Numbered from the stretch's first letter, positions 1 to 55,152 are shown. The stretch: 55,152 nucleotides of DNA from Candidatus Saliniplasma sp. (GCA_048622455.1 JBMCUO010000002.1:1-55152), one strand, 5' to 3'. The notes: a model not told the origin generated them from the sequence alone. Made by a program: numbers and translations.

Positions 1-2
1 AG

Positions 3-173
3 ATTGATGACCAATTATTATACACATCTTACACGTACATCTACACTAAAAGAGAGATCGACTTGAAAGAGCATCTAAAGAACACATTAAAGATAACTAC
101 TGACAGGCGTATATACAAAGCATCGAAAAATATCGCAGAAAACAATAACATCAAATTGGAGGACATAACATGA
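3..173 (+). CDS. 3' end of an ORF entering from the left edge (partial, unknown function)
   Basis: Frame is open from nt 3 to TGA 171-173 (...NIKLEDIT*). The stop overlaps the next ATG (ATGA at 170-173). Missing from the ORF track because there is no start in the window. Confidence 0.4.
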   Translation: MDDQLLYTSYTYIYTKREIDLKEHLKNTLKITTDRRIYKASKNIAENNNIKLEDIT

Positions 174-820
174 AACTGCACGAAGAAAATAAGATAAAAG
201 AAATATTTCGAAACCTAGATGAATATCTCAACGAAAAAGTTACAGCCTACCTTTTAGGCGGTGGTGCCATGATCTATCACGGGTCAAAAACCGCAACGAA
301 AGATATAGACCTAGTTTTAGACGATTATAACCAATTAACGATTCTTTCAAATACTTTAAAGAGAATCGGGTACGAAACCGTAACGGAATTAGAAAACCAA
401 TATGAGAAACTCGGAGCTAAGACTGTACTGGAGAAAGATGGTCAACCTAGATTTGATATTTTTCTCAACATCGTTTGTAAAAAACTGGGACTTTCAAAAA
501 CCATCAAGGAGCGTTCAACCGAAGCTTTCGACTTAAATAATCTAACGATCAAAGTACTTTCAAAAGAAGATATTTTTCTTTTTAAGGTTGTAGCTACTCG
601 AGATAGAGATATCGAAGATGCAAGCATATTAGTAGAAACTGGACTCAACTGGAAAATAATCTTGAAAGAGACTGAGGCACAATCAAAAATAACCGATAGG
701 AGATGGTTTCCTATGCTGTATCAGGTGATTGAAGAACTAGAGGAAGAATATTCACAAACATGTCCTGTCAAGGAAGAAATCTATCAAAAGGCTATCGCCG
801 ATCTAGAGGACATTCAATGA
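170..820 (+). CDS. Nucleotidyltransferase-fold protein (minimal NTase, AbiEii/DUF6036-like)
   Basis: N-terminal LLGGGAMIYHGSKTATKDIDLVL matches the Gly-rich loop plus DxD signature of pol-beta-type NTases. Translationally coupled to the upstream partial ORF. Confidence 0.5.
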   Translation: MKLHEENKIKEIFRNLDEYLNEKVTAYLLGGGAMIYHGSKTATKDIDLVLDDYNQLTILSNTLKRIGYETVTELENQYEKLGAKTVLEKDGQPRFDIFLNIVCKKLGLSKTIKERSTEAFDLNNLTIKVLSKEDIFLFKVVATRDRDIEDASILVETGLNWKIILKETEAQSKITDRRWFPMLYQVIEELEEEYSQTCPVKEEIYQKAIADLEDIQ

Positions 821-920
821 AAAGCACTTTCCTATCATCTTTGAAAGTAGTGTGAGAACTCTCATGACCAAACGAGTCCCCTGAACTTACACCAACCTCT
901 ACCGAAAATCATTTACCCGT

Positions 921-1427
921 ATGCTTCTATTCACCTCGACGATGAACGAGCGTAAGATCGTGAGGAGGATCTCGTTCAACAAATCTAGTTTATGGCAGGG
1001 AGTTTCATTCATAGCAACTGCTATCGGGGTAGTGATAGCTTTTTCTAACCTCACCCTTGGTGATGCACGCACGTTTTTCGGTGTTCCTATATCTGTCTTG
1101 GTGATGACCTTAGCTATCGTATCATCCGTGGGAACATATTTACTTTCGAAATACCAAGAGATCATCATATATGAGGACGGTTTTCTATACAGATTTACTC
1201 CCTTCCGAAAGTACGATATCGAATTTTCTGAGGTCTATGACATAAATGTGATCAGCAAAGGTCTCAAAAAATACAGACTGGAATTCGAAATGATCAACGT
1301 AGAGGACCAAACCATCAAGTTCAGCCACGTCGACGATGTGAAGTTCAACGAAATAAAGAACGCCATCATAAGTACCTGGAAGATAAGAAAAGGGTATTAT
1401 AGAAGAATTCCACCTCCTAGCCTGTAG
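921..1427 (+). CDS. Hypothetical membrane protein (2 TM plus a C-terminal soluble beta-rich domain)
   Basis: Two hydrophobic helices (WQGVSFIATAIGVVIAF, ISVLVMTLAIVSSVGTYLL) followed by about 90 aa of soluble sequence. No recognised motif. Confidence 0.4.
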   Translation: MLLFTSTMNERKIVRRISFNKSSLWQGVSFIATAIGVVIAFSNLTLGDARTFFGVPISVLVMTLAIVSSVGTYLLSKYQEIIIYEDGFLYRFTPFRKYDIEFSEVYDINVISKGLKKYRLEFEMINVEDQTIKFSHVDDVKFNEIKNAIISTWKIRKGYYRRIPPPSL

Positions 1428-1570
1428 AAAACTTTACGACAACACCTAAATTACTCATGAGTAAATAAAACACCCTATGTCACCGAGGATAAATAGATCA
1501 CTCTTTTAGCTAACACATATGAAATCCCCAAAAGTCACTTCCTCAATACGACCTACTAGTTTACCGATAA

Positions 1571-1588
1571 ACTTATTAGTTAATAAGT
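1571..1588. promoter_or_regulatory. Inverted repeat ACTTATTA-GT-TAATAAGT, candidate operator overlapping the A/T-rich promoter of the wHTH-MNT/HEPN operon
   Basis: Perfect 8-bp arms with a 2-nt spacer, ending 15 nt before ATG 1603. Confidence 0.35.
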
Positions 1589-1602
1589 AAATAAATAAAA
1601 CT

Positions 1603-2262
1603 ATGAAACAGCTTCCGAAAAAACAAAGGAAGATAATCGAACTCTTAACATCCGGTGAAAAAACTCTAACCGAACTGGCGAATTCACTGGGTATAAGCAA
1701 ATCCGGAACGTTAAAGCACCTTAAACAGCTGACCGAATCCGAAGTCATCTTAAAAAATATCAATACCACTGCAGAAGGTAGGGAATCGGTATACACTCTC
1801 AACAGATACACCTATTTCTTCTCGATAAATCCCTACACGGGATCCATCATAGAGTTCGATACACACCAAGTTTTCGAACTTGAATACCTACTTCTTGAAC
1901 AGGTACCACAAGAGCAGTTCAGAAACGAGTTAAAAATACTGTTCAAAGCCCTTAAGAACCCTCCCTTCACCATACTTTACGGGTCCACAGCTAAAGGAGA
2001 AGCCACTTGGAAGAGTGATATCGATATGCTTTTCTTAAAGGAAGAGTGGAAAGATCAAGAGTCGATACTCAACACCATCTCCGACACCAACATGGAGATC
2101 GAACATCAGATCAAACCGGAATTCAGAACCTTCTCTCAGTTTAAAAAAGATACGACTTTGATGGATGAGATAAAAGACGATGGAATAGTTATATATGGAG
2201 AACTAGATGAGCGTCCGGAAATATGGAAGAAGCTGAAGAGATACAGGAATTTTACAGGTTGA
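1603..2262 (+). CDS. wHTH (ArsR-like) fused to a minimal nucleotidyltransferase (MNT)
   Basis: N-terminal wHTH (RKIIELLTSGEKTLTELANSLGISKSGTLKHLKQL). MNT signature LYGSTAKGEATWKSDIDMLF. Confidence 0.7.
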   Translation: MKQLPKKQRKIIELLTSGEKTLTELANSLGISKSGTLKHLKQLTESEVILKNINTTAEGRESVYTLNRYTYFFSINPYTGSIIEFDTHQVFELEYLLLEQVPQEQFRNELKILFKALKNPPFTILYGSTAKGEATWKSDIDMLFLKEEWKDQESILNTISDTNMEIEHQIKPEFRTFSQFKKDTTLMDEIKDDGIVIYGELDERPEIWKKLKRYRNFTG

Positions 2263-2603
2263 GCATCCAATATCTAGATGCAGCGAAGTCTAACTTGAAA
2301 TCAGAACTTATCGAACCGGCAATGTTCAACAGTATACATGCTTTAGAACTAGCTCTGAAAGCAGCTTTGATCAAGAAAACTGGTAACAAATTTAAAACTC
2401 ACAACATTGGTGGTGAGTTCGGTAAACATTTTAGAGAGATAGTTGGTAAAAAGAGATGCAGGAGGATCAATAGGATATTGATGAAATATAACTTCCCTAG
2501 GTATCCAGAACAACCGACACCTACGAAAGAAGAGGTTGAACAAAATATAACGTTCATTTCAGATATGATAGAACACGATATCTACCGTTTGCTCGATCGA
2601 TGA
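2223..2603 (+). CDS. HEPN domain protein, partner of the MNT
   Basis: All-helical 126 aa with HEPN-like layout (AAKSNL..., HALELALKAALI, KTHNIG, C-terminal R...Y helix). Overlaps the MNT gene by 40 nt. Confidence 0.6.
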   Translation: MEEAEEIQEFYRLSIQYLDAAKSNLKSELIEPAMFNSIHALELALKAALIKKTGNKFKTHNIGGEFGKHFREIVGKKRCRRINRILMKYNFPRYPEQPTPTKEEVEQNITFISDMIEHDIYRLLDR

Positions 2604-2816
2604 ATATACTACCGGATAACGATTCGACAGGCACGACTTTCTGAATTTTCTATGATCAGAAGTTAATGCACCTCTCATCGTCCTTTCTGATTTAAACCGT
2701 TATTCAAAATTATTTTAGTTGGTCGGTGTCAATCATCGTTACAGATCACCTCATCATCTATAATCCGTATCTCATCTTCTTTTTCCATCTTTTGTAAAAC
2801 ACTTCGAATCCATTCC

Positions 2817-3746
2817 TCATCTTATCACATCATAATCTTTAGCGATCTCCAAGTATTCTTCCCAGCTCGGTAAAAATTCCTTTTTCCGTTCCCGGGAATC
2901 CAAAAAGGCCTTCAAAGCCTGAAAATGCTTTTTTAATCCATACACCTCGACCAACTCCATCATCTCTTCCGGCATCTCTTTTTGGTAGAGCAAACAAGCA
3001 TACGTGTTGTACGTGACGCTGTTCTTATCTATCAATATCGTATGTAGAATGACCTCCCTTACATCCGGTTCCCTGTGTGTCACGAAGTAATAATTTTTGT
3101 CGGTGATTATCGGAAGGCCATATTCAAAGAACCTGCTCACAGCAGTTCCCTTTACTCCTTCAACATCGATATCCTCGGAAGTTTTAAAAAGGAATTCGAA
3201 ACCCATCTGCCATAAGATATTGCTATCTTCAGCCAATCCTTTTGCTTTCTTTTCGTTAATATACACACAATAGCTTTTTACGAAATCAGAAACGGTTCTT
3301 AAATCACCATTCAAGACGTATTTACTCCGAGCCCTTTTAACGATACCCACATCCAAAAATTTCTTCAACCGACTTCTTATGTATTGTCTGGAAAGACCGG
3401 TTAAAAAAACTATATCTTTTATCCTCTTAGGTTCAAATAGAACTCCAAGGATCTTCAAACCAGAATGTGAAAACAACTCTTCGATATCCCAACCCGGATA
3501 CTCTTTTACAATAGTCTGTAAAATCGATGAATGCGAGGTATCTGCTCTCTTCACATAAACTTTCTTGCCTTCTCTTTCTCTGACGAACAAACCGTTCCCC
3601 TTTTCCAGAGATCGGGAGATGTATTTGGAAACAGTGGATATATCCAGTCCGGATTTTTCAGATAATTCAGACATTGAGTTCTTCCTATCCAATGCCTTGA
3701 ATATCTTAAGTTCGGTGGTAGATATCATATGTAAAGTAATAGTCAA
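2817..3746 (-). CDS. Tandem winged-helix protein with a C-terminal uncharacterised domain
   Basis: Two wHTH-like segments (TELKIFKALDRKNSMSELSEKSGLDISTVSKYI; RIKDIVFLTGLSRQYIRSRLKKFLDVGIV) followed by about 160 aa of unknown sequence. TATATATA at 3751-3758 lies just upstream on the minus strand. Confidence 0.55.
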   Translation of the reverse strand: MTITLHMISTTELKIFKALDRKNSMSELSEKSGLDISTVSKYISRSLEKGNGLFVREREGKKVYVKRADTSHSSILQTIVKEYPGWDIEELFSHSGLKILGVLFEPKRIKDIVFLTGLSRQYIRSRLKKFLDVGIVKRARSKYVLNGDLRTVSDFVKSYCVYINEKKAKGLAEDSNILWQMGFEFLFKTSEDIDVEGVKGTAVSRFFEYGLPIITDKNYYFVTHREPDVREVILHTILIDKNSVTYNTYACLLYQKEMPEEMMELVEVYGLKKHFQALKAFLDSRERKKEFLPSWEEYLEIAKDYDVIR

Positions 3747-3917
3747 TTCTTATATATAGTATTTTTCTAATAGTTTACTAAACTTTAGTATTTCATAGAT
3801 TAAACGGTCGTTCTACGATAATAACCGATCTTTAAAGAAAAAAGAAAAAGGGTTTTGGTCATTCGTTTCACTCTTCGAGTTCTCCAGTACCTTCGAATGT
3901 ATCTTCTTCGATGGGTT

Positions 3918-4223
3918 CTAGTTCTTCCTCTTCTTCACCGAATTCTTCTTCCGTTGATGCTGGTGCTTTACCGCCTTTTTTTGCCACTGCGAATATAGCT
4001 GTGATAAGAGCGCTAACAACGAGATGATAACTCCTACTAGACCGTGGTTCTGTGACGTAGAGACACCTCCATCCTGTTCAACATCTATGATTTCTTGTAT
4101 CACACTTAGTTCATCTGGGTTGATAGATGCTAGCTCATCGATAGAACTTATATTTGCATCGGTGATACCGTTTTTTCCGTTAAACCGTCTTAGGTTGACT
4201 TTGAGAACATTTTTATAAATCAC
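3918..4223 (-). CDS. Small hypothetical protein with one hydrophobic helix (zero-frame product)
   Basis: ORF-track translation. The basic tail KKAVKHQHQRKKNSVKKRKN looks like an out-of-frame reading of a GAA-rich acidic tail (see the slippery site below). Confidence 0.3.
   Translation of the reverse strand: MIYKNVLKVNLRRFNGKNGITDANISSIDELASINPDELSVIQEIIDVEQDGGVSTSQNHGLVGVIISLLALLSQLYSQWQKKAVKHQHQRKKNSVKKRKN
3975..3981 (-). other. A_AAA_AAG heptamer in the zero frame (candidate -1 frameshift site or indel site)
   Basis: Minus strand reads TGG CAA AAA AAG GCG. The -1 frame continues GGC GGT AAA ... and stays open to TGA at 3868-3870, encoding GGKAPASTEEEFGEEEEELEPIEEDTFEGTGELEE. Confidence 0.3.
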
Positions 4224-4251
4224 CCCCGCTACTTAATATGAAGGGAGTAAC

Positions 4252-4977
4252 ATGGAATTAAAAATAATAACTCCAAGTGAGAAGAGAGAGGGTGCAGGAG
4301 CGACCGTGAAAAGATTGTTCCCAACGTCCGAGATCGAATCCTTGGACCCGTTCGTGCTTTTTGACGAATTTTTCGTTCAACCGGATGTTGGATTTCCCGA
4401 ACATCCGCACGGAGGGTTCGAAGCCATCACTTACATGATCAAAGGATCGTTCAGACACAAGGACAACATGGGTAACGATGAAATGGTATCCAAGGGTGGG
4501 ATACAGAAGTTCACCGCTGGGAGAGGTATAGTGCATTCCGAGATGCCCGGAGACGAAATGAGTCAAGGATTTCAGCTCTGGGTCAATCTACCCAAAGAAA
4601 AAAAAGACATCCAACCATCTTATCAAAAGCTGACCTCGGATAAAGTGCATGAAACACAAGAAAAAGGTATCAATATACGTCACGTGGTTGGGACATATTA
4701 TCCTATAGAATTCGAAACTCCGATCGAATACTTAGACATCCATATGAAAGAAGGTTCTTTAGGATCCATACCTATAAACAGCGGATTTGAAGGGTTCGTC
4801 TATATCTATCAAGGGAAGGTAAAGGTTCAAGAACAAGTGATAGAAAAGGGAAGGGCTGCCATTTTAAAAGATATGACTGAATTGAACGTAAAAGCAGTAG
4901 AGGATTCCAAACTGGTAGTGATCACAGGAAAACCTTTGTCAGAACCGATCAAACTGTGGGGATCTTTTGTAAAGTAA
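4252..4977 (+). CDS. Pirin family (bicupin) protein
   Basis: Signature FPEHPHGGFEAITYMIKG and the two-cupin length of 241 aa. Confidence 0.85.
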   Translation: MELKIITPSEKREGAGATVKRLFPTSEIESLDPFVLFDEFFVQPDVGFPEHPHGGFEAITYMIKGSFRHKDNMGNDEMVSKGGIQKFTAGRGIVHSEMPGDEMSQGFQLWVNLPKEKKDIQPSYQKLTSDKVHETQEKGINIRHVVGTYYPIEFETPIEYLDIHMKEGSLGSIPINSGFEGFVYIYQGKVKVQEQVIEKGRAAILKDMTELNVKAVEDSKLVVITGKPLSEPIKLWGSFVK

Positions 4978-4980
4978 CTA

Positions 4981-5382
4981 TCAATACCCAGCTTCTTTGT
5001 AATACTCGTCGGTTTCGTGACCACAATTCGAACACTCAGCGTGACCGTCGAAGTCGACCATCATCTCCTCGGCCCCACATCTCGTACATTCTTTCGGTTT
5101 CCGATCTCTATAATAACGCTTACCGAAATAATCAGATCTTTCCTCGGATTCACCTTTCCAGATACCGTAAGCGATATATAATGCACCGAATCCGATCAAA
5201 AAGAATACGATACCACAGCCCGTATAGAAGATGGTGAATTCTAGTATAGCTAATATCGTGATGAGTATCCCAAAAAATAACATACCGATCCCTATACTCA
5301 ACAATTTAAAGAACGCATATCCTTTGAACAGATTCCACAGCCCCATGTTATCCTCTCTCGAAATAATATATACATATTCCAT
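4981..5382 (-). CDS. Membrane protein with a C-terminal zinc ribbon
   Basis: Two TM helices followed by CTRCG...x12...CSNCGH. Confidence 0.5.
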   Translation of the reverse strand: MEYVYIISREDNMGLWNLFKGYAFFKLLSIGIGMLFFGILITILAILEFTIFYTGCGIVFFLIGFGALYIAYGIWKGESEERSDYFGKRYYRDRKPKECTRCGAEEMMVDFDGHAECSNCGHETDEYYKEAGY

Positions 5383-5488
5383 ATATAAACTTTGTTTTCA
5401 TCGGACATATCCAAAACATATACTTTTACAACAACATAGAAAAGCCAAAATAATTATATCACACTACATTTATGTTAGACGGGGTAAG

Positions 5489-6328
5489 ATGTCAGGAATT
5501 CATTTCATGAAAACGGAGGAGTTGGAAGAAATTAAGGATTTTTACACGAACAAGATCGGCATGGATATATGGGTTGACCAGGGTCAATGTGTGATTTTAA
5601 AACACGGTAACATGCTGTTGGGTTTCTGCGAGGCAGATGAACCCGATACTGATGGTGTTATCACGTTCTTTTACGAAGATAAGAAACAGGTCAACGAGAT
5701 GTACGACATGTTCGAAGACAGTGTGGAAACTAAACCGAAAGAGAACGAGACATACAACATCTACAATTTCTTCGCTAAAGATGTCGAGGGACGGACCATC
5801 GAATTTCAAACCTTCCTTCACCCGTTAGAGCCGTACATAGACGCTGTAGAACTTCTCGAAGGACGGAGGAGTGTCAGAGATTTTGAAGAAAAAGAGGTTC
5901 CAGAGAACGTTCTAAAAGAGATCTTCGAAACCTGCAGGTACGCGCCGACCTCGAGGAATTCACAATCGTATTATTTCATCCCTATCCATGACCGGGAAAC
6001 CATCGAGTTCATGGCGGAGAGAAGAGCTCCGAACAGTGCACCCATAGCTGAAGCGCCCATGGCAGTAGCGATCTGCTGCGACCCAGATAAAACAGGTCGG
6101 GTTGAACAGGACGGAGATATAGCCGCTTATCATTTCATGCTTACAGCATGGGCCCATGGTTTAGGTACATGCTGGATAGCAGCCATGGACAGGGAAGATG
6201 TGAAAAACAGATTGGGTATCGAACAGGAGCATTATGTCGCAACCGTAACCCCGTTAGGATATCCCATGGAGATCCCTAAAACACCTTCGAGAAAACCTTC
6301 TGAAGAGTTCGTAAGGGAACTCATTTGA
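5489..6328 (+). CDS. Glyoxalase/VOC-like domain fused to a nitroreductase-family domain
   Basis: Start moved to ATG 5489 (MSGIHF...) because the track's N-terminal extension overlaps the opposite gene. The C-terminal half carries RRSVRDF, APTSRNSQ and GLGTCW nitroreductase motifs. Confidence 0.7.
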   Translation: MSGIHFMKTEELEEIKDFYTNKIGMDIWVDQGQCVILKHGNMLLGFCEADEPDTDGVITFFYEDKKQVNEMYDMFEDSVETKPKENETYNIYNFFAKDVEGRTIEFQTFLHPLEPYIDAVELLEGRRSVRDFEEKEVPENVLKEIFETCRYAPTSRNSQSYYFIPIHDRETIEFMAERRAPNSAPIAEAPMAVAICCDPDKTGRVEQDGDIAAYHFMLTAWAHGLGTCWIAAMDREDVKNRLGIEQEHYVATVTPLGYPMEIPKTPSRKPSEEFVRELI

Positions 6329-6971
6329 AGATCTCTCCAGTCTCCCTATACCAAAGAAGTAAGTCTAGATGAGCTAAAGGTATATCGATCTCTTCAGAAA
6401 AGCTTTCCATCTTTTTCTCTATCTTCAGATACCTTTTTTCTGTCAAAGTTTTCGGTATCCCGTCGATGACACCCATCTCATCGAGATTCTTGAGTATATG
6501 TCTATCCAGGATGGCGAGTTCATCTCCTTTACCGATGTTCCTTAGAAGATGACTAGCCTCTTTCATACCGAGTCCTTTGACGTTTCGAACGATCCAATCT
6601 CGAGCTTTTTTCTGGTCTGAGAACGAACCTATCTTTTCTTTCAATGAGATACTACCCTCAGAAGCAAATTTCTCTCGTGCATCTACAAGATAACCTGCTT
6701 TGTTGAACCGGAACCTCACTTTTTTGATCTCTTCAGCGATCTCCTTTTCCTCACCGGACAACAGCATCTCCTCATCTTTAAGTTTCTTCACCGTGTCCCA
6801 GCATACCCTAGCTTTGGATTGAGGCGTGAAAAGGCAGAAGGTCAACTCGTGGAATATCCTTTCATCTTCCTGTTTCCAAACATCTGCGAATTCGTCTAAC
6901 CTCGATTCTATCTCATCCCGGATCTGACCGTAATTCTCCCTCAGTTCCTGGACCTTCTTTTCATCATACAT
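6321..6971 (-). CDS. ogg: N-glycosylase/DNA lyase, archaeal Ogg2-type 8-oxoguanine glycosylase
   Basis: HhH-GPD core GLGMKEASHLLRNIG ... LAILDRHI (catalytic Lys/Asp context). 216 aa. Confidence 0.8.
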   Translation of the reverse strand: MYDEKKVQELRENYGQIRDEIESRLDEFADVWKQEDERIFHELTFCLFTPQSKARVCWDTVKKLKDEEMLLSGEEKEIAEEIKKVRFRFNKAGYLVDAREKFASEGSISLKEKIGSFSDQKKARDWIVRNVKGLGMKEASHLLRNIGKGDELAILDRHILKNLDEMGVIDGIPKTLTEKRYLKIEKKMESFSEEIDIPLAHLDLLLWYRETGEIFK

Positions 6972-6982
6972 ACTCTTTCCAA

Positions 6983-7429
6983 CTACAGTATATCAGCTAC
7001 CTCTTCACAGATATCTTCCAAAAGTTTCTCATCTTCATCTGTGAAAGGTTCTTCTACGTGGGAATCTATATCAAGTTCACCGGCGACTTTGCCTTCTTTG
7101 AATATGGGTATAACTATCTCTGATCTTACTTTCGGACTGCAGGAAAGATAATTGTCCTCGAGAGAAACGTCCTGGACAGTGAATGTTTCTTCTCGATCTG
7201 CTGCCTGTCCACATATACCCTCACCAAAATCTATCTCGGTATGCTCAGTCGCATCTCCGACGTACGGACCTAGAACTAACCTACCTTTTTCAACGAGATA
7301 AAACCCTACCCAGTCATAATGTTCAACTTCATCGACCAATAATCTACAGATGGCTCTCAATTTTTCATCTTTACTCAATTTATCGCCTAACAGTTCTTCG
7401 ACTTTCTTGATTATCTTACGGTAATTCAT
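6983..7429 (-). CDS. GAF-domain protein, free methionine-(R)-sulfoxide reductase-like (COG1956)
   Basis: WVGFYLV...GPYVG...GICGQAA...SEIVIPI...ELDIDS pattern typical of the fRMsr/YebR family. Confidence 0.65.
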   Translation of the reverse strand: MNYRKIIKKVEELLGDKLSKDEKLRAICRLLVDEVEHYDWVGFYLVEKGRLVLGPYVGDATEHTEIDFGEGICGQAADREETFTVQDVSLEDNYLSCSPKVRSEIVIPIFKEGKVAGELDIDSHVEEPFTDEDEKLLEDICEEVADIL

Positions 7430-7433
7430 GATC

Positions 7434-7775
7434 TCACCCCTTTCGCAGTTTTACCCATTTATCGACGACTCTCCTGAGATGGGGTATGGTTATAGAGCCC
7501 CCTACCACCAATCCTATGGAAAAGGCTTCCTGGATCTCATCATCGTTTACTCCCTCCTCGTAACACCTGTTCAGGTGGTATTCGATACAATCGTCACATC
7601 TCAGTACTAGAGATGAGATCAATCCTATCAACTCTTTGGTTTTTCTGGACAACGCACCTGCTTCATAAACTCTATTGTCTAGGTTGAAAAATCTCTTGAG
7701 GTCAAGGTTACCTTCTTCGAGAACAAGGTCGTTCAATCTTTCTCTCTCCTCTTCGAAATCTTCTCTTCCTTCCAT
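7434..7775 (-). CDS. Carboxymuconolactone decarboxylase / AhpD-like family protein
   Basis: CxxC-H motif (LRCDDCIEYH) in an approximately 110-aa all-helical protein. Confidence 0.7.
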   Translation of the reverse strand: MEGREDFEEERERLNDLVLEEGNLDLKRFFNLDNRVYEAGALSRKTKELIGLISSLVLRCDDCIEYHLNRCYEEGVNDDEIQEAFSIGLVVGGSITIPHLRRVVDKWVKLRKG

Positions 7776-7818
7776 ATCACTTTATGAAACCATTTCACTT
7801 TAAGTTTTACTCATGTTC

Positions 7819-9234
7819 TCAGAACAGGTTCACCATTAACACCCCGAATATGATAGCGAGCAGTGTAACACCAACGATGCTGATCAAGGCACCATATTTC
7901 ACCATATCACTGATATCTATCTTATCCGTTCCGTAAGCTATAGCGTTAGGTGGTGTGCTCACAGGTAGCGCCATCGCCATGGAACATGCTAGTGCTACGG
8001 ATGCCATGATAGATATCGAGGACCCAAGGTCCATACCGATGATGATCATGATAGGAGCCATCAAAGCTGCGGTCGCGGTGTTGCTCATGAAAGTTGAGAG
8101 TATTATGGCTATAGCGGAAAATATCACTACGACCATGATCAGACTTAAAGCCTGGTGATCGACAAGGCTTACCATCCATTCAGCCAATCCAGTCACTCTC
8201 ATGGCGTTACCTAACGACATACCTCCACCCATCAACAGCAAAACGTTCCAATTTAGTTTACCCAAGTCGTCTTTATCCAGTAATCCCGTCCCGAAAAAGA
8301 CCACCACCGGGATCAAAGCGATTATACCCGCGGATTGGAATAATGTATCGACTATGGGGACCGAGGAGGTCAACCACAGTAAAACGGTTATGCTGAATAT
8401 CACTAAAATAAATATTTGTTTCCTTGAAAATCCACTTTTAGCTTTGTGTTCTAAGTCGATATCTAATTCTTTGATAGAGGGTTTGAAAGCGAAGTATAGA
8501 ACGAAATAAGCGAAAAGGAACATCAGGATGGTTATTGGTAGAGCAATTATCATCCAATCTAGAAAACTAAGATAGATCCCCTCTGTTGATAATCTTTCTA
8601 TGATGATCGCATTGGGAGGTGTACCTACGGGTGTAGCCATACCGCCTATGTTGGCTGCGAATGGTATACCCAGTATCAGGGCTTTGGAGAATTTTTCTTC
8701 CTTGGGTATCTGGGTATATATAGGTAACGCTAACGCTATCATCAAAGCGGTCGTAGCAGTATTTGACATCCACATTGATAGGAATGCCGTTATAAGCATC
8801 ATACCAAACATTATCATTTTAGGTGACTTACCTACACTTTTTATCATCTGTTTAGCCAATTTGTTGTCAACGTTGTATTTGCGTAAGGCAGCCGCCAAAG
8901 CGAACCCACCCAGGAATAGTGCGATTATGGTGTTGAAAAAAGGCGCCAAAGCTTCGTTCGCACTCACCGTTTCCTCGCTTATAAAGAGGATCTGAAACAA
9001 AACGATCAGGATGGACGTAGCATACAATGGGATCGCTTCGGTTATCCAAAGGACAGCGGCGAAAAAAAGTATACCGAATACAGCTCTCTGGTCGCCGCTC
9101 AATTCTTCTATAACTGGGACTGGGAGAAAATATGCGGATATCAACAGGAATAATCCGACCATGAATATTATTATCTGCTTATAGTACCTCCCGACCACTT
9201 CTGAAAGTGTTTCCTCGTCTTTTTCATTCATCAT
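7819..9234 (-). CDS. DASS/SLC13-type anion:Na+ symporter (ArsB/NhaD permease superfamily)
   Basis: Polytopic protein with duplicated SNTATTALM / SNTATAALM hairpin motifs. Start set at MMNEKDEE (9234) to avoid overlapping the divergent gene. Confidence 0.8.
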   Translation of the reverse strand: MMNEKDEETLSEVVGRYYKQIIIFMVGLFLLISAYFLPVPVIEELSGDQRAVFGILFFAAVLWITEAIPLYATSILIVLFQILFISEETVSANEALAPFFNTIIALFLGGFALAAALRKYNVDNKLAKQMIKSVGKSPKMIMFGMMLITAFLSMWMSNTATTALMIALALPIYTQIPKEEKFSKALILGIPFAANIGGMATPVGTPPNAIIIERLSTEGIYLSFLDWMIIALPITILMFLFAYFVLYFAFKPSIKELDIDLEHKAKSGFSRKQIFILVIFSITVLLWLTSSVPIVDTLFQSAGIIALIPVVVFFGTGLLDKDDLGKLNWNVLLLMGGGMSLGNAMRVTGLAEWMVSLVDHQALSLIMVVVIFSAIAIILSTFMSNTATAALMAPIMIIIGMDLGSSISIMASVALACSMAMALPVSTPPNAIAYGTDKIDISDMVKYGALISIVGVTLLAIIFGVLMVNLF

Positions 9235-9292
9235 TAAGGCACCTTTCGGCTGGCAGGTAGCAGGAGATTTATTTATACTTTTCCCGTTTTTT

Positions 9293-10486
9293 ATGGAACT
9301 CAAGGGTGAAAAATCGAAGAAAGTTTTATTAGATTTCATATGTTCATACTTATACAACTCGGGTAGAACTTTGACAGAAGATGAGATCGATAAACTGGTT
9401 CATCTACTAGATGATTCGAACGCCTCTATCAGGAAAAATGCCGTGGTTCAGTTAGGTAATCTTTATGCAGATGAGAGTGCGGCGAAGATCGTTGAGATCG
9501 CTCTTGACGATCCGGATAGTAGAGTAAGAAGACATGCCGCTAACACTTTAAAAAAGATCGATTCTGATAAAGCGTTAGATAGGTTGATAGAAGCCCTGAA
9601 CTCTCCATCTGAATCAATAAGAAGTAATGCAGCCTGGGTGCTGGGTATATTAGATGATGAAAGGGCTGCAGAGCCATTATTGAATACATTGAAAGACGAT
9701 ACGATAACAGTCAAGAGAAGAGCCGCTTTGGCTTTGAAAGAGATATCCCCTCCTTCCCTTGTAGATGATGTCTTAGAATTTTTGGAGGATCCAGATCATA
9801 AGGTAAGGCAGAGGATCGTACAGACCCTGGGTGAGATCGGTGATGAGACTGTAGTTGATCCACTCATCGAACGTCTTGAAGATCGAGACCCAGATGTCCG
9901 CTGGTCCGCTGCAGCAGCCCTTGGACAGATCGCCGATAAGAAGTCCATCGAAACTCTCATCGGATGTTTAGATCGTGAAGATACCAGGGTTAGAAGACAT
10001 GCCGCGTGGGTGCTGGGTGAGTTGGGTGCGAAAGAAGCTGTTGGAAGTTTGATAGAACTCATCGAAGAGGATGAGACCAGACAGATGAGACAGCATGCGA
10101 TCCTTTCTTTAGGAAAGATCGGTGACGAAAATGCCGTCGATATATTGATCGATATGGCCATGACCGATGAGAAGTTAGGATGGCACGCTTCGGAGGCTTT
10201 AGCACGGATAGATAGTCCGAAGGCTGTGAATAGATTAGTCAAGATAACATTGAGGGATGAAAACAAGTGGCGCAGGAAGAATGCCGCCTGGGTTCTGAGT
10301 AACTTGGAGACGAAAAGGGCGGTAGAGGCCTTGGTAGGAGTCGCTTCATCGCATGAAAGTGAAACAAAACGGATCAGAGCGATGGAAGCACTCTCGGAGT
10401 TCGAGGACAGAAGAGTCGACGAGATGCTCAAAAAGATCATGGAGGAAGAGAGTTCTAAAAGGGTTAAAAGAGCTCTTAATGATTGA
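9293..10486 (+). CDS. HEAT-repeat (PBS-lyase-like) protein
   Basis: At least 10 tandem units of about 31 aa of the form D..VR..AA.ALG.IGD..AV..LI..L. Confidence 0.8.
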   Translation: MELKGEKSKKVLLDFICSYLYNSGRTLTEDEIDKLVHLLDDSNASIRKNAVVQLGNLYADESAAKIVEIALDDPDSRVRRHAANTLKKIDSDKALDRLIEALNSPSESIRSNAAWVLGILDDERAAEPLLNTLKDDTITVKRRAALALKEISPPSLVDDVLEFLEDPDHKVRQRIVQTLGEIGDETVVDPLIERLEDRDPDVRWSAAAALGQIADKKSIETLIGCLDREDTRVRRHAAWVLGELGAKEAVGSLIELIEEDETRQMRQHAILSLGKIGDENAVDILIDMAMTDEKLGWHASEALARIDSPKAVNRLVKITLRDENKWRRKNAAWVLSNLETKRAVEALVGVASSHESETKRIRAMEALSEFEDRRVDEMLKKIMEEESSKRVKRALND

Positions 10487-10611
10487 TCTGTTTTTGTTGA
10501 GTATGTCAAGGATTTGACTACGTTGTGAGTTTGACAGAATGGTACGATTTCGCTAGAACACACTCTTTTTATGACAAACTTTATACACTTGTTCCTATGT
10601 GCAAGTATTCC

Positions 10612-11678
10612 ATGGGAATCGAGGTCCAGGGTATCGAAAAAACATTCGGGGATACAAAGGCACTCAAAGGTATCTCTTTCGAGGTAAAGGAGGGCGAGAT
10701 ATTCGGACTGTTGGGTCCCAACGGCGCAGGTAAAACTACCACCGTCAAGATATTGGCCACCATGCTTTTACCGGATAAAGGCCGTGCACTTATCAGGGGT
10801 TCAGATGTTGTCAAACATCCAAAAGAAGCACGGAACCTGGTGGACGTTATCACCGCCCGTGATAAGTTTTACAGACGTTTGAACGGTTACCAGAACATCA
10901 AATTCTTCTCGAGACTGTATCAAGTTGACGATTGGGAGGGCAAGATGAAGAAGTACGGTGAACATCTAGGTCTCACGGAATCAGATTTCGAGAAGAGGTT
11001 AGCCGACTATTCCACCGGTATGAGACAGAAACTCAACCTGATACGAAATATGGTAAGAGAAACGCCTATACTGTTCTTAGACGAACCCACCCTTGGACTA
11101 GATCCGGTTTCCAGTAGAAAGTTCAGAAGTCTATTGAAGGAGATCATGGAAAAGGAAGGTAAGACAGTCATCTTCACCAGCCATAACATGTTCGAAGTCT
11201 AGGAACTCTGTGAACGTATCACAATTTTGAAAGACGGGGGATCACCATGACCGGCGATCCGAAAAAGTTCAAGGACGAGATATTCCCCAAAAGGATGATC
11301 GAGTTCGAGTTCAAAGACGGTAGTGATTTAGATCTAGAACATGAACATATATACAAGATCGAAAAGAAAAAGGACGGAAAAACCCAGGTTTTCATCAACG
11401 CCGGAGATCACGTCCACGACATTGTTCAGGAGATCTTAAACCAGGGTCGTGTTTCTCACATATCGGTAAAAGGACCCACTTTAGAAGAGGCGTTCATAAA
11501 ACACGCTGGAGGACAGGAAGAAACCAACGGGAGGGGACGTCGTGGAGATGAAACAATACTTTCACATCCTTTACGCTTTTCTTATCCTGGACTGGCGGAG
11601 AAGATGGTCTTACAAACTGAACTTCGTGGCCATGCTCATGTATCCTATAGTGTGGGTCAGTGTTTTCGCACTGCTTAA
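10612..11678 (+). pseudogene. ABC transporter ATP-binding protein (ABC-2/drug-export type), disrupted
   Basis: Walker A GPNGAGKTT, signature YSTGMRQKL, Walker B ILFLDEPT and H-loop FTSHNM are all intact. In-frame TAG at 11200-11202 falls where E is expected (NMFEV*ELCERI). A frame change at the G5 run 11236-11240 is needed to join ...ILKDGG to ITMTGDPKKF (the 11247 ORF). The last frame then runs into the permease gene without a proper stop. Confidence 0.7.
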
Positions 11679-12362
11679 AAGGACCGTTGACGAGGGTAGA
11701 GGTATGGTCATGGAAGGAGGATTCGCAACCTACATCGTGGTGGGTATAATCACATGGAGATTTATACGGGTCGGTTTCTTCGTTTCGTCCTGGAGCATAC
11801 GCTGGAAACAGCATATAATGAATTTCAAGAACATCTACTACCCCACCATCTCTTAGTACCGGTTTCATCCACGGCACTTTCAGGGTTCACCGTATCACTT
11901 CTAAACTTCGTCGATATGTGGCTGGTAGCAGATTTCGTGTTCGGAATCAGTTTGAATCTGACTCTACCCTCATTCCTATTTCTAGTACTAGCATGGATGT
12001 CGGTCATCGGCTTCGGATTCGCCATTGCCGGTGTAGCAGTACTATACAAGGAGATCCAGGCGGTGTTCACGGTTATCTTTTTCTCGTTCCAGTTCTTCTG
12101 CGGAGTTTTCTTCCCAGTATCATCACTACCACGTGCAGCACAGTATATCAGCAGAGCCATACCGATAACCTACGCACTGAACGGCATGAGGACAAGCATG
12201 AATCGTGGATACATCTCGACTAATGATGTTCTTATCATGGTCGTGGCTGGAGTCATAGGCATGGTCATAGGTCTGATCACGTTACATCTATGCCTGAAGA
12301 AAGCCTTAAAAGACGGTAATTGGAAAGGTATTGACCACCGAAAATTTAAAGTCTTAATATAA
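11542..12362 (+). pseudogene. ABC-2 type permease, frameshifted
   Basis: The N-terminal 105 codons (11542-11856) and the C-terminal 200 codons (11754-12362) lie in different frames. Together they give an approximately 273-aa six-TM ABC-2 permease. The switch must lie at about 11800-11856. Confidence 0.6.
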
Positions 12363-12375
12363 TTTAGTAGCCACC

Positions 12376-15000
12376 ATGTCTTCCTCTGGAATCGATCAAT
12401 TCATAGAAATTGAAAACAAATGGCTGGAAAGATGGGAGAACAGCGATGTTTACCGCTTCGACCCGGATTCAGAAAAACCCATCTTCTCCATAGACACACC
12501 ACCCCCGACGATCTCAGGTAGGATGCACATAGGCCACGCCTTTTCGTACACCCAGATGGACATGATCGCCAGGTACAAGAGGATGCAGGGTTACAACGTG
12601 TTCTATCCCTGGGGTTTCGATGATAACGGCATAGCCACGGAACTGTACGTTAAGAATGAAACCGGTATTGACCCTAAGGATGTGGGAAGGGAGAAGTTCA
12701 TAGAATTGTGTCTCGAAGAGAGTAAGAAGTTGGAAGAGAACTTAGAGAGGAAGTGGAAGAGGGTCGGAACTTTCCCAGATTACGATATATTCTACCGCAC
12801 CATCGATGAACGTTCCAGGAAGACATCTCAGAAGTCTTTCATAGAGTTATACGAGATGGGAAGAGAGTACAGAAAAGAGGCTCCCACGTTATGGTGTCCT
12901 CACTGTGAAACCGCCATATCACAGGTGGAAACTGAAGATATGGAAAAGGAAGGGAAGTTCAACAATATATTCTTCGATATCAAAGAGGGTGGTCATCTAA
13001 TCATCTCAACCACCAGACCTGAACTACTTCCAGCATGTGTAGCGGTTTTCGTTCACCCGGATGATGAACAAAATTCACATCTCATCGGAAAGACAGCAGT
13101 AGTACCTCTCTTCGGGCAGGAAGTACCGATATTAGAAGACGATAAAGTCGACATGGAGACCGGAACCGGTGTAGTCATGTGCTGTACCTTCGGTGATCAA
13201 ACTGATATCGATTGGTGGTACGCCCACGACCTTTCCCTTAGGATCGCTATCGATGAAACGGGGCACATGACCGATGAAGCCGGTGATTACTCCAGTTTAG
13301 GCATCCACGAGGCTAGGCAGAAGATCATAGAGGACCTGAAAAGCGCTGATAAGCTGGGTGAACAGTGGGATATCACACATGATGTAAACGTTCACGAACG
13401 CTGTGACAGTCCTATAGAGTTCTTGGTCACGGAACAGTGGTTCATCAAGTACCTAGATCTTAGAGAAAAATATCTGGAAGTGGGAGATGATATAAACTGG
13501 TATCCTGAACACATGAAGGTCCGGTATGATAATTGGGTTAAATCGTTAAAATGGGATTGGTGCATTTCAAGGCAGAGATATCACGGTATACCCTTCCCTG
13601 TTTGGTACTGTAAAGACTGTGGGGAGGTCAAACTTGCGGAGGAGGAACAGCTACCTGTAAATCCTTTGGTCGATGAACCCATAGGAAAGTGTGAGGAGTG
13701 CGGGGGAAATGATTTCAACCCTGAAAAGGATGTAATGGATACCTGGGCTACATCCTCGCTGACACCCTACATAGCTACCCGGTGGATCGAGGACTCCGAT
13801 ATGTTCGATAAAGTTTTCCCCTTTAATCTCAGACCACAGTCACACGACATAATCAGTTTCTGGGCCTTCAATACCATCGTCAAAAGTTTGTTTCATTCGG
13901 ACCAAAAACCGTGGGATGATATCATGATACATGGATATCTGATGCTTCCTGGGGGCAAGGCTTTTTCTTCTTCTAAAGGTATCATCATAGACCCAGAGGA
14001 GATAGCCTATGAGTACGGAGCCGATGCTATCAGATACTTGAGCGGTTCTAATCAACCCGGTGAGGATGCGGTCTTCGAGAAAAAATGGTTGAAGCGGGGC
14101 CAGAGGATCAGAACCAAATTCTGGAACCTACAGAATTTCATCGGAAACTCCATAGATGAGAAGATAGAAGATATGCCCGAGTTAAGGACCGTCGATAGAT
14201 GGCTTTTAAGCAGGTACAGCAAAGTAGTAGAAAAGGCCACAGAGCACATGGACGACTACCGATACGATAAAGCACTACAGGAAGTAGAATACTTCTTCTG
14301 GCATGTTTTAGCGGACCACTACATCGAGATGATAAAACATAGGGTGTATGGTGAAAGAGATAAAGCCGCTGAATTCACACTCTATAAAGTTGGGCTGGGT
14401 TTGACCAAGATGTTGGCTCCGATAATGTGCTTCGTGACCGAGGAAGTTTATGATAAGAATTATAAAGAATTTGAAGACGAAAAGAGTATTCATACTACAA
14501 CCTGGCCAAGATCAATACTTAAAGATGGGGAAGCGGAAGAACAGGGAGAGATAGTCAAGGATATCATCGCTGAAGTCAGGAACTGGAAATCCGAAAATGG
14601 TATGCCGCTGAATGAAGAGATCGACGAATTAAAGATAATCAGCTCTTCGAAAGGTATCAAGGAGAACGAAAAAGACATCCTGAACACGGTCAAAGCCGGG
14701 AAACTGAGTATGATAGATGGGGACGAGATCGAAGAAAAGGCCGTAGAAGTTATCCCGGATTACTCGGTGATAGGACCTAAGTTTAAGGGCGAGGCCAACC
14801 TCGTGGTCGAAAAACTAAAGTCATCGGATCCAGTTAAGATTTCACGGGCTTTAGATTCAGGCGGTTTTAAGATCACAGTAGATAAAAAAGATTACACGAT
14901 AACAAAAGAGGATGTAGATATCAAAAAATCTAAAGTTCACAAAGGCGAGGAAGTAGAAACTATCGAGGTAGAAAATGCCGTGGTTCTTTTAAAGAAATGA
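12376..15000 (+). CDS. valS: Valyl-tRNA synthetase (archaeal type)
   Basis: PPPTISGRMHIGHAFSY (HIGH motif), editing-domain TTRPELLPA and GTGVVMCCTFGD, YGADAIRY. 874 aa. Confidence 0.8.
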   Translation: MSSSGIDQFIEIENKWLERWENSDVYRFDPDSEKPIFSIDTPPPTISGRMHIGHAFSYTQMDMIARYKRMQGYNVFYPWGFDDNGIATELYVKNETGIDPKDVGREKFIELCLEESKKLEENLERKWKRVGTFPDYDIFYRTIDERSRKTSQKSFIELYEMGREYRKEAPTLWCPHCETAISQVETEDMEKEGKFNNIFFDIKEGGHLIISTTRPELLPACVAVFVHPDDEQNSHLIGKTAVVPLFGQEVPILEDDKVDMETGTGVVMCCTFGDQTDIDWWYAHDLSLRIAIDETGHMTDEAGDYSSLGIHEARQKIIEDLKSADKLGEQWDITHDVNVHERCDSPIEFLVTEQWFIKYLDLREKYLEVGDDINWYPEHMKVRYDNWVKSLKWDWCISRQRYHGIPFPVWYCKDCGEVKLAEEEQLPVNPLVDEPIGKCEECGGNDFNPEKDVMDTWATSSLTPYIATRWIEDSDMFDKVFPFNLRPQSHDIISFWAFNTIVKSLFHSDQKPWDDIMIHGYLMLPGGKAFSSSKGIIIDPEEIAYEYGADAIRYLSGSNQPGEDAVFEKKWLKRGQRIRTKFWNLQNFIGNSIDEKIEDMPELRTVDRWLLSRYSKVVEKATEHMDDYRYDKALQEVEYFFWHVLADHYIEMIKHRVYGERDKAAEFTLYKVGLGLTKMLAPIMCFVTEEVYDKNYKEFEDEKSIHTTTWPRSILKDGEAEEQGEIVKDIIAEVRNWKSENGMPLNEEIDELKIISSSKGIKENEKDILNTVKAGKLSMIDGDEIEEKAVEVIPDYSVIGPKFKGEANLVVEKLKSSDPVKISRALDSGGFKITVDKKDYTITKEDVDIKKSKVHKGEEVETIEVENAVVLLKK

Positions 15001-15002
15001 AT

Positions 15003-15188
15003 CTATTTATTGACCTCTTTGTTCTCATAATGCATTTTCTCTACGTCAGTTTCTTGACTCATCTTTCCTTTTCTGCAGTGATTACATATCCCCTTTTCCA
15101 GATGCTCTTCACACGTGGCTAACCCGCATAGACTGCAGGAACGTGTAGTTGCCTTTCCACATATATGACATCCACTCATCATCTCCAT
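15003..15188 (-). CDS. Small zinc-finger protein
   Basis: MEMMSGCHICG...CSLCG...CEEH...CNHC. Start trimmed to the Met just before the first CxxC. Confidence 0.45.
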   Translation of the reverse strand: MEMMSGCHICGKATTRSCSLCGLATCEEHLEKGICNHCRKGKMSQETDVEKMHYENKEVNK

Positions 15189-15326
15189 TTTTTTCACCCA
15201 ATCTATAATCTTTTTTATCAGATAAATACTTTGTTCTTTCAAATGTCGAATAAATGTAGATAACATTTATATCACTAAAAATAGTTCTATACATCAGAGA
15301 TATATTCTCCCTATTGGGTGGCTTAA

Positions 15327-15800
15327 ATGAATTGCGAATTATGTGGAAAAAAAGTTGGAAAGCCTAAAAAAGTGAAGGTGGAGGGTTCAGTCCTTCAAGT
15401 TTGTGAACAGTGTGCAAGCTACGGTAAGGAGGTTCTACAGAAGAAAAAAGGTGGTACTGAAGAACGTCTTAACAGGGTTGAACGGAAAAAAAGGTCTAGG
15501 AGAAGTTCAGCTGGATTCGGAAACGAAAACAAAACGCTGGTCATGGACTTCCCTGATAAGATAAGAAAAGCCAGGTTGGAAAACGATTGGACACAGGAAG
15601 AACTTGCTAAGAATCTTAACGAAAAGAAGTCAGTAGTTGCAAAGTTAGAAAGGGCTGATATGAGACCTAGCGATAGTCTCAGGGAAAAATTAGAGAAGAC
15701 TTTAAACATAATCCTTCTTGAAGAGATAGAACAGGTCTCTACCACTAGTCAACGTAATGAAACCGGTCTTACCATAGGAGATTTGATAAAAGAGGAGTAG
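15327..15800 (+). CDS. mbf1: Archaeal MBF1 (Zn-ribbon plus Cro/C1 HTH)
   Basis: N-terminal CELCG...CEQC ribbon. HTH segment IRKARLENDWTQEELAKNLNEKKSVVAKLE. Confidence 0.8.
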   Translation: MNCELCGKKVGKPKKVKVEGSVLQVCEQCASYGKEVLQKKKGGTEERLNRVERKKRSRRSSAGFGNENKTLVMDFPDKIRKARLENDWTQEELAKNLNEKKSVVAKLERADMRPSDSLREKLEKTLNIILLEEIEQVSTTSQRNETGLTIGDLIKEE

Positions 15801-15837
15801 CTGATCTAGATAAGTAGATGTATAAGCACTAGCCGAT

Positions 15838-16752
15838 TCACTTGAGTGATCTAGCGATTTCTCTGACGTTTTCTATAGATATTCTGTAATAGACGTTCTT
15901 TCTCACTTCAACCAATCCCTTGTTTACCAAACTATTCAAACTGTTTTCAGCAACCTTCGTCTCCATCTTAAAATAATGTGCAATATCCGGGAGGCTCAGT
16001 TCCTGTGAATGAAACAGGAGTTCGAGTATTTTCTTTAATAGTTCTGGCAGGTCATACTTTGCTAGTATTCTGTCTATATGCATATAATCGATAGGTTCTC
16101 TTTGAGCTTCGTTTGGCAGTGAAATGTGATTAAGGGGGTGTGGTATCTGACCGTCTCCGATGGCATCGATGATGTAGGCGTACCTTTTGTTTTGAGTGTA
16201 AACACACAATCTCATTTCCAACGGTACCACTCCATCCCTAAAGTCAGCCCACAGATCTTCCAGGTTTTTCAGCTCTGGGACATATCGTGCAGGTACGTCC
16301 TGGGCGTGATGATATTGAGATTTTGTTTTTATTGATATCGGTGCGAAATATTTAGTCAGGTAAGCACGGACCATCACTTTCTCCGTCTTGACTTTTGAAG
16401 CACCGGTCCACTTTTTTAGGGAATAAGCATCATAGTTGAAAGTTTTACAAACACCTTTACCCTTTTTCTCCATCAATTCCTTCGTAGGTTTTGAAAAATG
16501 CCAATCCCCCTCTAAATCGGGTTTTATGAACTTGAGTTTGATCTTTTTCATATCTTCAATCTGATAGATCGATTCTGCCAACGAAGCATACTCCTTACCA
16601 TTTACGAAGTAGTCGATTTTACAGAGATATTCCCGGTCTCTATTTTTCCAGTTCAACAGTCTCTTCCGCAACTGTTTTTTCGAATATAGGTCGACCTCTT
16701 CTTCGGGGGCAAATTCAAGTAATCTTTCAAACCTCTCCATCAAAGGTTTCAT
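15838..16752 (-). CDS. Hypothetical protein with a C-terminal winged helix
   Basis: C-terminus LSLPDIAHYFKMETKVAENSLNSLVNKGLVEVRKNVYYRIS. The N-terminal 230 aa are unrecognised. Confidence 0.45.
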   Translation of the reverse strand: MKPLMERFERLLEFAPEEEVDLYSKKQLRKRLLNWKNRDREYLCKIDYFVNGKEYASLAESIYQIEDMKKIKLKFIKPDLEGDWHFSKPTKELMEKKGKGVCKTFNYDAYSLKKWTGASKVKTEKVMVRAYLTKYFAPISIKTKSQYHHAQDVPARYVPELKNLEDLWADFRDGVVPLEMRLCVYTQNKRYAYIIDAIGDGQIPHPLNHISLPNEAQREPIDYMHIDRILAKYDLPELLKKILELLFHSQELSLPDIAHYFKMETKVAENSLNSLVNKGLVEVRKNVYYRISIENVREIARSLK

Positions 16753-16841
16753 CTAACAACCTTAAATCGACTCTACAACAAATATTTTTCTGTCACATCT
16801 TATCGAAAAAGATTTAATGACCTTATAGACTCGAACCTACG

Positions 16842-17300
16842 ATGGCACGGAAGTTGATAATGGGAGTCGGGAACGACATCCGAGGAGATGACGCCGTTGG
16901 TGAACTGGTGGCTAGAGAGTTCGAGAAACCGGGATGGGAGACAGTAGATTGTGGTTCAGTTCCAGAAAACCACATCATCATGGTAGAAGAGGGCGAATAT
17001 GACCTTGTTTTAATAATCGATGCCGCATCCATGGGACTTGAACCAGGAGAGATTAGGGTAGTTCCTCGGGAGTACCTCGGGGTCTTTACCATGAGTACCC
17101 ATGCTTTACCGCTGTCACTTGTTATGGATTATCTGGAAGATAAGGTGGAAAAGGTCGTTTTAATCGGTATCCAGCCCGAAGATATGAGTCTAAAAGAGGG
17201 TATTACTGAAAAAGTAGAAGATGCAAAAAACAGATTGTTAGAGATCTTAAAAAAAGGAACTTGGGATAAAATCCCAAAATTGAAAAAGAAAGAAAATTAG
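16842..17300 (+). CDS. hycI: Hydrogenase maturation endopeptidase (HycI/HybD family)
   Basis: GVGNDIRGDDAVG motif, approximately 150 aa, adjacent to the mbh operon. Confidence 0.8.
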   Translation: MARKLIMGVGNDIRGDDAVGELVAREFEKPGWETVDCGSVPENHIIMVEEGEYDLVLIIDAASMGLEPGEIRVVPREYLGVFTMSTHALPLSLVMDYLEDKVEKVVLIGIQPEDMSLKEGITEKVEDAKNRLLEILKKGTWDKIPKLKKKEN

Positions 17301-17309
17301 GAACGGTTT

Positions 17310-17714
17310 TTAAGGTTCGTAGACGAGTTCATCTGAATATTTATCGGTACCTGCTATCAGGAACTCGTCAGTGAACTCGAAACAGCTTTTCGGGCATATA
17401 TCGACACACTGACCGCAGAAGGTACATCTTGCGACGTAGTGTTTCACCTTGCGTTTCTCTTCATTGAAAGTCAGTGCTTCAGAAGGACATACTTGCACAC
17501 ACAGTTGACAGCCTATACATGCATCGACATCGTATGTCAGCTTACCCCTGTAGTTCTCTGGAATTTCAACAGGAGGGTTGATCTCCAACTTCCCGTCCTC
17601 GATGAGCTTGGCAGCTCCATGCATATTCTTTGGTGTATATTTCACCGGGAAAGGGTTGGTCGCTTTCTTAGTTACGAGCTGTTTAATCAATGTGAATATA
17701 GTAGATGTTGGCAT
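17310..17714 (-). CDS. mbhN: Mbh subunit N, 2x[4Fe-4S] ferredoxin-like (NuoI/HycF-like)
   Basis: CIGCQLCVQVCP and CTFCGQCVDICP. Confidence 0.85.
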   Translation of the reverse strand: MPTSTIFTLIKQLVTKKATNPFPVKYTPKNMHGAAKLIEDGKLEINPPVEIPENYRGKLTYDVDACIGCQLCVQVCPSEALTFNEEKRKVKHYVARCTFCGQCVDICPKSCFEFTDEFLIAGTDKYSDELVYEP

Positions 17715-17728
17715 ATCTTAATCACCTC

Positions 17729-18730
17729 TCAAAATACCACTCCTTCGATAAAGACCAGTAAAGTCCCCAGGAGTCCGATAAGTGTCATGGGTACCCAGTA
17801 GAAATAGCTGGCCTTATCTATCTGAAATCGTGCCACAGCCACTCTAACAACGGATACCGATACAAATATTATCGCAAGCAGTTTCAGTAGGAAGAATGCA
17901 ATATCTGCGATCAGGTCTCCGATGACGTAACCGAATATCTCCGGCCCACCGATGGTAACCCAGTTTGTGATATTGTGAGGGAAGAACAAAGCTATCATCA
18001 AGGATCCGACCACTATCATCTTCACTGCTTCAGCCAGATAAAATACACCCAGGTTTCTACCCGAATATTCCACGAACAACCCCTCGGCAAGTTCTGTTTC
18101 AGCTTCAGATTGATCGAAGGGTACTCTAGAGAGTTCACCAGGTAAAACGCTGAAGAGTGCTACCGCAACGAGTAAGAGGCCGAGCATCCCCATTGGTCCG
18201 ACCAACCACCATACTGGGGTCGATGATATTACACCTAACGAGAATGTTTCGAACTTCCATGCTACAGTAACTGCTGTGATAGCAAGGGGGAACTCGTAGC
18301 TCATCATAAGGACCAACTCACGCTGGGCACCAACTGTAGCATATGGCGATCCAGAAGCCAGACCACCTATGGCCATGGCAACCGCCGGAATCGCAAGTAA
18401 ATAAAGGATCAATATCAGGTCGCCGTAGCCCTCCATTATCGGTTCAAAGGGACCTAAAGGAAGATAAACCAGGGCTACCAAAGTGGCGATCAATGCTACC
18501 AGGGGTGCTGCGTTGAAAAGCCACGGGACTGCCCCATCAGGGATTATCGTTTCTTTCATGAACAATTTCCTGATATCTCTGAAAGGCTGTCTCCAAGGAG
18601 GTCCGATCCTTGACTGCATCATGGCGGTGATCTTACGGTCGAAACCTTTGTAGAGCAGTCCTAAAAATATTCCTATGAAAGGTATTACCATAGCGTAGAA
18701 CAGAGAAATTATGATTTCTTCGTAGTTCAT
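17729..18730 (-). CDS. mbhM: Mbh subunit M, membrane anchor (NuoH/HycD-like)
   Basis: Polytopic 333 aa. Its start overlaps the mbhL stop. Size and position match the canonical operon. Confidence 0.8.
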   Translation of the reverse strand: MNYEEIIISLFYAMVIPFIGIFLGLLYKGFDRKITAMMQSRIGPPWRQPFRDIRKLFMKETIIPDGAVPWLFNAAPLVALIATLVALVYLPLGPFEPIMEGYGDLILILYLLAIPAVAMAIGGLASGSPYATVGAQRELVLMMSYEFPLAITAVTVAWKFETFSLGVISSTPVWWLVGPMGMLGLLLVAVALFSVLPGELSRVPFDQSEAETELAEGLFVEYSGRNLGVFYLAEAVKMIVVGSLMIALFFPHNITNWVTIGGPEIFGYVIGDLIADIAFFLLKLLAIIFVSVSVVRVAVARFQIDKASYFYWVPMTLIGLLGTLLVFIEGVVF

Positions 18731-19968
18731 AGCTCATCACCCAACATATCTTTGGTTTTTCTAACACTCATCTCGTGTAGTTCTTCATGGGTATATGAAT
18801 TCTGTTCACCACTGTTGATGTCCACTATCTCTGCCCTATCCATACAGCCTATGCAGGGGTCGATACATGCAGCGATTATCGGGATATCAGCTATCTGTTC
18901 ACCCATGAACATCGGAGCATAAGTGGCCAGATTGTTGTACGTAGAAGCTCTAACCTTCCAGTTATCCAGTTCTTCCATACCTTCTTTCAATCTTACATAG
19001 TGAAGAGCCTCTCCTCTTGGAGCCTCTATACGTCCGATACCCTCTCCATGGGCCTTCTTCAACTTGTTCAATAGTGCAGCTTTGTTGGATTCACTGTCGA
19101 TATCCCCATCGGGCATCTGTTCAACACACTGTCGTATCAACTCTATTGCCTGAAATACCTCTTTCAACCGGACTAGAGTCTTTGAGAAAACGTCTCCTTT
19201 ATTTTCATACCCGTATCGGGAAGGTATAACATAATCAAATTCAAGATCACCATAAGCTGCGTATGGTTGATCGATACGAACATCTTTTTTAACTCCCGAA
19301 GCTCGGACCGTGGGTCCGACACCACACAGCTCCAAAGCCTTCTTTTCAGTCAATATCCCGATATCTCTTGTTCTCATCCTTATACTGGGATCGCCTAGGA
19401 ATATCTCTTCGAGCTTATTGTATAACTTCTCATAATAACGTAAAGTGTCTTCGACCTTGGGATGCATATCTTTAGTGATATCCCTACGGACTCCACCTAC
19501 AGTCCACATGGAGTAGTTCACTCTATTGCCAGATATGTATTCAAGGAGGTCCATGACTTTTTCACGGATCTTCCATGTGAAGTGAAGATGGGTATCGAAA
19601 CCGATCTCATGAGCGGCCACACCCGCCCAAAGAACGTGTGAGTGTATCCTTTCAAGTTCACACATGATGGTTCTGATATATCTCGCTCTGTTAGTAGGTT
19701 CTATACCTGTGGCGTGCTCAACGGCAGTTGTGTACATATGTTGGTGAACTATGGAGCAAATACCACATATACGCTCCGAAAGTGGGATAACTTTCAGTGG
19801 GTTTCTGTGCATCCCCATGAATTCGATGCCCCTGTGATTCATACCGGGGTGTGGGTCAGCATCTACTATAGTTTCACCATCCAATCTGAACTGGATCATG
19901 AAAGGCTCTTTCAATGCTGGATGTATTGGACCTATCGGGACTTCATAAGTATTATCTTCATCACTCAT
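18727..19968 (-). CDS. mbhL: Mbh [NiFe] hydrogenase large subunit (NuoD/EchE-like)
   Basis: Both Ni-binding motifs are present: RICGICS near the N-terminus and DPCIGCMDR at the C-terminus. Start set at MSDEDNTYEVPIGPIHP (19968), overlapping the mbhK stop. Confidence 0.9.
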   Translation of the reverse strand: MSDEDNTYEVPIGPIHPALKEPFMIQFRLDGETIVDADPHPGMNHRGIEFMGMHRNPLKVIPLSERICGICSIVHQHMYTTAVEHATGIEPTNRARYIRTIMCELERIHSHVLWAGVAAHEIGFDTHLHFTWKIREKVMDLLEYISGNRVNYSMWTVGGVRRDITKDMHPKVEDTLRYYEKLYNKLEEIFLGDPSIRMRTRDIGILTEKKALELCGVGPTVRASGVKKDVRIDQPYAAYGDLEFDYVIPSRYGYENKGDVFSKTLVRLKEVFQAIELIRQCVEQMPDGDIDSESNKAALLNKLKKAHGEGIGRIEAPRGEALHYVRLKEGMEELDNWKVRASTYNNLATYAPMFMGEQIADIPIIAACIDPCIGCMDRAEIVDINSGEQNSYTHEELHEMSVRKTKDMLGDEL

Positions 19969-20554
19969 CTTCTTCACCTCCTTCTCTTGGTTTCTCTGCA
20001 GTTGGAGGTACAAAGGCTTCTTTCTCGTCATGTACATATCTAGACTGATCTTCCACGCCTTTATCGTCCCATCTCCATGGATACTTATCCTCGGGGAACA
20101 CCTCGTCCAACCAGAGTCTCCTCGAATCCGGTATATCCTTGACTTCAATTCCTAGAAATTCCTGTTTTTCTCTTTCAGTAGTTATGGCACCAGGGACTAA
20201 ATCAGTTATAGTGGGTATGGTTGGGTCGTCTTTAGGTAGGTGTACTTTAAGATTGACAATCACCTCCTCTCCAGGATATCCATAATTCACTGCGAAATGA
20301 TATATTAATTCTATTACATCACCTTTATCTGAACCCGATGTCACGGATAGATGCGGGACCTGCAGTTCGGAGATCGTCTTAACAGCATCTCTGAATTTGT
20401 CCCGTTCAACTTTCAACCAGATAAGCTTCATCGGTGGACTCTTGAGACCCTTTTCGATCTCTTCAGTGGATATCTCTTCTATTCCATCACCAAGCTCCTC
20501 TTCTAGATGATCTTTCATCTCATCTAATTCCAGAGGAAGCTGTATTTCTTTCAT
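19961..20554 (-). CDS. mbhK: Mbh subunit K (NuoC / 30-kDa-like)
   Basis: Position and size match. ERE..F.GI-type NuoC core (TTEREKQEFLGIEV). Confidence 0.8.
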   Translation of the reverse strand: MKEIQLPLELDEMKDHLEEELGDGIEEISTEEIEKGLKSPPMKLIWLKVERDKFRDAVKTISELQVPHLSVTSGSDKGDVIELIYHFAVNYGYPGEEVIVNLKVHLPKDDPTIPTITDLVPGAITTEREKQEFLGIEVKDIPDSRRLWLDEVFPEDKYPWRWDDKGVEDQSRYVHDEKEAFVPPTAEKPREGGEEDE

Positions 20555-20994
20555 TTATCATCACCTCTAAGTTTTTCTAAATATAACCAGGCTTCTTTGA
20601 CTCCGTTTATGATGTTCTCAGGACGTACGGGACAGCCGTTCACATAAAGTATGTGTGCATCATCTGGAAGAAGAGAATCTATAGGCCCCTCTATGGCATA
20701 ACTGTCATAATAGACACCAGTGGTAATTCCACAGTTACCTATTACCATCACCACCTTAGGGTCTGGGGTCTGCTCATAAACTCTCATAACTCTTTCTTTC
20801 ATCTTCTTTGTGACAGGGCCAGTGAAAAGCAATACGTCCGCATGCCTTGGAGAACCTACCAGTTTGATACCGAATCGTTCCGCATCGTATCTCGGAGTGA
20901 TAGCTGCAACTATCTCTATGTCACATCCGTTACACGAACCGCTGTTCAAGTGGAAGACCCAAAGCGCCTTATCGAATGTCTTTGATAACTTCAT
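20551..20994 (-). CDS. mbhJ: Mbh small subunit J (NuoB-like, proximal [4Fe-4S])
   Basis: GSCNGCDIE, GNCG and GCPVRPE cysteine motifs. Confidence 0.9.
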   Translation of the reverse strand: MKLSKTFDKALWVFHLNSGSCNGCDIEIVAAITPRYDAERFGIKLVGSPRHADVLLFTGPVTKKMKERVMRVYEQTPDPKVVMVIGNCGITTGVYYDSYAIEGPIDSLLPDDAHILYVNGCPVRPENIINGVKEAWLYLEKLRGDDK

Positions 20995-21005
20995 TTTATA
21001 ACACC

Positions 21006-21344
21006 TTACATTAGTATATATAGGAACACCAGCACCACGGCCAGTGTCACCACGAACCAGTAAACGTAATCATTCACAATGCCTGTATGTCCTTTAACCA
21101 AGGGGTCTAGGTATTTTCTTAAAGCCTGCATGAATCCCCAGTATAGGTTATCCCCGCCTACGTGCAAACTTTTCAGGTCCTTAGGCGGCCTGTTACCGGA
21201 TATGAACGGGTCACCTTTGTATTTCGTACGTTTGTAATCTGGATTCCCCATCAAGTAGAACATGTAGGCGATCAGCGTTACCAGCAACCCCACTATTATG
21301 AAGAGTATGGGGCTCCAAGCATCTTGGAGAACTATATCTATCAA
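21006..21344 (-). CDS. mbhI: Mbh subunit I (2-TM)
   Basis: 112 aa with two TM helices, in the canonical position between H and J. Confidence 0.65.
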   Translation of the reverse strand: MIDIVLQDAWSPILFIIVGLLVTLIAYMFYLMGNPDYKRTKYKGDPFISGNRPPKDLKSLHVGGDNLYWGFMQALRKYLDPLVKGHTGIVNDYVYWFVVTLAVVLVFLYILM

Positions 21345-22861
21345 GCTCCCACCCCCAGTGCTTCCACAGCGGGTACAATGATCTCCGCTACCACATAGTT
21401 GGGGAATAGGCTGAAAACAGCCACGACGATAGTTAAAATAGTCATGGCCAAGATCATACTGCGGGGAACTTTCTGACCGATCCCCTGGTCAGGTCCCAGG
21501 AATGCATTGAAGAATATCTTGCCGATCAAAGCAAGCGTTACTATACTTACCACCAAAGCGATTATGGCAAGAAGTGGATTAAAAAGATAAACAGATTCGT
21601 ATATCATCAGTTTAGAACTGAAACCTGACAGCGGGGGTATGCCTGCAATGGATAGTCCACCTATTACGAAAAAGAAGGTTGTATAAGGCATGTGATGTGC
21701 TAAACCACCGAGTTTATTCAGATCCCGGGTGTCAGCAGCATAGATTATACCGCCTGCTGATAGGAATAGAAGTGCTTTGTAGATCCCATCGTTTATCATA
21801 TGGAAAAATCCACCTTCGATGGCTCCGACACCGAATTCACCGTACTCAGCGGTTTCTAATGTTGCAAATCCCACACCGACTGCCATCATCATGTAACCTA
21901 TCTGAGAGACCGATAGATATGCGATAAGTCTCTTGAGGTCACTCTGTTTGAGAGCCATGCTCACTCCGATAAACATGGATAGAACACCTAAAACGATGAG
22001 GATACTGCCCAAAGATGAAGGTTCCACAGCACCTCTGAATACAAAGAATATCAGTCTGAATAGTACGAATAAGGACCCCAGAGAAGTAATAGCTATGAAC
22101 GGGGTTATAGGTTCTGGTGCTTCCGAATAAGCATCGGGGGCCCACATGTGCATGGGGACACTGCTGGCCTTCATGGCTAGTATGACCATAATCATACCTA
22201 TGGCGAGTATATCGATGAAGCTGCCGGTCAAAGAATCACTAATCAAAAAGAAATTCAGAACACCGTATTCTCCGTAGAAGAAACCTATAGAGAAGAGAAG
22301 TAACAATCCCGCGATGACGCTTATGACCATGTATTTTAGAGCCGCTTCTATGCTTTCACCTCTTTCATTATGGTAGGCGATCAGACCACATGATGCGATG
22401 GAAGTTACCTCGAACCATACGAAGAGGTTAAAAAGATCAGAAGTGAGTACCATCCCGTTTACACCTGCTAGTGTCAGCAGGAAAAGGGTGTAGAATTTTC
22501 CTAACCCTTTAGATTCTTTCATGTTCCCAAAGGAATAGATACCGGCTCCAACCGCAGTTATTATGATCGTTAGGGTGGCCAGTACTGAAAATCCATCGGC
22601 TAGGAAGGTTATCCTGAAAAAGGATTGATCGGTCAGACCTGTTGTGGGTTCCGCAGCTCCGAATACGTATATCCAACTACCCATGGTGTAAACTTCATAG
22701 GCCATCAGTGATACGAATAGAGCCGTTAAAAGTAGTCCTATGATGAAGACGGCATTTCTTAATTCCTTGGAAACGTTATTTGCTAGAGGAGTCAAAAACG
22801 CGAATAAAAGAGGGATAGCTAATATAAATACAGGTGATTGAACTAATAAGTCAATATTCAT
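21341..22861 (-). CDS. mbhH: Mbh subunit H, MrpD/NuoL-M-N-type antiporter-like subunit
   Basis: 506-aa polytopic protein with a proton-antiporter fold pattern. Overlapping start/stop with its neighbours. Confidence 0.85.
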   Translation of the reverse strand: MNIDLLVQSPVFILAIPLLFAFLTPLANNVSKELRNAVFIIGLLLTALFVSLMAYEVYTMGSWIYVFGAAEPTTGLTDQSFFRITFLADGFSVLATLTIIITAVGAGIYSFGNMKESKGLGKFYTLFLLTLAGVNGMVLTSDLFNLFVWFEVTSIASCGLIAYHNERGESIEAALKYMVISVIAGLLLLFSIGFFYGEYGVLNFFLISDSLTGSFIDILAIGMIMVILAMKASSVPMHMWAPDAYSEAPEPITPFIAITSLGSLFVLFRLIFFVFRGAVEPSSLGSILIVLGVLSMFIGVSMALKQSDLKRLIAYLSVSQIGYMMMAVGVGFATLETAEYGEFGVGAIEGGFFHMINDGIYKALLFLSAGGIIYAADTRDLNKLGGLAHHMPYTTFFFVIGGLSIAGIPPLSGFSSKLMIYESVYLFNPLLAIIALVVSIVTLALIGKIFFNAFLGPDQGIGQKVPRSMILAMTILTIVVAVFSLFPNYVVAEIIVPAVEALGVGA

Positions 22862-23208
22862 TCTCTACACCTCCTGATATCATCGGAATTTATACTGCCA
22901 TAGTGCTTTTTCAGCATGATCACGAACGAAAGCATCAACGCAGTCGTAGCCACACCTATGACGATACTGGTGAGTGTCAGCGCGTGTGGGGTCGGTAATA
23001 CCATATCTGATGATGGGGCACTCGTCCAAATCGGGGCGACGTATCCCTCACGATAGGCTAGTGAAACCAGAAACAGGTTAGCCCCGTTCTGCATCAGAGT
23101 TATACCCATTATTATCTTGATCATATTTTTCTTAAAGAGAACTGCATAAAGACCCATTATCACTAACAGTACGACCATGACCATCGGGAATATCGTGAAC
23201 CAGTTCAT
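22858..23208 (-). CDS. mbhG: Mbh subunit G (MrpC/NuoK-like)
   Basis: 116 aa, 3 TM, canonical order. Confidence 0.75.
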   Translation of the reverse strand: MNWFTIFPMVMVVLLVIMGLYAVLFKKNMIKIIMGITLMQNGANLFLVSLAYREGYVAPIWTSAPSSDMVLPTPHALTLTSIVIGVATTALMLSFVIMLKKHYGSINSDDIRRCRE

Positions 23209-23672
23209 TCTTCCACCTCCAATGCACCACTTCTTTTAGCCATCATCCATAAGATAAGACTCAATGCCGCGGCGACCTCCATCCCCACGACTATGTTCAT
23301 AAGTGGGACCGTTCCGCCAGTGTTGATATAACCGGAATTGATACCATTTACTGTCCCACCAAATATACCTCCGGTACCTGCTAGAGAGTTGTAGAACAAC
23401 GAGAAGCCCATTATGATCCCCAATAGGGCAAGTAAAAAGAAACAGGTTAAACCGGTGGACTCCATTGTTGAAAAATCGTTCTTGTTATCTCTCATGGCAC
23501 CCCGAGCTACGATCAAGAGTGCTGTTGCAGAAGCGATCACCGCTCCTCCTTGAAAGCCTCCTCCTGGTGTAAGGTGACCGTGAACTATCAGATATATTCC
23601 AAAAACGACGATGGGAACCACCATAACATCAGCTACAGTGCGTACTACCACGGACATCTTCCAATCCATCAT
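23205..23672 (-). CDS. mbhF: Mbh subunit F (MrpB-like)
   Basis: 155 aa, 4 TM, HLTPGGGFQGG MnhB-type motif. Confidence 0.75.
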   Translation of the reverse strand: MMDWKMSVVVRTVADVMVVPIVVFGIYLIVHGHLTPGGGFQGGAVIASATALLIVARGAMRDNKNDFSTMESTGLTCFFLLALLGIIMGFSLFYNSLAGTGGIFGGTVNGINSGYINTGGTVPLMNIVVGMEVAAALSLILWMMAKRSGALEVEE

Positions 23673-23962
23673 TTCTCCTCCTTTGAAAGCTTGTATTTAC
23701 GCAGTACTGTAAGCACTCCACTAACTGCAGAGAAAAGTACAGTAGCTTCTCCTAATGTATCCAAACCCCTGTAATCGAAAAGTATTGCGGTGACGACGTT
23801 ATTCACCTGATTGTGTTCTTGACTATCTTCCATGAAGTAATCGTCCATTTCGGTATTAACCGGGTCACCGAAACCACCGTCTTCACCACGCATCTGGACT
23901 ACTCCGCCTAGGATAAATGCGAATATGACTATCAGTGCGATAAATGCTATTATTTTTCTCAT
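23669..23962 (-). CDS. mbhE: Mbh subunit E
   Basis: 97 aa, canonical order. NVVTAILFDYRGLDTLGE motif of the MrpA C-terminal/MrpB region. Confidence 0.7.
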   Translation of the reverse strand: MRKIIAFIALIVIFAFILGGVVQMRGEDGGFGDPVNTEMDDYFMEDSQEHNQVNNVVTAILFDYRGLDTLGEATVLFSAVSGVLTVLRKYKLSKEEK

Positions 23963-24213
23963 TTGTATCCCTCCTCTCTATCCGTGGATTTTATTGCAAA
24001 GATAAGTATCGCTGTGGTCAAAGCTGCTCCTACTGCAGCCTCAGCGATGGCGACATCTGGCGCTCTCAATAAATAGAATTGTAGTGCAAGGACCAAACTA
24101 GATGCACCAAGGGCTATAGCTGCGGAGATCAAGTCTTTGAACCAGATAACGGCTAGAGCGGTCGAGACCAGTCCGATAAGGACCAGTATCTGCAGGAGAT
24201 AGTACAGCATCAT
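23959..24213 (-). CDS. mbhD: Mbh subunit D
   Basis: 84 aa, 3 TM, canonical order. Confidence 0.65.
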   Translation of the reverse strand: MMLYYLLQILVLIGLVSTALAVIWFKDLISAAIALGASSLVLALQFYLLRAPDVAIAEAAVGAALTTAILIFAIKSTDREEGYK

Positions 24214-24575
24214 TCTCTCGCCTCCTTATCAGCTAGATGGTCAACGACCGCTTGTTCTGGTAAAATGCCTACTCTGTGAGCAGCTCTAGCTAAAGCATGA
24301 GCGCCTGTTGGATTTGTGACCAGTATCGCGATTAACGCTACAAATGTGTGAATGACCATGTTCAGGTACTGTCCCTGGGCTGGATACCAGTAATACATAA
24401 CTCCTCCGTAGGCCATTATAGTGAATGTCATGAATATCGTTCCGAATGTAGTGCATTTGGTTGCAGCGTGCAATCTCGTGTAAACGTCTGGGAACCTATG
24501 AAGACCTATTATACCAAGTCCATTGAAGACCACTGAGATCACAAGCAGTATAGACAATATCGTTAAAACTATCAT
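24210..24575 (-). CDS. mbhC: Mbh subunit C (MrpG-like)
   Basis: 121 aa. RFPDVYTRLHAATK MnhG motif. Confidence 0.8.
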   Translation of the reverse strand: MIVLTILSILLVISVVFNGLGIIGLHRFPDVYTRLHAATKCTTFGTIFMTFTIMAYGGVMYYWYPAQGQYLNMVIHTFVALIAILVTNPTGAHALARAAHRVGILPEQAVVDHLADKEARE

Positions 24576-24844
24576 TTAGATTTCACCCCTTCTAGATATT
24601 TTGCTATGAAAAGCGTGGTTATGAATGAAAGTACCGCGTAAACGATGGCTATATCGATGAATAAGGTTTCCCAAGTCGCAGCTCCCAGACCTACCATGCT
24701 TGCTACTACCAAGGTGTTGATAGTATCCAATGCGACGGCCCGATCGGGTGCGGTGGGACCTAAGAAAATTCTGATGGTTGATAAAAGAATGTAGATTAAA
24801 AATAAACCGACAGCTATGAACAACGGGTATGAAAAATCGATCAT
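24572..24844 (-). CDS. mbhB: Mbh subunit B (MrpF-like)
   Basis: Start set at MIDFSYP (ATGA overlap with the mbhA stop). 90 aa, 3 TM. Confidence 0.75.
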   Translation of the reverse strand: MIDFSYPLFIAVGLFLIYILLSTIRIFLGPTAPDRAVALDTINTLVVASMVGLGAATWETLFIDIAIVYAVLSFITTLFIAKYLEGVKSK

Positions 24845-25362
24845 TCTGCAAACCTCCTTATCCATCTAGTGAACCTTCCGGAAATGGTTTCAGTCGGTTT
24901 TTTCCGGACCTTTATCCAGTGGATGTAGAGTTCTTTTTTATCCTCGTCTACATCTACAGTAAGGGTTCCGGGTGTAAGCGTTATAGAATTTGCTAAAAAT
25001 GTAATACTCAAGTCCTTTTTCAAACCCGGATTGATCTTAACTATTCCGGGTTTTATATTTCCAGTTATCACTCTGTACGCCACATCCAAATTTGCCTTCA
25101 CCATCTCTATAAAGAGGGGTATAAGGTACACGATCATTATGGCCCATCTTAGAGGATTTGCCATCCTGAAGTCGTCCTTTCGGCAAAGGATGTGACTTGT
25201 AACGGAAGCCACGATGAGCGATACCGATAAACCGAAGACCAGTTCTTCAAAGCCCCATAATGGAGTCCCATGTACGATCGATCTACCGGCGGCAAATGTT
25301 AAAATTAAATACGTGCCAAAGGCTAGCAAAAACGTCGAGATAAATCTTTTAATTTCTTTCAT
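24841..25362 (-). CDS. mbhA: Mbh subunit A (MrpE-like)
   Basis: 173 aa, first gene of the operon. ITLTPGT MnhE motif. Confidence 0.8.
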   Translation of the reverse strand: MKEIKRFISTFLLAFGTYLILTFAAGRSIVHGTPLWGFEELVFGLSVSLIVASVTSHILCRKDDFRMANPLRWAIMIVYLIPLFIEMVKANLDVAYRVITGNIKPGIVKINPGLKKDLSITFLANSITLTPGTLTVDVDEDKKELYIHWIKVRKKPTETISGRFTRWIRRFAE

Positions 25363-25477
25363 GTGTTTTCCTCCACTTACAGGTTGAATATGTGTGTCCT
25401 ACATATCTTCCCTTCTCTTTCTCGGAATTCAAACTGTCTCGTATGCAGAATGACATGACAAGAATTCCAACAATTTT

Positions 25478-25497
25478 GTATATATAGTCTTTTCGGG
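25478..25497 (-). promoter_or_regulatory. Candidate BRE/TATA promoter of the mbh operon
   Basis: Minus strand reads CCGAAAAGACTATATATACA, about 115 nt upstream of the mbhA ATG. Confidence 0.4.
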
Positions 25498-25559
25498 ATG
25501 AGTTTTAAACAAATCCGACAACCTTATATATCATTCCATTTTTGAAATCGTTGATTATA

Positions 25560-25727
25560 ATGAAGAAAGATTATAACTGTACATCATGTGGTGTGACTTT
25601 AGTAGGGTTGAAAAATGCTTCGTTCCCATGCCCAGAATGCGGTAAAGTCCAGATAGGACGGTGTAAGAAATGTCGAGATCAGGGTGCTAGATATGAATGC
25701 CCAGAATGTGGATTTAGGGGGCCTTGA
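25560..25727 (+). CDS. Zn-ribbon protein (COG2888-type, conserved neighbour of aEF-1beta)
   Basis: CTSCG...CPECG...CKKC...CPECG. Its stop is 2 nt before the aEF-1beta ATG. TATA-like TTATATAT at 25524-25531. Confidence 0.6.
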   Translation: MKKDYNCTSCGVTLVGLKNASFPCPECGKVQIGRCKKCRDQGARYECPECGFRGP

Positions 25728-25729
25728 AT

Positions 25730-25996
25730 ATGGGAGATGTAAGAATAGTTTATAAACTGATGCCAGAAAACCCAAAAGCGGATCTCGATGAGATCAAAGA
25801 AGAAGTTAAAAAGATAGCTGAGGAATACGGTGAATACAAAGGTTCTAACGAAGAGAAAGTTGCCTTCGGTTTAATGGCTGTCATCTCAACCATAGAGATA
25901 CCTGATGAAGGCGGTATAGTCGACGTTATGGAAGAAAAATTAAGATCCATACCTGGTATCCAGAGTGCTGAAGCCGCCGATATGACTTTAATATAA
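25730..25996 (+). CDS. ef1b: Translation elongation factor aEF-1 beta
   Basis: MGDVRIVYKLMPE... 88 aa, with FGL...I...D...G pattern typical of aEF-1beta. Confidence 0.8.
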   Translation: MGDVRIVYKLMPENPKADLDEIKEEVKKIAEEYGEYKGSNEEKVAFGLMAVISTIEIPDEGGIVDVMEEKLRSIPGIQSAEAADMTLI

Positions 25997-26002
25997 AGTC
26001 TA

Positions 26003-27235
26003 TCAGGTCCCTTCTTCCCAACCTTCCATATACTCCTTCTGTTCTTCTGCCAATCTATCTATTTCCACACCATCAGCTTTCAGTCTCAACATAGCGACTT
26101 TCTCGTCTAGTTCCCTTGGTATGTTGTGAACTTTATTCTCTAAATCGTTCTTCAAAATATAATCTGCCGCCATCATCTGTAGTGCAAAGCTCATGTCCAT
26201 GATCTCGGCGGGATGCCCCTGTCCAACAGCAAGGTTCACCAACCGTCCATCTGCAAGAAGATACAGTTTCCTACCGTCTTCCATCCCGTATTCTTTCACA
26301 TCATCCCTTACCACGCGAGAAGATACAGAAAATCCTTCCAAAGCATCGATATTTATCTCGTTGTTGAAATGACCTGAATTAGCTAGGATGCATCCGTCTT
26401 TAGCATTTTTGATCTCCTCTTCACCTATAACGTTCTTACATCCAGTAGCTGTCACAACGAAATCTGCTTTCTTGATGTTCTCCTTAGCCGGAGCTACTTC
26501 AAAACCATCCATCTTCGCTTCGACAGCCTTGACAGGGTCGACTTCTGAAACCATAACATCGGCTCCCATACCTTTTGCTCTCATGGCTATACCTCTCCCA
26601 CACCAACCGTATCCACCGACCAAAAATTTCTTCCCGCTTAATTGAAGATTCGTAGCGGTCATCAACCCGTCGATAGTCGATTGTCCAGTTCCGTACCTGT
26701 TATCGAAAAGGTGTTTCATTAAAGCGTCGTTCACCGACATAACTGGAAATTTGAGTGCTCCGTCCTTTTCCATGGCACGCAATCTGATTATACCTGTTGT
26801 AGTCTCTTCACACCCCCCTTTTATACCCTCAATCAAATCCTTCCGTTCGGTATGGATCAACGACACTAGATCGCCACCATCATCTATGACCACGTCGGGA
26901 TCGTGTTCTAAGATGTTGTTCAAATTCTCGTAGTACTCCTTTTCAGTCTCTCCTCTTTTAGCAAATACGTCCATTCCGTATTCTTCTCTTAGAGCTTCAA
27001 CTACAGAGTTATCGGTGGATAGTGGATTACAGCTGGCCATCTTAACGTTGGCGCCTGCTTCCGTCAAAGACATGGCTAAAATTCCCGTTTTCGCTTCTAC
27101 ATGAAGGGCCATGGAGATATTCTTACCTTCAAGGCTTCCACTTTCCTTGATCTCCTCCCTCACCTTCTCCAAAACTTTCATGTGATCTCTAGCCCACTGT
27201 AAACGCTTCTTACCCCTTTCGATCAGATCCGTCAT
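26003..27235 (-). CDS. ahcY: Adenosylhomocysteinase (archaeal short form)
   Basis: DDGGD, EETTTG, GYGWCGRG (NAD site) and NSGHFNNEI motifs. 410 aa. Confidence 0.9.
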   Translation of the reverse strand: MTDLIERGKKRLQWARDHMKVLEKVREEIKESGSLEGKNISMALHVEAKTGILAMSLTEAGANVKMASCNPLSTDNSVVEALREEYGMDVFAKRGETEKEYYENLNNILEHDPDVVIDDGGDLVSLIHTERKDLIEGIKGGCEETTTGIIRLRAMEKDGALKFPVMSVNDALMKHLFDNRYGTGQSTIDGLMTATNLQLSGKKFLVGGYGWCGRGIAMRAKGMGADVMVSEVDPVKAVEAKMDGFEVAPAKENIKKADFVVTATGCKNVIGEEEIKNAKDGCILANSGHFNNEINIDALEGFSVSSRVVRDDVKEYGMEDGRKLYLLADGRLVNLAVGQGHPAEIMDMSFALQMMAADYILKNDLENKVHNIPRELDEKVAMLRLKADGVEIDRLAEEQKEYMEGWEEGT

Positions 27236-27262
27236 TATATCGGGCCTCCATTGATCGAGTCA

Positions 27263-27994
27263 TTATTGTGTTTTTCCCTCACTACTTAAACGGTTTAATC
27301 TTTCAGATAAAAAATTTAAAACTTCAGATAGATTCTCTTCGTTGCTGAAATCCATTTCTAAAGGCTCCATCTCGATCATGTTCGGTACCGCTCTGATTAT
27401 GTTATCAACTATAGTGACATCTGAAACCTGTGAAGTACGTGAAAGAGGGTTCAGATCGATCGTTATCACTGTCTTTCCCATATCAAATAGAGCTTGAGCC
27501 CGGTCCCCGTCCTCTAAAGGCACTAAAACTACATCAGCGGAGTATATTCCTTCTTTTGCACATAGTGCCCGAGCATGGTCTAAGTTCGGTATCTTGGCAT
27601 CCGGATATAAACCTAAAACTTCTTCCGCACCGTTTTCTTTCAGTTTTTTTTCTATCTTTTCCATCCTTCTCTGGGTTCTGTGGAAAAGGTTCACTTCTAG
27701 TTTTGCATCCAATTTGTCGCTCAGTTCTACTATCGAATCCGGGACCAAGGCTGCCACGTTGCCGTTAACAGATATCACACAATTTTCAGCCTCTTTCATC
27801 AGTTTCACAGCATACCTTTCAGCTTTCTCGGCAATTTCGATAGTGTTCTCACCAATCAGATAATCGAAAGCTTCTCCTCGCCCGTGAGCGATCAGCCCTG
27901 CTTTTGAAGTGATACCCTCTTCAACACCTTCGACTAGCATCTCTCTCGTTTTCAGCGATAGATACCTCGGGTGCGATTTTGGCACATCTGTCAT
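27263..27994 (-). CDS. Archaeal phosphopantothenate synthetase (4-phosphopantoate:beta-alanine ligase, COG1701)
   Basis: LIAHGRGEAFDYLIGE motif and an approximately 243-aa length typical of the family. Confidence 0.6.
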   Translation of the reverse strand: MTDVPKSHPRYLSLKTREMLVEGVEEGITSKAGLIAHGRGEAFDYLIGENTIEIAEKAERYAVKLMKEAENCVISVNGNVAALVPDSIVELSDKLDAKLEVNLFHRTQRRMEKIEKKLKENGAEEVLGLYPDAKIPNLDHARALCAKEGIYSADVVLVPLEDGDRAQALFDMGKTVITIDLNPLSRTSQVSDVTIVDNIIRAVPNMIEMEPLEMDFSNEENLSEVLNFLSERLNRLSSEGKTQ

Positions 27995-28107
27995 GAATCC
28001 AACACCTCTTATACATTTTTCTGATAGACATTAAAGTATAAGAAATGTTTCGTAACCTTTATAAGAAAAACCTTTAAACGATAAAAACACTCCAGATATG
28101 TGATATT

Positions 28108-28374
28108 ATGGGAATAATATATTCTTTCCTTGCGATATGCGTGGCAGGTTTTTCACTTCTTCAAGCCACCGTAGGTCTGATTAGCTTCAAAAGAGTGGGT
28201 AAAAATAAATTGTTGTTTATCTCTACTGCATTCTTGGTATTCGGTATCAAAGGCATCTATGCACTTTTAGCCACGTTCACTTCGTTCGCTCCCTTCGATC
28301 CACCCGTTTTCAGCATGTTAGTTTTAGACATGGCCATCATATTCCTGTTATATCTTTCTATCTTAAAGGAGTGA
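28108..28374 (+). CDS. Small 3-TM membrane protein (module copy 1)
   Basis: 88 aa. Paralogous to 43934-44203: shared FxDPP/DPVDP loop, LxxDxxI and C-terminal SI(L)KE. Confidence 0.55.
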   Translation: MGIIYSFLAICVAGFSLLQATVGLISFKRVGKNKLLFISTAFLVFGIKGIYALLATFTSFAPFDPPVFSMLVLDMAIIFLLYLSILKE

Positions 28375-28383
28375 TACATTTTA

Positions 28384-28917
28384 ATGAATGATATGGCTGA
28401 GGCTCTAGAATTAGAGGTCCGGAGGGATATCTTTGATAAGATATCCAAATATCCCGGCACCTATCTGAGGGAGATCCAAAGTGACCTAGACCTTCCTATG
28501 GGACAAGTCGAGTATCATTTAAATTATTTAGAGGAAGAAGGGATCCTATCTAGTAAGATGGCAGATAACAAAAAAAGATATTTTGTAGATGAGGAAGTTG
28601 ATTATCCCGATAGAAGGATTATATCAGTTCTGAGACAGGGAATTCCAAGACTAGTACTCCTAAAATTATTGAATGAAGAAGAAGCGGGTTTCTCTGATAT
28701 ATTAGAGGATGTGGATATATCGAAATCAACACTTTCTTTTCATCTAAAGAAGTTAGTAGAAAATGGCTTAATAGATTCTAAGAAAGAAGGAAGGAGAAAA
28801 ATATTTTATTGTACTGATGAAAAAAAGATCGCTCAAGTCCTTATCACGTACAGATCTTCTTTCATAGATAAAGCGGTTGACAGGTTCGTAGATACATGGC
28901 TAGAGGTGAAAAAATGA
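28384..28917 (+). CDS. Tandem-wHTH ArsR-like regulator (module copy 1)
   Basis: Two wHTH units (YLREIQSDLDLPMGQVEYHLNYLEE; FSDILEDVDISKSTLSFHLKKLVENG). C-terminal DRFVDTWL is shared with 43421-43927. Confidence 0.7.
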   Translation: MNDMAEALELEVRRDIFDKISKYPGTYLREIQSDLDLPMGQVEYHLNYLEEEGILSSKMADNKKRYFVDEEVDYPDRRIISVLRQGIPRLVLLKLLNEEEAGFSDILEDVDISKSTLSFHLKKLVENGLIDSKKEGRRKIFYCTDEKKIAQVLITYRSSFIDKAVDRFVDTWLEVKK

Positions 28918-29561
28918 GTTATGAAAGAGATAGATCTAAGCTTGTTAAAAGGCTAAAGCGGCATGGGTATATCGAAAGCGAGGAGGTTGAACAAGCCATG
29001 AGTGAAGTGCCAAGGCACCTATTTGTGCCCGAAAATGTCCGATCTAGGGCCTATGTAGACAGTCCACAACCTATAGGTCAAGGTCAGACGATATCTGCAC
29101 CTCATATGGTCGCTATGATGGTCGAAAACCTAGATCTAAAAAAAGGGCAGAAAGTTTTAGAAGTGGGTGGTGGAAGAGGTTATCATGCTGCGGTGATAGC
29201 TGAGATAGTAGGTAAAGAAGGTAAAGTCGTCACCATGGAGTTATTAAAATCACTTGCAGATGAGGCAGAAAAAGTCTTGAAAGCGGCCGGGTATGAACAC
29301 GTAGATGTTGTTGCTGGTGACGGGTCCTCAGGATATCAAAAAGAAGCGCCTTACGATCGTATCTCAGTTGCTTGTGGAGCACCGGATATACCCCCTCCCT
29401 TACTCGATCAATTAAAGGTCGGGGGCAAAATGCTGATCCCTGTCGGTGGTAGTTTTTACCAAAACCTGGTACTCGCTGTTAAGACCGACAAAAATAAAGT
29501 AAAAAAGAAGGATTTGGGTGGTGTTCTGTTCGTACCTCTGAAAGGAGAGTACGGGTATTAA
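28914..29561 (+). CDS. pcm: Protein-L-isoaspartate O-methyltransferase
   Basis: GQTISAPHMVA and VLEVGGGRGYHAAV motifs. ATGA overlap with the upstream regulator gene. Confidence 0.85.
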   Translation: MSYERDRSKLVKRLKRHGYIESEEVEQAMSEVPRHLFVPENVRSRAYVDSPQPIGQGQTISAPHMVAMMVENLDLKKGQKVLEVGGGRGYHAAVIAEIVGKEGKVVTMELLKSLADEAEKVLKAAGYEHVDVVAGDGSSGYQKEAPYDRISVACGAPDIPPPLLDQLKVGGKMLIPVGGSFYQNLVLAVKTDKNKVKKKDLGGVLFVPLKGEYGY

Positions 29562-31073
29562 TCACATTATCGGTACTAAGTCGATATGAGGTACCTTTTC
29601 TCCACTGCTGACTATGGCATAAAGTCCCGTTTTTGGCTTTATTCCGTAGATACACGGTGTTTTATTTATACTATTTATGACGAAATAGTTATCAGCCATG
29701 TTCTTGATTTCACTAGCCACTTTTAAACCGTGTTTAACGAGTCCGATACCTAATTTATTGGATGCCTTGGTGTTCGCTACGGCTTCTAGTAGTTCTTTTA
29801 TAGCTATTTCATTCCCCATCAGATACTCCATAGTATCGAATCCAGTGTATTCCAATATGGGTCTGTTCTTGTCTCCCCTGATATCTTTCATGTGCTTGGT
29901 GTAAATCTTCCCTACTTCGTCTCGACTTTTTCCACCTAAAGCCATCATGTAAGGCTTGTCAGATTTCGGGGAGAAATAATCGACTATCCTAAATCGTTGA
30001 TTGAATTTTTCAGATTTTACGAAACGAACTATGTCGTCCCTTAGGTTTTCTGGATGAGTACCTCCAGAAAGTACTGCAAGTACGCCTCTATCCCTAGTTA
30101 AAAAGTTTAGGAAGATTGGTCTGATCACTGAAAAGTACTCCTCGTTGCTGACGTTTTCTTTAACTTCGAACACGTTGTATGTCCCTTTACCGAAACCTCC
30201 TCCTAATATCTCATCTAAGTCTTTTGTTCCAGTGCTGTACTTATCTTCCGTAGTTTCCAGAGGTTCCCATTCGAGTTCACCCGCTTCTGGTATGCGATAA
30301 GGTTCGAAACATTTAAATCTACCACCGCTGAGCGTCATTAGATACGATGGTTGTTCGATACCTACACCTCTTAACTTGATAAGATGTATCTCTCTAACAT
30401 TTCTTTTATCCAACTGGTATCTATTTAATTCTACGACACCATCGACCAAATATTCTAAATCTTTTGCATCCGACTTCTCCAAGACCATGATCAGATTGGT
30501 ATTGGAGTTCTCTGCTAGATCCTTTTGGAGAGTCATTATAAATTTCTCTTCGTCGATACCGTATTTGCTGGTTATCCCTTCAACGCTGTCGATGACAAGC
30601 ATAGGTCTTTCAGGTAATATCTGGTCTATTCTATCATATATCCTCACCAGGGCGGGTATCTTTTCATCTAGACTGTTCAAATAAGTCCTATCTACGTTTT
30701 CTGGAGGCCCCCCTTCTTCTATCTGATCTAAAAATTGCTTAGCAGATTCGATCTTCTTCTTTTCAGATTCTGGCAATTCATCATCTTCCTCCTCCTCCTC
30801 GGAATATATAGCTTCCAGGAACATCTTACTTGAATCAAGAACCCTGCTTTTCATCTCTTTCTCTTCCAGCCATGGGAATTGTTTGTAAAGACTCTGGTCG
30901 GAAACCCTGGTGGATAAGTAAAAGCTCTTGTCAGGGTGTCCCATCTCTTCGATCAACTGCAGTGCTAGAGTAGTTTTACCTGTACCTGCAGACCCTTTTA
31001 GGAAAAGGGATGACCCTCCTCCTTTGTTCAGAAATTCTATTATCTCTTTTGGGATGCCTTCTATATTTGTCAT
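29562..31073 (-). CDS. KaiC-like/RecA-superfamily ATPase, two lobes (second lobe degenerate)
   Basis: Lobe 1 has Walker A LKGSAGTGKTTLALQL and Walker B MLVIDSVEG. Lobe 2 has LGGGFGKGTYNVFEV without a GKT P-loop. Confidence 0.75.
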   Translation of the reverse strand: MTNIEGIPKEIIEFLNKGGGSSLFLKGSAGTGKTTLALQLIEEMGHPDKSFYLSTRVSDQSLYKQFPWLEEKEMKSRVLDSSKMFLEAIYSEEEEEDDELPESEKKKIESAKQFLDQIEEGGPPENVDRTYLNSLDEKIPALVRIYDRIDQILPERPMLVIDSVEGITSKYGIDEEKFIMTLQKDLAENSNTNLIMVLEKSDAKDLEYLVDGVVELNRYQLDKRNVREIHLIKLRGVGIEQPSYLMTLSGGRFKCFEPYRIPEAGELEWEPLETTEDKYSTGTKDLDEILGGGFGKGTYNVFEVKENVSNEEYFSVIRPIFLNFLTRDRGVLAVLSGGTHPENLRDDIVRFVKSEKFNQRFRIVDYFSPKSDKPYMMALGGKSRDEVGKIYTKHMKDIRGDKNRPILEYTGFDTMEYLMGNEIAIKELLEAVANTKASNKLGIGLVKHGLKVASEIKNMADNYFVINSINKTPCIYGIKPKTGLYAIVSSGEKVPHIDLVPIM

Positions 31074-31474
31074 GTTGTCACCTCGATTTTAGATGATGCT
31101 TCTCTAATCCTTTTCACTTCATTGTAGACTTCGTCCATGATCTTGATGAGTTTTTCTTCATCTTCGAGTCTACCCAACAAAGCTATCACTGAATCAGAAG
31201 TCGTTTCTCTAATTAATAATAACGAACCCTTAGATTTTATCAAAATATCTTCAGGTAGATCTTTTCCGAATGCTGAAAATATTACCTCTGAGGCTCCTAG
31301 TATAGTGGCAGAAAGAGTGCTAAAACTTTCCAGCTCCCTGTCATTTTCAAGTTTACTCGCGATAGGTATACCGGTTTTAGATGTCAAAGCTACCGCTTCG
31401 ATATCGTTTTCCTCTATCGACTTTTTAAACAGTTCTTCTAAATCTTTTTTCATTGACATAATTTCAAACTCCAT
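31070..31474 (-). CDS. Roadblock/LC7 (MglB-like) domain protein
   Basis: IEAVALTSKTGIPIAS ... SATILGASE ... pattern in an approximately 130-aa protein. Its stop overlaps the KaiC-like ATG. Confidence 0.65.
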   Translation of the reverse strand: MEFEIMSMKKDLEELFKKSIEENDIEAVALTSKTGIPIASKLENDRELESFSTLSATILGASEVIFSAFGKDLPEDILIKSKGSLLLIRETTSDSVIALLGRLEDEEKLIKIMDEVYNEVKRIREASSKIEVTT

Positions 31475-31559
31475 GAATATTTGAAAGAATCATTTACCTT
31501 ACTAATGTATTTAACCTATATTAATTTTTCATAATTTCCATCTACAAATAATCCTATAT

Positions 31560-31784
31560 TCAAAGTTGATCCAAAAAATCGATGCTCTTTCTGCCCTGCA
31601 TCTTCTTTTTCATATCTGATACTAGTGACTCGTAGTAACTCCGGTGAGTTTTTACAGTTCCCAATTCTTTCTTCAATTTTCTCTCCTCTTCTTCAAGTTC
31701 GTCTATCTTTTGCTTGATCTCCTGGTACTCTCCTTTAAGGCTTTTTAAAGCATTATGAAGGTCTTCCACACTTGCCTCATCCAT
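31560..31784 (-). CDS. Small coiled-coil protein
   Basis: 74 aa, heptad-rich (LKGEYQEIKQKIDELEEEERKLKKEL). Confidence 0.4.
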   Translation of the reverse strand: MDEASVEDLHNALKSLKGEYQEIKQKIDELEEEERKLKKELGTVKTHRSYYESLVSDMKKKMQGRKSIDFLDQL

Positions 31785-31790
31785 CAGATA

Positions 31791-32009
31791 TCACCTAAGG
31801 ATATGTTCATCGAACCTATCAATGATTCTCGTTTTATCTACTTCTCCACGTTTTACCGCTCTGAGAGCGTCTTCGATCTGTGCTATGTTTTCCTTGAGCC
31901 TTTTAGCCTTATCCGTTAATCTTTTCTTTTTTTTCTTGATTTCATCGAGTTTTTCAGTTATTTCATTCTCCCTTTTTCTCCATTTTTCTCGCTCTTCGAG
32001 AGCCATCAA
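31791..32009 (-). CDS. Small coiled-coil protein
   Basis: 72 aa, heptad-rich (ITEKLDEIKKKKKRLTDKAKRLKENIAQIEDAL). 6 nt upstream of the next small ORF. Confidence 0.4.
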   Translation of the reverse strand: MMALEEREKWRKRENEITEKLDEIKKKKKRLTDKAKRLKENIAQIEDALRAVKRGEVDKTRIIDRFDEHILR

Positions 32010-32054
32010 GGTTTTTGAAGTGCTAGTCAGAGTTTTTGCCCCCTATAGGTATTC

Positions 32055-32630
32055 TTATCTTTCTTTTAATTTTATCTTGCCATAAGCTGAAGAAATTTTA
32101 CGTTTTTCGTAATGGTCACAGTTTTCGCAGTATAATTTTCCCCGTTTTAAATCTAAATCTTTTCTACAATTTGTACAAAATCCCTTCACAATACCCAAAT
32201 CTTTTGATTGACTGTTTAGTTGGATAGATGGTTCTACTTGTATGACTTCGGCTCTAACGATATCTCCTTTTTTAAAGGCGGTATCAACACTTTCTATGTA
32301 ATCACTAGATATCTTTGATACATGCAGGGACCCTTCTAGGTCTGTGGATATCCCTCTAGGTTCTCCTTCGACTAGATTGATGGACATAGAAGCTATAGAA
32401 CCCCGGTTGTTTTTTATCTTTCCATAGACTATGTCTCCTTTCTTGACTTCTGACACTGGATTCACCGCTATAACGTTCGCAACGAGGTCTTCTTCATCAT
32501 ATTCTACTTTCCCGAATATAGATGAATAAACAAAGCCGTTCTCTTCATACGTTCCTTTTCCCGGTAACCACTCTTCACTCGCCCCTAGCTTATCCCCTGG
32601 AGCTACAAGATCATCTTCTGTTTTTTCCAT
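32055..32630 (-). CDS. csl4: Exosome complex RNA-binding subunit Csl4
   Basis: N-terminal domain, S1 domain (GDIVYGKI...) and C-terminal Zn ribbon CTNC...CENC. Confidence 0.8.
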   Translation of the reverse strand: MEKTEDDLVAPGDKLGASEEWLPGKGTYEENGFVYSSIFGKVEYDEEDLVANVIAVNPVSEVKKGDIVYGKIKNNRGSIASMSINLVEGEPRGISTDLEGSLHVSKISSDYIESVDTAFKKGDIVRAEVIQVEPSIQLNSQSKDLGIVKGFCTNCRKDLDLKRGKLYCENCDHYEKRKISSAYGKIKLKER

Positions 32631-32645
32631 TTTATTACCTCTTAA

Positions 32646-33281
32646 TCATTTAATAACATCCGTTCTTTTTAATTTTTTCACAGCGAATAATATTACATTT
32701 ATATTCTTGGATACGTTTGTATGAAAGTCAAAAATCTTATCTATTTCAAACATATATCTTTTTTCCCAAAAGATATGGAAACCTCTCTTTTTTATATAAT
32801 CTCTAATATAATCCTCCGTTTTTTGATTGTGTACGCTGTAGGTCTTATAAGCATTTTTTAAAGCTTGGTTTAGAAAGGGTATGTCTGCGCCCTTTTTCTG
32901 TGAACCGAAGGGAGGATTCATCAACACGGTATCACCCTTTTCATCAAATTCCGCTATATCCATAACCTTAAAATCTATTTTATCCTTAACATCCCACCTT
33001 TTTGCCAGATCTTTAGCAATTTCGATAGCTTCTTTATCTACATCTACCCCCACCACTTCCTCAGCACCTAATAATGCAGCACCTAAAGAAAAGATACCCG
33101 TTCCACATCCAAAATCGATGACCTTTTTACCCAGTATATCTCTGTTCAGATATGCACTGTACAAAATATCCGTCGCCATGTTGGACGGCGTTGAGTACTG
33201 TTCCAATTCAGGTTTTGGATCAGGGTGAGGTGGGATCTTATCTAGTTTTATCTCAAGATGTTTTTTCTTTATACCCGTCAT
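32646..33281 (-). CDS. SAM-dependent methyltransferase with NPPFG motif (COG2263/METTL5-like)
   Basis: VIDFGCGTGIFSLGAALLGA, GVDVD and MNPPFG motifs. Confidence 0.75.
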   Translation of the reverse strand: MTGIKKKHLEIKLDKIPPHPDPKPELEQYSTPSNMATDILYSAYLNRDILGKKVIDFGCGTGIFSLGAALLGAEEVVGVDVDKEAIEIAKDLAKRWDVKDKIDFKVMDIAEFDEKGDTVLMNPPFGSQKKGADIPFLNQALKNAYKTYSVHNQKTEDYIRDYIKKRGFHIFWEKRYMFEIDKIFDFHTNVSKNINVILFAVKKLKRTDVIK

Positions 33282-33655
33282 TTCTTATCTCGTTTCCACA
33301 CATCATCTGATACTTCATCGTAAATAGACTTTTCTTCTTCGACTTCTTCTTCATCTTCTCTAGATAAGATATCCCTGATCTTATCTTCCTTGATCTTCCA
33401 ATAATGTATCCTCCATCTTTTTCCACTGGGGAGGTAAGCAGTTTCCTCTTCCGTAGTCAAGATATCATAATCTTCAAGCATATAAAATAGGTCTCTTTCT
33501 CCAGAAGATAATAGATTGTCCGTGATAGATTTATCATAACCAAATAGATTCATAACTTTCTCGGATATTTCTTCCGCTTCTTCACGATCGATATCTCTTT
33601 CCTCTAGAACCTTGGCTACAGCATTTTTGAACTCCTCAATCCTTACTCTAGACAA
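33278..33655 (-). CDS. Acidic hypothetical protein
   Basis: 125 aa. ATGA-coupled to the methyltransferase gene. No recognised motif. Confidence 0.45.
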   Translation of the reverse strand: MSRVRIEEFKNAVAKVLEERDIDREEAEEISEKVMNLFGYDKSITDNLLSSGERDLFYMLEDYDILTTEEETAYLPSGKRWRIHYWKIKEDKIRDILSREDEEEVEEEKSIYDEVSDDVWKRDKK

Positions 33656-33724
33656 TTAAATACCTCGGCTGAGTTAGAATATTTTTATTACGTATAAAAT
33701 TATCCCTATGAACGATTTATCTAA

Positions 33725-34681
33725 TCAAGTCTCTATCGTGATACCTATCTCTTCTGCAATCTCTTTGTATCTATTCCGGATGGTAACTTCTGTAACACCG
33801 GCAACCTCAGCAATAGCCCTTTGTGTTCTCGGTTCCCCCTCTAAGATAGATGATATATATATGGAAGCTGCGGCTATACCAGTAGGTCCTTTACCTGAGG
33901 TCAATCCGAGTTCGTTAGCTTTCTCTATTATCTCCTCCCCTTTATTGATCACGTTCCTACCCAAACCCAATTTACTGCAGAATCTTTTGATGTAATTTTC
34001 TGGTCTAGTAGGCAGCAATTTCAACTGCAGTTCTCTGGAAAGAAATCTGTATGCTCTACCTATCTGCTTTTCATCGGCCTGGGCTACATCGGAGATCTCC
34101 GTCAGGGTTCGTGGGACATCACATTTTCTACAGCCCGCGTATAGAGAAGATGCGATCACGGTTTCGATACTCCTACCCCTGATCAAATTCTTTTCCACTG
34201 CTTTCCTATATATCATAGCTGCAGTTTCTCGAATACTTCTTGGCAGTCCCATTTTGGAAGATAATCTATCTAATTCTCTTAAGGCAGTAGCTAGATTTCT
34301 TTCAGTAGCATTCGAAACCCTTATCCTCCTGTGCCATTTTCTCACTCTGTATATCTGCCCTCTATTTTTATGGGGTATGGTTCTACCGTAAGCATCTTTA
34401 TTTTTCCATGATATCGATGTGGAAAGCCCTTTATCATGACTTAAATAATTCATTGGAGCTCCGGTCCTAGCTCTTTTCTCTTTCTGTTTAGAGTCAAAAG
34501 CCCTCCATTCCGGTCCATCATCGATATATTCATCATCTAAGACTAAACCACAATTTTCACACAACAACTCCCCCCGATGGTAGTCTTTTGATATGTGTTC
34601 GCTCGAACATTCGGGACAGTGCTGTATCTTTTCGATCTTTTTTTGTGATTCATTTTCCATTTTAACATACCCATCTTTCAT
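33725..34681 (-). CDS. tfb: Transcription initiation factor TFB (TFIIB)
   Basis: Zn ribbon CPECSS...CENCG, B-reader and two cyclin repeats. The start may be Met at 34660. Confidence 0.9.
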
Positions 34682-34748
34682 TCTAATTTTTCTGTCATTT
34701 ATATAAAGGTTCCCCCTTAGTCAATAGGATATTGAACTATTATTCTAC

Positions 34749-35372
34749 TCATTTAAAGTAAATAGGTGTGTCGACCATATCGATGAGTTTCTGCGCCCAA
34801 ACCAGTTTCTTTTTTTTGATCTTTTTATTTCTAAATTTTGAAGCTGGATTTTCGAAATCCCATCCGTTCAACACGATCTTTTTTGCATCAAAATGGTCAG
34901 CTAAAAACACACATCTATCTCCATCTGTAAAACCACCAAAATTATAAACACCTTCTGGAGGACGGCACTGGCAGGTTGATATCACCTGACCCGTGAATTT
35001 AGGACTCCATTTTTTGATCAGACCTATATTATCACCATGGGCATGTATCAAAGCAGGCAAACCCTCTAAATTTTTCTTCAACTGATATTCGGTATTCCCA
35101 TCTAGGTCCGTGACCAAAAAAGAATTTTCGACATCGATATCTTCTAATTTTGATATCGAGGCACCTGCTATCATTGTTACTTTTTCATCAGATCCTTCAG
35201 CTAATGGACCCAAAACCTCTACCGTATAACCACTTATTATTTTTAAGACCTCTAATCCATCCGAACCCCTAAGTTCTCCTAACAGTCTAGCGGACTCCAA
35301 ATCTTTTTCCTTCGAGTAACCAAAATCCTTGATTATCTCTTCATAAATCGGTTTCCATTCTTCGTAATCCAT
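34749..35372 (-). CDS. MptE-like 6-hydroxymethyl-7,8-dihydropterin pyrophosphokinase (DUF115)
   Basis: LIHAHGDNIG motif and an approximately 207-aa length. Confidence 0.55.
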   Translation of the reverse strand: MDYEEWKPIYEEIIKDFGYSKEKDLESARLLGELRGSDGLEVLKIISGYTVEVLGPLAEGSDEKVTMIAGASISKLEDIDVENSFLVTDLDGNTEYQLKKNLEGLPALIHAHGDNIGLIKKWSPKFTGQVISTCQCRPPEGVYNFGGFTDGDRCVFLADHFDAKKIVLNGWDFENPASKFRNKKIKKKKLVWAQKLIDMVDTPIYFK

Positions 35373-35392
35373 GGCAATACCTTGATTATATA

Positions 35393-36526
35393 TTAACTTT
35401 TATTTTCTTTTTTATCATCCGTTTCTGTCTTTTCGAAGCTGGTGTGCGTGATCCCTCCCAATACCCCTATCAATAATCCTAAGGTTATGTTTATAGCAAC
35501 CATGGGTAAGATATTAGATGCTTCCATACCCACCATGACCCTTATGTAACCGAAAGCACCCCAGAATATGAACGTGAGTGCTAAGAGTGAGAACAAAATC
35601 GCCCAGAATGATTTTTTGATTTTACCCTGCTTAAGATAGATATCGATAACCTGCCCGAGTTCGTGCAGTAAGATTGCACCTATCCACCACCATATCACAG
35701 TACTAGCAAATGTGAGAAAGGCGATAAATAGCGAAGGCTCGTCCAATTCTAATATAGCACTCCATCCTAACTGAGTACTTCCTAGAACTAGCAGGATCGC
35801 TACTATAGTAAAAGGTAACCATACTGCTGCAGTGCTGATGGCCCTTTTCAGATCGAAATATGCCTGTAATGCCTTCCTATCAAGTTCGAATATCCTACCT
35901 ATGATATATAAACCTAGAACGAAAGATATCAAACCCACACCGAATGAAGAAAATCCTTCTACCGCCCCCCATCCTCTATAGTATATATCCCCGAGTAGTG
36001 ATAAGACCGTGAAGAAACCATATACCAGGAGAGCTAGAGAGATTGGGAATAAAACTTTTCTTTTTGTTTTCTCTTCCTGTAGGCTTTTCACAACCATGTA
36101 GTAAAAATTCTCAACACTTTTTATCTGTTTAACGTGGACATTTTTGACATGTGATATATCCACTTTTGAGGTGATGATCGGCGTTATGTACTCATCCTCA
36201 GCCCCATCGGAGATAAGAATGGCGGTATCGGGTTTTACTGTTTCCAGTACTTGATCGACTTCCCTGGCAAGTACTTCATCGGACCTCCATCCGATCTGAG
36301 GGGACCCAGTAACCGCTGCGATCTCAACATCTTCGCCCTCTTTCTTCAATTCATCGTAGGTCGATATGGCAGAGAACAAAGAATTGGTGTCTGAATCTTC
36401 GGGATCCTTTAGGCCCAGCTGTACAGCTGCGTTGAGCATTTCCTTCCTTCCGATAAGCGGTGTGTTTAGGCCCGTTTTGGCGCCTATATCATCATCCCTG
36501 TCTATACAGAGGATAAGTTTCCTCAT
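35393..36526 (-). CDS. DUF373-family membrane protein
   Basis: Soluble N-terminal domain (ILCIDRDDDIG...) followed by about 6 TM helices. Confidence 0.55.
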   Translation of the reverse strand: MRKLILCIDRDDDIGAKTGLNTPLIGRKEMLNAAVQLGLKDPEDSDTNSLFSAISTYDELKKEGEDVEIAAVTGSPQIGWRSDEVLAREVDQVLETVKPDTAILISDGAEDEYITPIITSKVDISHVKNVHVKQIKSVENFYYMVVKSLQEEKTKRKVLFPISLALLVYGFFTVLSLLGDIYYRGWGAVEGFSSFGVGLISFVLGLYIIGRIFELDRKALQAYFDLKRAISTAAVWLPFTIVAILLVLGSTQLGWSAILELDEPSLFIAFLTFASTVIWWWIGAILLHELGQVIDIYLKQGKIKKSFWAILFSLLALTFIFWGAFGYIRVMVGMEASNILPMVAINITLGLLIGVLGGITHTSFEKTETDDKKENKS

Positions 36527-36676
36527 CTGATTTACTCCTTCGTTTCGACCTAAATCCGTGATTCGGGTTGTGAATCCCTAACAAATTATTTAATTTTTTC
36601 CTGAATGGTTTAAACCGCGTATTAGAAAAGCGAATCATTTTTAACATAAGAATGATATGTTACAGGTGATAACGAT

Positions 36677-37591
36677 ATGGATTTGAGATCGCTCTTCAAA
36701 AATACCAAAGGGAAACTTAGGTTGGCATTAGTCATCAATTTAGGATTAGTGGTAGTAGCGCTGGTCGGATACCTGATATCGAACTCACTTGCTTTATTGG
36801 GTGATGCTGGGCATGTTCTCACGGACACCTTTGCGATCGCTACGTCTCTAACAGCCATCAGTCTAGCGACCATCCCGGCACATGATAAAGCGACTTTCGG
36901 TCACCACCGTGCAGAGGTCTTAGCAGCACTATTAAATGCCGTAATCCTTCTTTTTGTGAGCGCCTACATACTTTACGAATCCTACCATAGGTTCATTTCA
37001 CCACAGGTCGTAAAATCTACGGAGATGTTGGTTGTTGCAGTTATAGGTTTAATTGGTAACCTTTATGCTACTCATCTCCTTCATGGACATAAAGATATCA
37101 ACGTCAGGGGAGTTTACCTTCATCTTTTGGCAGATACTCTTTCCAGTGGTACCGTGGTAGCCGGAGCAGTTATCATATATTTTACTGGCAACTACCTGGT
37201 CGACCCTATCTTGAGCGTAGTTATCGCTCTTTTAATAATCTCAGGGTCTGTAAGGTTGTTGAAGGAGTCTGTTGGGATCATTATGCAGTGGACACCCGAG
37301 GACCTCGAAATAGGGGAAGTGATAGAATCCATTAAAAAATTAGATAGAGTAAGGGATGTGCACGATGTACATCTTTGGACTCTCTGTTCCAGCATCCATT
37401 CATTTTCCGCCCACATCTTGGTTGAAGATATGAGAATGGTGGAGTCAGAAAAGATAAAATCGGATATCCGTGATATTCTGCACCAGGAATTCAATATATA
37501 TCATTCTACGTTGGAATTGGAATGTGTAGAATGTGGTGACGATACGGTACAAAAGATATGTCATCCCAAAGATGCCCACAGCCATGACTAG
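36677..37591 (+). CDS. Cation diffusion facilitator (Zn/Co/Cd efflux)
   Basis: LLGDAGHVLTD and HLLADTLSS metal-site motifs, C-terminal cytoplasmic domain, His-rich end. Confidence 0.85.
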   Translation: MDLRSLFKNTKGKLRLALVINLGLVVVALVGYLISNSLALLGDAGHVLTDTFAIATSLTAISLATIPAHDKATFGHHRAEVLAALLNAVILLFVSAYILYESYHRFISPQVVKSTEMLVVAVIGLIGNLYATHLLHGHKDINVRGVYLHLLADTLSSGTVVAGAVIIYFTGNYLVDPILSVVIALLIISGSVRLLKESVGIIMQWTPEDLEIGEVIESIKKLDRVRDVHDVHLWTLCSSIHSFSAHILVEDMRMVESEKIKSDIRDILHQEFNIYHSTLELECVECGDDTVQKICHPKDAHSHD

Positions 37592-37645
37592 TCTTCAAAT
37601 ACATATTTATACCGTATCTTTCATCGTATTTGATGGTTATAATCC

Positions 37646-38353
37646 ATGATAACGATAATCGGTACTGCTCACGTGTTCGATATCTCGGAAAGGTTGAGGG
37701 AAGAAATAGTTTCTAGAAACCCTTCAGTGATAGCTGTAGAATTAGATAGACAGAGGTATGCCGCTTTAAAGTCTCAAGGTGAAAAGAGAAAAGATGTACC
37801 TATAATGTACAGAGCTATGAGTATCATACAAAAAAAGATAGCTAAGGATTTTGGTGTGGATGTGGGGAGTGAGATGTTAGAGGCAATAAAAACCGCTAAG
37901 CAGCTCGGTATAGGGGTAGCTTTCATCGACCTACCGGCTAATATGATCTTTAAGAAGATGATGGTTACCATGAGTTTGAGAGAGAAGCTCTATTTTGTAG
38001 CGGGCATGGTAGCAGGACTTTTCACCAGTAAAGAAAGGGTGGAAAAGGAGATGAAAAGGTACGAGAAAAACGAGGCAGATTATATGGATATATTAGAAAA
38101 GAACATGCCCTCGGTATCCCATGTATTGATCGATGAAAGGAATGTATACATGGCTGAAAATATCAAAGAATTGGAAGAAAGATATGGTTCTGTGATAGCA
38201 GTCGTAGGAGATGGTCACGTACCCGGTTTACTGAAAGAACTAGAGGGTGAGGGAGTCGAAACGGTTAGATTAAAAGAGCTGAGGAATAAAAAGCGGAATA
38301 AATCCACCACAGAAGTCAATTTTAGTGTATCATATAAGACCGATGATCAGTAA
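37646..38353 (+). CDS. TraB/PrgY-family protein
   Basis: IIGTAHVFDIS ... VAVELD ... GDGHVPG motifs. Confidence 0.7.
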   Translation: MITIIGTAHVFDISERLREEIVSRNPSVIAVELDRQRYAALKSQGEKRKDVPIMYRAMSIIQKKIAKDFGVDVGSEMLEAIKTAKQLGIGVAFIDLPANMIFKKMMVTMSLREKLYFVAGMVAGLFTSKERVEKEMKRYEKNEADYMDILEKNMPSVSHVLIDERNVYMAENIKELEERYGSVIAVVGDGHVPGLLKELEGEGVETVRLKELRNKKRNKSTTEVNFSVSYKTDDQ

Positions 38354-39288
38354 TATTTCTTCTTATCCTCTTTGGTATAATCATTATTATCATGGTAGGA
38401 ATCATATTCATGATCCTGTTCAGTGTAAACTTTTTCTTCCTTACCTATACTGACTACCCAAGTCAGACCGATCAATGATTGTCCTCCCATAGCTATGTAT
38501 GTTAAAATCTCCGCAGGACCCCAATAGTCATACATGGTTCGGATCATTTCTATATCGTCCTGGCATAATTCACAGAAATCCGTAGGGGGTGCTTCAGTTA
38601 TACTTCCTGCATTTATCTCAACGGATGCGGCCATGACACATCTTCCATCCTCCTGAGTGCAGTGATGCGGGTATTCGGTAGATTCGTGCTCGCTGTCGTA
38701 GTCCCTTCCAACTAGACCGATGAGGTGTCCCCACTCGTGAATAAGAACAGAAGTTTCTATACTAACGTGTTCCAGATTTGTACTTCTTTCTGCACTTTTC
38801 ATTATCGTTTCCATGAAGAGGACCATGTTGGTTCCGCGGTAAGAGAGTCCTAGAACTTCCTCATCTTTCCATCTCCCGTTTAAATATAATACATAGATTA
38901 CCAGGGTGTCGCCCTCTGTTTCTTCATCCCTGTATTTCCCTTCAAAATAATCCATATCCCGTTCGTTGTACACGGATTTTGTATCTTGGACTGGTATCAC
39001 ATCTCCCATCTCGTGTGTTATCTCCTCTTTATCCGTGTATTCCTTAAGGATATCATCGAAAACATTGACAGCAGTAAAATCCGGTGCAAAATTCTGAACG
39101 TAATCGTATTCGATCACCAGTTCATCATAATCGTCATTAGTCAGGTGCCACTGGCCCTTTTCCCAGGCTGTATGAAGATTACCTCTGTCTTTTATATAAG
39201 CGGGGAGAAAAGTATAGGTTAAAATCAGGATCATAATCGTGATAACCGTGATTATTGTGATCAAACCGACTTTTTTCGAGGATTTCAT
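38347..39288 (-). CDS. Membrane-anchored archaemetzincin-like zinc metalloprotease
   Basis: N-terminal TM helix. HEWGHLIG, then C-x6-C-V-M, then x19 and CELC. This is related to the AMZ signature HExxHxxG..C..CxM..CxxC. Confidence 0.55.
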   Translation of the reverse strand: MKSSKKVGLITIITVITIMILILTYTFLPAYIKDRGNLHTAWEKGQWHLTNDDYDELVIEYDYVQNFAPDFTAVNVFDDILKEYTDKEEITHEMGDVIPVQDTKSVYNERDMDYFEGKYRDEETEGDTLVIYVLYLNGRWKDEEVLGLSYRGTNMVLFMETIMKSAERSTNLEHVSIETSVLIHEWGHLIGLVGRDYDSEHESTEYPHHCTQEDGRCVMAASVEINAGSITEAPPTDFCELCQDDIEMIRTMYDYWGPAEILTYIAMGGQSLIGLTWVVSIGKEEKVYTEQDHEYDSYHDNNDYTKEDKKKYY

Positions 39289-39339
39289 AATATTCTTGTA
39301 TCGATAGATTTTCCAATCCTTTTAAATCTATACCCTTTA

Positions 39340-40248
39340 TTATCTACTTACCTTTTGTCTTTGGATATCCTCATAAGCGGAGGCTGCAGCTTCTGAACCT
39401 TGGCCTGCAGCGGTTATGGCTTGTTTGAGAGGGGAATCGATAACGTCTCCAGCTGCATATATCCCAGGTACGTTTGTCCTTCTGAACTCATCAGTTTTAA
39501 TATATCCCCCATCTACTATGTCGATACCGACTTTTTTGGCTAATTCGTTGTTAGGAACAGAACCTATATCGATGAATATCCCATCTAGATTCAAAGTCTC
39601 GCCGTTATGCAATTTCACACCGGTCAGCTTTTCTTCCCCGACCAGACTTTCTACGTTCACATTGAAAACAGGTTCTATGTTCTCGTTTTGTTCCACCTCT
39701 TCAACCCTTATAGGTTCTGGGCGGGTGAACTTATCCCTTCTATATAATATGTAAACTTTATCAGCATATTCTGCAAGTAAAAGAGCGGATGCTAGTGCAG
39801 CGTCACCACCGCCTACAACACCGACCGTTTTACCGTCGTAGAAAGCAGCGTCACATGTGGCGCAGTAACTTACCCCTCTACCCGTGAGTTCGCCCTCTCT
39901 TTCTAAACCCAGTCTTCTTCTTTCCTGCCCTGTAGCTAGGATTATCTTCTTTGCTTCGTATTCATTCCTAGTAGCATTAACGGTGAAATCGTTATCTTTC
40001 CCGTGTATGTCTTCGACCTTATCGTAAACCACTTCAACACCAAGGTCTTTGACCTGTTCTTCCATCTTGCTTGCTAATTCCATACCGCTAATTTTTTTCC
40101 TTGAAGGGAAATTACATACATCGGGAGCTTCTGATATCAATCCCCCCGGCATCTCCCCTATAATTACAGTGTCCAGTTTATATCTAGCAGTGTAAAGTGC
40201 GGCTGTATATCCTGCGGGTCCAGCACCTAATATAAGAACATCATACAT
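39340..40248 (-). CDS. trxB: Thioredoxin-disulfide reductase
   Basis: GAGPAG, redox-active CATCD and GGGDAA motifs. 302 aa. Confidence 0.85.
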   Translation of the reverse strand: MYDVLILGAGPAGYTAALYTARYKLDTVIIGEMPGGLISEAPDVCNFPSRKKISGMELASKMEEQVKDLGVEVVYDKVEDIHGKDNDFTVNATRNEYEAKKIILATGQERRRLGLEREGELTGRGVSYCATCDAAFYDGKTVGVVGGGDAALASALLLAEYADKVYILYRRDKFTRPEPIRVEEVEQNENIEPVFNVNVESLVGEEKLTGVKLHNGETLNLDGIFIDIGSVPNNELAKKVGIDIVDGGYIKTDEFRRTNVPGIYAAGDVIDSPLKQAITAAGQGSEAAASAYEDIQRQKVSR

Positions 40249-40345
40249 CGTATCAAGGGGTTTATCGAACGTTATATTTTAAACCTTTTGTAAAATTAAT
40301 CGGCAAAACTGCACTAAAAATTTATATAACCTCATCGTGAATTGA

Positions 40346-41296
40346 ATGAAGCAAAAGAGAGGAAAAAGGCAATTCGCGGGTATTTCAAAACAGATGGTAA
40401 AGATGGAAGAACATGAAGAGGAACTGGATAAAATTTATAGAATATTGATCGTGGATGATGACGAAGATATTTTGAACCTCCTCCGTATAACCTTGGAGAA
40501 GACAAATAACCTAGATAGTGAAATCATATCAGCTAGCAATGGATTAGAGGCTAAGAAAGAACTAGAAAGGTCTCATTTTGATTTAGTCATCGCTGACCAT
40601 AAGATGCCTGGGATCAGTGGAACTGAACTATTAACAGACGTTAAGGATGACTATCCCGATACTGCACGGGTTTTGATTACAGGCTATTCTGCTTTAGACA
40701 TCGCTAAAGAGGCTATCAATAAAGCTAAGGTCGATAATTATATAGAAAAACCGTGGGATAATGAAAAGTTAAGAGAAATCATCTGTAGTATATTGGAAGG
40801 TCAAGATACAGAATTTAAAGATGATGACCGCTCAGAAAGTATTGCTATGGAGATCGGGAATGCATATATTTTTGAAGAAAAAAGTCCTGAGCGGGCTGTG
40901 GTTGCATCCATCGAGAAAATGGAAGAGGGCATGGAAGGGCTTTTTGTATCAAGAATCAAACCTGATAAATTCAATGAACAATACGAGTTTAAGGATAAGA
41001 AAATAAACCAATATTGGCTGACTAGGATCCCTGGTCCTGGTAATATAGAACCATCCAACCTCGAACTTCTTGCGGATAGGATCACAAGATACCTAGAAAA
41101 AAATAGCGGGGTGGTTTTATTGGAAGGGATAGAATCGCTTACTAGAGATAACTCGTTCGAAAGGGTGGTAGGTTTCTTTGAGAATCTAGTCGATGTTGTT
41201 TCCATGGAAGATGGTATTCTTCTAGTGACTTTGGATCCGCGTACCTTACCAGATCAAAAATTAGCACTTATAGAACGTAATATGAAAGTAATTTAG
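40346..41296 (+). CDS. Response-regulator receiver fused to a DUF835-type output domain
   Basis: REC motifs ILIVDDDEDI ... DLVIADHKMPG ... KPW. C-terminal half has G.AYIFEE...GLFVSR...WLT...VVLLEGIESL, typical of DUF835. Confidence 0.7.
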   Translation: MKQKRGKRQFAGISKQMVKMEEHEEELDKIYRILIVDDDEDILNLLRITLEKTNNLDSEIISASNGLEAKKELERSHFDLVIADHKMPGISGTELLTDVKDDYPDTARVLITGYSALDIAKEAINKAKVDNYIEKPWDNEKLREIICSILEGQDTEFKDDDRSESIAMEIGNAYIFEEKSPERAVVASIEKMEEGMEGLFVSRIKPDKFNEQYEFKDKKINQYWLTRIPGPGNIEPSNLELLADRITRYLEKNSGVVLLEGIESLTRDNSFERVVGFFENLVDVVSMEDGILLVTLDPRTLPDQKLALIERNMKVI

Positions 41297-41483
41297 TATA
41301 ATATTACTCAACAAATCATGTAATGTCCTATGTGTCTGAAGTGAAGAGGAGAAATGAATGAAGTACTAGAAAGATTACGAAGAGTCCGGTATATCGGGAG
41401 ACAGAACTGCCAAACTATTGTATGAAGAGAAGGGGACGAAGGAATTGAAGGTCTGTTAGAATTTAGTAAAGACGAATTAAAGC

Positions 41484-42656
41484 TTGGAGAGGTGTGATAT
41501 CTGTGGTTTTTACTCTGAAAGAGAACAGTGTCCCTACTGCAAAGGTGAAAATAGGTCTATTAATGGAAGGTCTGAAGACAGTATTGTCGATACTTTCATC
41601 GAGAGCAAGAATGGGCGTAAATTTTCTGTAGAAAAGGATAAAGCATTTTATAACAAGATGATGCTTGGGATTGATAAGGCCTGGATGGGGAATGAAACAG
41701 GTCAAAGTTTGGTTGATTTATTTATTAGATATAGAAGAGATAAAGGGAAGATCGGGTACAGATGTAAATCTATCAAGGAAAGGCTACGTACTCTAAAACG
41801 TAAAAATCATGTGAAGGGATATCAGATAGAAACTTTTCAACTGTTACTCGATAAGATAGAGAGCCTTCAAAAAGAAGGCAGGACTAAAAACTGTTTCAAA
41901 ATGCTAAACTATCTAGAAGATAATATAGAAAAGATGGAGGATGCTGGTGGATCTCTACAATATCTAAAAAGACTTTTGAAATATGAAAAAGAACAGGACG
42001 TGGATATCGAAATTCCCGTTTCTCGTTTGGAAAAAAATTTCGTAAAAGGTGATTTTGATACGGTAAAACATAGGGCTGAACAATTTGTAGAACAGATAAA
42101 GACTAGAAAAAGAAATGATAGCGATAACAGAAACAGAACAAGACGGGAACACATTATCCGAGTAAAAGATGAGGGTCGGAACGGTTCTTCAGATCCACAG
42201 GGTAACGGTTTCATACAAGCTGGAGAAGGACATGATACCTACAAGACCGGTGAGTTGAAAGCCCAGTACATGATCAAAATCAAGGGAAATGGTGAAGACA
42301 TATTCGGTCAACTTTACAGATACGAAAATGAAACTCTAGATAACAATTGGCACGGTTGGACCCATATCGCTGGATTGGAAATAGAGAGGACCGGGAATCA
42401 GGTTGAATTCTCCTTTCCACACACATATGTTGATGATCGGGAAGTCTATTCCCATTTGATCGCCATAGACCACGATGGTAAAAAAGGTGAAGCAGAACAT
42501 TTGATATCCCCCGATAAACCATCATTAACAGTCCATCAAACTAGATTCGATAAAGAAATTTTAGAAGATGAGGATATATTAGAGCTGGTATTCATATCAG
42601 CTGGTGGGCAAGTGGTCGTCGAAGGTTTAGAATTTGAGGGTGAAGAAGATTTCTAG
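41484..42656 (+). CDS. Hypothetical protein: Zn ribbon, long charged helical region, C-terminal beta domain
   Basis: TTG start is needed to include CDICG...CPYC. Ends at TAG 42654-42656, which is in frame with the next ORF. Confidence 0.45.
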   Translation: MERCDICGFYSEREQCPYCKGENRSINGRSEDSIVDTFIESKNGRKFSVEKDKAFYNKMMLGIDKAWMGNETGQSLVDLFIRYRRDKGKIGYRCKSIKERLRTLKRKNHVKGYQIETFQLLLDKIESLQKEGRTKNCFKMLNYLEDNIEKMEDAGGSLQYLKRLLKYEKEQDVDIEIPVSRLEKNFVKGDFDTVKHRAEQFVEQIKTRKRNDSDNRNRTRREHIIRVKDEGRNGSSDPQGNGFIQAGEGHDTYKTGELKAQYMIKIKGNGEDIFGQLYRYENETLDNNWHGWTHIAGLEIERTGNQVEFSFPHTYVDDREVYSHLIAIDHDGKKGEAEHLISPDKPSLTVHQTRFDKEILEDEDILELVFISAGGQVVVEGLEFEGEEDF

Positions 42657-42677
42657 TCGATATATTTTGAACCGGAA

Positions 42678-43388
42678 TTGGAAATTCTATTAGAGTTGGA
42701 TAGTAATGGGGAGATGAGAGTTTCCGTAAAAGGAGTGCCGGACGTACAGGTCGGAGATAAGTTAGGGATGGAATTGATGGAGGTTGAATCTAATGCAGTG
42801 AATAGGATCTCCGGGTCGGAGGCATTTTACTACTTTAATGAAGTCCCGGATGAAGTCGTTATAGATGGTGCTTTCGGCGACTGGGATGAACTTCATGGAG
42901 CATCTGAAGAAGATATTCCGGATAGGATCGATATTCAACATTATGGGATGAAGAATCATGCTGACGAGGCTTATTTCACGTTAAAAACTAGAGATGATAT
43001 CCTTAAAGGTACAGCTATCCCCGAAGGTGTTGAGAGATACGAGGAGGAATTGATCGCACAGGATATAGGCGGCGATGGTGAATGGGATTACGTAAATCCA
43101 GAGTGGGATACCACCAGAGATGGGATACCGGATACTGGATGGATGGACGGTAATGGATCTATCGATGTGTACGTTGAGATGGAGATCCCCACTGACACAG
43201 GCAATGTAACGGATGGAACGCAGTTACAGGTTGGGTCGTACTATTCAGATGCCTACGATGAAGCATCAGATGTAACTTATGTATCCGAATTCCAGTTCAC
43301 TGCCTTTTTTATGGTCATAGTGTTCGTTCTGGTCTTAAATTTATTATTTATTAGATACAATATAAGCGATAAGGCTTCGAAAAATTAG
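42678..43388 (+). CDS. Acidic hypothetical protein with a C-terminal TM anchor (possibly the continuation of 41484-42656)
   Basis: No ATG start and no signal peptide. VIDGAFGDWDE motif. C-terminal helix FTAFFMVIVFVLVLNLLFI. Confidence 0.4.
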   Translation: MEILLELDSNGEMRVSVKGVPDVQVGDKLGMELMEVESNAVNRISGSEAFYYFNEVPDEVVIDGAFGDWDELHGASEEDIPDRIDIQHYGMKNHADEAYFTLKTRDDILKGTAIPEGVERYEEELIAQDIGGDGEWDYVNPEWDTTRDGIPDTGWMDGNGSIDVYVEMEIPTDTGNVTDGTQLQVGSYYSDAYDEASDVTYVSEFQFTAFFMVIVFVLVLNLLFIRYNISDKASKN

Positions 43389-43420
43389 ACCTCGTATCGA
43401 ATGGGTATGTCTGAATTACA

Positions 43421-43927
43421 TCACTTGTTCCAGATTCTAACAAATCTATCAACTAAACTATCCAAGAAGGTTTGCTGATATTGGACCAACAGGTCCGCGA
43501 TCTTATCCTGATCTTTTATGTGATATTCATTGCTTTTAGATATGACTACACTTTTCTTTTTTAGTTTCTTTAGATGGTATGAAAGGGTCGAGGGTGCTAT
43601 ATCCAAAGCTTCATTTATCTCTTTATGTGTGGATCCAGGGTACTCCATCAGGAATAAAATTATAGTCCGGGGTATCTCCTTTCTTAAAAAAGCCATGACC
43701 TTTTTATCTTTTTTATCTATGCTCCCTTTAGCATAAAATCTTTTGTACTTCCCTTCTTTTTTGGCCGTGACTAGATTTTTTTTCTCGAGGACTCTCAGAT
43801 GATACCTTATGGTACCTAAAGGCACATCTAGATTACGATCTATCTGCCTAAGATGCAGACCTGGCGAATCTTCTATGGTCTGATAAATTTTTTTTCTCGG
43901 TCCTAGTTCTAGGGAATCATCGGTCAA
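43421..43927 (-). CDS. Tandem-wHTH ArsR-like regulator (module copy 2)
   Basis: Aligns along its whole length with 28384-28917 (LRQIDRNLDVPLGTIRYHLRVLE; INEALDIAPSTLSYHLKKLKK; DRFVRIW). Confidence 0.7.
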   Translation of the reverse strand: MTDDSLELGPRKKIYQTIEDSPGLHLRQIDRNLDVPLGTIRYHLRVLEKKNLVTAKKEGKYKRFYAKGSIDKKDKKVMAFLRKEIPRTIILFLMEYPGSTHKEINEALDIAPSTLSYHLKKLKKKSVVISKSNEYHIKDQDKIADLLVQYQQTFLDSLVDRFVRIWNK

Positions 43928-43933
43928 CTGATT

Positions 43934-44203
43934 TCACTCCTTGATACTGTACATAAAAAGAACTGCTAAAACACATATGTCAAAAATCAACACGATGGGG
44001 TCCACCGGGTCCGAAAGTATCGGGTACCACAGCCTGGATACTGTCATCACAGAACTTTTTACCAGAAAGACACAAAAGACGAGCATAATTGCCAGTACTT
44101 TACTAGTTCTCAGTTGTATATATGATATCAACGACATTACCGTACCTAAAGAAGCCAATACCAACAGTATGCCTAGTAGTAATGAACCCAATGCTATTTT
44201 CAT
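43934..44203 (-). CDS. Small 3-TM membrane protein (module copy 2)
   Basis: Start trimmed to MKIALG (44203). 89 aa. Paralog of 28108-28374. Confidence 0.5.
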   Translation of the reverse strand: MKIALGSLLLGILLVLASLGTVMSLISYIQLRTSKVLAIMLVFCVFLVKSSVMTVSRLWYPILSDPVDPIVLIFDICVLAVLFMYSIKE

Positions 44204-44381
44204 AGATAACACATTACATCTTAGTAACGAAAGATAAATAAATGTGTCTATCAAATCTGTAATTCCATATGATCATGGCCTTACCTAAAAAGTTTACAAA
44301 ATTGAGCAAACATCTCTCTTATATTTCAGATGTCGACTACACCCAAAAGGTTAATAAAAACCGGTATTACTCTTTTGTTGT

Positions 44382-45716
44382 ATGGTTTTAGATAACCTAA
44401 AGGACGGCCTTAGAGGTGCTGTCAAGAAGATAGCTAATGCGAGCCACGTCGATAAGAACCTTATCGAGGACGTAGTCAAGGATATTCAGCGAGCCATGAT
44501 AGAAGCGGACATGAACGTCCAGATGGCGCTTGAGTTAACAGACAAGCTCAAAGAAAGGGCGTTAACGGAGAAACCTACGGCTGGAACCAGCACTAGAGAA
44601 CATGTCATACAGATATTGTACGAAGAGTTCGTTAACATAATGGGGACCGGTGAGGAACTCAAACTTAAACCTCAAAAGATAATGATGGTCGGTCTTTACG
44701 GTATGGGTAAAACTACAACGTGTGGTAAACTTGCGGCTTATTTCCAGAAGAGAGGACTCAGCACCGCTTTGGTGGCCGGTGACACTCATAGACCCGCAGC
44801 TTACGAACAGTTAGAGCAGGTCGCTGATGATGCTGGGGTTCCCGTTTATGGAGACCCAGACGAGGAGCGTGCACCGAAGGTCGTCCGAGAGGGGATGGAT
44901 AAGTTCAAAGAGTATGATGTTATAATCGTTGACACTTCTGGGAGGCACTCACTAGAGGATGAACTCATAGAGGAGATAAAGCGGATCAGAACAGTCGTTG
45001 ACCCTGACGAGGTTATCCTCACAATCGATGCATCCGTAGGACAGCAGGCCGGACCACAGGCCAAGGCATTCCATGATGCAGTCGGAGTGACTAAAACTAT
45101 AATCACTAAATTAGACGGCAGCGCTAAGGGTGGTGGTGCCTTGAGTGCAGTCTCCGAGACTGATGCCCCAGTAGCTTTCATAGGTACCGGCGAAAGGATC
45201 AGGGATCTTGAAAAGTTCGATCCCAAGCGGTTCATATCTAGGATGCTAGGGATGGGAGATATTGAAGGTCTGTTGGAGAAAGCTGAGGAAGTCATGGATG
45301 AAGAGAAAGCTGAACAGACCGCCAAGAAGATGCTGTCCGGTGATTTTGATCTTAAAGACATGTACGAGCAGATGGAGATGTTGTCAGGAGTGGGTCCTTT
45401 ACGGAAGATAATGGATATGCTCCCCATGGGTCCAAGCAGTTTGTCGGATGACGAGATGCTGGAAACTCAGAATAGGCTGAAACAGTTCAGGATAATCATG
45501 GACAGCATGACAGAAGAAGAGATGGAGAACCCTAAACTTCTAAAAAGAGAAAGGATCCAGAGGATCGCTAGAGGGAGTGGAACCAGTCCTAGAGCTATTA
45601 GAGATCTTCTTTCACACTATAAAAAATCCAAGAAAGCTATCAAAGGTTTCACAGGTAACCGTAAAGTTCGTAAGAAGTTGATGAAACAGATAGAATCCGG
45701 GGACCTTAAATTTTGA
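44382..45716 (+). CDS. srp54: Signal recognition particle protein SRP54
   Basis: GLYGMGKTTTCGKLA, DTSGRH and TKLDG GTPase motifs plus a Met-rich M domain. Confidence 0.9.
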   Translation: MVLDNLKDGLRGAVKKIANASHVDKNLIEDVVKDIQRAMIEADMNVQMALELTDKLKERALTEKPTAGTSTREHVIQILYEEFVNIMGTGEELKLKPQKIMMVGLYGMGKTTTCGKLAAYFQKRGLSTALVAGDTHRPAAYEQLEQVADDAGVPVYGDPDEERAPKVVREGMDKFKEYDVIIVDTSGRHSLEDELIEEIKRIRTVVDPDEVILTIDASVGQQAGPQAKAFHDAVGVTKTIITKLDGSAKGGGALSAVSETDAPVAFIGTGERIRDLEKFDPKRFISRMLGMGDIEGLLEKAEEVMDEEKAEQTAKKMLSGDFDLKDMYEQMEMLSGVGPLRKIMDMLPMGPSSLSDDEMLETQNRLKQFRIIMDSMTEEEMENPKLLKRERIQRIARGSGTSPRAIRDLLSHYKKSKKAIKGFTGNRKVRKKLMKQIESGDLKF

Positions 45717-45724
45717 TGAAAATT

Positions 45725-46384
45725 TTATAGTGTCATTACCAGTAGGTAGTACGTTACAGCTGCTGAAAGAGATACTGTTAGATTATCTAGACCTTTTGGT
45801 GTGATACTTTCCGCTAGTGTAGCGACTACGGCTGCAGGGATGATCAGTAGGAAATAGATTATCGGTGAGTTGAAAAAGAGCAGGGCGAAGGCCGTTACAA
45901 GTACCGTGCTAGTGATCATAGCTATAGAGCCTTCTAAGCTTTTTTTGTCTCCAAAGATGGTGTAAGTTCTTTTACCGTATTTGATTCCGATCAAAGAGGC
46001 GAATCCGTCACCGAACGACATTGCTACTATACCCACAGCTATTATCTCCAGTCTGTCGAAAAATAGTAAGGCCAGTATGGTCCATGAGATGGCGTAGTAA
46101 ACTAGGCCGAGACCATGTCCTTCAGAAGAAGTCTTACTTATAAGGTCGATAGGTGAGTAAGGGCTGATCAATAAAGTTAGAGCTATGAAAGGAGCCGCTG
46201 CTACGAAAGCCATGACCCATCTATTGTCGAACAAAGGTAGAAGGAAAATTATGTTACCTACACCGATGTGAAGGATCTTCCTGCTGAGAAGTTGGCTGTT
46301 GTTAACGCCTTTCTCGGTAAATAATATTAGAAGAGCGACATATAGATAAACTGCCAACAGTCCCCACATATCTCCTGTTGTCAT
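45725..46384 (-). CDS. Polyprenol (dolichol) kinase / CDS-family integral membrane protein
   Basis: Seven or so TM helices. RKILHIGVGN and FGDGFASLIG motifs. Confidence 0.6.
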   Translation of the reverse strand: MTTGDMWGLLAVYLYVALLILFTEKGVNNSQLLSRKILHIGVGNIIFLLPLFDNRWVMAFVAAAPFIALTLLISPYSPIDLISKTSSEGHGLGLVYYAISWTILALLFFDRLEIIAVGIVAMSFGDGFASLIGIKYGKRTYTIFGDKKSLEGSIAMITSTVLVTAFALLFFNSPIIYFLLIIPAAVVATLAESITPKGLDNLTVSLSAAVTYYLLVMTL

Positions 46385-46467
46385 CTTGTGGGTAATCTCG
46401 AAGAGATATTTAATATTATAGAAAAATATAACAAAACCATCTTGATTGACATTTTATCGGTGGTAAA

Positions 46468-47241
46468 ATGGGTAAAGATTTCGAAGATATGTTACTTTCA
46501 GTTTATCGTGAAGATCCCTGCGGGACCCTTCCCAACGCCTTCTGGAAGACACGCAGGTTGATAGACGATTTTAAAACGGACTTCAGGGAGGTCGACGGGG
46601 AGGCGCAGTTTTTAAAGATGTGGGATGATCAAAGTTTACACGTGTACTGGGACCGAGATGATGAATTCCAATTGGATGATAGGTTTGTAAAGAACGCTAA
46701 ATTCATGCTGTTACACGATAAATACCGGGAAGAGATTTCATTCGATGAGTTTTCCAACGTGAATTCTTACTTTCGGATAATCCATACCAATGATGTTCTA
46801 GAACCTGAATTACCCGATGGTTTCAGTTTTAAAGACGTTGATACTAGCGATGAATGTAAAGAGGTCTCCGATCTGATCGGTAGGTGTTATGAGGACCTGA
46901 AACCAAGTGCAGATGAGGTAGATAGTTGGACGGGACACGAAGTCTTCGACGAGAAACTCTGGGTTTGGGTCTTTGACGAAGAGAAGAAAGATCATGTTGG
47001 ACTGGGGATCGCTGAGATCGATAGAGTGGTTCCTGAAGCATCTCTAGAGTGGATACAGGTAGTCCCGGAATATTCGGGATACGGTCTCGGTAAAGCACTG
47101 GTGCACGAATTGCTTAGGCGGGTGGAAGGGAAGGTAGACTTCACCACGGTAAGCGGTGAGTATCGTGAAGGCGGTCCCATGGAATTTTACAAAAATTGTG
47201 GATTCCAAGGCAACGATATCTGGTGGGTTCTTAGGAGATGA
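46468..47241 (+). CDS. GNAT-family N-acetyltransferase with an N-terminal extension
   Basis: Acetyl-CoA motif QVVPEYSGYGLGKALVHELL. Confidence 0.65.
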   Translation: MGKDFEDMLLSVYREDPCGTLPNAFWKTRRLIDDFKTDFREVDGEAQFLKMWDDQSLHVYWDRDDEFQLDDRFVKNAKFMLLHDKYREEISFDEFSNVNSYFRIIHTNDVLEPELPDGFSFKDVDTSDECKEVSDLIGRCYEDLKPSADEVDSWTGHEVFDEKLWVWVFDEEKKDHVGLGIAEIDRVVPEASLEWIQVVPEYSGYGLGKALVHELLRRVEGKVDFTTVSGEYREGGPMEFYKNCGFQGNDIWWVLRR

Positions 47242-47328
47242 TTTCGTTCGAAAAAAAGATTTTAATAATACCACGGTGAACCGGTTTTATATTATGGTGA
47301 TATTGTGAGCGATAAAGGCCGGAAAACC

Positions 47329-47967
47329 ATGCTGATATTCGACCTCGACGGAACGCTGTTCAAGACTAGGGATGCCGTTGTACCAGCAGTTCAGGAGAGT
47401 TTGGAAGAGTTGGGGATCCCATCTGTTGGTGAGGATAAGATCATCTCTCTCTTAGGCGAATCTACGTCGATATTCTCCGAGAAGGTTATGGAAGGTCATG
47501 AGGACAAGTTGGAGGACTTCATGGACATATTTTGGTTAAGGGAAAAGGAGAACGTCGATGAACACGGTAAGCTGTTTGACGGGACCCAGGAGATGTTGGA
47601 GAAATTGAGGTCTTCGGGTTATGCTTTAGCTGTTTGCAGTAACGGCAGTCAGGAGTACGTGGATTATGTATTGCATGTGACCGGGATCTCCGACTATTTC
47701 GATCTGAAGGTCAGCAGTTCCCAGCACGACAACAAAGGGGCTGCAGTCAGGGAGATCATCCAGGAAAACAATCACTCTGATTACATCATGATCGGTGACA
47801 AGCATCACGATTTTCAAGCCGGTAAAGACAACAACATCTTGAGCATAGGCGTGAAGTATGGCTACGGGGAGCCGGAGGAGTTGAAACAGGCCGATTATCT
47901 TGTCGAGAGTCCAGAGGAGATACCCGATGTTGTTTCACGTATAGGTGAGTTATTAACAACGTTATGA
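47329..47967 (+). CDS. HAD-superfamily hydrolase (phosphatase)
   Basis: Motif I MLIFDLDGTLF, motif II VCSNG, motif IV GDKHHD. Start trimmed to the ATG before motif I. Confidence 0.8.
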   Translation: MLIFDLDGTLFKTRDAVVPAVQESLEELGIPSVGEDKIISLLGESTSIFSEKVMEGHEDKLEDFMDIFWLREKENVDEHGKLFDGTQEMLEKLRSSGYALAVCSNGSQEYVDYVLHVTGISDYFDLKVSSSQHDNKGAAVREIIQENNHSDYIMIGDKHHDFQAGKDNNILSIGVKYGYGEPEELKQADYLVESPEEIPDVVSRIGELLTTL

Positions 47968-48012
47968 ATATTATGAAGTGATGCAATAGCCTCTAAAAGG
48001 AGTTTAGAGATC

Positions 48013-48792
48013 ATGAGGAAATTCAAAGCTGCTGCAGAATAGATGGATTTGATAGGTGGAGATAAAAAGGAGAATCTTAAGAAAGCTATCGGATTGATAA
48101 AAGAAGCCGCAGGTCAAGGTGCGGAATTGGTATGTCTCCCTGAATATCTTCCGACCGGATTGGTCAGTGATAGGTTAGATGAGCTATCCGAACCTATCCC
48201 AGGTGAAAGCACTGAAATACTGGGAGAAGCCGTAGAAGAAAACGGAGTTTTTGTAGTTTTTTCCATGGCCGGGAAGTTTGATGTGGACATATACAATACT
48301 GCAGTACTTTTAGGTCCCGAAGGAGGGATAATAGGGAAGCATAGAAAGATGCATCGTTTTCTTGAGGAACAGGAATTTGTGATTCCTGGTCATGACTACA
48401 CCGTGGTTGATACAGATATGGGCAAACTTGGTTTGAAGGTATGTTACGATGCCGTTTTCCCAGAATTATCTAGGACTCTAGCTTTGCTAGGTGCCGACGT
48501 TCTTTTGGTCCCTTCGAACTGGCCGGACCCCTTCGAACCTCAATGGAATTTGGCCACTTCCGCAAGGGCCTTCGACAACCAAGTATGGCTTATCGCAGCC
48601 AACAGGATCGGAACCGGCGAAGGATACACATATTTCGGCGGCAGCTGGATTGTTGAACCTACTTGAAAAGCAGCAGTTTGTACTGATGGTGAAGAAGGTG
48701 TGACGGTTGGTACCGTTGATCCCGCTGTTACTGAAGGTTTTAAAGGGGCTATCAATTTTCTAGAAGATAGAAGAGAAGATTATACCCTGTAA
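48013..48792 (+). pseudogene. Carbon-nitrogen hydrolase (nitrilase superfamily) with two in-frame stops
   Basis: One frame reads MRKFKAAAE-TAG-MDLIGGDKKENL ... GGSWIVEPT-TGA-KAAVCTDGEEGVTVGTVD...FLEDRREDYTL*. The TAG (48040-48042) sits where the conserved Q of the AxVQM start occurs. The TGA (48664-48666) sits where the conserved G of V.P.G occurs. The E/K/C catalytic context (LPEY, HRKMH, KVCYD) is intact. Confidence 0.7.
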
Positions 48793-48864
48793 AAACTTAG
48801 GGGATCGAACAGGATGAGTTCCCTCTACCGATGCTAGAATAAATTTATGAATTTTTCTCTATCA

Positions 48865-48910
48865 AAAATAATATATATTCTAATCGTATTATACTGTTAA
48901 ATTTGGAGGA
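48865..48910 (+). promoter_or_regulatory. Candidate TATA region (AAAAATAATATATATT) and Shine-Dalgarno GGAGGA upstream of the giant gene
   Basis: A/T-rich box at 48865-48879. GGAGGA at 48905-48910, 8 nt before ATG 48919. Confidence 0.35.
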
Positions 48911-48918
48911 AAATTTAC

Positions 48919-51900
48919 ATGAAAATACGTGCATGCATGTACAAAATAATTGTAGTTTTGGTGATAGGTTTGCTGATGTTGACCGTTCTTGAAGGTACTG
49001 CTGGAAATCCTTTTAAACAGGGGCGCCAGGAGGACCAAGTGATTGATGAAGATGGTAACACCCATAAGATATATTCTCAGGGTGGGGACATCTATTATAA
49101 GAACGATATCGGAAGTAGTACCAATCTACCTTTTACCCGCTGGAACGATCCCGTACGTTTGACGGACACTCTGATGCCGGCTTTCCACCCGCGTATTGAG
49201 ATCTCGGATGGTTTTGTATACGGAACTTGGGTACAAAAACATCCCGAAGAGGACAGGTTAAACTACGCCGGAAGTTTGTTAGAAGACCCAGAAACATGGG
49301 GTTCACCTATAGATGTAGCTGAAGTACCTGAAAATCTCACCGGGTACAAGTACGAGATGGAAGTAGTGGACGGTACTGTTATGCTGTGCTGGGATGGGGA
49401 ATGTGAACTCTCGTGGAGTGCGGATATCGATGGTGATATGATCCCCGATATCGAGGATGAGAACCCGCTGGAATACGATGTCGAGAACGATCACGTTGAT
49501 TTTGAACCCGATGTCGTATCTATCGATCCCGAACTAGACGTATCGGTAGCTTTAGCTTTTGAAGATGAGGACGACGTTCTTCCCACTATCGAGGAGGTCG
49601 AAGGTGATTTTGAACACTCTATAGGGAGGTACGTTAACATCGATGTTGAAACAGATTCCGGATATAGAGGGTTGGTAAAATCGGGATACGGCTGGTCTGA
49701 AAACACTTCCGAGTACCTGCGTGTTTATCGTGAAACGGATGAGGTTTGGTCCGTGGTGACTGATTGGGAAGATGATGAGTACACGGGAGTCAACCTTGAG
49801 CGAGAGCACAGCTGGGCATTGGTCAATGAACTAGGGACTTTCACTTTAGCTCCGGCCAACGAGATAGACGGCGATATCGACGGTCTATCCGACCTGACGG
49901 AGGGAACGGAACCGGAGGATTTGACCGATACCGTTCACACTCATTCGAGTTTTACTGATTTAAATTTTGAAGATGAAGAAGTAGTTACACACCTAAATTT
50001 ATCTTTTGAAGAATACAGCATATATACCGTAACGGGGGGTTATATAGAATTGAGTGCTGTGGATCAACCCGTTGAAGATCTAGAACTGGACATTGGAGGG
50101 GACGGCAGGGTCAACTGGAGAGCCACCATGCCCTTGGAAGACAGTACTAGGGTAGGTCAGATCTGGAAACCTATCAACGTTTATATCTTCGAGAATTATA
50201 TCAATACGTGTGAAACTGATCTCGAAGTACCGTTAGTTTTCACTTCCAGCAACGACGCACCGTTCGAGATATCCTACGCGAACGTACAGGTCGAGCAGCG
50301 TATAACGTCGAATTACGAAGTTGATACCAGCGGTGACGGTCTATGGGACGGGTGGCAGGATAGGAACGCCGATATGACGTTCGACCGTGCCGGTGCGGAC
50401 GGAGTATTGGGAACTGAACATGATAATGTTCCCGGTGCCTTGGCATACGGTTTAGATCCAACCGAAGAGCACCTTATCGGTGGTCCGGGTCGTTCAGAAG
50501 TACAAACGTACCACGAAGGGATGAGTTCAGTGAATGCCGTAAGTGGTAATCTTATGCTGGGTGATAGAGACCTAGGATTCAGTTCACTCGCACACGATAT
50601 AGCTGTTGAAAGGAGTTACAACAGTCAGAGCGACCACGAAGGTGTTTTTGGACCCGGCTGGCAGATGAATCACGAACAAAGGTTGGAATTCGAAGATGAT
50701 GATCCCATATATGTAGACGAAGCCGGAACGAGGTACGAGTTCGAACATCTCGGTGACGGTACGTACGAACCCGCCGTTGATAACCCGTATTCAATGGTGG
50801 CGAATCTACCGGAGCCGCCGGAGCAACCCGGGCTTGAAGAAAATACAGTTGATTTTGATAATATCGAGGTTGATTTGATTCAAGTTCAAAATGCTGAAGA
50901 ATACGAACTCCGCCTCGAATGTCAATATCCTAAGACTGTTGACCATTACTCCTTTGTAGATATCCAGAGCGTCAGCTGGGACGGACTTGATCCTGGTACA
51001 GAGTACGAGGTATCGGCAAAATCCATTGATGAGTACGGTCAGGAGAGCAGTTGGACATATCTTACAGTAGAAACTTTGGGTAAGGATGATGGAGAAGAAG
51101 AACCTATGGACACCGATGAAAGTGTCAAAACGAATACAATTTCTAGTACAATTACTTCTTCAGAAAAAGAGTATGTTATCCGTGACACCAACGGTTTAAA
51201 GAGATACTTCAATGAAGATGGTTTGATCAAACGTAAAGAAGACCGCAACGGTAACAATATTTTCTTCAATTACCAGGGAGGTAACCTTGTAAGGATATCT
51301 GATGATACCGGGAAAGAACTGAGTTTGAGCTACACGGACGGTCGTCTTTCCTCGGTAACGGATCCGATCGGTCGAACGGTACAGTATTCTTACAATTCTG
51401 AAGGCTATTTGGTGGAATACACGGATGCCATGGATAACACTTACAGTTACACTTACGAAAACGGTCTGATCGATCGTGTTTACGAACCGGCTAGAGATGT
51501 CGTGGTTGAGGGTGAAACTAAAACTGTTAGAACATTTAAGGAGTACGAATTCGTAGAGGATCCTGTGGAGGGGATGCTTAACAATACCAATCAGGGTTAC
51601 ATAGTTGTAAACAATGAAGAGGCGACCACCTCCGTTGACGAAGAAAAGATACGAACAATATCATCTCTTGATTACGACTATGCCTCTAGTACTTCTCTTT
51701 ACGATGCCTCGGATAACGAAACTCTGGACGTATTCGATGAATCTGAAGCTGTGCGTATCAAACACGTTAATCCTGATGGTAATGAGTCACATTTCGACTA
51801 TGATGGTGAACTCAACAATAATAAAGTGATCGATAAGAAGGGTGGTGAGTGGACTACCGATCATGGCCCGCTCGGGACCACCGAGGAATTTATTACACCT

Positions 51901-54900
51901 TTGGGGGATGTCGAGTACTGGGATTGGGATATCAAGGATACTGATGAAGAGTTCATAGCAGTGATGACTGAATATATCAACGAGATGGGAGACCAATGGA
52001 TAAACGAGTTTGATGATAATTTTAACATGGTCCAATCTATCGACAGTTCAGGGTCAGTCACCGAATACGAGTATACCGATGACGGACAGATGTCTAGAAG
52101 GATCGAACCCAACGGTGCTGTGTGGGAGTACGAATATGACGGGTACGGCAATCTGATTAAAGAGATAGATCCTGAAGGTGCCGTCACGGAACACGAGTAC
52201 GATTGTGTCAACCGCAAAGTAAAAACCGTTTCACCCAACGGTGCGGTCACCGAGTACGCTTACGACGAACTTGACAGAGAGATCGAAGTTATAGATGCTT
52301 ACGGTAACACCGAGGAATCGGTTTACGACTCCACCGGTAACCTTATAGAACGTACGGATAAACTCGGCGCCACCACCACATACGAGTACGATCATTACGG
52401 ACGGTTAGTTCGTGAAACGGATGCCCTAGGTAACTCTATGGAGTACGAGTATGACGAACGGGATAACGTCATCAAAGAGACCAACCGACGCGGTTTCCCG
52501 ACGTACCGTGAGTACGACGAGATGAACAGGTTGGTGCGTGAAGAAGATAGATGGGGTAACTATGAAAGCTACGAGTACGACGAGTTCCACAACGTGGTTA
52601 AACGTACTGATAAACTCGGTAATGAATGGGTCAGTGAGTACGACGAAGTAAATAGACTAGTAGCGGAATACAATCCGTTAGGTGAGGGGACACAGTACGA
52701 ATACGACGAAGCGGGTAATATGATCAAAGAGATCGACGCCATGGGTTACGAGACAGAATATGAGTATGATAGTGAAGGCAGTTTGGTCCGTACGGTGGGT
52801 GCCGAGGGTAGTGAAGTTCTTTACGAGTACGACGAAGTCGGTAACCAGGTATCGGTGACTCAGGTAGGCGATGAAGTCAACTCCGAATGGCAGTACGAAT
52901 ACGACCTACTCGGCCGTAAAGAAAAAGAGATCACACCACTGGATGAGGAATACACGTGGGAGTACGACGAAGTCGGAGATGTTGTGAGGTACGAAACTCC
53001 TTCAGGTGATGTTACAGAATACGAGTACGACCTTTTAGGTAGGTTAACGCAAGTAGAGCTTCCCAACGCAGTCGATATAGATATTGAGTACACCCTTTTC
53101 GAGAAGGAACGAGAGGAGTACGATCACCCACCGAGGTTGACTTACCTGCATCCATACGCACCTCAGATAACAGCGCAGTCGCAGGAGTATGACCTCTTAG
53201 GCAGATTATCCCGGGAGAGTTGGCAGGTCAACGGTGACGAGTACGATATCTCGTACGTTTACGATGAAGAAGGAAATGTCATCGAGATGACGGATCAGTT
53301 GGGTAATGTGACGAGTTACACGTACGACTGCCGCAACCGGCTCCGCAGTGTGACAGACCCGGACGGTGATACCACCGAGTACAATTACGATCCCGCTAAC
53401 CGGTTGACTGAAACCATCTACCCGACTGGGACGAAGATCTTGAGAGATTACGATGATGCTAACCGTTTAACGAAGATATCTAACGTTAGGTCGGATTCGT
53501 CACTGATTTCATCTTTCGAGCACGAGTACGATGCCAACGGCAGGAGGACACTCATGCGTGAGATGAGGGATGAAGGTAAAGTTGGTGAACATTCTTCCAT
53601 GGATTTAGACAAGAACGATAACGCCCACGTAAGTTATTACGATTCCACTAGAGGCGACCTGAAATATGTTTATCTTGCTGGAGATAAACCGGTGATAGAA
53701 ACCGTTGACTATGACATAGATATAGGTGAAGTCACCTCATTGAAAGTTGATGATGACGGAGGGGTGCATATCAGTTATCATGATTCCTCCCAGGGCACAT
53801 TGAAATATGCCACCCGGACATCTGATGGATGGGTTACCGAGACCGTCGATGAAGGTGATGTCGGTGAATACTCTTCAATAGATATCGACGGTAGTGGCGT
53901 GGTACACATAAGTTATTACGATTCTAACGATGGTGTTCTAAAATATGCCAGGTCGACCAACGACGGTTGGAGTACCGAAGTTGTAGATGACGGTGATGAC
54001 GTGGGTATGTATTCTTCTATTGCAGTGAGTGAAGAAGGAACGGCTCACATAAGTTATCATGATGTTTCCAATAAAAATCTAAAATATGCTGAGTATAACG
54101 GTGGGGGATGGTCCATCGTGACCGTTGATGATAGCATAGTTGAATTTGATACATCAATCGCACTAGATCAGGATGGTCACCCCCGTATTAGCTATGTCCA
54201 ATTGAGGCCTGAGGAGGATGATACGGTAATTCAGTCTGATTTAGAATTGAGCCTTAGATACGCAGCCTACACCGGAGACGACTGGATCATCGAAACGGTT
54301 GACGAAGGCGATGTGGGTAAATTCTCGTCGATAGCAGTCGATGCAGACGATAATACACACATAAGTTATTACGATTCCAGCAATAGTGATCTAAAGTACG
54401 CTGAAAATATTGATGGTTACTGGAACTTGGAAACCGTCGATAGTGACGGAGATGTGGGCAAATACTCCTCGTTATCAATTGATGGCCAGGGTGACGTACA
54501 TATAAGTTACTACGACGCATCCGACTCGAACTTAAACCTCGTGAAAGGGACTGGTGCTGATTGGAGTACCGAATCGGTGATCAGGGGTTCTAGTATGTTC
54601 GAAACCCACTACGAGTACGACGGCGAAGATCGTCTGACATATGTCGATTACCCGGGTGAAACGTCCGTAGGTTACGGATACGACCGAAGGAGTAATATAA
54701 ACAAAAGGACATATTATGAAGGCAACGAGGTGGAAAACGAAGTGACGAGCGAGTATGATGAAGGGAACCGTTTAGTCAACATGGATGGAGTTGAGTACGA
54801 GTACGACGAAGAGGGCAACCAGCTGGGAGTCGATTCTGAAGGAGATTCGTCATTCATGTCAACGTACCTAAGTGGTGAGAAGTTGAACTACCGTATGGAA

Positions 54901-55152
54901 GTTGTCGGTGATGAGGATTCCGGTGTACCGGGTACTTCGTACGGTTACTCCCTGGACGGACGACGTGTAGGTAAAGAGATCGCATGGGACGAAAATGATA
55001 CGACCGAATGGGAGCGTATCCATTACCTGTATGACGGCCAGAACGTGCTCTACGAGTACGGAGACAATCATCCGACGGTACGCTACACACACCCTGTCGC
55101 CTGCGACGGTGGAGTCTGCGGACCGACATCCGATGCTTTCGTGGACGCACCT
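48919..55152 (+). CDS. Giant secreted RHS/YD-repeat protein, 5' partial (at least 2078 aa, runs off the window)
   Basis: I translated this frame by hand and found no stop from ATG 48919 to nt 55152. N-terminal hydrophobic signal/anchor (IIVVLVIGLLMLTVL). Rhs N-terminal signature VNAVSGNLMLGDRDL...ERSYNSQ...GPGWQ. Dozens of YD repeats (G..TEYEYD..GRL). It is absent from the ORF track only because it has no stop in the window. Confidence 0.85.
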   Translation, partial: MKIRACMYKIIVVLVIGLLMLTVLEGTAGNPFKQGRQEDQVIDEDGNTHKIYSQGGDIYYKNDIGSSTNLPFTRWNDPVRLTDTLMPAFHPRIEISDGFVYGTWVQKHPEEDRLNYAGSLLEDPETWGSPIDVAEVPENLTGYKYEMEVVDGTVMLCWDGECELSWSADIDGDMIPDIEDENPLEYDVENDHVDFEPDVVSIDPELDVSVALAFEDEDDVLPTIEEVEGDFEHSIGRYVNIDVETDSGYRGLVKSGYGWSENTSEYLRVYRETDEVWSVVTDWEDDEYTGVNLEREHSWALVNELGTFTLAPANEIDGDIDGLSDLTEGTEPEDLTDTVHTHSSFTDLNFEDEEVVTHLNLSFEEYSIYTVTGGYIELSAVDQPVEDLELDIGGDGRVNWRATMPLEDSTRVGQIWKPINVYIFENYINTCETDLEVPLVFTSSNDAPFEISYANVQVEQRITSNYEVDTSGDGLWDGWQDRNADMTFDRAGADGVLGTEHDNVPGALAYGLDPTEEHLIGGPGRSEVQTYHEGMSSVNAVSGNLMLGDRDLGFSSLAHDIAVERSYNSQSDHEGVFGPGWQMNHEQRLEFEDDDPIYVDEAGTRYEFEHLGDGTYEPAVDNPYSMVANLPEPPEQPGLEENTVDFDNIEVDLIQVQNAEEYELRLECQYPKTVDHYSFVDIQSVSWDGLDPGTEYEVSAKSIDEYGQESSWTYLTVETLGKDDGEEEPMDTDESVKTNTISSTITSSEKEYVIRDTNGLKRYFNEDGLIKRKEDRNGNNIFFNYQGGNLVRISDDTGKELSLSYTDGRLSSVTDPIGRTVQYSYNSEGYLVEYTDAMDNTYSYTYENGLIDRVYEPARDVVVEGETKTVRTFKEYEFVEDPVEGMLNNTNQGYIVVNNEEATTSVDEEKIRTISSLDYDYASSTSLYDASDNETLDVFDESEAVRIKHVNPDGNESHFDYDGELNNNKVIDKKGGEWTTDHGPLGTTEEFITPLGDVEYWDWDIKDTDEEFIAVMTEYINEMGDQWINEFDDNFNMVQSIDSSGSVTEYEYTDDGQMSRRIEPNGAVWEYEYDGYGNLIKEIDPEGAVTEHEYDCVNRKVKTVSPNGAVTEYAYDELDREIEVIDAYGNTEESVYDSTGNLIERTDKLGATTTYEYDHYGRLVRETDALGNSMEYEYDERDNVIKETNRRGFPTYREYDEMNRLVREEDRWGNYESYEYDEFHNVVKRTDKLGNEWVSEYDEVNRLVAEYNPLGEGTQYEYDEAGNMIKEIDAMGYETEYEYDSEGSLVRTVGAEGSEVLYEYDEVGNQVSVTQVGDEVNSEWQYEYDLLGRKEKEITPLDEEYTWEYDEVGDVVRYETPSGDVTEYEYDLLGRLTQVELPNAVDIDIEYTLFEKEREEYDHPPRLTYLHPYAPQITAQSQEYDLLGRLSRESWQVNGDEYDISYVYDEEGNVIEMTDQLGNVTSYTYDCRNRLRSVTDPDGDTTEYNYDPANRLTETIYPTGTKILRDYDDANRLTKISNVRSDSSLISSFEHEYDANGRRTLMREMRDEGKVGEHSSMDLDKNDNAHVSYYDSTRGDLKYVYLAGDKPVIETVDYDIDIGEVTSLKVDDDGGVHISYHDSSQGTLKYATRTSDGWVTETVDEGDVGEYSSIDIDGSGVVHISYYDSNDGVLKYARSTNDGWSTEVVDDGDDVGMYSSIAVSEEGTAHISYHDVSNKNLKYAEYNGGGWSIVTVDDSIVEFDTSIALDQDGHPRISYVQLRPEEDDTVIQSDLELSLRYAAYTGDDWIIETVDEGDVGKFSSIAVDADDNTHISYYDSSNSDLKYAENIDGYWNLETVDSDGDVGKYSSLSIDGQGDVHISYYDASDSNLNLVKGTGADWSTESVIRGSSMFETHYEYDGEDRLTYVDYPGETSVGYGYDRRSNINKRTYYEGNEVENEVTSEYDEGNRLVNMDGVEYEYDEEGNQLGVDSEGDSSFMSTYLSGEKLNYRMEVVGDEDSGVPGTSYGYSLDGRRVGKEIAWDENDTTEWERIHYLYDGQNVLYEYGDNHPTVRYTHPVACDGGVCGPTSDAFVDAP
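51166..53583 (+). repeat. YD/RHS repeat array (coding), first block; a second block resumes at 54580-55152
   Basis: Recurrent ...G..(T/E)YEYD..(G/N)(R/N)L(V/I)...D..G pattern every 20-22 aa. At the DNA level it appears as recurring GAGTACGAGTACGAC. Confidence 0.75.
53584..54579 (+). repeat. Seven tandem units of about 47 aa (beta-propeller-like) inserted in the YD shell
   Basis: Units follow G(E/K)YSSI.(V/I)D..G..HISYYD....LKYA.....W..E.VD..GDV. Unit 1 starts GEHSSMDLD and unit 7 ends DWSTESV. Unit 5 carries a 10-aa insertion. Confidence 0.6.

Follow-up and report, generated by a model that had tools for sequence, protein, structure and literature searches.

Introduction

The protein described here is encoded at the end of a 55,152-nucleotide stretch of DNA from Candidatus Saliniplasma sp. 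(the window); by sequence, its shell and its cork-type plug match those of bacterial T6SS Rhs effectors best. Among these effectors, RhsP (8h8b), Rhs1 (7q97), RhsA/Tre23 (7pq5), Tse5 (8cp6) and Tse15 have solved cocoons. The T6SS shells are of similar length, about 1200-1300 aa from plug to core; their core, which carries a DPxG motif, and their small encapsulated tip have counterparts in homologues of the window gene. The tip of Tse5 is described as membrane-active and pore-forming (PMC10684867), a property like that proposed below for relatives of the window gene. However, a PAAR, prePAAR or VgrG-binding N-terminus is missing from the window protein, and the scan of the 30 larger window ORFs revealed no T6SS. 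Instead, it carries a putative signal peptide followed by a presumed extracellular region of about 490 aa, a grafted FN3-like module and a propeller, and its host is an archaeon.

Sec-exported Rhs/YD toxins of the WapA type were reportedly described in Gram-positive bacteria by Koskiniemi and co-workers in 2013. In these toxins and in bacterial teneurin-like proteins, a signal peptide is combined with a surface-display region and a YD shell, a layout that the window protein would share given its putative signal peptide, and a small polymorphic C-terminal toxin is followed by an adjacent immunity gene. The cell-wall-binding repeats of WapA are irrelevant to an archaeon. Sec-exported Rhs/YD toxins have no dedicated injection machine, and the mechanism of cargo release is unknown even in bacteria (PMC13018210). 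Teneurin-like chains show a much weaker similarity to the window protein (E 1e-16), and none of their TIP/TTR, FN-plug and NHL domains was found in it by Pfam search. Whereas teneurins carry a six-bladed NHL propeller N-terminal to the shell, the propeller of the window protein is seven-bladed and lies inside the shell sequence. The FN-plug of teneurins contrasts with a DUF6531 plug in the window protein, where a replaceable FN3-like module follows the plug.

RHS polymorphic toxin systems of archaea are said to have been predicted by Makarova and co-workers in 2019. In such predicted systems, RHS-repeat 'stalked' toxins are likewise found together with alternative tip and immunity cassettes. 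A prediction for Methanosarcina acetivorans has been published (Zhang et al. 2012, PMC3482391), and none of the archaeal RHS polymorphic toxins has been characterised experimentally (PMC8416519). An earlier note on this DNA had called such toxins poorly explored in archaea, which is right in that they are predicted and not characterised (PMC3482391; PMC8416519), but they are not unknown. The locus described here differs from the predicted systems in its lineage (halophilic Thermoplasmatota), in the propeller embedded in the shell and in the tip and immunity candidates of its relatives, which belong to no described family.

TcB-TcC has a YD shell, an aspartyl autoprotease core and, as its plug, a homologue of the Rhs cork; as in the window protein, a beta-propeller interrupts the shell polypeptide (PMC8765631). 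However, in TcB this propeller serves as a gate at the N-terminal opening and as the docking site for TcA, whereas that of the window protein belongs to another family, lies near the C-terminal end and is dispensable in close homologues. SpvB and TcdB_mid domains are absent from the window protein, as is a TcA partner from the 30 larger window ORFs.

Host and gene

The host is a halophilic archaeon of the Thermoplasmatota, Ca. Halarchaeoplasmatales group. SRP54 is 93-94% identical to that of Thermoplasmatota / Ca. Saliniplasma MAGs, and the window also holds TFB, archaeal PPS and haloarchaeal-type HTH genes, in agreement with the archaeal origin read from the sequence before. A scan of the 30 larger ORFs (170-48666) turned up only housekeeping or unannotated genes, with no TcA, T6SS or CIS gene among them.

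The gene under study starts with ATG 48919 on the plus strand. Translation gives 2078 stop-free codons (48919-55152) in frame 1, which is still open when the contig ends at base 55152. This frame is absent from the ORF list because ORFs running off the source are not listed; the earlier note had described both the long frame and its absence correctly. A Shine-Dalgarno-like GGAGGA (48905-48910, plus strand), likewise pointed out before, is located 8 nt 5' of the ATG and is also kept in the related loci L001 and L006. About 40 nt 5' of the start codon, an A/T-rich TATA-like box, AAATAATATATATT (48866-48879, plus strand), is common to the window, L001 and L006 amid diverged flanks, and represents a putative archaeal promoter element. 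Horizontal acquisition had been suggested from a GC content of about 50% in the repeat region. The measured GC is 0.466, not about 50%, and GC3 is 0.486 (0.33-0.60 in other window genes). Both values lie inside the range of the host genes and do not support the suggestion.

N-terminal region, plug and shell

Residues 1-29 (48919-49005, plus strand) form a putative signal peptide or membrane anchor, in which a K/R n-region precedes a hydrophobic core of 15 residues and T-A-G is a possible cleavage site. The hydrophobic segment, MKIRACMYKIIVVLVIGLLMLTVLEGTAG, had already been taken for a signal or anchor helix and is modelled as a helix (residues 2-25) by AF2. Equivalent hydrophobic N-termini are present in the homologues P0003, P0004 and P0005, and we infer that the 2078-codon product is exported by Sec. 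No PAAR or VgrG-type domain was detected in the product by Pfam search. Residues 30-519 (49006-50475, plus strand) make up a conserved region of unknown family without a Pfam match, in which many residues are invariant across P0002-P0005. Between its beta-rich modules lie three DxDxDG-type (calcium-loop-like) motifs, ADIDGDMIPD (168-177), IDGDIDGLSD (316-325) and DTSGDGLWDG (469-478), all of them invariant in five homologues. The AF2 model of the N-terminal region is poor overall (pLDDT 43), with a confident beta-sandwich only at residues ~335-460, and a Foldseek search with this model gave no meaningful match. The region is presumed to be an extracellular stalk. It had been described as an acidic region of about 500 aa with three such motifs. 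The motifs are indeed present, but the region is not exceptional in its acidity, with D+E at 21-25% in each segment of the product; the acidity of the product is proteome-wide and due to the halophilic host.

The N-terminal plug of the cocoon was located at residues ~520-630 (50476-50808, plus strand) by Pfam and profile searches. What had been read as the canonical Rhs opening strand corresponds to Pfam DUF6531 (PF20148) at residues 537-608 (E 1.4e-15). A profile of the plug segment matched the plugs of solved T6SS Rhs proteins with E values of 1e-12 to 3e-4, including 7q97 (E 1.1e-12) and 7pq5_L residues 282-372 (E 9.8e-9) as well as 8h8a, 8qjb, Tse5 and Tse15, and matched no TcB and no teneurin chain. 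By sequence, the plug is thus of the cork type known from T6SS Rhs proteins of bacteria; the structural classes are those of PMC8765631. The plug is followed, ahead of the YD repeats, by an FN3-like decoration at residues ~640-720 (50836-51078, plus strand). The segment exists as claimed, but its matches to FN3 all stay below threshold (Pfam fn3, E 0.022; PDB fibronectin, E 0.02-0.07). In P0004 and P0005 (40% identity) an unrelated domain of ~260 aa takes its place; the decoration site is variable and the module replaceable.

The first part of the YD/RHS-repeat shell comprises residues ~745-1548 (51151-53562, plus strand), with RHS_repeat and YD_repeat_2x matches. The approximately 800 aa of YD repeats described before are borne out by 13 stretches of RHS_repeat (PF05593, E 1.6e-82) and by TIGR01643 (E 4.7e-62). 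In PDB sequence searches, T6SS Rhs cocoons were the best matches (E about 8e-49 to 2e-25), with 8h8b covering residues 1057-1507 (E 8e-49); teneurin-like chains reached only E 1e-16, and TcB/TcC was absent among the matches to the protein. L001 is collinear with the first shell part up to 53562 (83.6% nucleotide identity). The second part, residues 1898-2078 (54610-55152, plus strand), aligns to L001 8912-9432 (82.5%), and the orphan cassettes P0202-P0206 begin with sequence that aligns to it as well. As stated before, it continues to the window edge. Judged from homologues, the contig end cuts the shell ~115 residues short of the point where the Rhs-associated core ends. The homologue P0002 runs on past this edge, from FEDAP directly before it through ISATIDGKKYYY into TIGR03696. 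Pfam, TIGR01643 and the PDB cocoon matches agree with the original view that the 2078-codon product is a giant Rhs/YD cocoon protein.

The inserted propeller

The two shell parts are separated by an in-frame, lineage-specific insertion at residues 1549-1897 (53563-54609, plus strand), which contains a seven-bladed beta-propeller (fold at residues ~1555-1875). The insertion is 1047 nt long, compared with 21 nt in L001, is free of stop codons and replaces 7 codons in the turn of one YD hairpin. Its edges coincide with the boundaries of a complete propeller domain, and the YD flanks on both sides are collinear with L001. The seven repeat units noticed previously were found again, and the AF2 model is a propeller with a pLDDT of 95.7 and a pTM of 0.93. 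P0002, P0003 and P0004 (83%, 60% and 40% identity) and L001 lack the propeller, and no other Rhs protein bearing it was found. At 0.416, its GC3 is lower than that of the shell on either side (0.52-0.55). The propeller is best understood as a recent graft into a single hairpin turn of the shell.

More than 3170 homologues of the propeller, stand-alone secreted propeller proteins, were found. The family is very large and uncharacterised, with weak BNR_4/DUF7253 matches. Its members are secreted or surface proteins with T9SS, PKD, FN3 or MYXO-CTERM domains, and it occurs in Thermoplasmatota (P0117, P0127). In a Foldseek search, the fold came nearest to fucose-binding lectins and to glycoside hydrolases or lyases, with the Photorhabdus lectins PLL/PHL as top matches (TM 0.78, E 3e-14); the top 50 matches contain no TcB propeller and no NHL domain. 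Like the insertion, the nearest structural neighbours, PLL/PHL and GH145 BT3686 (TM 0.70-0.79, E 1e-12 to 3e-14), are seven-bladed, and carbohydrate binding is a feature of these known proteins. However, at 11-18% identity (11-15% for the lectins) the likeness is at the fold level only, and PLL/PHL have neither a Pfam family nor a family-level sequence match in common with the insertion. The propeller sits close to where the shell ends C-terminally, ~220 aa ahead of the core, and not at the N-terminal opening. From its position in the sequence and its size, the propeller most likely projects outward from the shell. Its most likely role is that of a glycan- or surface-binding module that aids attachment to target cells.

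Core, tips and downstream genes in relatives

Complete homologues with 83%, 60% and 40% identity to the window protein were compared. The Rhs-associated core (TIGR03696) was detected in P0002, P0003 and P0004 with E values of 5e-21 to 1e-24. Across 29 relatives with core and tip (P0003, P0004 and 27 more), the last 100 core residues show a median identity of 69%, the tips one of 16.8%, and the break falls exactly after the DP(S/T)G of PxxxxDP(S/T)G. The tips are 50-170 aa long, rich in Cys and poor in acidic residues, and often have a hydrophobic helix. Judged by this composition only, the tips probably act on a membrane. Searches of Pfam and NCBIfam linked neither the tips nor the putative immunity proteins to any toxin or immunity family.

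At L087/L004, a Rhs gene for 1802 aa is followed by at least nine orphan core and tip cassettes, each with a multi-TM ORF of 59-204 aa after it. L005/L006 is syntenic with genes upstream in the window (84.7% nucleotide identity) and carries a core and tip, a polytopic membrane ORF of 280 aa and a second orphan tip; its shell fragment is 85% identical to window positions 54643-54838. Because homologues run into the core, variable tips and small membrane-protein genes, we infer with good support that the toxin tip and the immunity gene of the window gene would lie off-window. Core, variable tip and small downstream genes had been expected past the edge, and exactly there the homologues have them. 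The closest homologue, P0002, ends 7 residues past a degenerate core, with RDLQ where RDPxG is expected and without a tip; a tip-less allele is therefore possible for the window gene as well. At the 5' end of the L001 copy the frame is shifted in a poly-G tract, suggesting that this copy is decaying or mis-assembled and not representative.

Discussion

In our judgement, the gene probably belongs to an Rhs-type polymorphic toxin locus of a halophilic member of the Thermoplasmatota and is the main gene there; it encodes a polymorphic toxin of an ordinary, already known kind. Alternatively, this copy could lack a functional tip, like P0002, and its shell and propeller could serve as a non-toxic surface adhesin or scaffold for cell-cell or cell-substrate contact, as in metazoan teneurins. 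This reading draws on the degenerate, tipless end of the closest homologue, on a propeller family that is a surface-protein module and on the resemblance of the N-terminal region to an adhesin stalk with calcium loops. We regard it as rather unlikely. The family bears the hallmarks of polymorphic toxins (core/tip break, orphan cassettes and adjoining small membrane ORFs), the syntenic L005/L006 keeps a core and tip gene together with candidate immunity genes, and the frameshifted L001 copy seems decaying or mis-assembled.

The earlier note had seen a TcB- or teneurin-like module order, which would imply a device in which FN3 plugs the shell and a propeller gate docks to a TcA-like translocator or receptor. 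The order plug, FN3-like module, YD repeats, propeller and YD repeats is superficially similar, the TcB propeller also interrupts and closes a shell (PMC8765631), and TEN_YD-shell appears in the precomputed Pfam listing for the protein. This model, however, is a generic YD-shell model that matches ordinary Rhs proteins too, whereas SpvB, TcdB_mid, FG-GAP/VCBS, FN-plug_TEN (PF24329) and TEN_NHL (PF25021) gave no Pfam match at E<=0.1. The PDB matches are best to T6SS Rhs proteins, far better than to teneurin-like chains, and do not include TcB/TcC. The propeller, which is near the C-terminal end of the shell, has lectins and carbohydrate-active enzymes as fold neighbours. Because it is missing from the 83%, 60% and 40% homologues, it is no essential gate. 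Such a device is highly improbable and the reading is largely refuted by the cork plug, the replaceable FN3-like piece, the dispensable, lectin-like propeller of an unrelated family and a scan of the 30 larger window ORFs in which nothing TcA-like turned up. Equally improbable is that the propeller segment or the whole gene is a chimeric join of metagenomic reads. The contig does behave as metagenome-assembled and breaks inside a repeat-rich gene, the GC3 of the propeller is below that of the flanking shell, and a second Rhs protein with this propeller was not found. Yet the 1047-nt insertion is exactly in frame and stop-free, replaces 7 codons at a hairpin turn and ends at propeller-domain boundaries between YD repeats collinear with L001, and the propeller family occurs in Thermoplasmatota (P0117, P0127). 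Of the earlier interpretation, the Rhs cocoon, the archaeal host and the downstream core and tip thus remain, but not the relation to TcB or teneurins or the GC-based transfer.

As a polymorphic toxin, the product would be exported by Sec and then displayed on the cell or released. Once cleaved by aspartyl autoproteolysis at the DPxG motif, the C-terminal tip would be enclosed by the shell, and it would kill neighbouring cells without the cognate immunity protein, a small multi-pass membrane protein that would be encoded directly downstream. Orphan cassettes of shell end, core and tip may allow tip swapping by homologous recombination. The gene is unusual mainly for the lectin-like seven-bladed propeller spliced into the cocoon wall, which, pointing outward, may help the cocoon to attach to target cells rather than act as a TcB-type gate.

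Reading frame, start signals and N-terminal region of the Rhs gene

Translation of the + strand from the ATG at 48919 gives 2078 stop-free codons up to 55152, and a Shine-Dalgarno sequence, GGAGGA, lies at 48905-48910, 8 nt upstream of the ATG. Both had been reported in the earlier note, as had the absence of this gene from mechanical ORF lists, for which the sole reason is that the frame runs past the contig end. An A/T-rich block, AAATAATATATATT (48866-48879), precedes the start codon by about 40 nt. This block is conserved in the window, in L001, which carries an 83%-identical copy of the gene, and in L006, a syntenic locus of a related genome, and is likely to be the archaeal TATA box of the Rhs gene.

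The three DxDxDG-type motifs noticed earlier were confirmed at residues 168-177, 316-325 and 469-478 and are invariant in five homologues. Other proposals from the earlier note did not hold. The N-terminal region had been described as acidic; D and E make up 21-25% of each segment along the whole protein, and the host is thought to be a salt-in halophile, so this acidity is not special. A GC content of about 50% in the repeat region had been taken as a possible sign of horizontal acquisition. The GC of the whole gene is 0.466 and its GC3 0.486, compared to a GC3 of 0.33-0.60 for other genes of the window, and the values of the gene thus lie within the spread of its neighbours. An AF2 model of the N-terminal 610 residues, built from 5 sequences, had a pLDDT of 43, and only residues ~335-460, a beta-sandwich, were modelled with confidence. 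A Foldseek search with this model returned jelly-roll and carbohydrate-binding module (CBM) folds with a TM score of about 0.1, which is uninterpretable. The N-terminal region of ~490 residues is unannotated and presumed to be a stalk.

The plug and its relation to T6SS Rhs proteins

The window protein is an Rhs protein. In Pfam, RHS_repeat matches 13 stretches (E 1.6e-82) and DUF6531 covers residues 537-608 (E 1.4e-15), and among the NCBIfam models YD_repeat_2x matches with E 4.7e-62 and RHS_core in part. Günther et al. defined three structural classes of YD-shell proteins: T6SS Rhs proteins carry a plug of cork type, and in the TcB-TcC class the homologous plug serves as a constriction and a gating propeller is added (PMC8765631). 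The earlier note had favoured a TcB/teneurin-like architecture for the window protein, with an FN-type plug and a propeller gate. A profile built from residues 520-630 of the window protein together with 21 homologous segments hits the plug regions of 7q97 (E 1e-12), 8h8a, 8qjb/c/d, Tse5 and Tse15, as well as the RhsA plug (7pq5_L residues 282-372, E 1e-8); no TcB or teneurin chain was matched among solved structures. For the whole protein, the best PDB matches are T6SS Rhs cocoons (E 8e-49 to 2e-25), teneurin-like chains match far more weakly (1e-16) and Tc subunits are absent. Additionally, SpvB, TcdB_mid, FG-GAP/VCBS, FN-plug and NHL domains were not detected in the protein by Pfam at E<=0.1. 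The plug is therefore of cork type, the TcB/teneurin reading is not supported, and the evidence from sequence comparison points to the T6SS Rhs cork-plug class. PF25023 (TEN_YD-shell) appears in the precomputed Pfam list of the window protein and not in hmmscan at E<=0.1, which leaves this conclusion unaffected.

The FN3-like module, with weak fn3 matches only, sits after the plug and is replaced by an unrelated domain of ~260 residues in the homologues P0004 and P0005. It is thus a variable decoration and not the plug. The replacing domain (residues ~590-850 of these 40%-identical homologues, aligned to window residues ~640-720) has no Pfam match. This site, directly behind the plug, seems to be a hot spot of shell decoration.

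A lectin-like propeller embedded in the shell

The seven-unit repeat noticed earlier is present at residues ~1556-1870, and its modelled fold is a propeller. Window positions 53563-54609 (1047 nt) stand where L001 has 21 nt: the L001 protein reads ...ANGRRTLMRE-ADGSETS-YEYDGEGRL..., compared to ...ANGRRTLMRE-MRDEGKV-(seven blades)-RGSSMFETH-YEYDGEDRL... in the window protein. The propeller is an in-frame graft at the turn of a single YD hairpin. It precedes the core by about 220 residues and is missing from the 83%, 60% and 40% identical homologues. No further Rhs protein carrying it turned up among 80 homologues, nor among the best 150 representatives matched by a shell-propeller-shell query; of these 150, 136 are Rhs proteins that lack it and 12 are surface proteins with multiple propellers, free of YD repeats, plug and core. 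A combined shell and propeller alignment was discarded, as propeller homologues were misaligned (identity falling from ~43% to ~18%). Given this distribution, the graft appears to be rare, recent and dispensable for cocoon function.

The propeller segment has no sequence match in Pfam or PDB and more than 3170 homologues of 35-48% identity. These are stand-alone secreted proteins of 350-570 aa that occur in both bacteria and archaea, Thermoplasmatota among them; they show weak BNR_4/DUF7253 matches and carry T9SS, PKD, FlgD-Ig, FN3 or MYXO-CTERM domains. The AF2 model (pLDDT 95.7, pTM 0.93, ~27 strands) is closest in the PDB to the Photorhabdus fucose lectins PLL/PHL, which are likewise seven-bladed (TM 0.78, E 3e-14), followed by GH145 hydrolases, the lectins AAL and RSL, and PL24 lyases. 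Neither a TcB propeller nor an NHL domain is found in the top 50 structural neighbours. Its size and closed N/C-terminal geometry suggest that the propeller should lie outside the shell wall, and the simplest hypothesis for its role would be that it binds glycans or a surface.

The same family also occurs in many tandem copies in giant surface proteins of 1,264-6,384 aa (P0328, P0341, P0347, P0355, P0378, P0395, P0400, P0408 and others), which additionally carry FN3 arrays, PKD domains, Cys-rich repeats or SLH-like N-termini. This extracellular module is very abundant and apparently undescribed.

Rhs-associated core and variable tips in homologues

The closest homologues are P0002 (83% identity, 1821 aa, encoded on L001), P0003 (60%, 1939 aa), P0004 (40%, 2151 aa) and P0005 (annotated as Ca. 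Thermoplasmatota). The window protein ends with ...CGPTSDAFVDAP, and P0002 runs on as ...FEDAP-ISATIDGKKYYYMYDGLGS... into the Rhs-associated core; TIGR03696 was detected in P0002, P0003 and P0004 with E 5e-21 to 1e-24. The core terminates in N.Y.Y..N(D/N)P....DP(S/T)G across 29 relatives. Their median pairwise identity is 69% over the last 100 core residues and 16.8% after the motif. Such an abrupt break from conserved to variable sequence is a signature of polymorphic toxins. The continuation of the window gene itself was not recovered by a whole-protein search of genome contigs or with the exact 53-nt window end in metagenome contigs, and a protein search of metagenome contigs gave only L088, a 1.2-kb contig with an orphan fragment. 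All features past base 55152 are therefore what we infer from the Rhs family and the relatives.

The tips of the relatives are 51-168 aa long and frequently Cys-rich, with up to 16 Cys. Their D+E content is 0-18%, compared to ~22% in the remaining protein, and a strongly hydrophobic 19-mer is present in about 60% of them. When 10 tips and several downstream ORFs were scanned with Pfam and NCBIfam, no family was matched, and none of halocin-C8 type in particular. Many tips (P0206-P0213, P0218, P0226 and that of the L087 main gene) share a loose pattern of (I/L)(D/N)GGGG, a Cys-rich acidic stretch and a Gly/Ala/Cys-rich hydrophobic C-terminus. Tip composition resembles the Cys-rich hydrophobic archaeocin halocin C8, a likeness in composition only; a fusion of halocin C8 to RHS repeats has been reported elsewhere (bioRxiv 10.64898/2026.07.27.741052).

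The P0002 gene (L001 4340-4400, 9770-9933) ends 7 codons past a degenerate core end, RDLQ for RDPxG, and has no tip, so tip-less alleles exist. A tiny transmembrane ORF lies 3' of it. P0002 was called without a signal peptide because an 11-G homopolymer straight after the signal-peptide codons shifts the frame. The L001 copy is either decaying or an assembly error.

Locus architecture in related genomes

In the metagenome-assembled genome GCA_964458595.1, whose SRP54 is 77% identical to that of the window (L022), an Rhs gene of 1802 aa is followed by a 61-aa two-TM ORF and further downstream by at least nine orphan genes (383-471 aa), in each of which a shell end and a core are joined to a different tip. 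Nearly every orphan is trailed by a multi-TM ORF of 59-204 aa. The array (L087 2862-21173 / L004, contig CAYWJQ010000006.1) is also interleaved with a NosD/beta-helix protein and followed by a VapBC pair.

A different arrangement is seen at L006, where HAD and CN-hydrolase genes, promoter and Shine-Dalgarno sequence are syntenic with the window at 84.7% nucleotide identity, a match that stops 7 nt short of the ATG. The sequence then leaps straight to the homologue of window 55034-55151, so that nothing of the 6.1-kb body is present and all that is left is a core and tip gene of 309 aa (P0205). In this body-less allele (L006 1-1761 and L005 1-600, corresponding to window 47321-48912 and 55034-55151), the TATA-like box and the Shine-Dalgarno sequence are kept. 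The main gene is thus polymorphic here, by presence/absence or by rearrangement. Downstream, L005 carries a polytopic membrane ORF of 280 aa, another orphan with core end and new tip, a PQQ-type propeller membrane protein and a shell fragment of 70 aa that shares 85% identity with window 54643-54838. Beta-propeller proteins of PQQ/BamB type that have both a signal peptide and C-terminal TM helices (L005 2745-4313, L003 23260-25542) recur within or beside these archaeal Rhs loci, be it as immunity proteins, as receptors or by coincidence.

These loci have the appearance of classical Rhs systems with main gene, immunity gene and orphan cassettes, the shared 3' homology probably allowing tip exchange. 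Such an arrangement has already been described for Methanosarcina acetivorans by comparative genomics (PMC3482391), and as of 2021 archaeal systems were without experimental characterisation (PMC8416519).

Host and neighbouring genes

The SRP54 of the window is 93-94% identical to those of Thermoplasmatota MAGs, Ca. Saliniplasma halalkaliphilum among them, and the window carries the archaeal housekeeping genes TFB, archaeal phosphopantothenate synthetase, haloarchaeal-type HTH regulators, a Mrp/Mbh-like complex and LeuRS. Most soluble proteins of the window have a pI of 4.5-5.7; this acidic proteome is explained by the lineage, since Ca. Halarchaeoplasmatales are soda-lake halophiles thought to use a salt-in strategy (PMC11332174). 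No TcA, T6SS or CIS genes were found among 30 larger ORFs scanned across the window, and no tRNA genes and no further Rhs or propeller paralogue elsewhere in it. Genes at 17310-23672 (- strand), resembling NADH-dehydrogenase subunit H, Complex1_49kDa/NiFe-hydrogenase large subunit and Mrp antiporters, look like an Mbh/Mrp-type energy-converting complex. A GvpD-like P-loop/KaiC-type ATPase is encoded at 29562-31073 (- strand; GvpD_P-loop E 1.5e-16, GvpD_bR2 E 1.6e-10), and no gas-vesicle structural genes were found among the ORFs scanned.

Discussion

The window gene belongs to the Rhs polymorphic toxins as a genuine archaeal member, nearest to the bacterial cork-plug class and with predicted Sec-type export. 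The locus reveals no new kind of system; what is new is the architecture, a lectin-like propeller set in the shell wall together with an unannotated presumed stalk. By analogy with the Rhs family and the relatives, the cocoon protein would be exported by Sec and cleaved by aspartyl autoproteolysis at DPxG, and its shell would encapsulate a small, probably membrane-active tip. An adjacent membrane protein would protect the producer, and orphan cassettes could supply tip diversification.

A more far-reaching reading is possible, and we regard it as rather unlikely: the lectin-type propeller, derived from a widespread family of secreted surface proteins, would be the cocoon's own reader of the glycosylated envelopes of rivals, with no T6SS or TcA partner, and the small Cys-rich, membrane-active tips carried as cargo would form a new class, set against membrane-embedded immunity proteins in hypersaline soda-lake communities. 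If this is true, Tc toxins and teneurins on the one hand and the receptor-reading cocoon on the other would have arrived independently at the combination of YD shell and propeller.

Where bacteria use T6SS or Tc machinery for injection, polymorphic Rhs toxins are well understood. That understanding does not extend to the way in which the cargo of Sec-exported cocoons reaches its target, and we know of archaeal polymorphic Rhs toxin systems as predictions only. The locus family in uncultured halophilic Thermoplasmatota is a clear case from the archaea, with every genetic hallmark of the system present in relatives, namely core, hypervariable tips, membrane immunity candidates and orphan-cassette arrays. 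Together with P0002 (83% identity), the window protein forms a natural pair that differs by the embedded lectin-like propeller and could show if shell decorations set target recognition, and the unannotated small tips may be new membrane-active archaeal antimicrobials.
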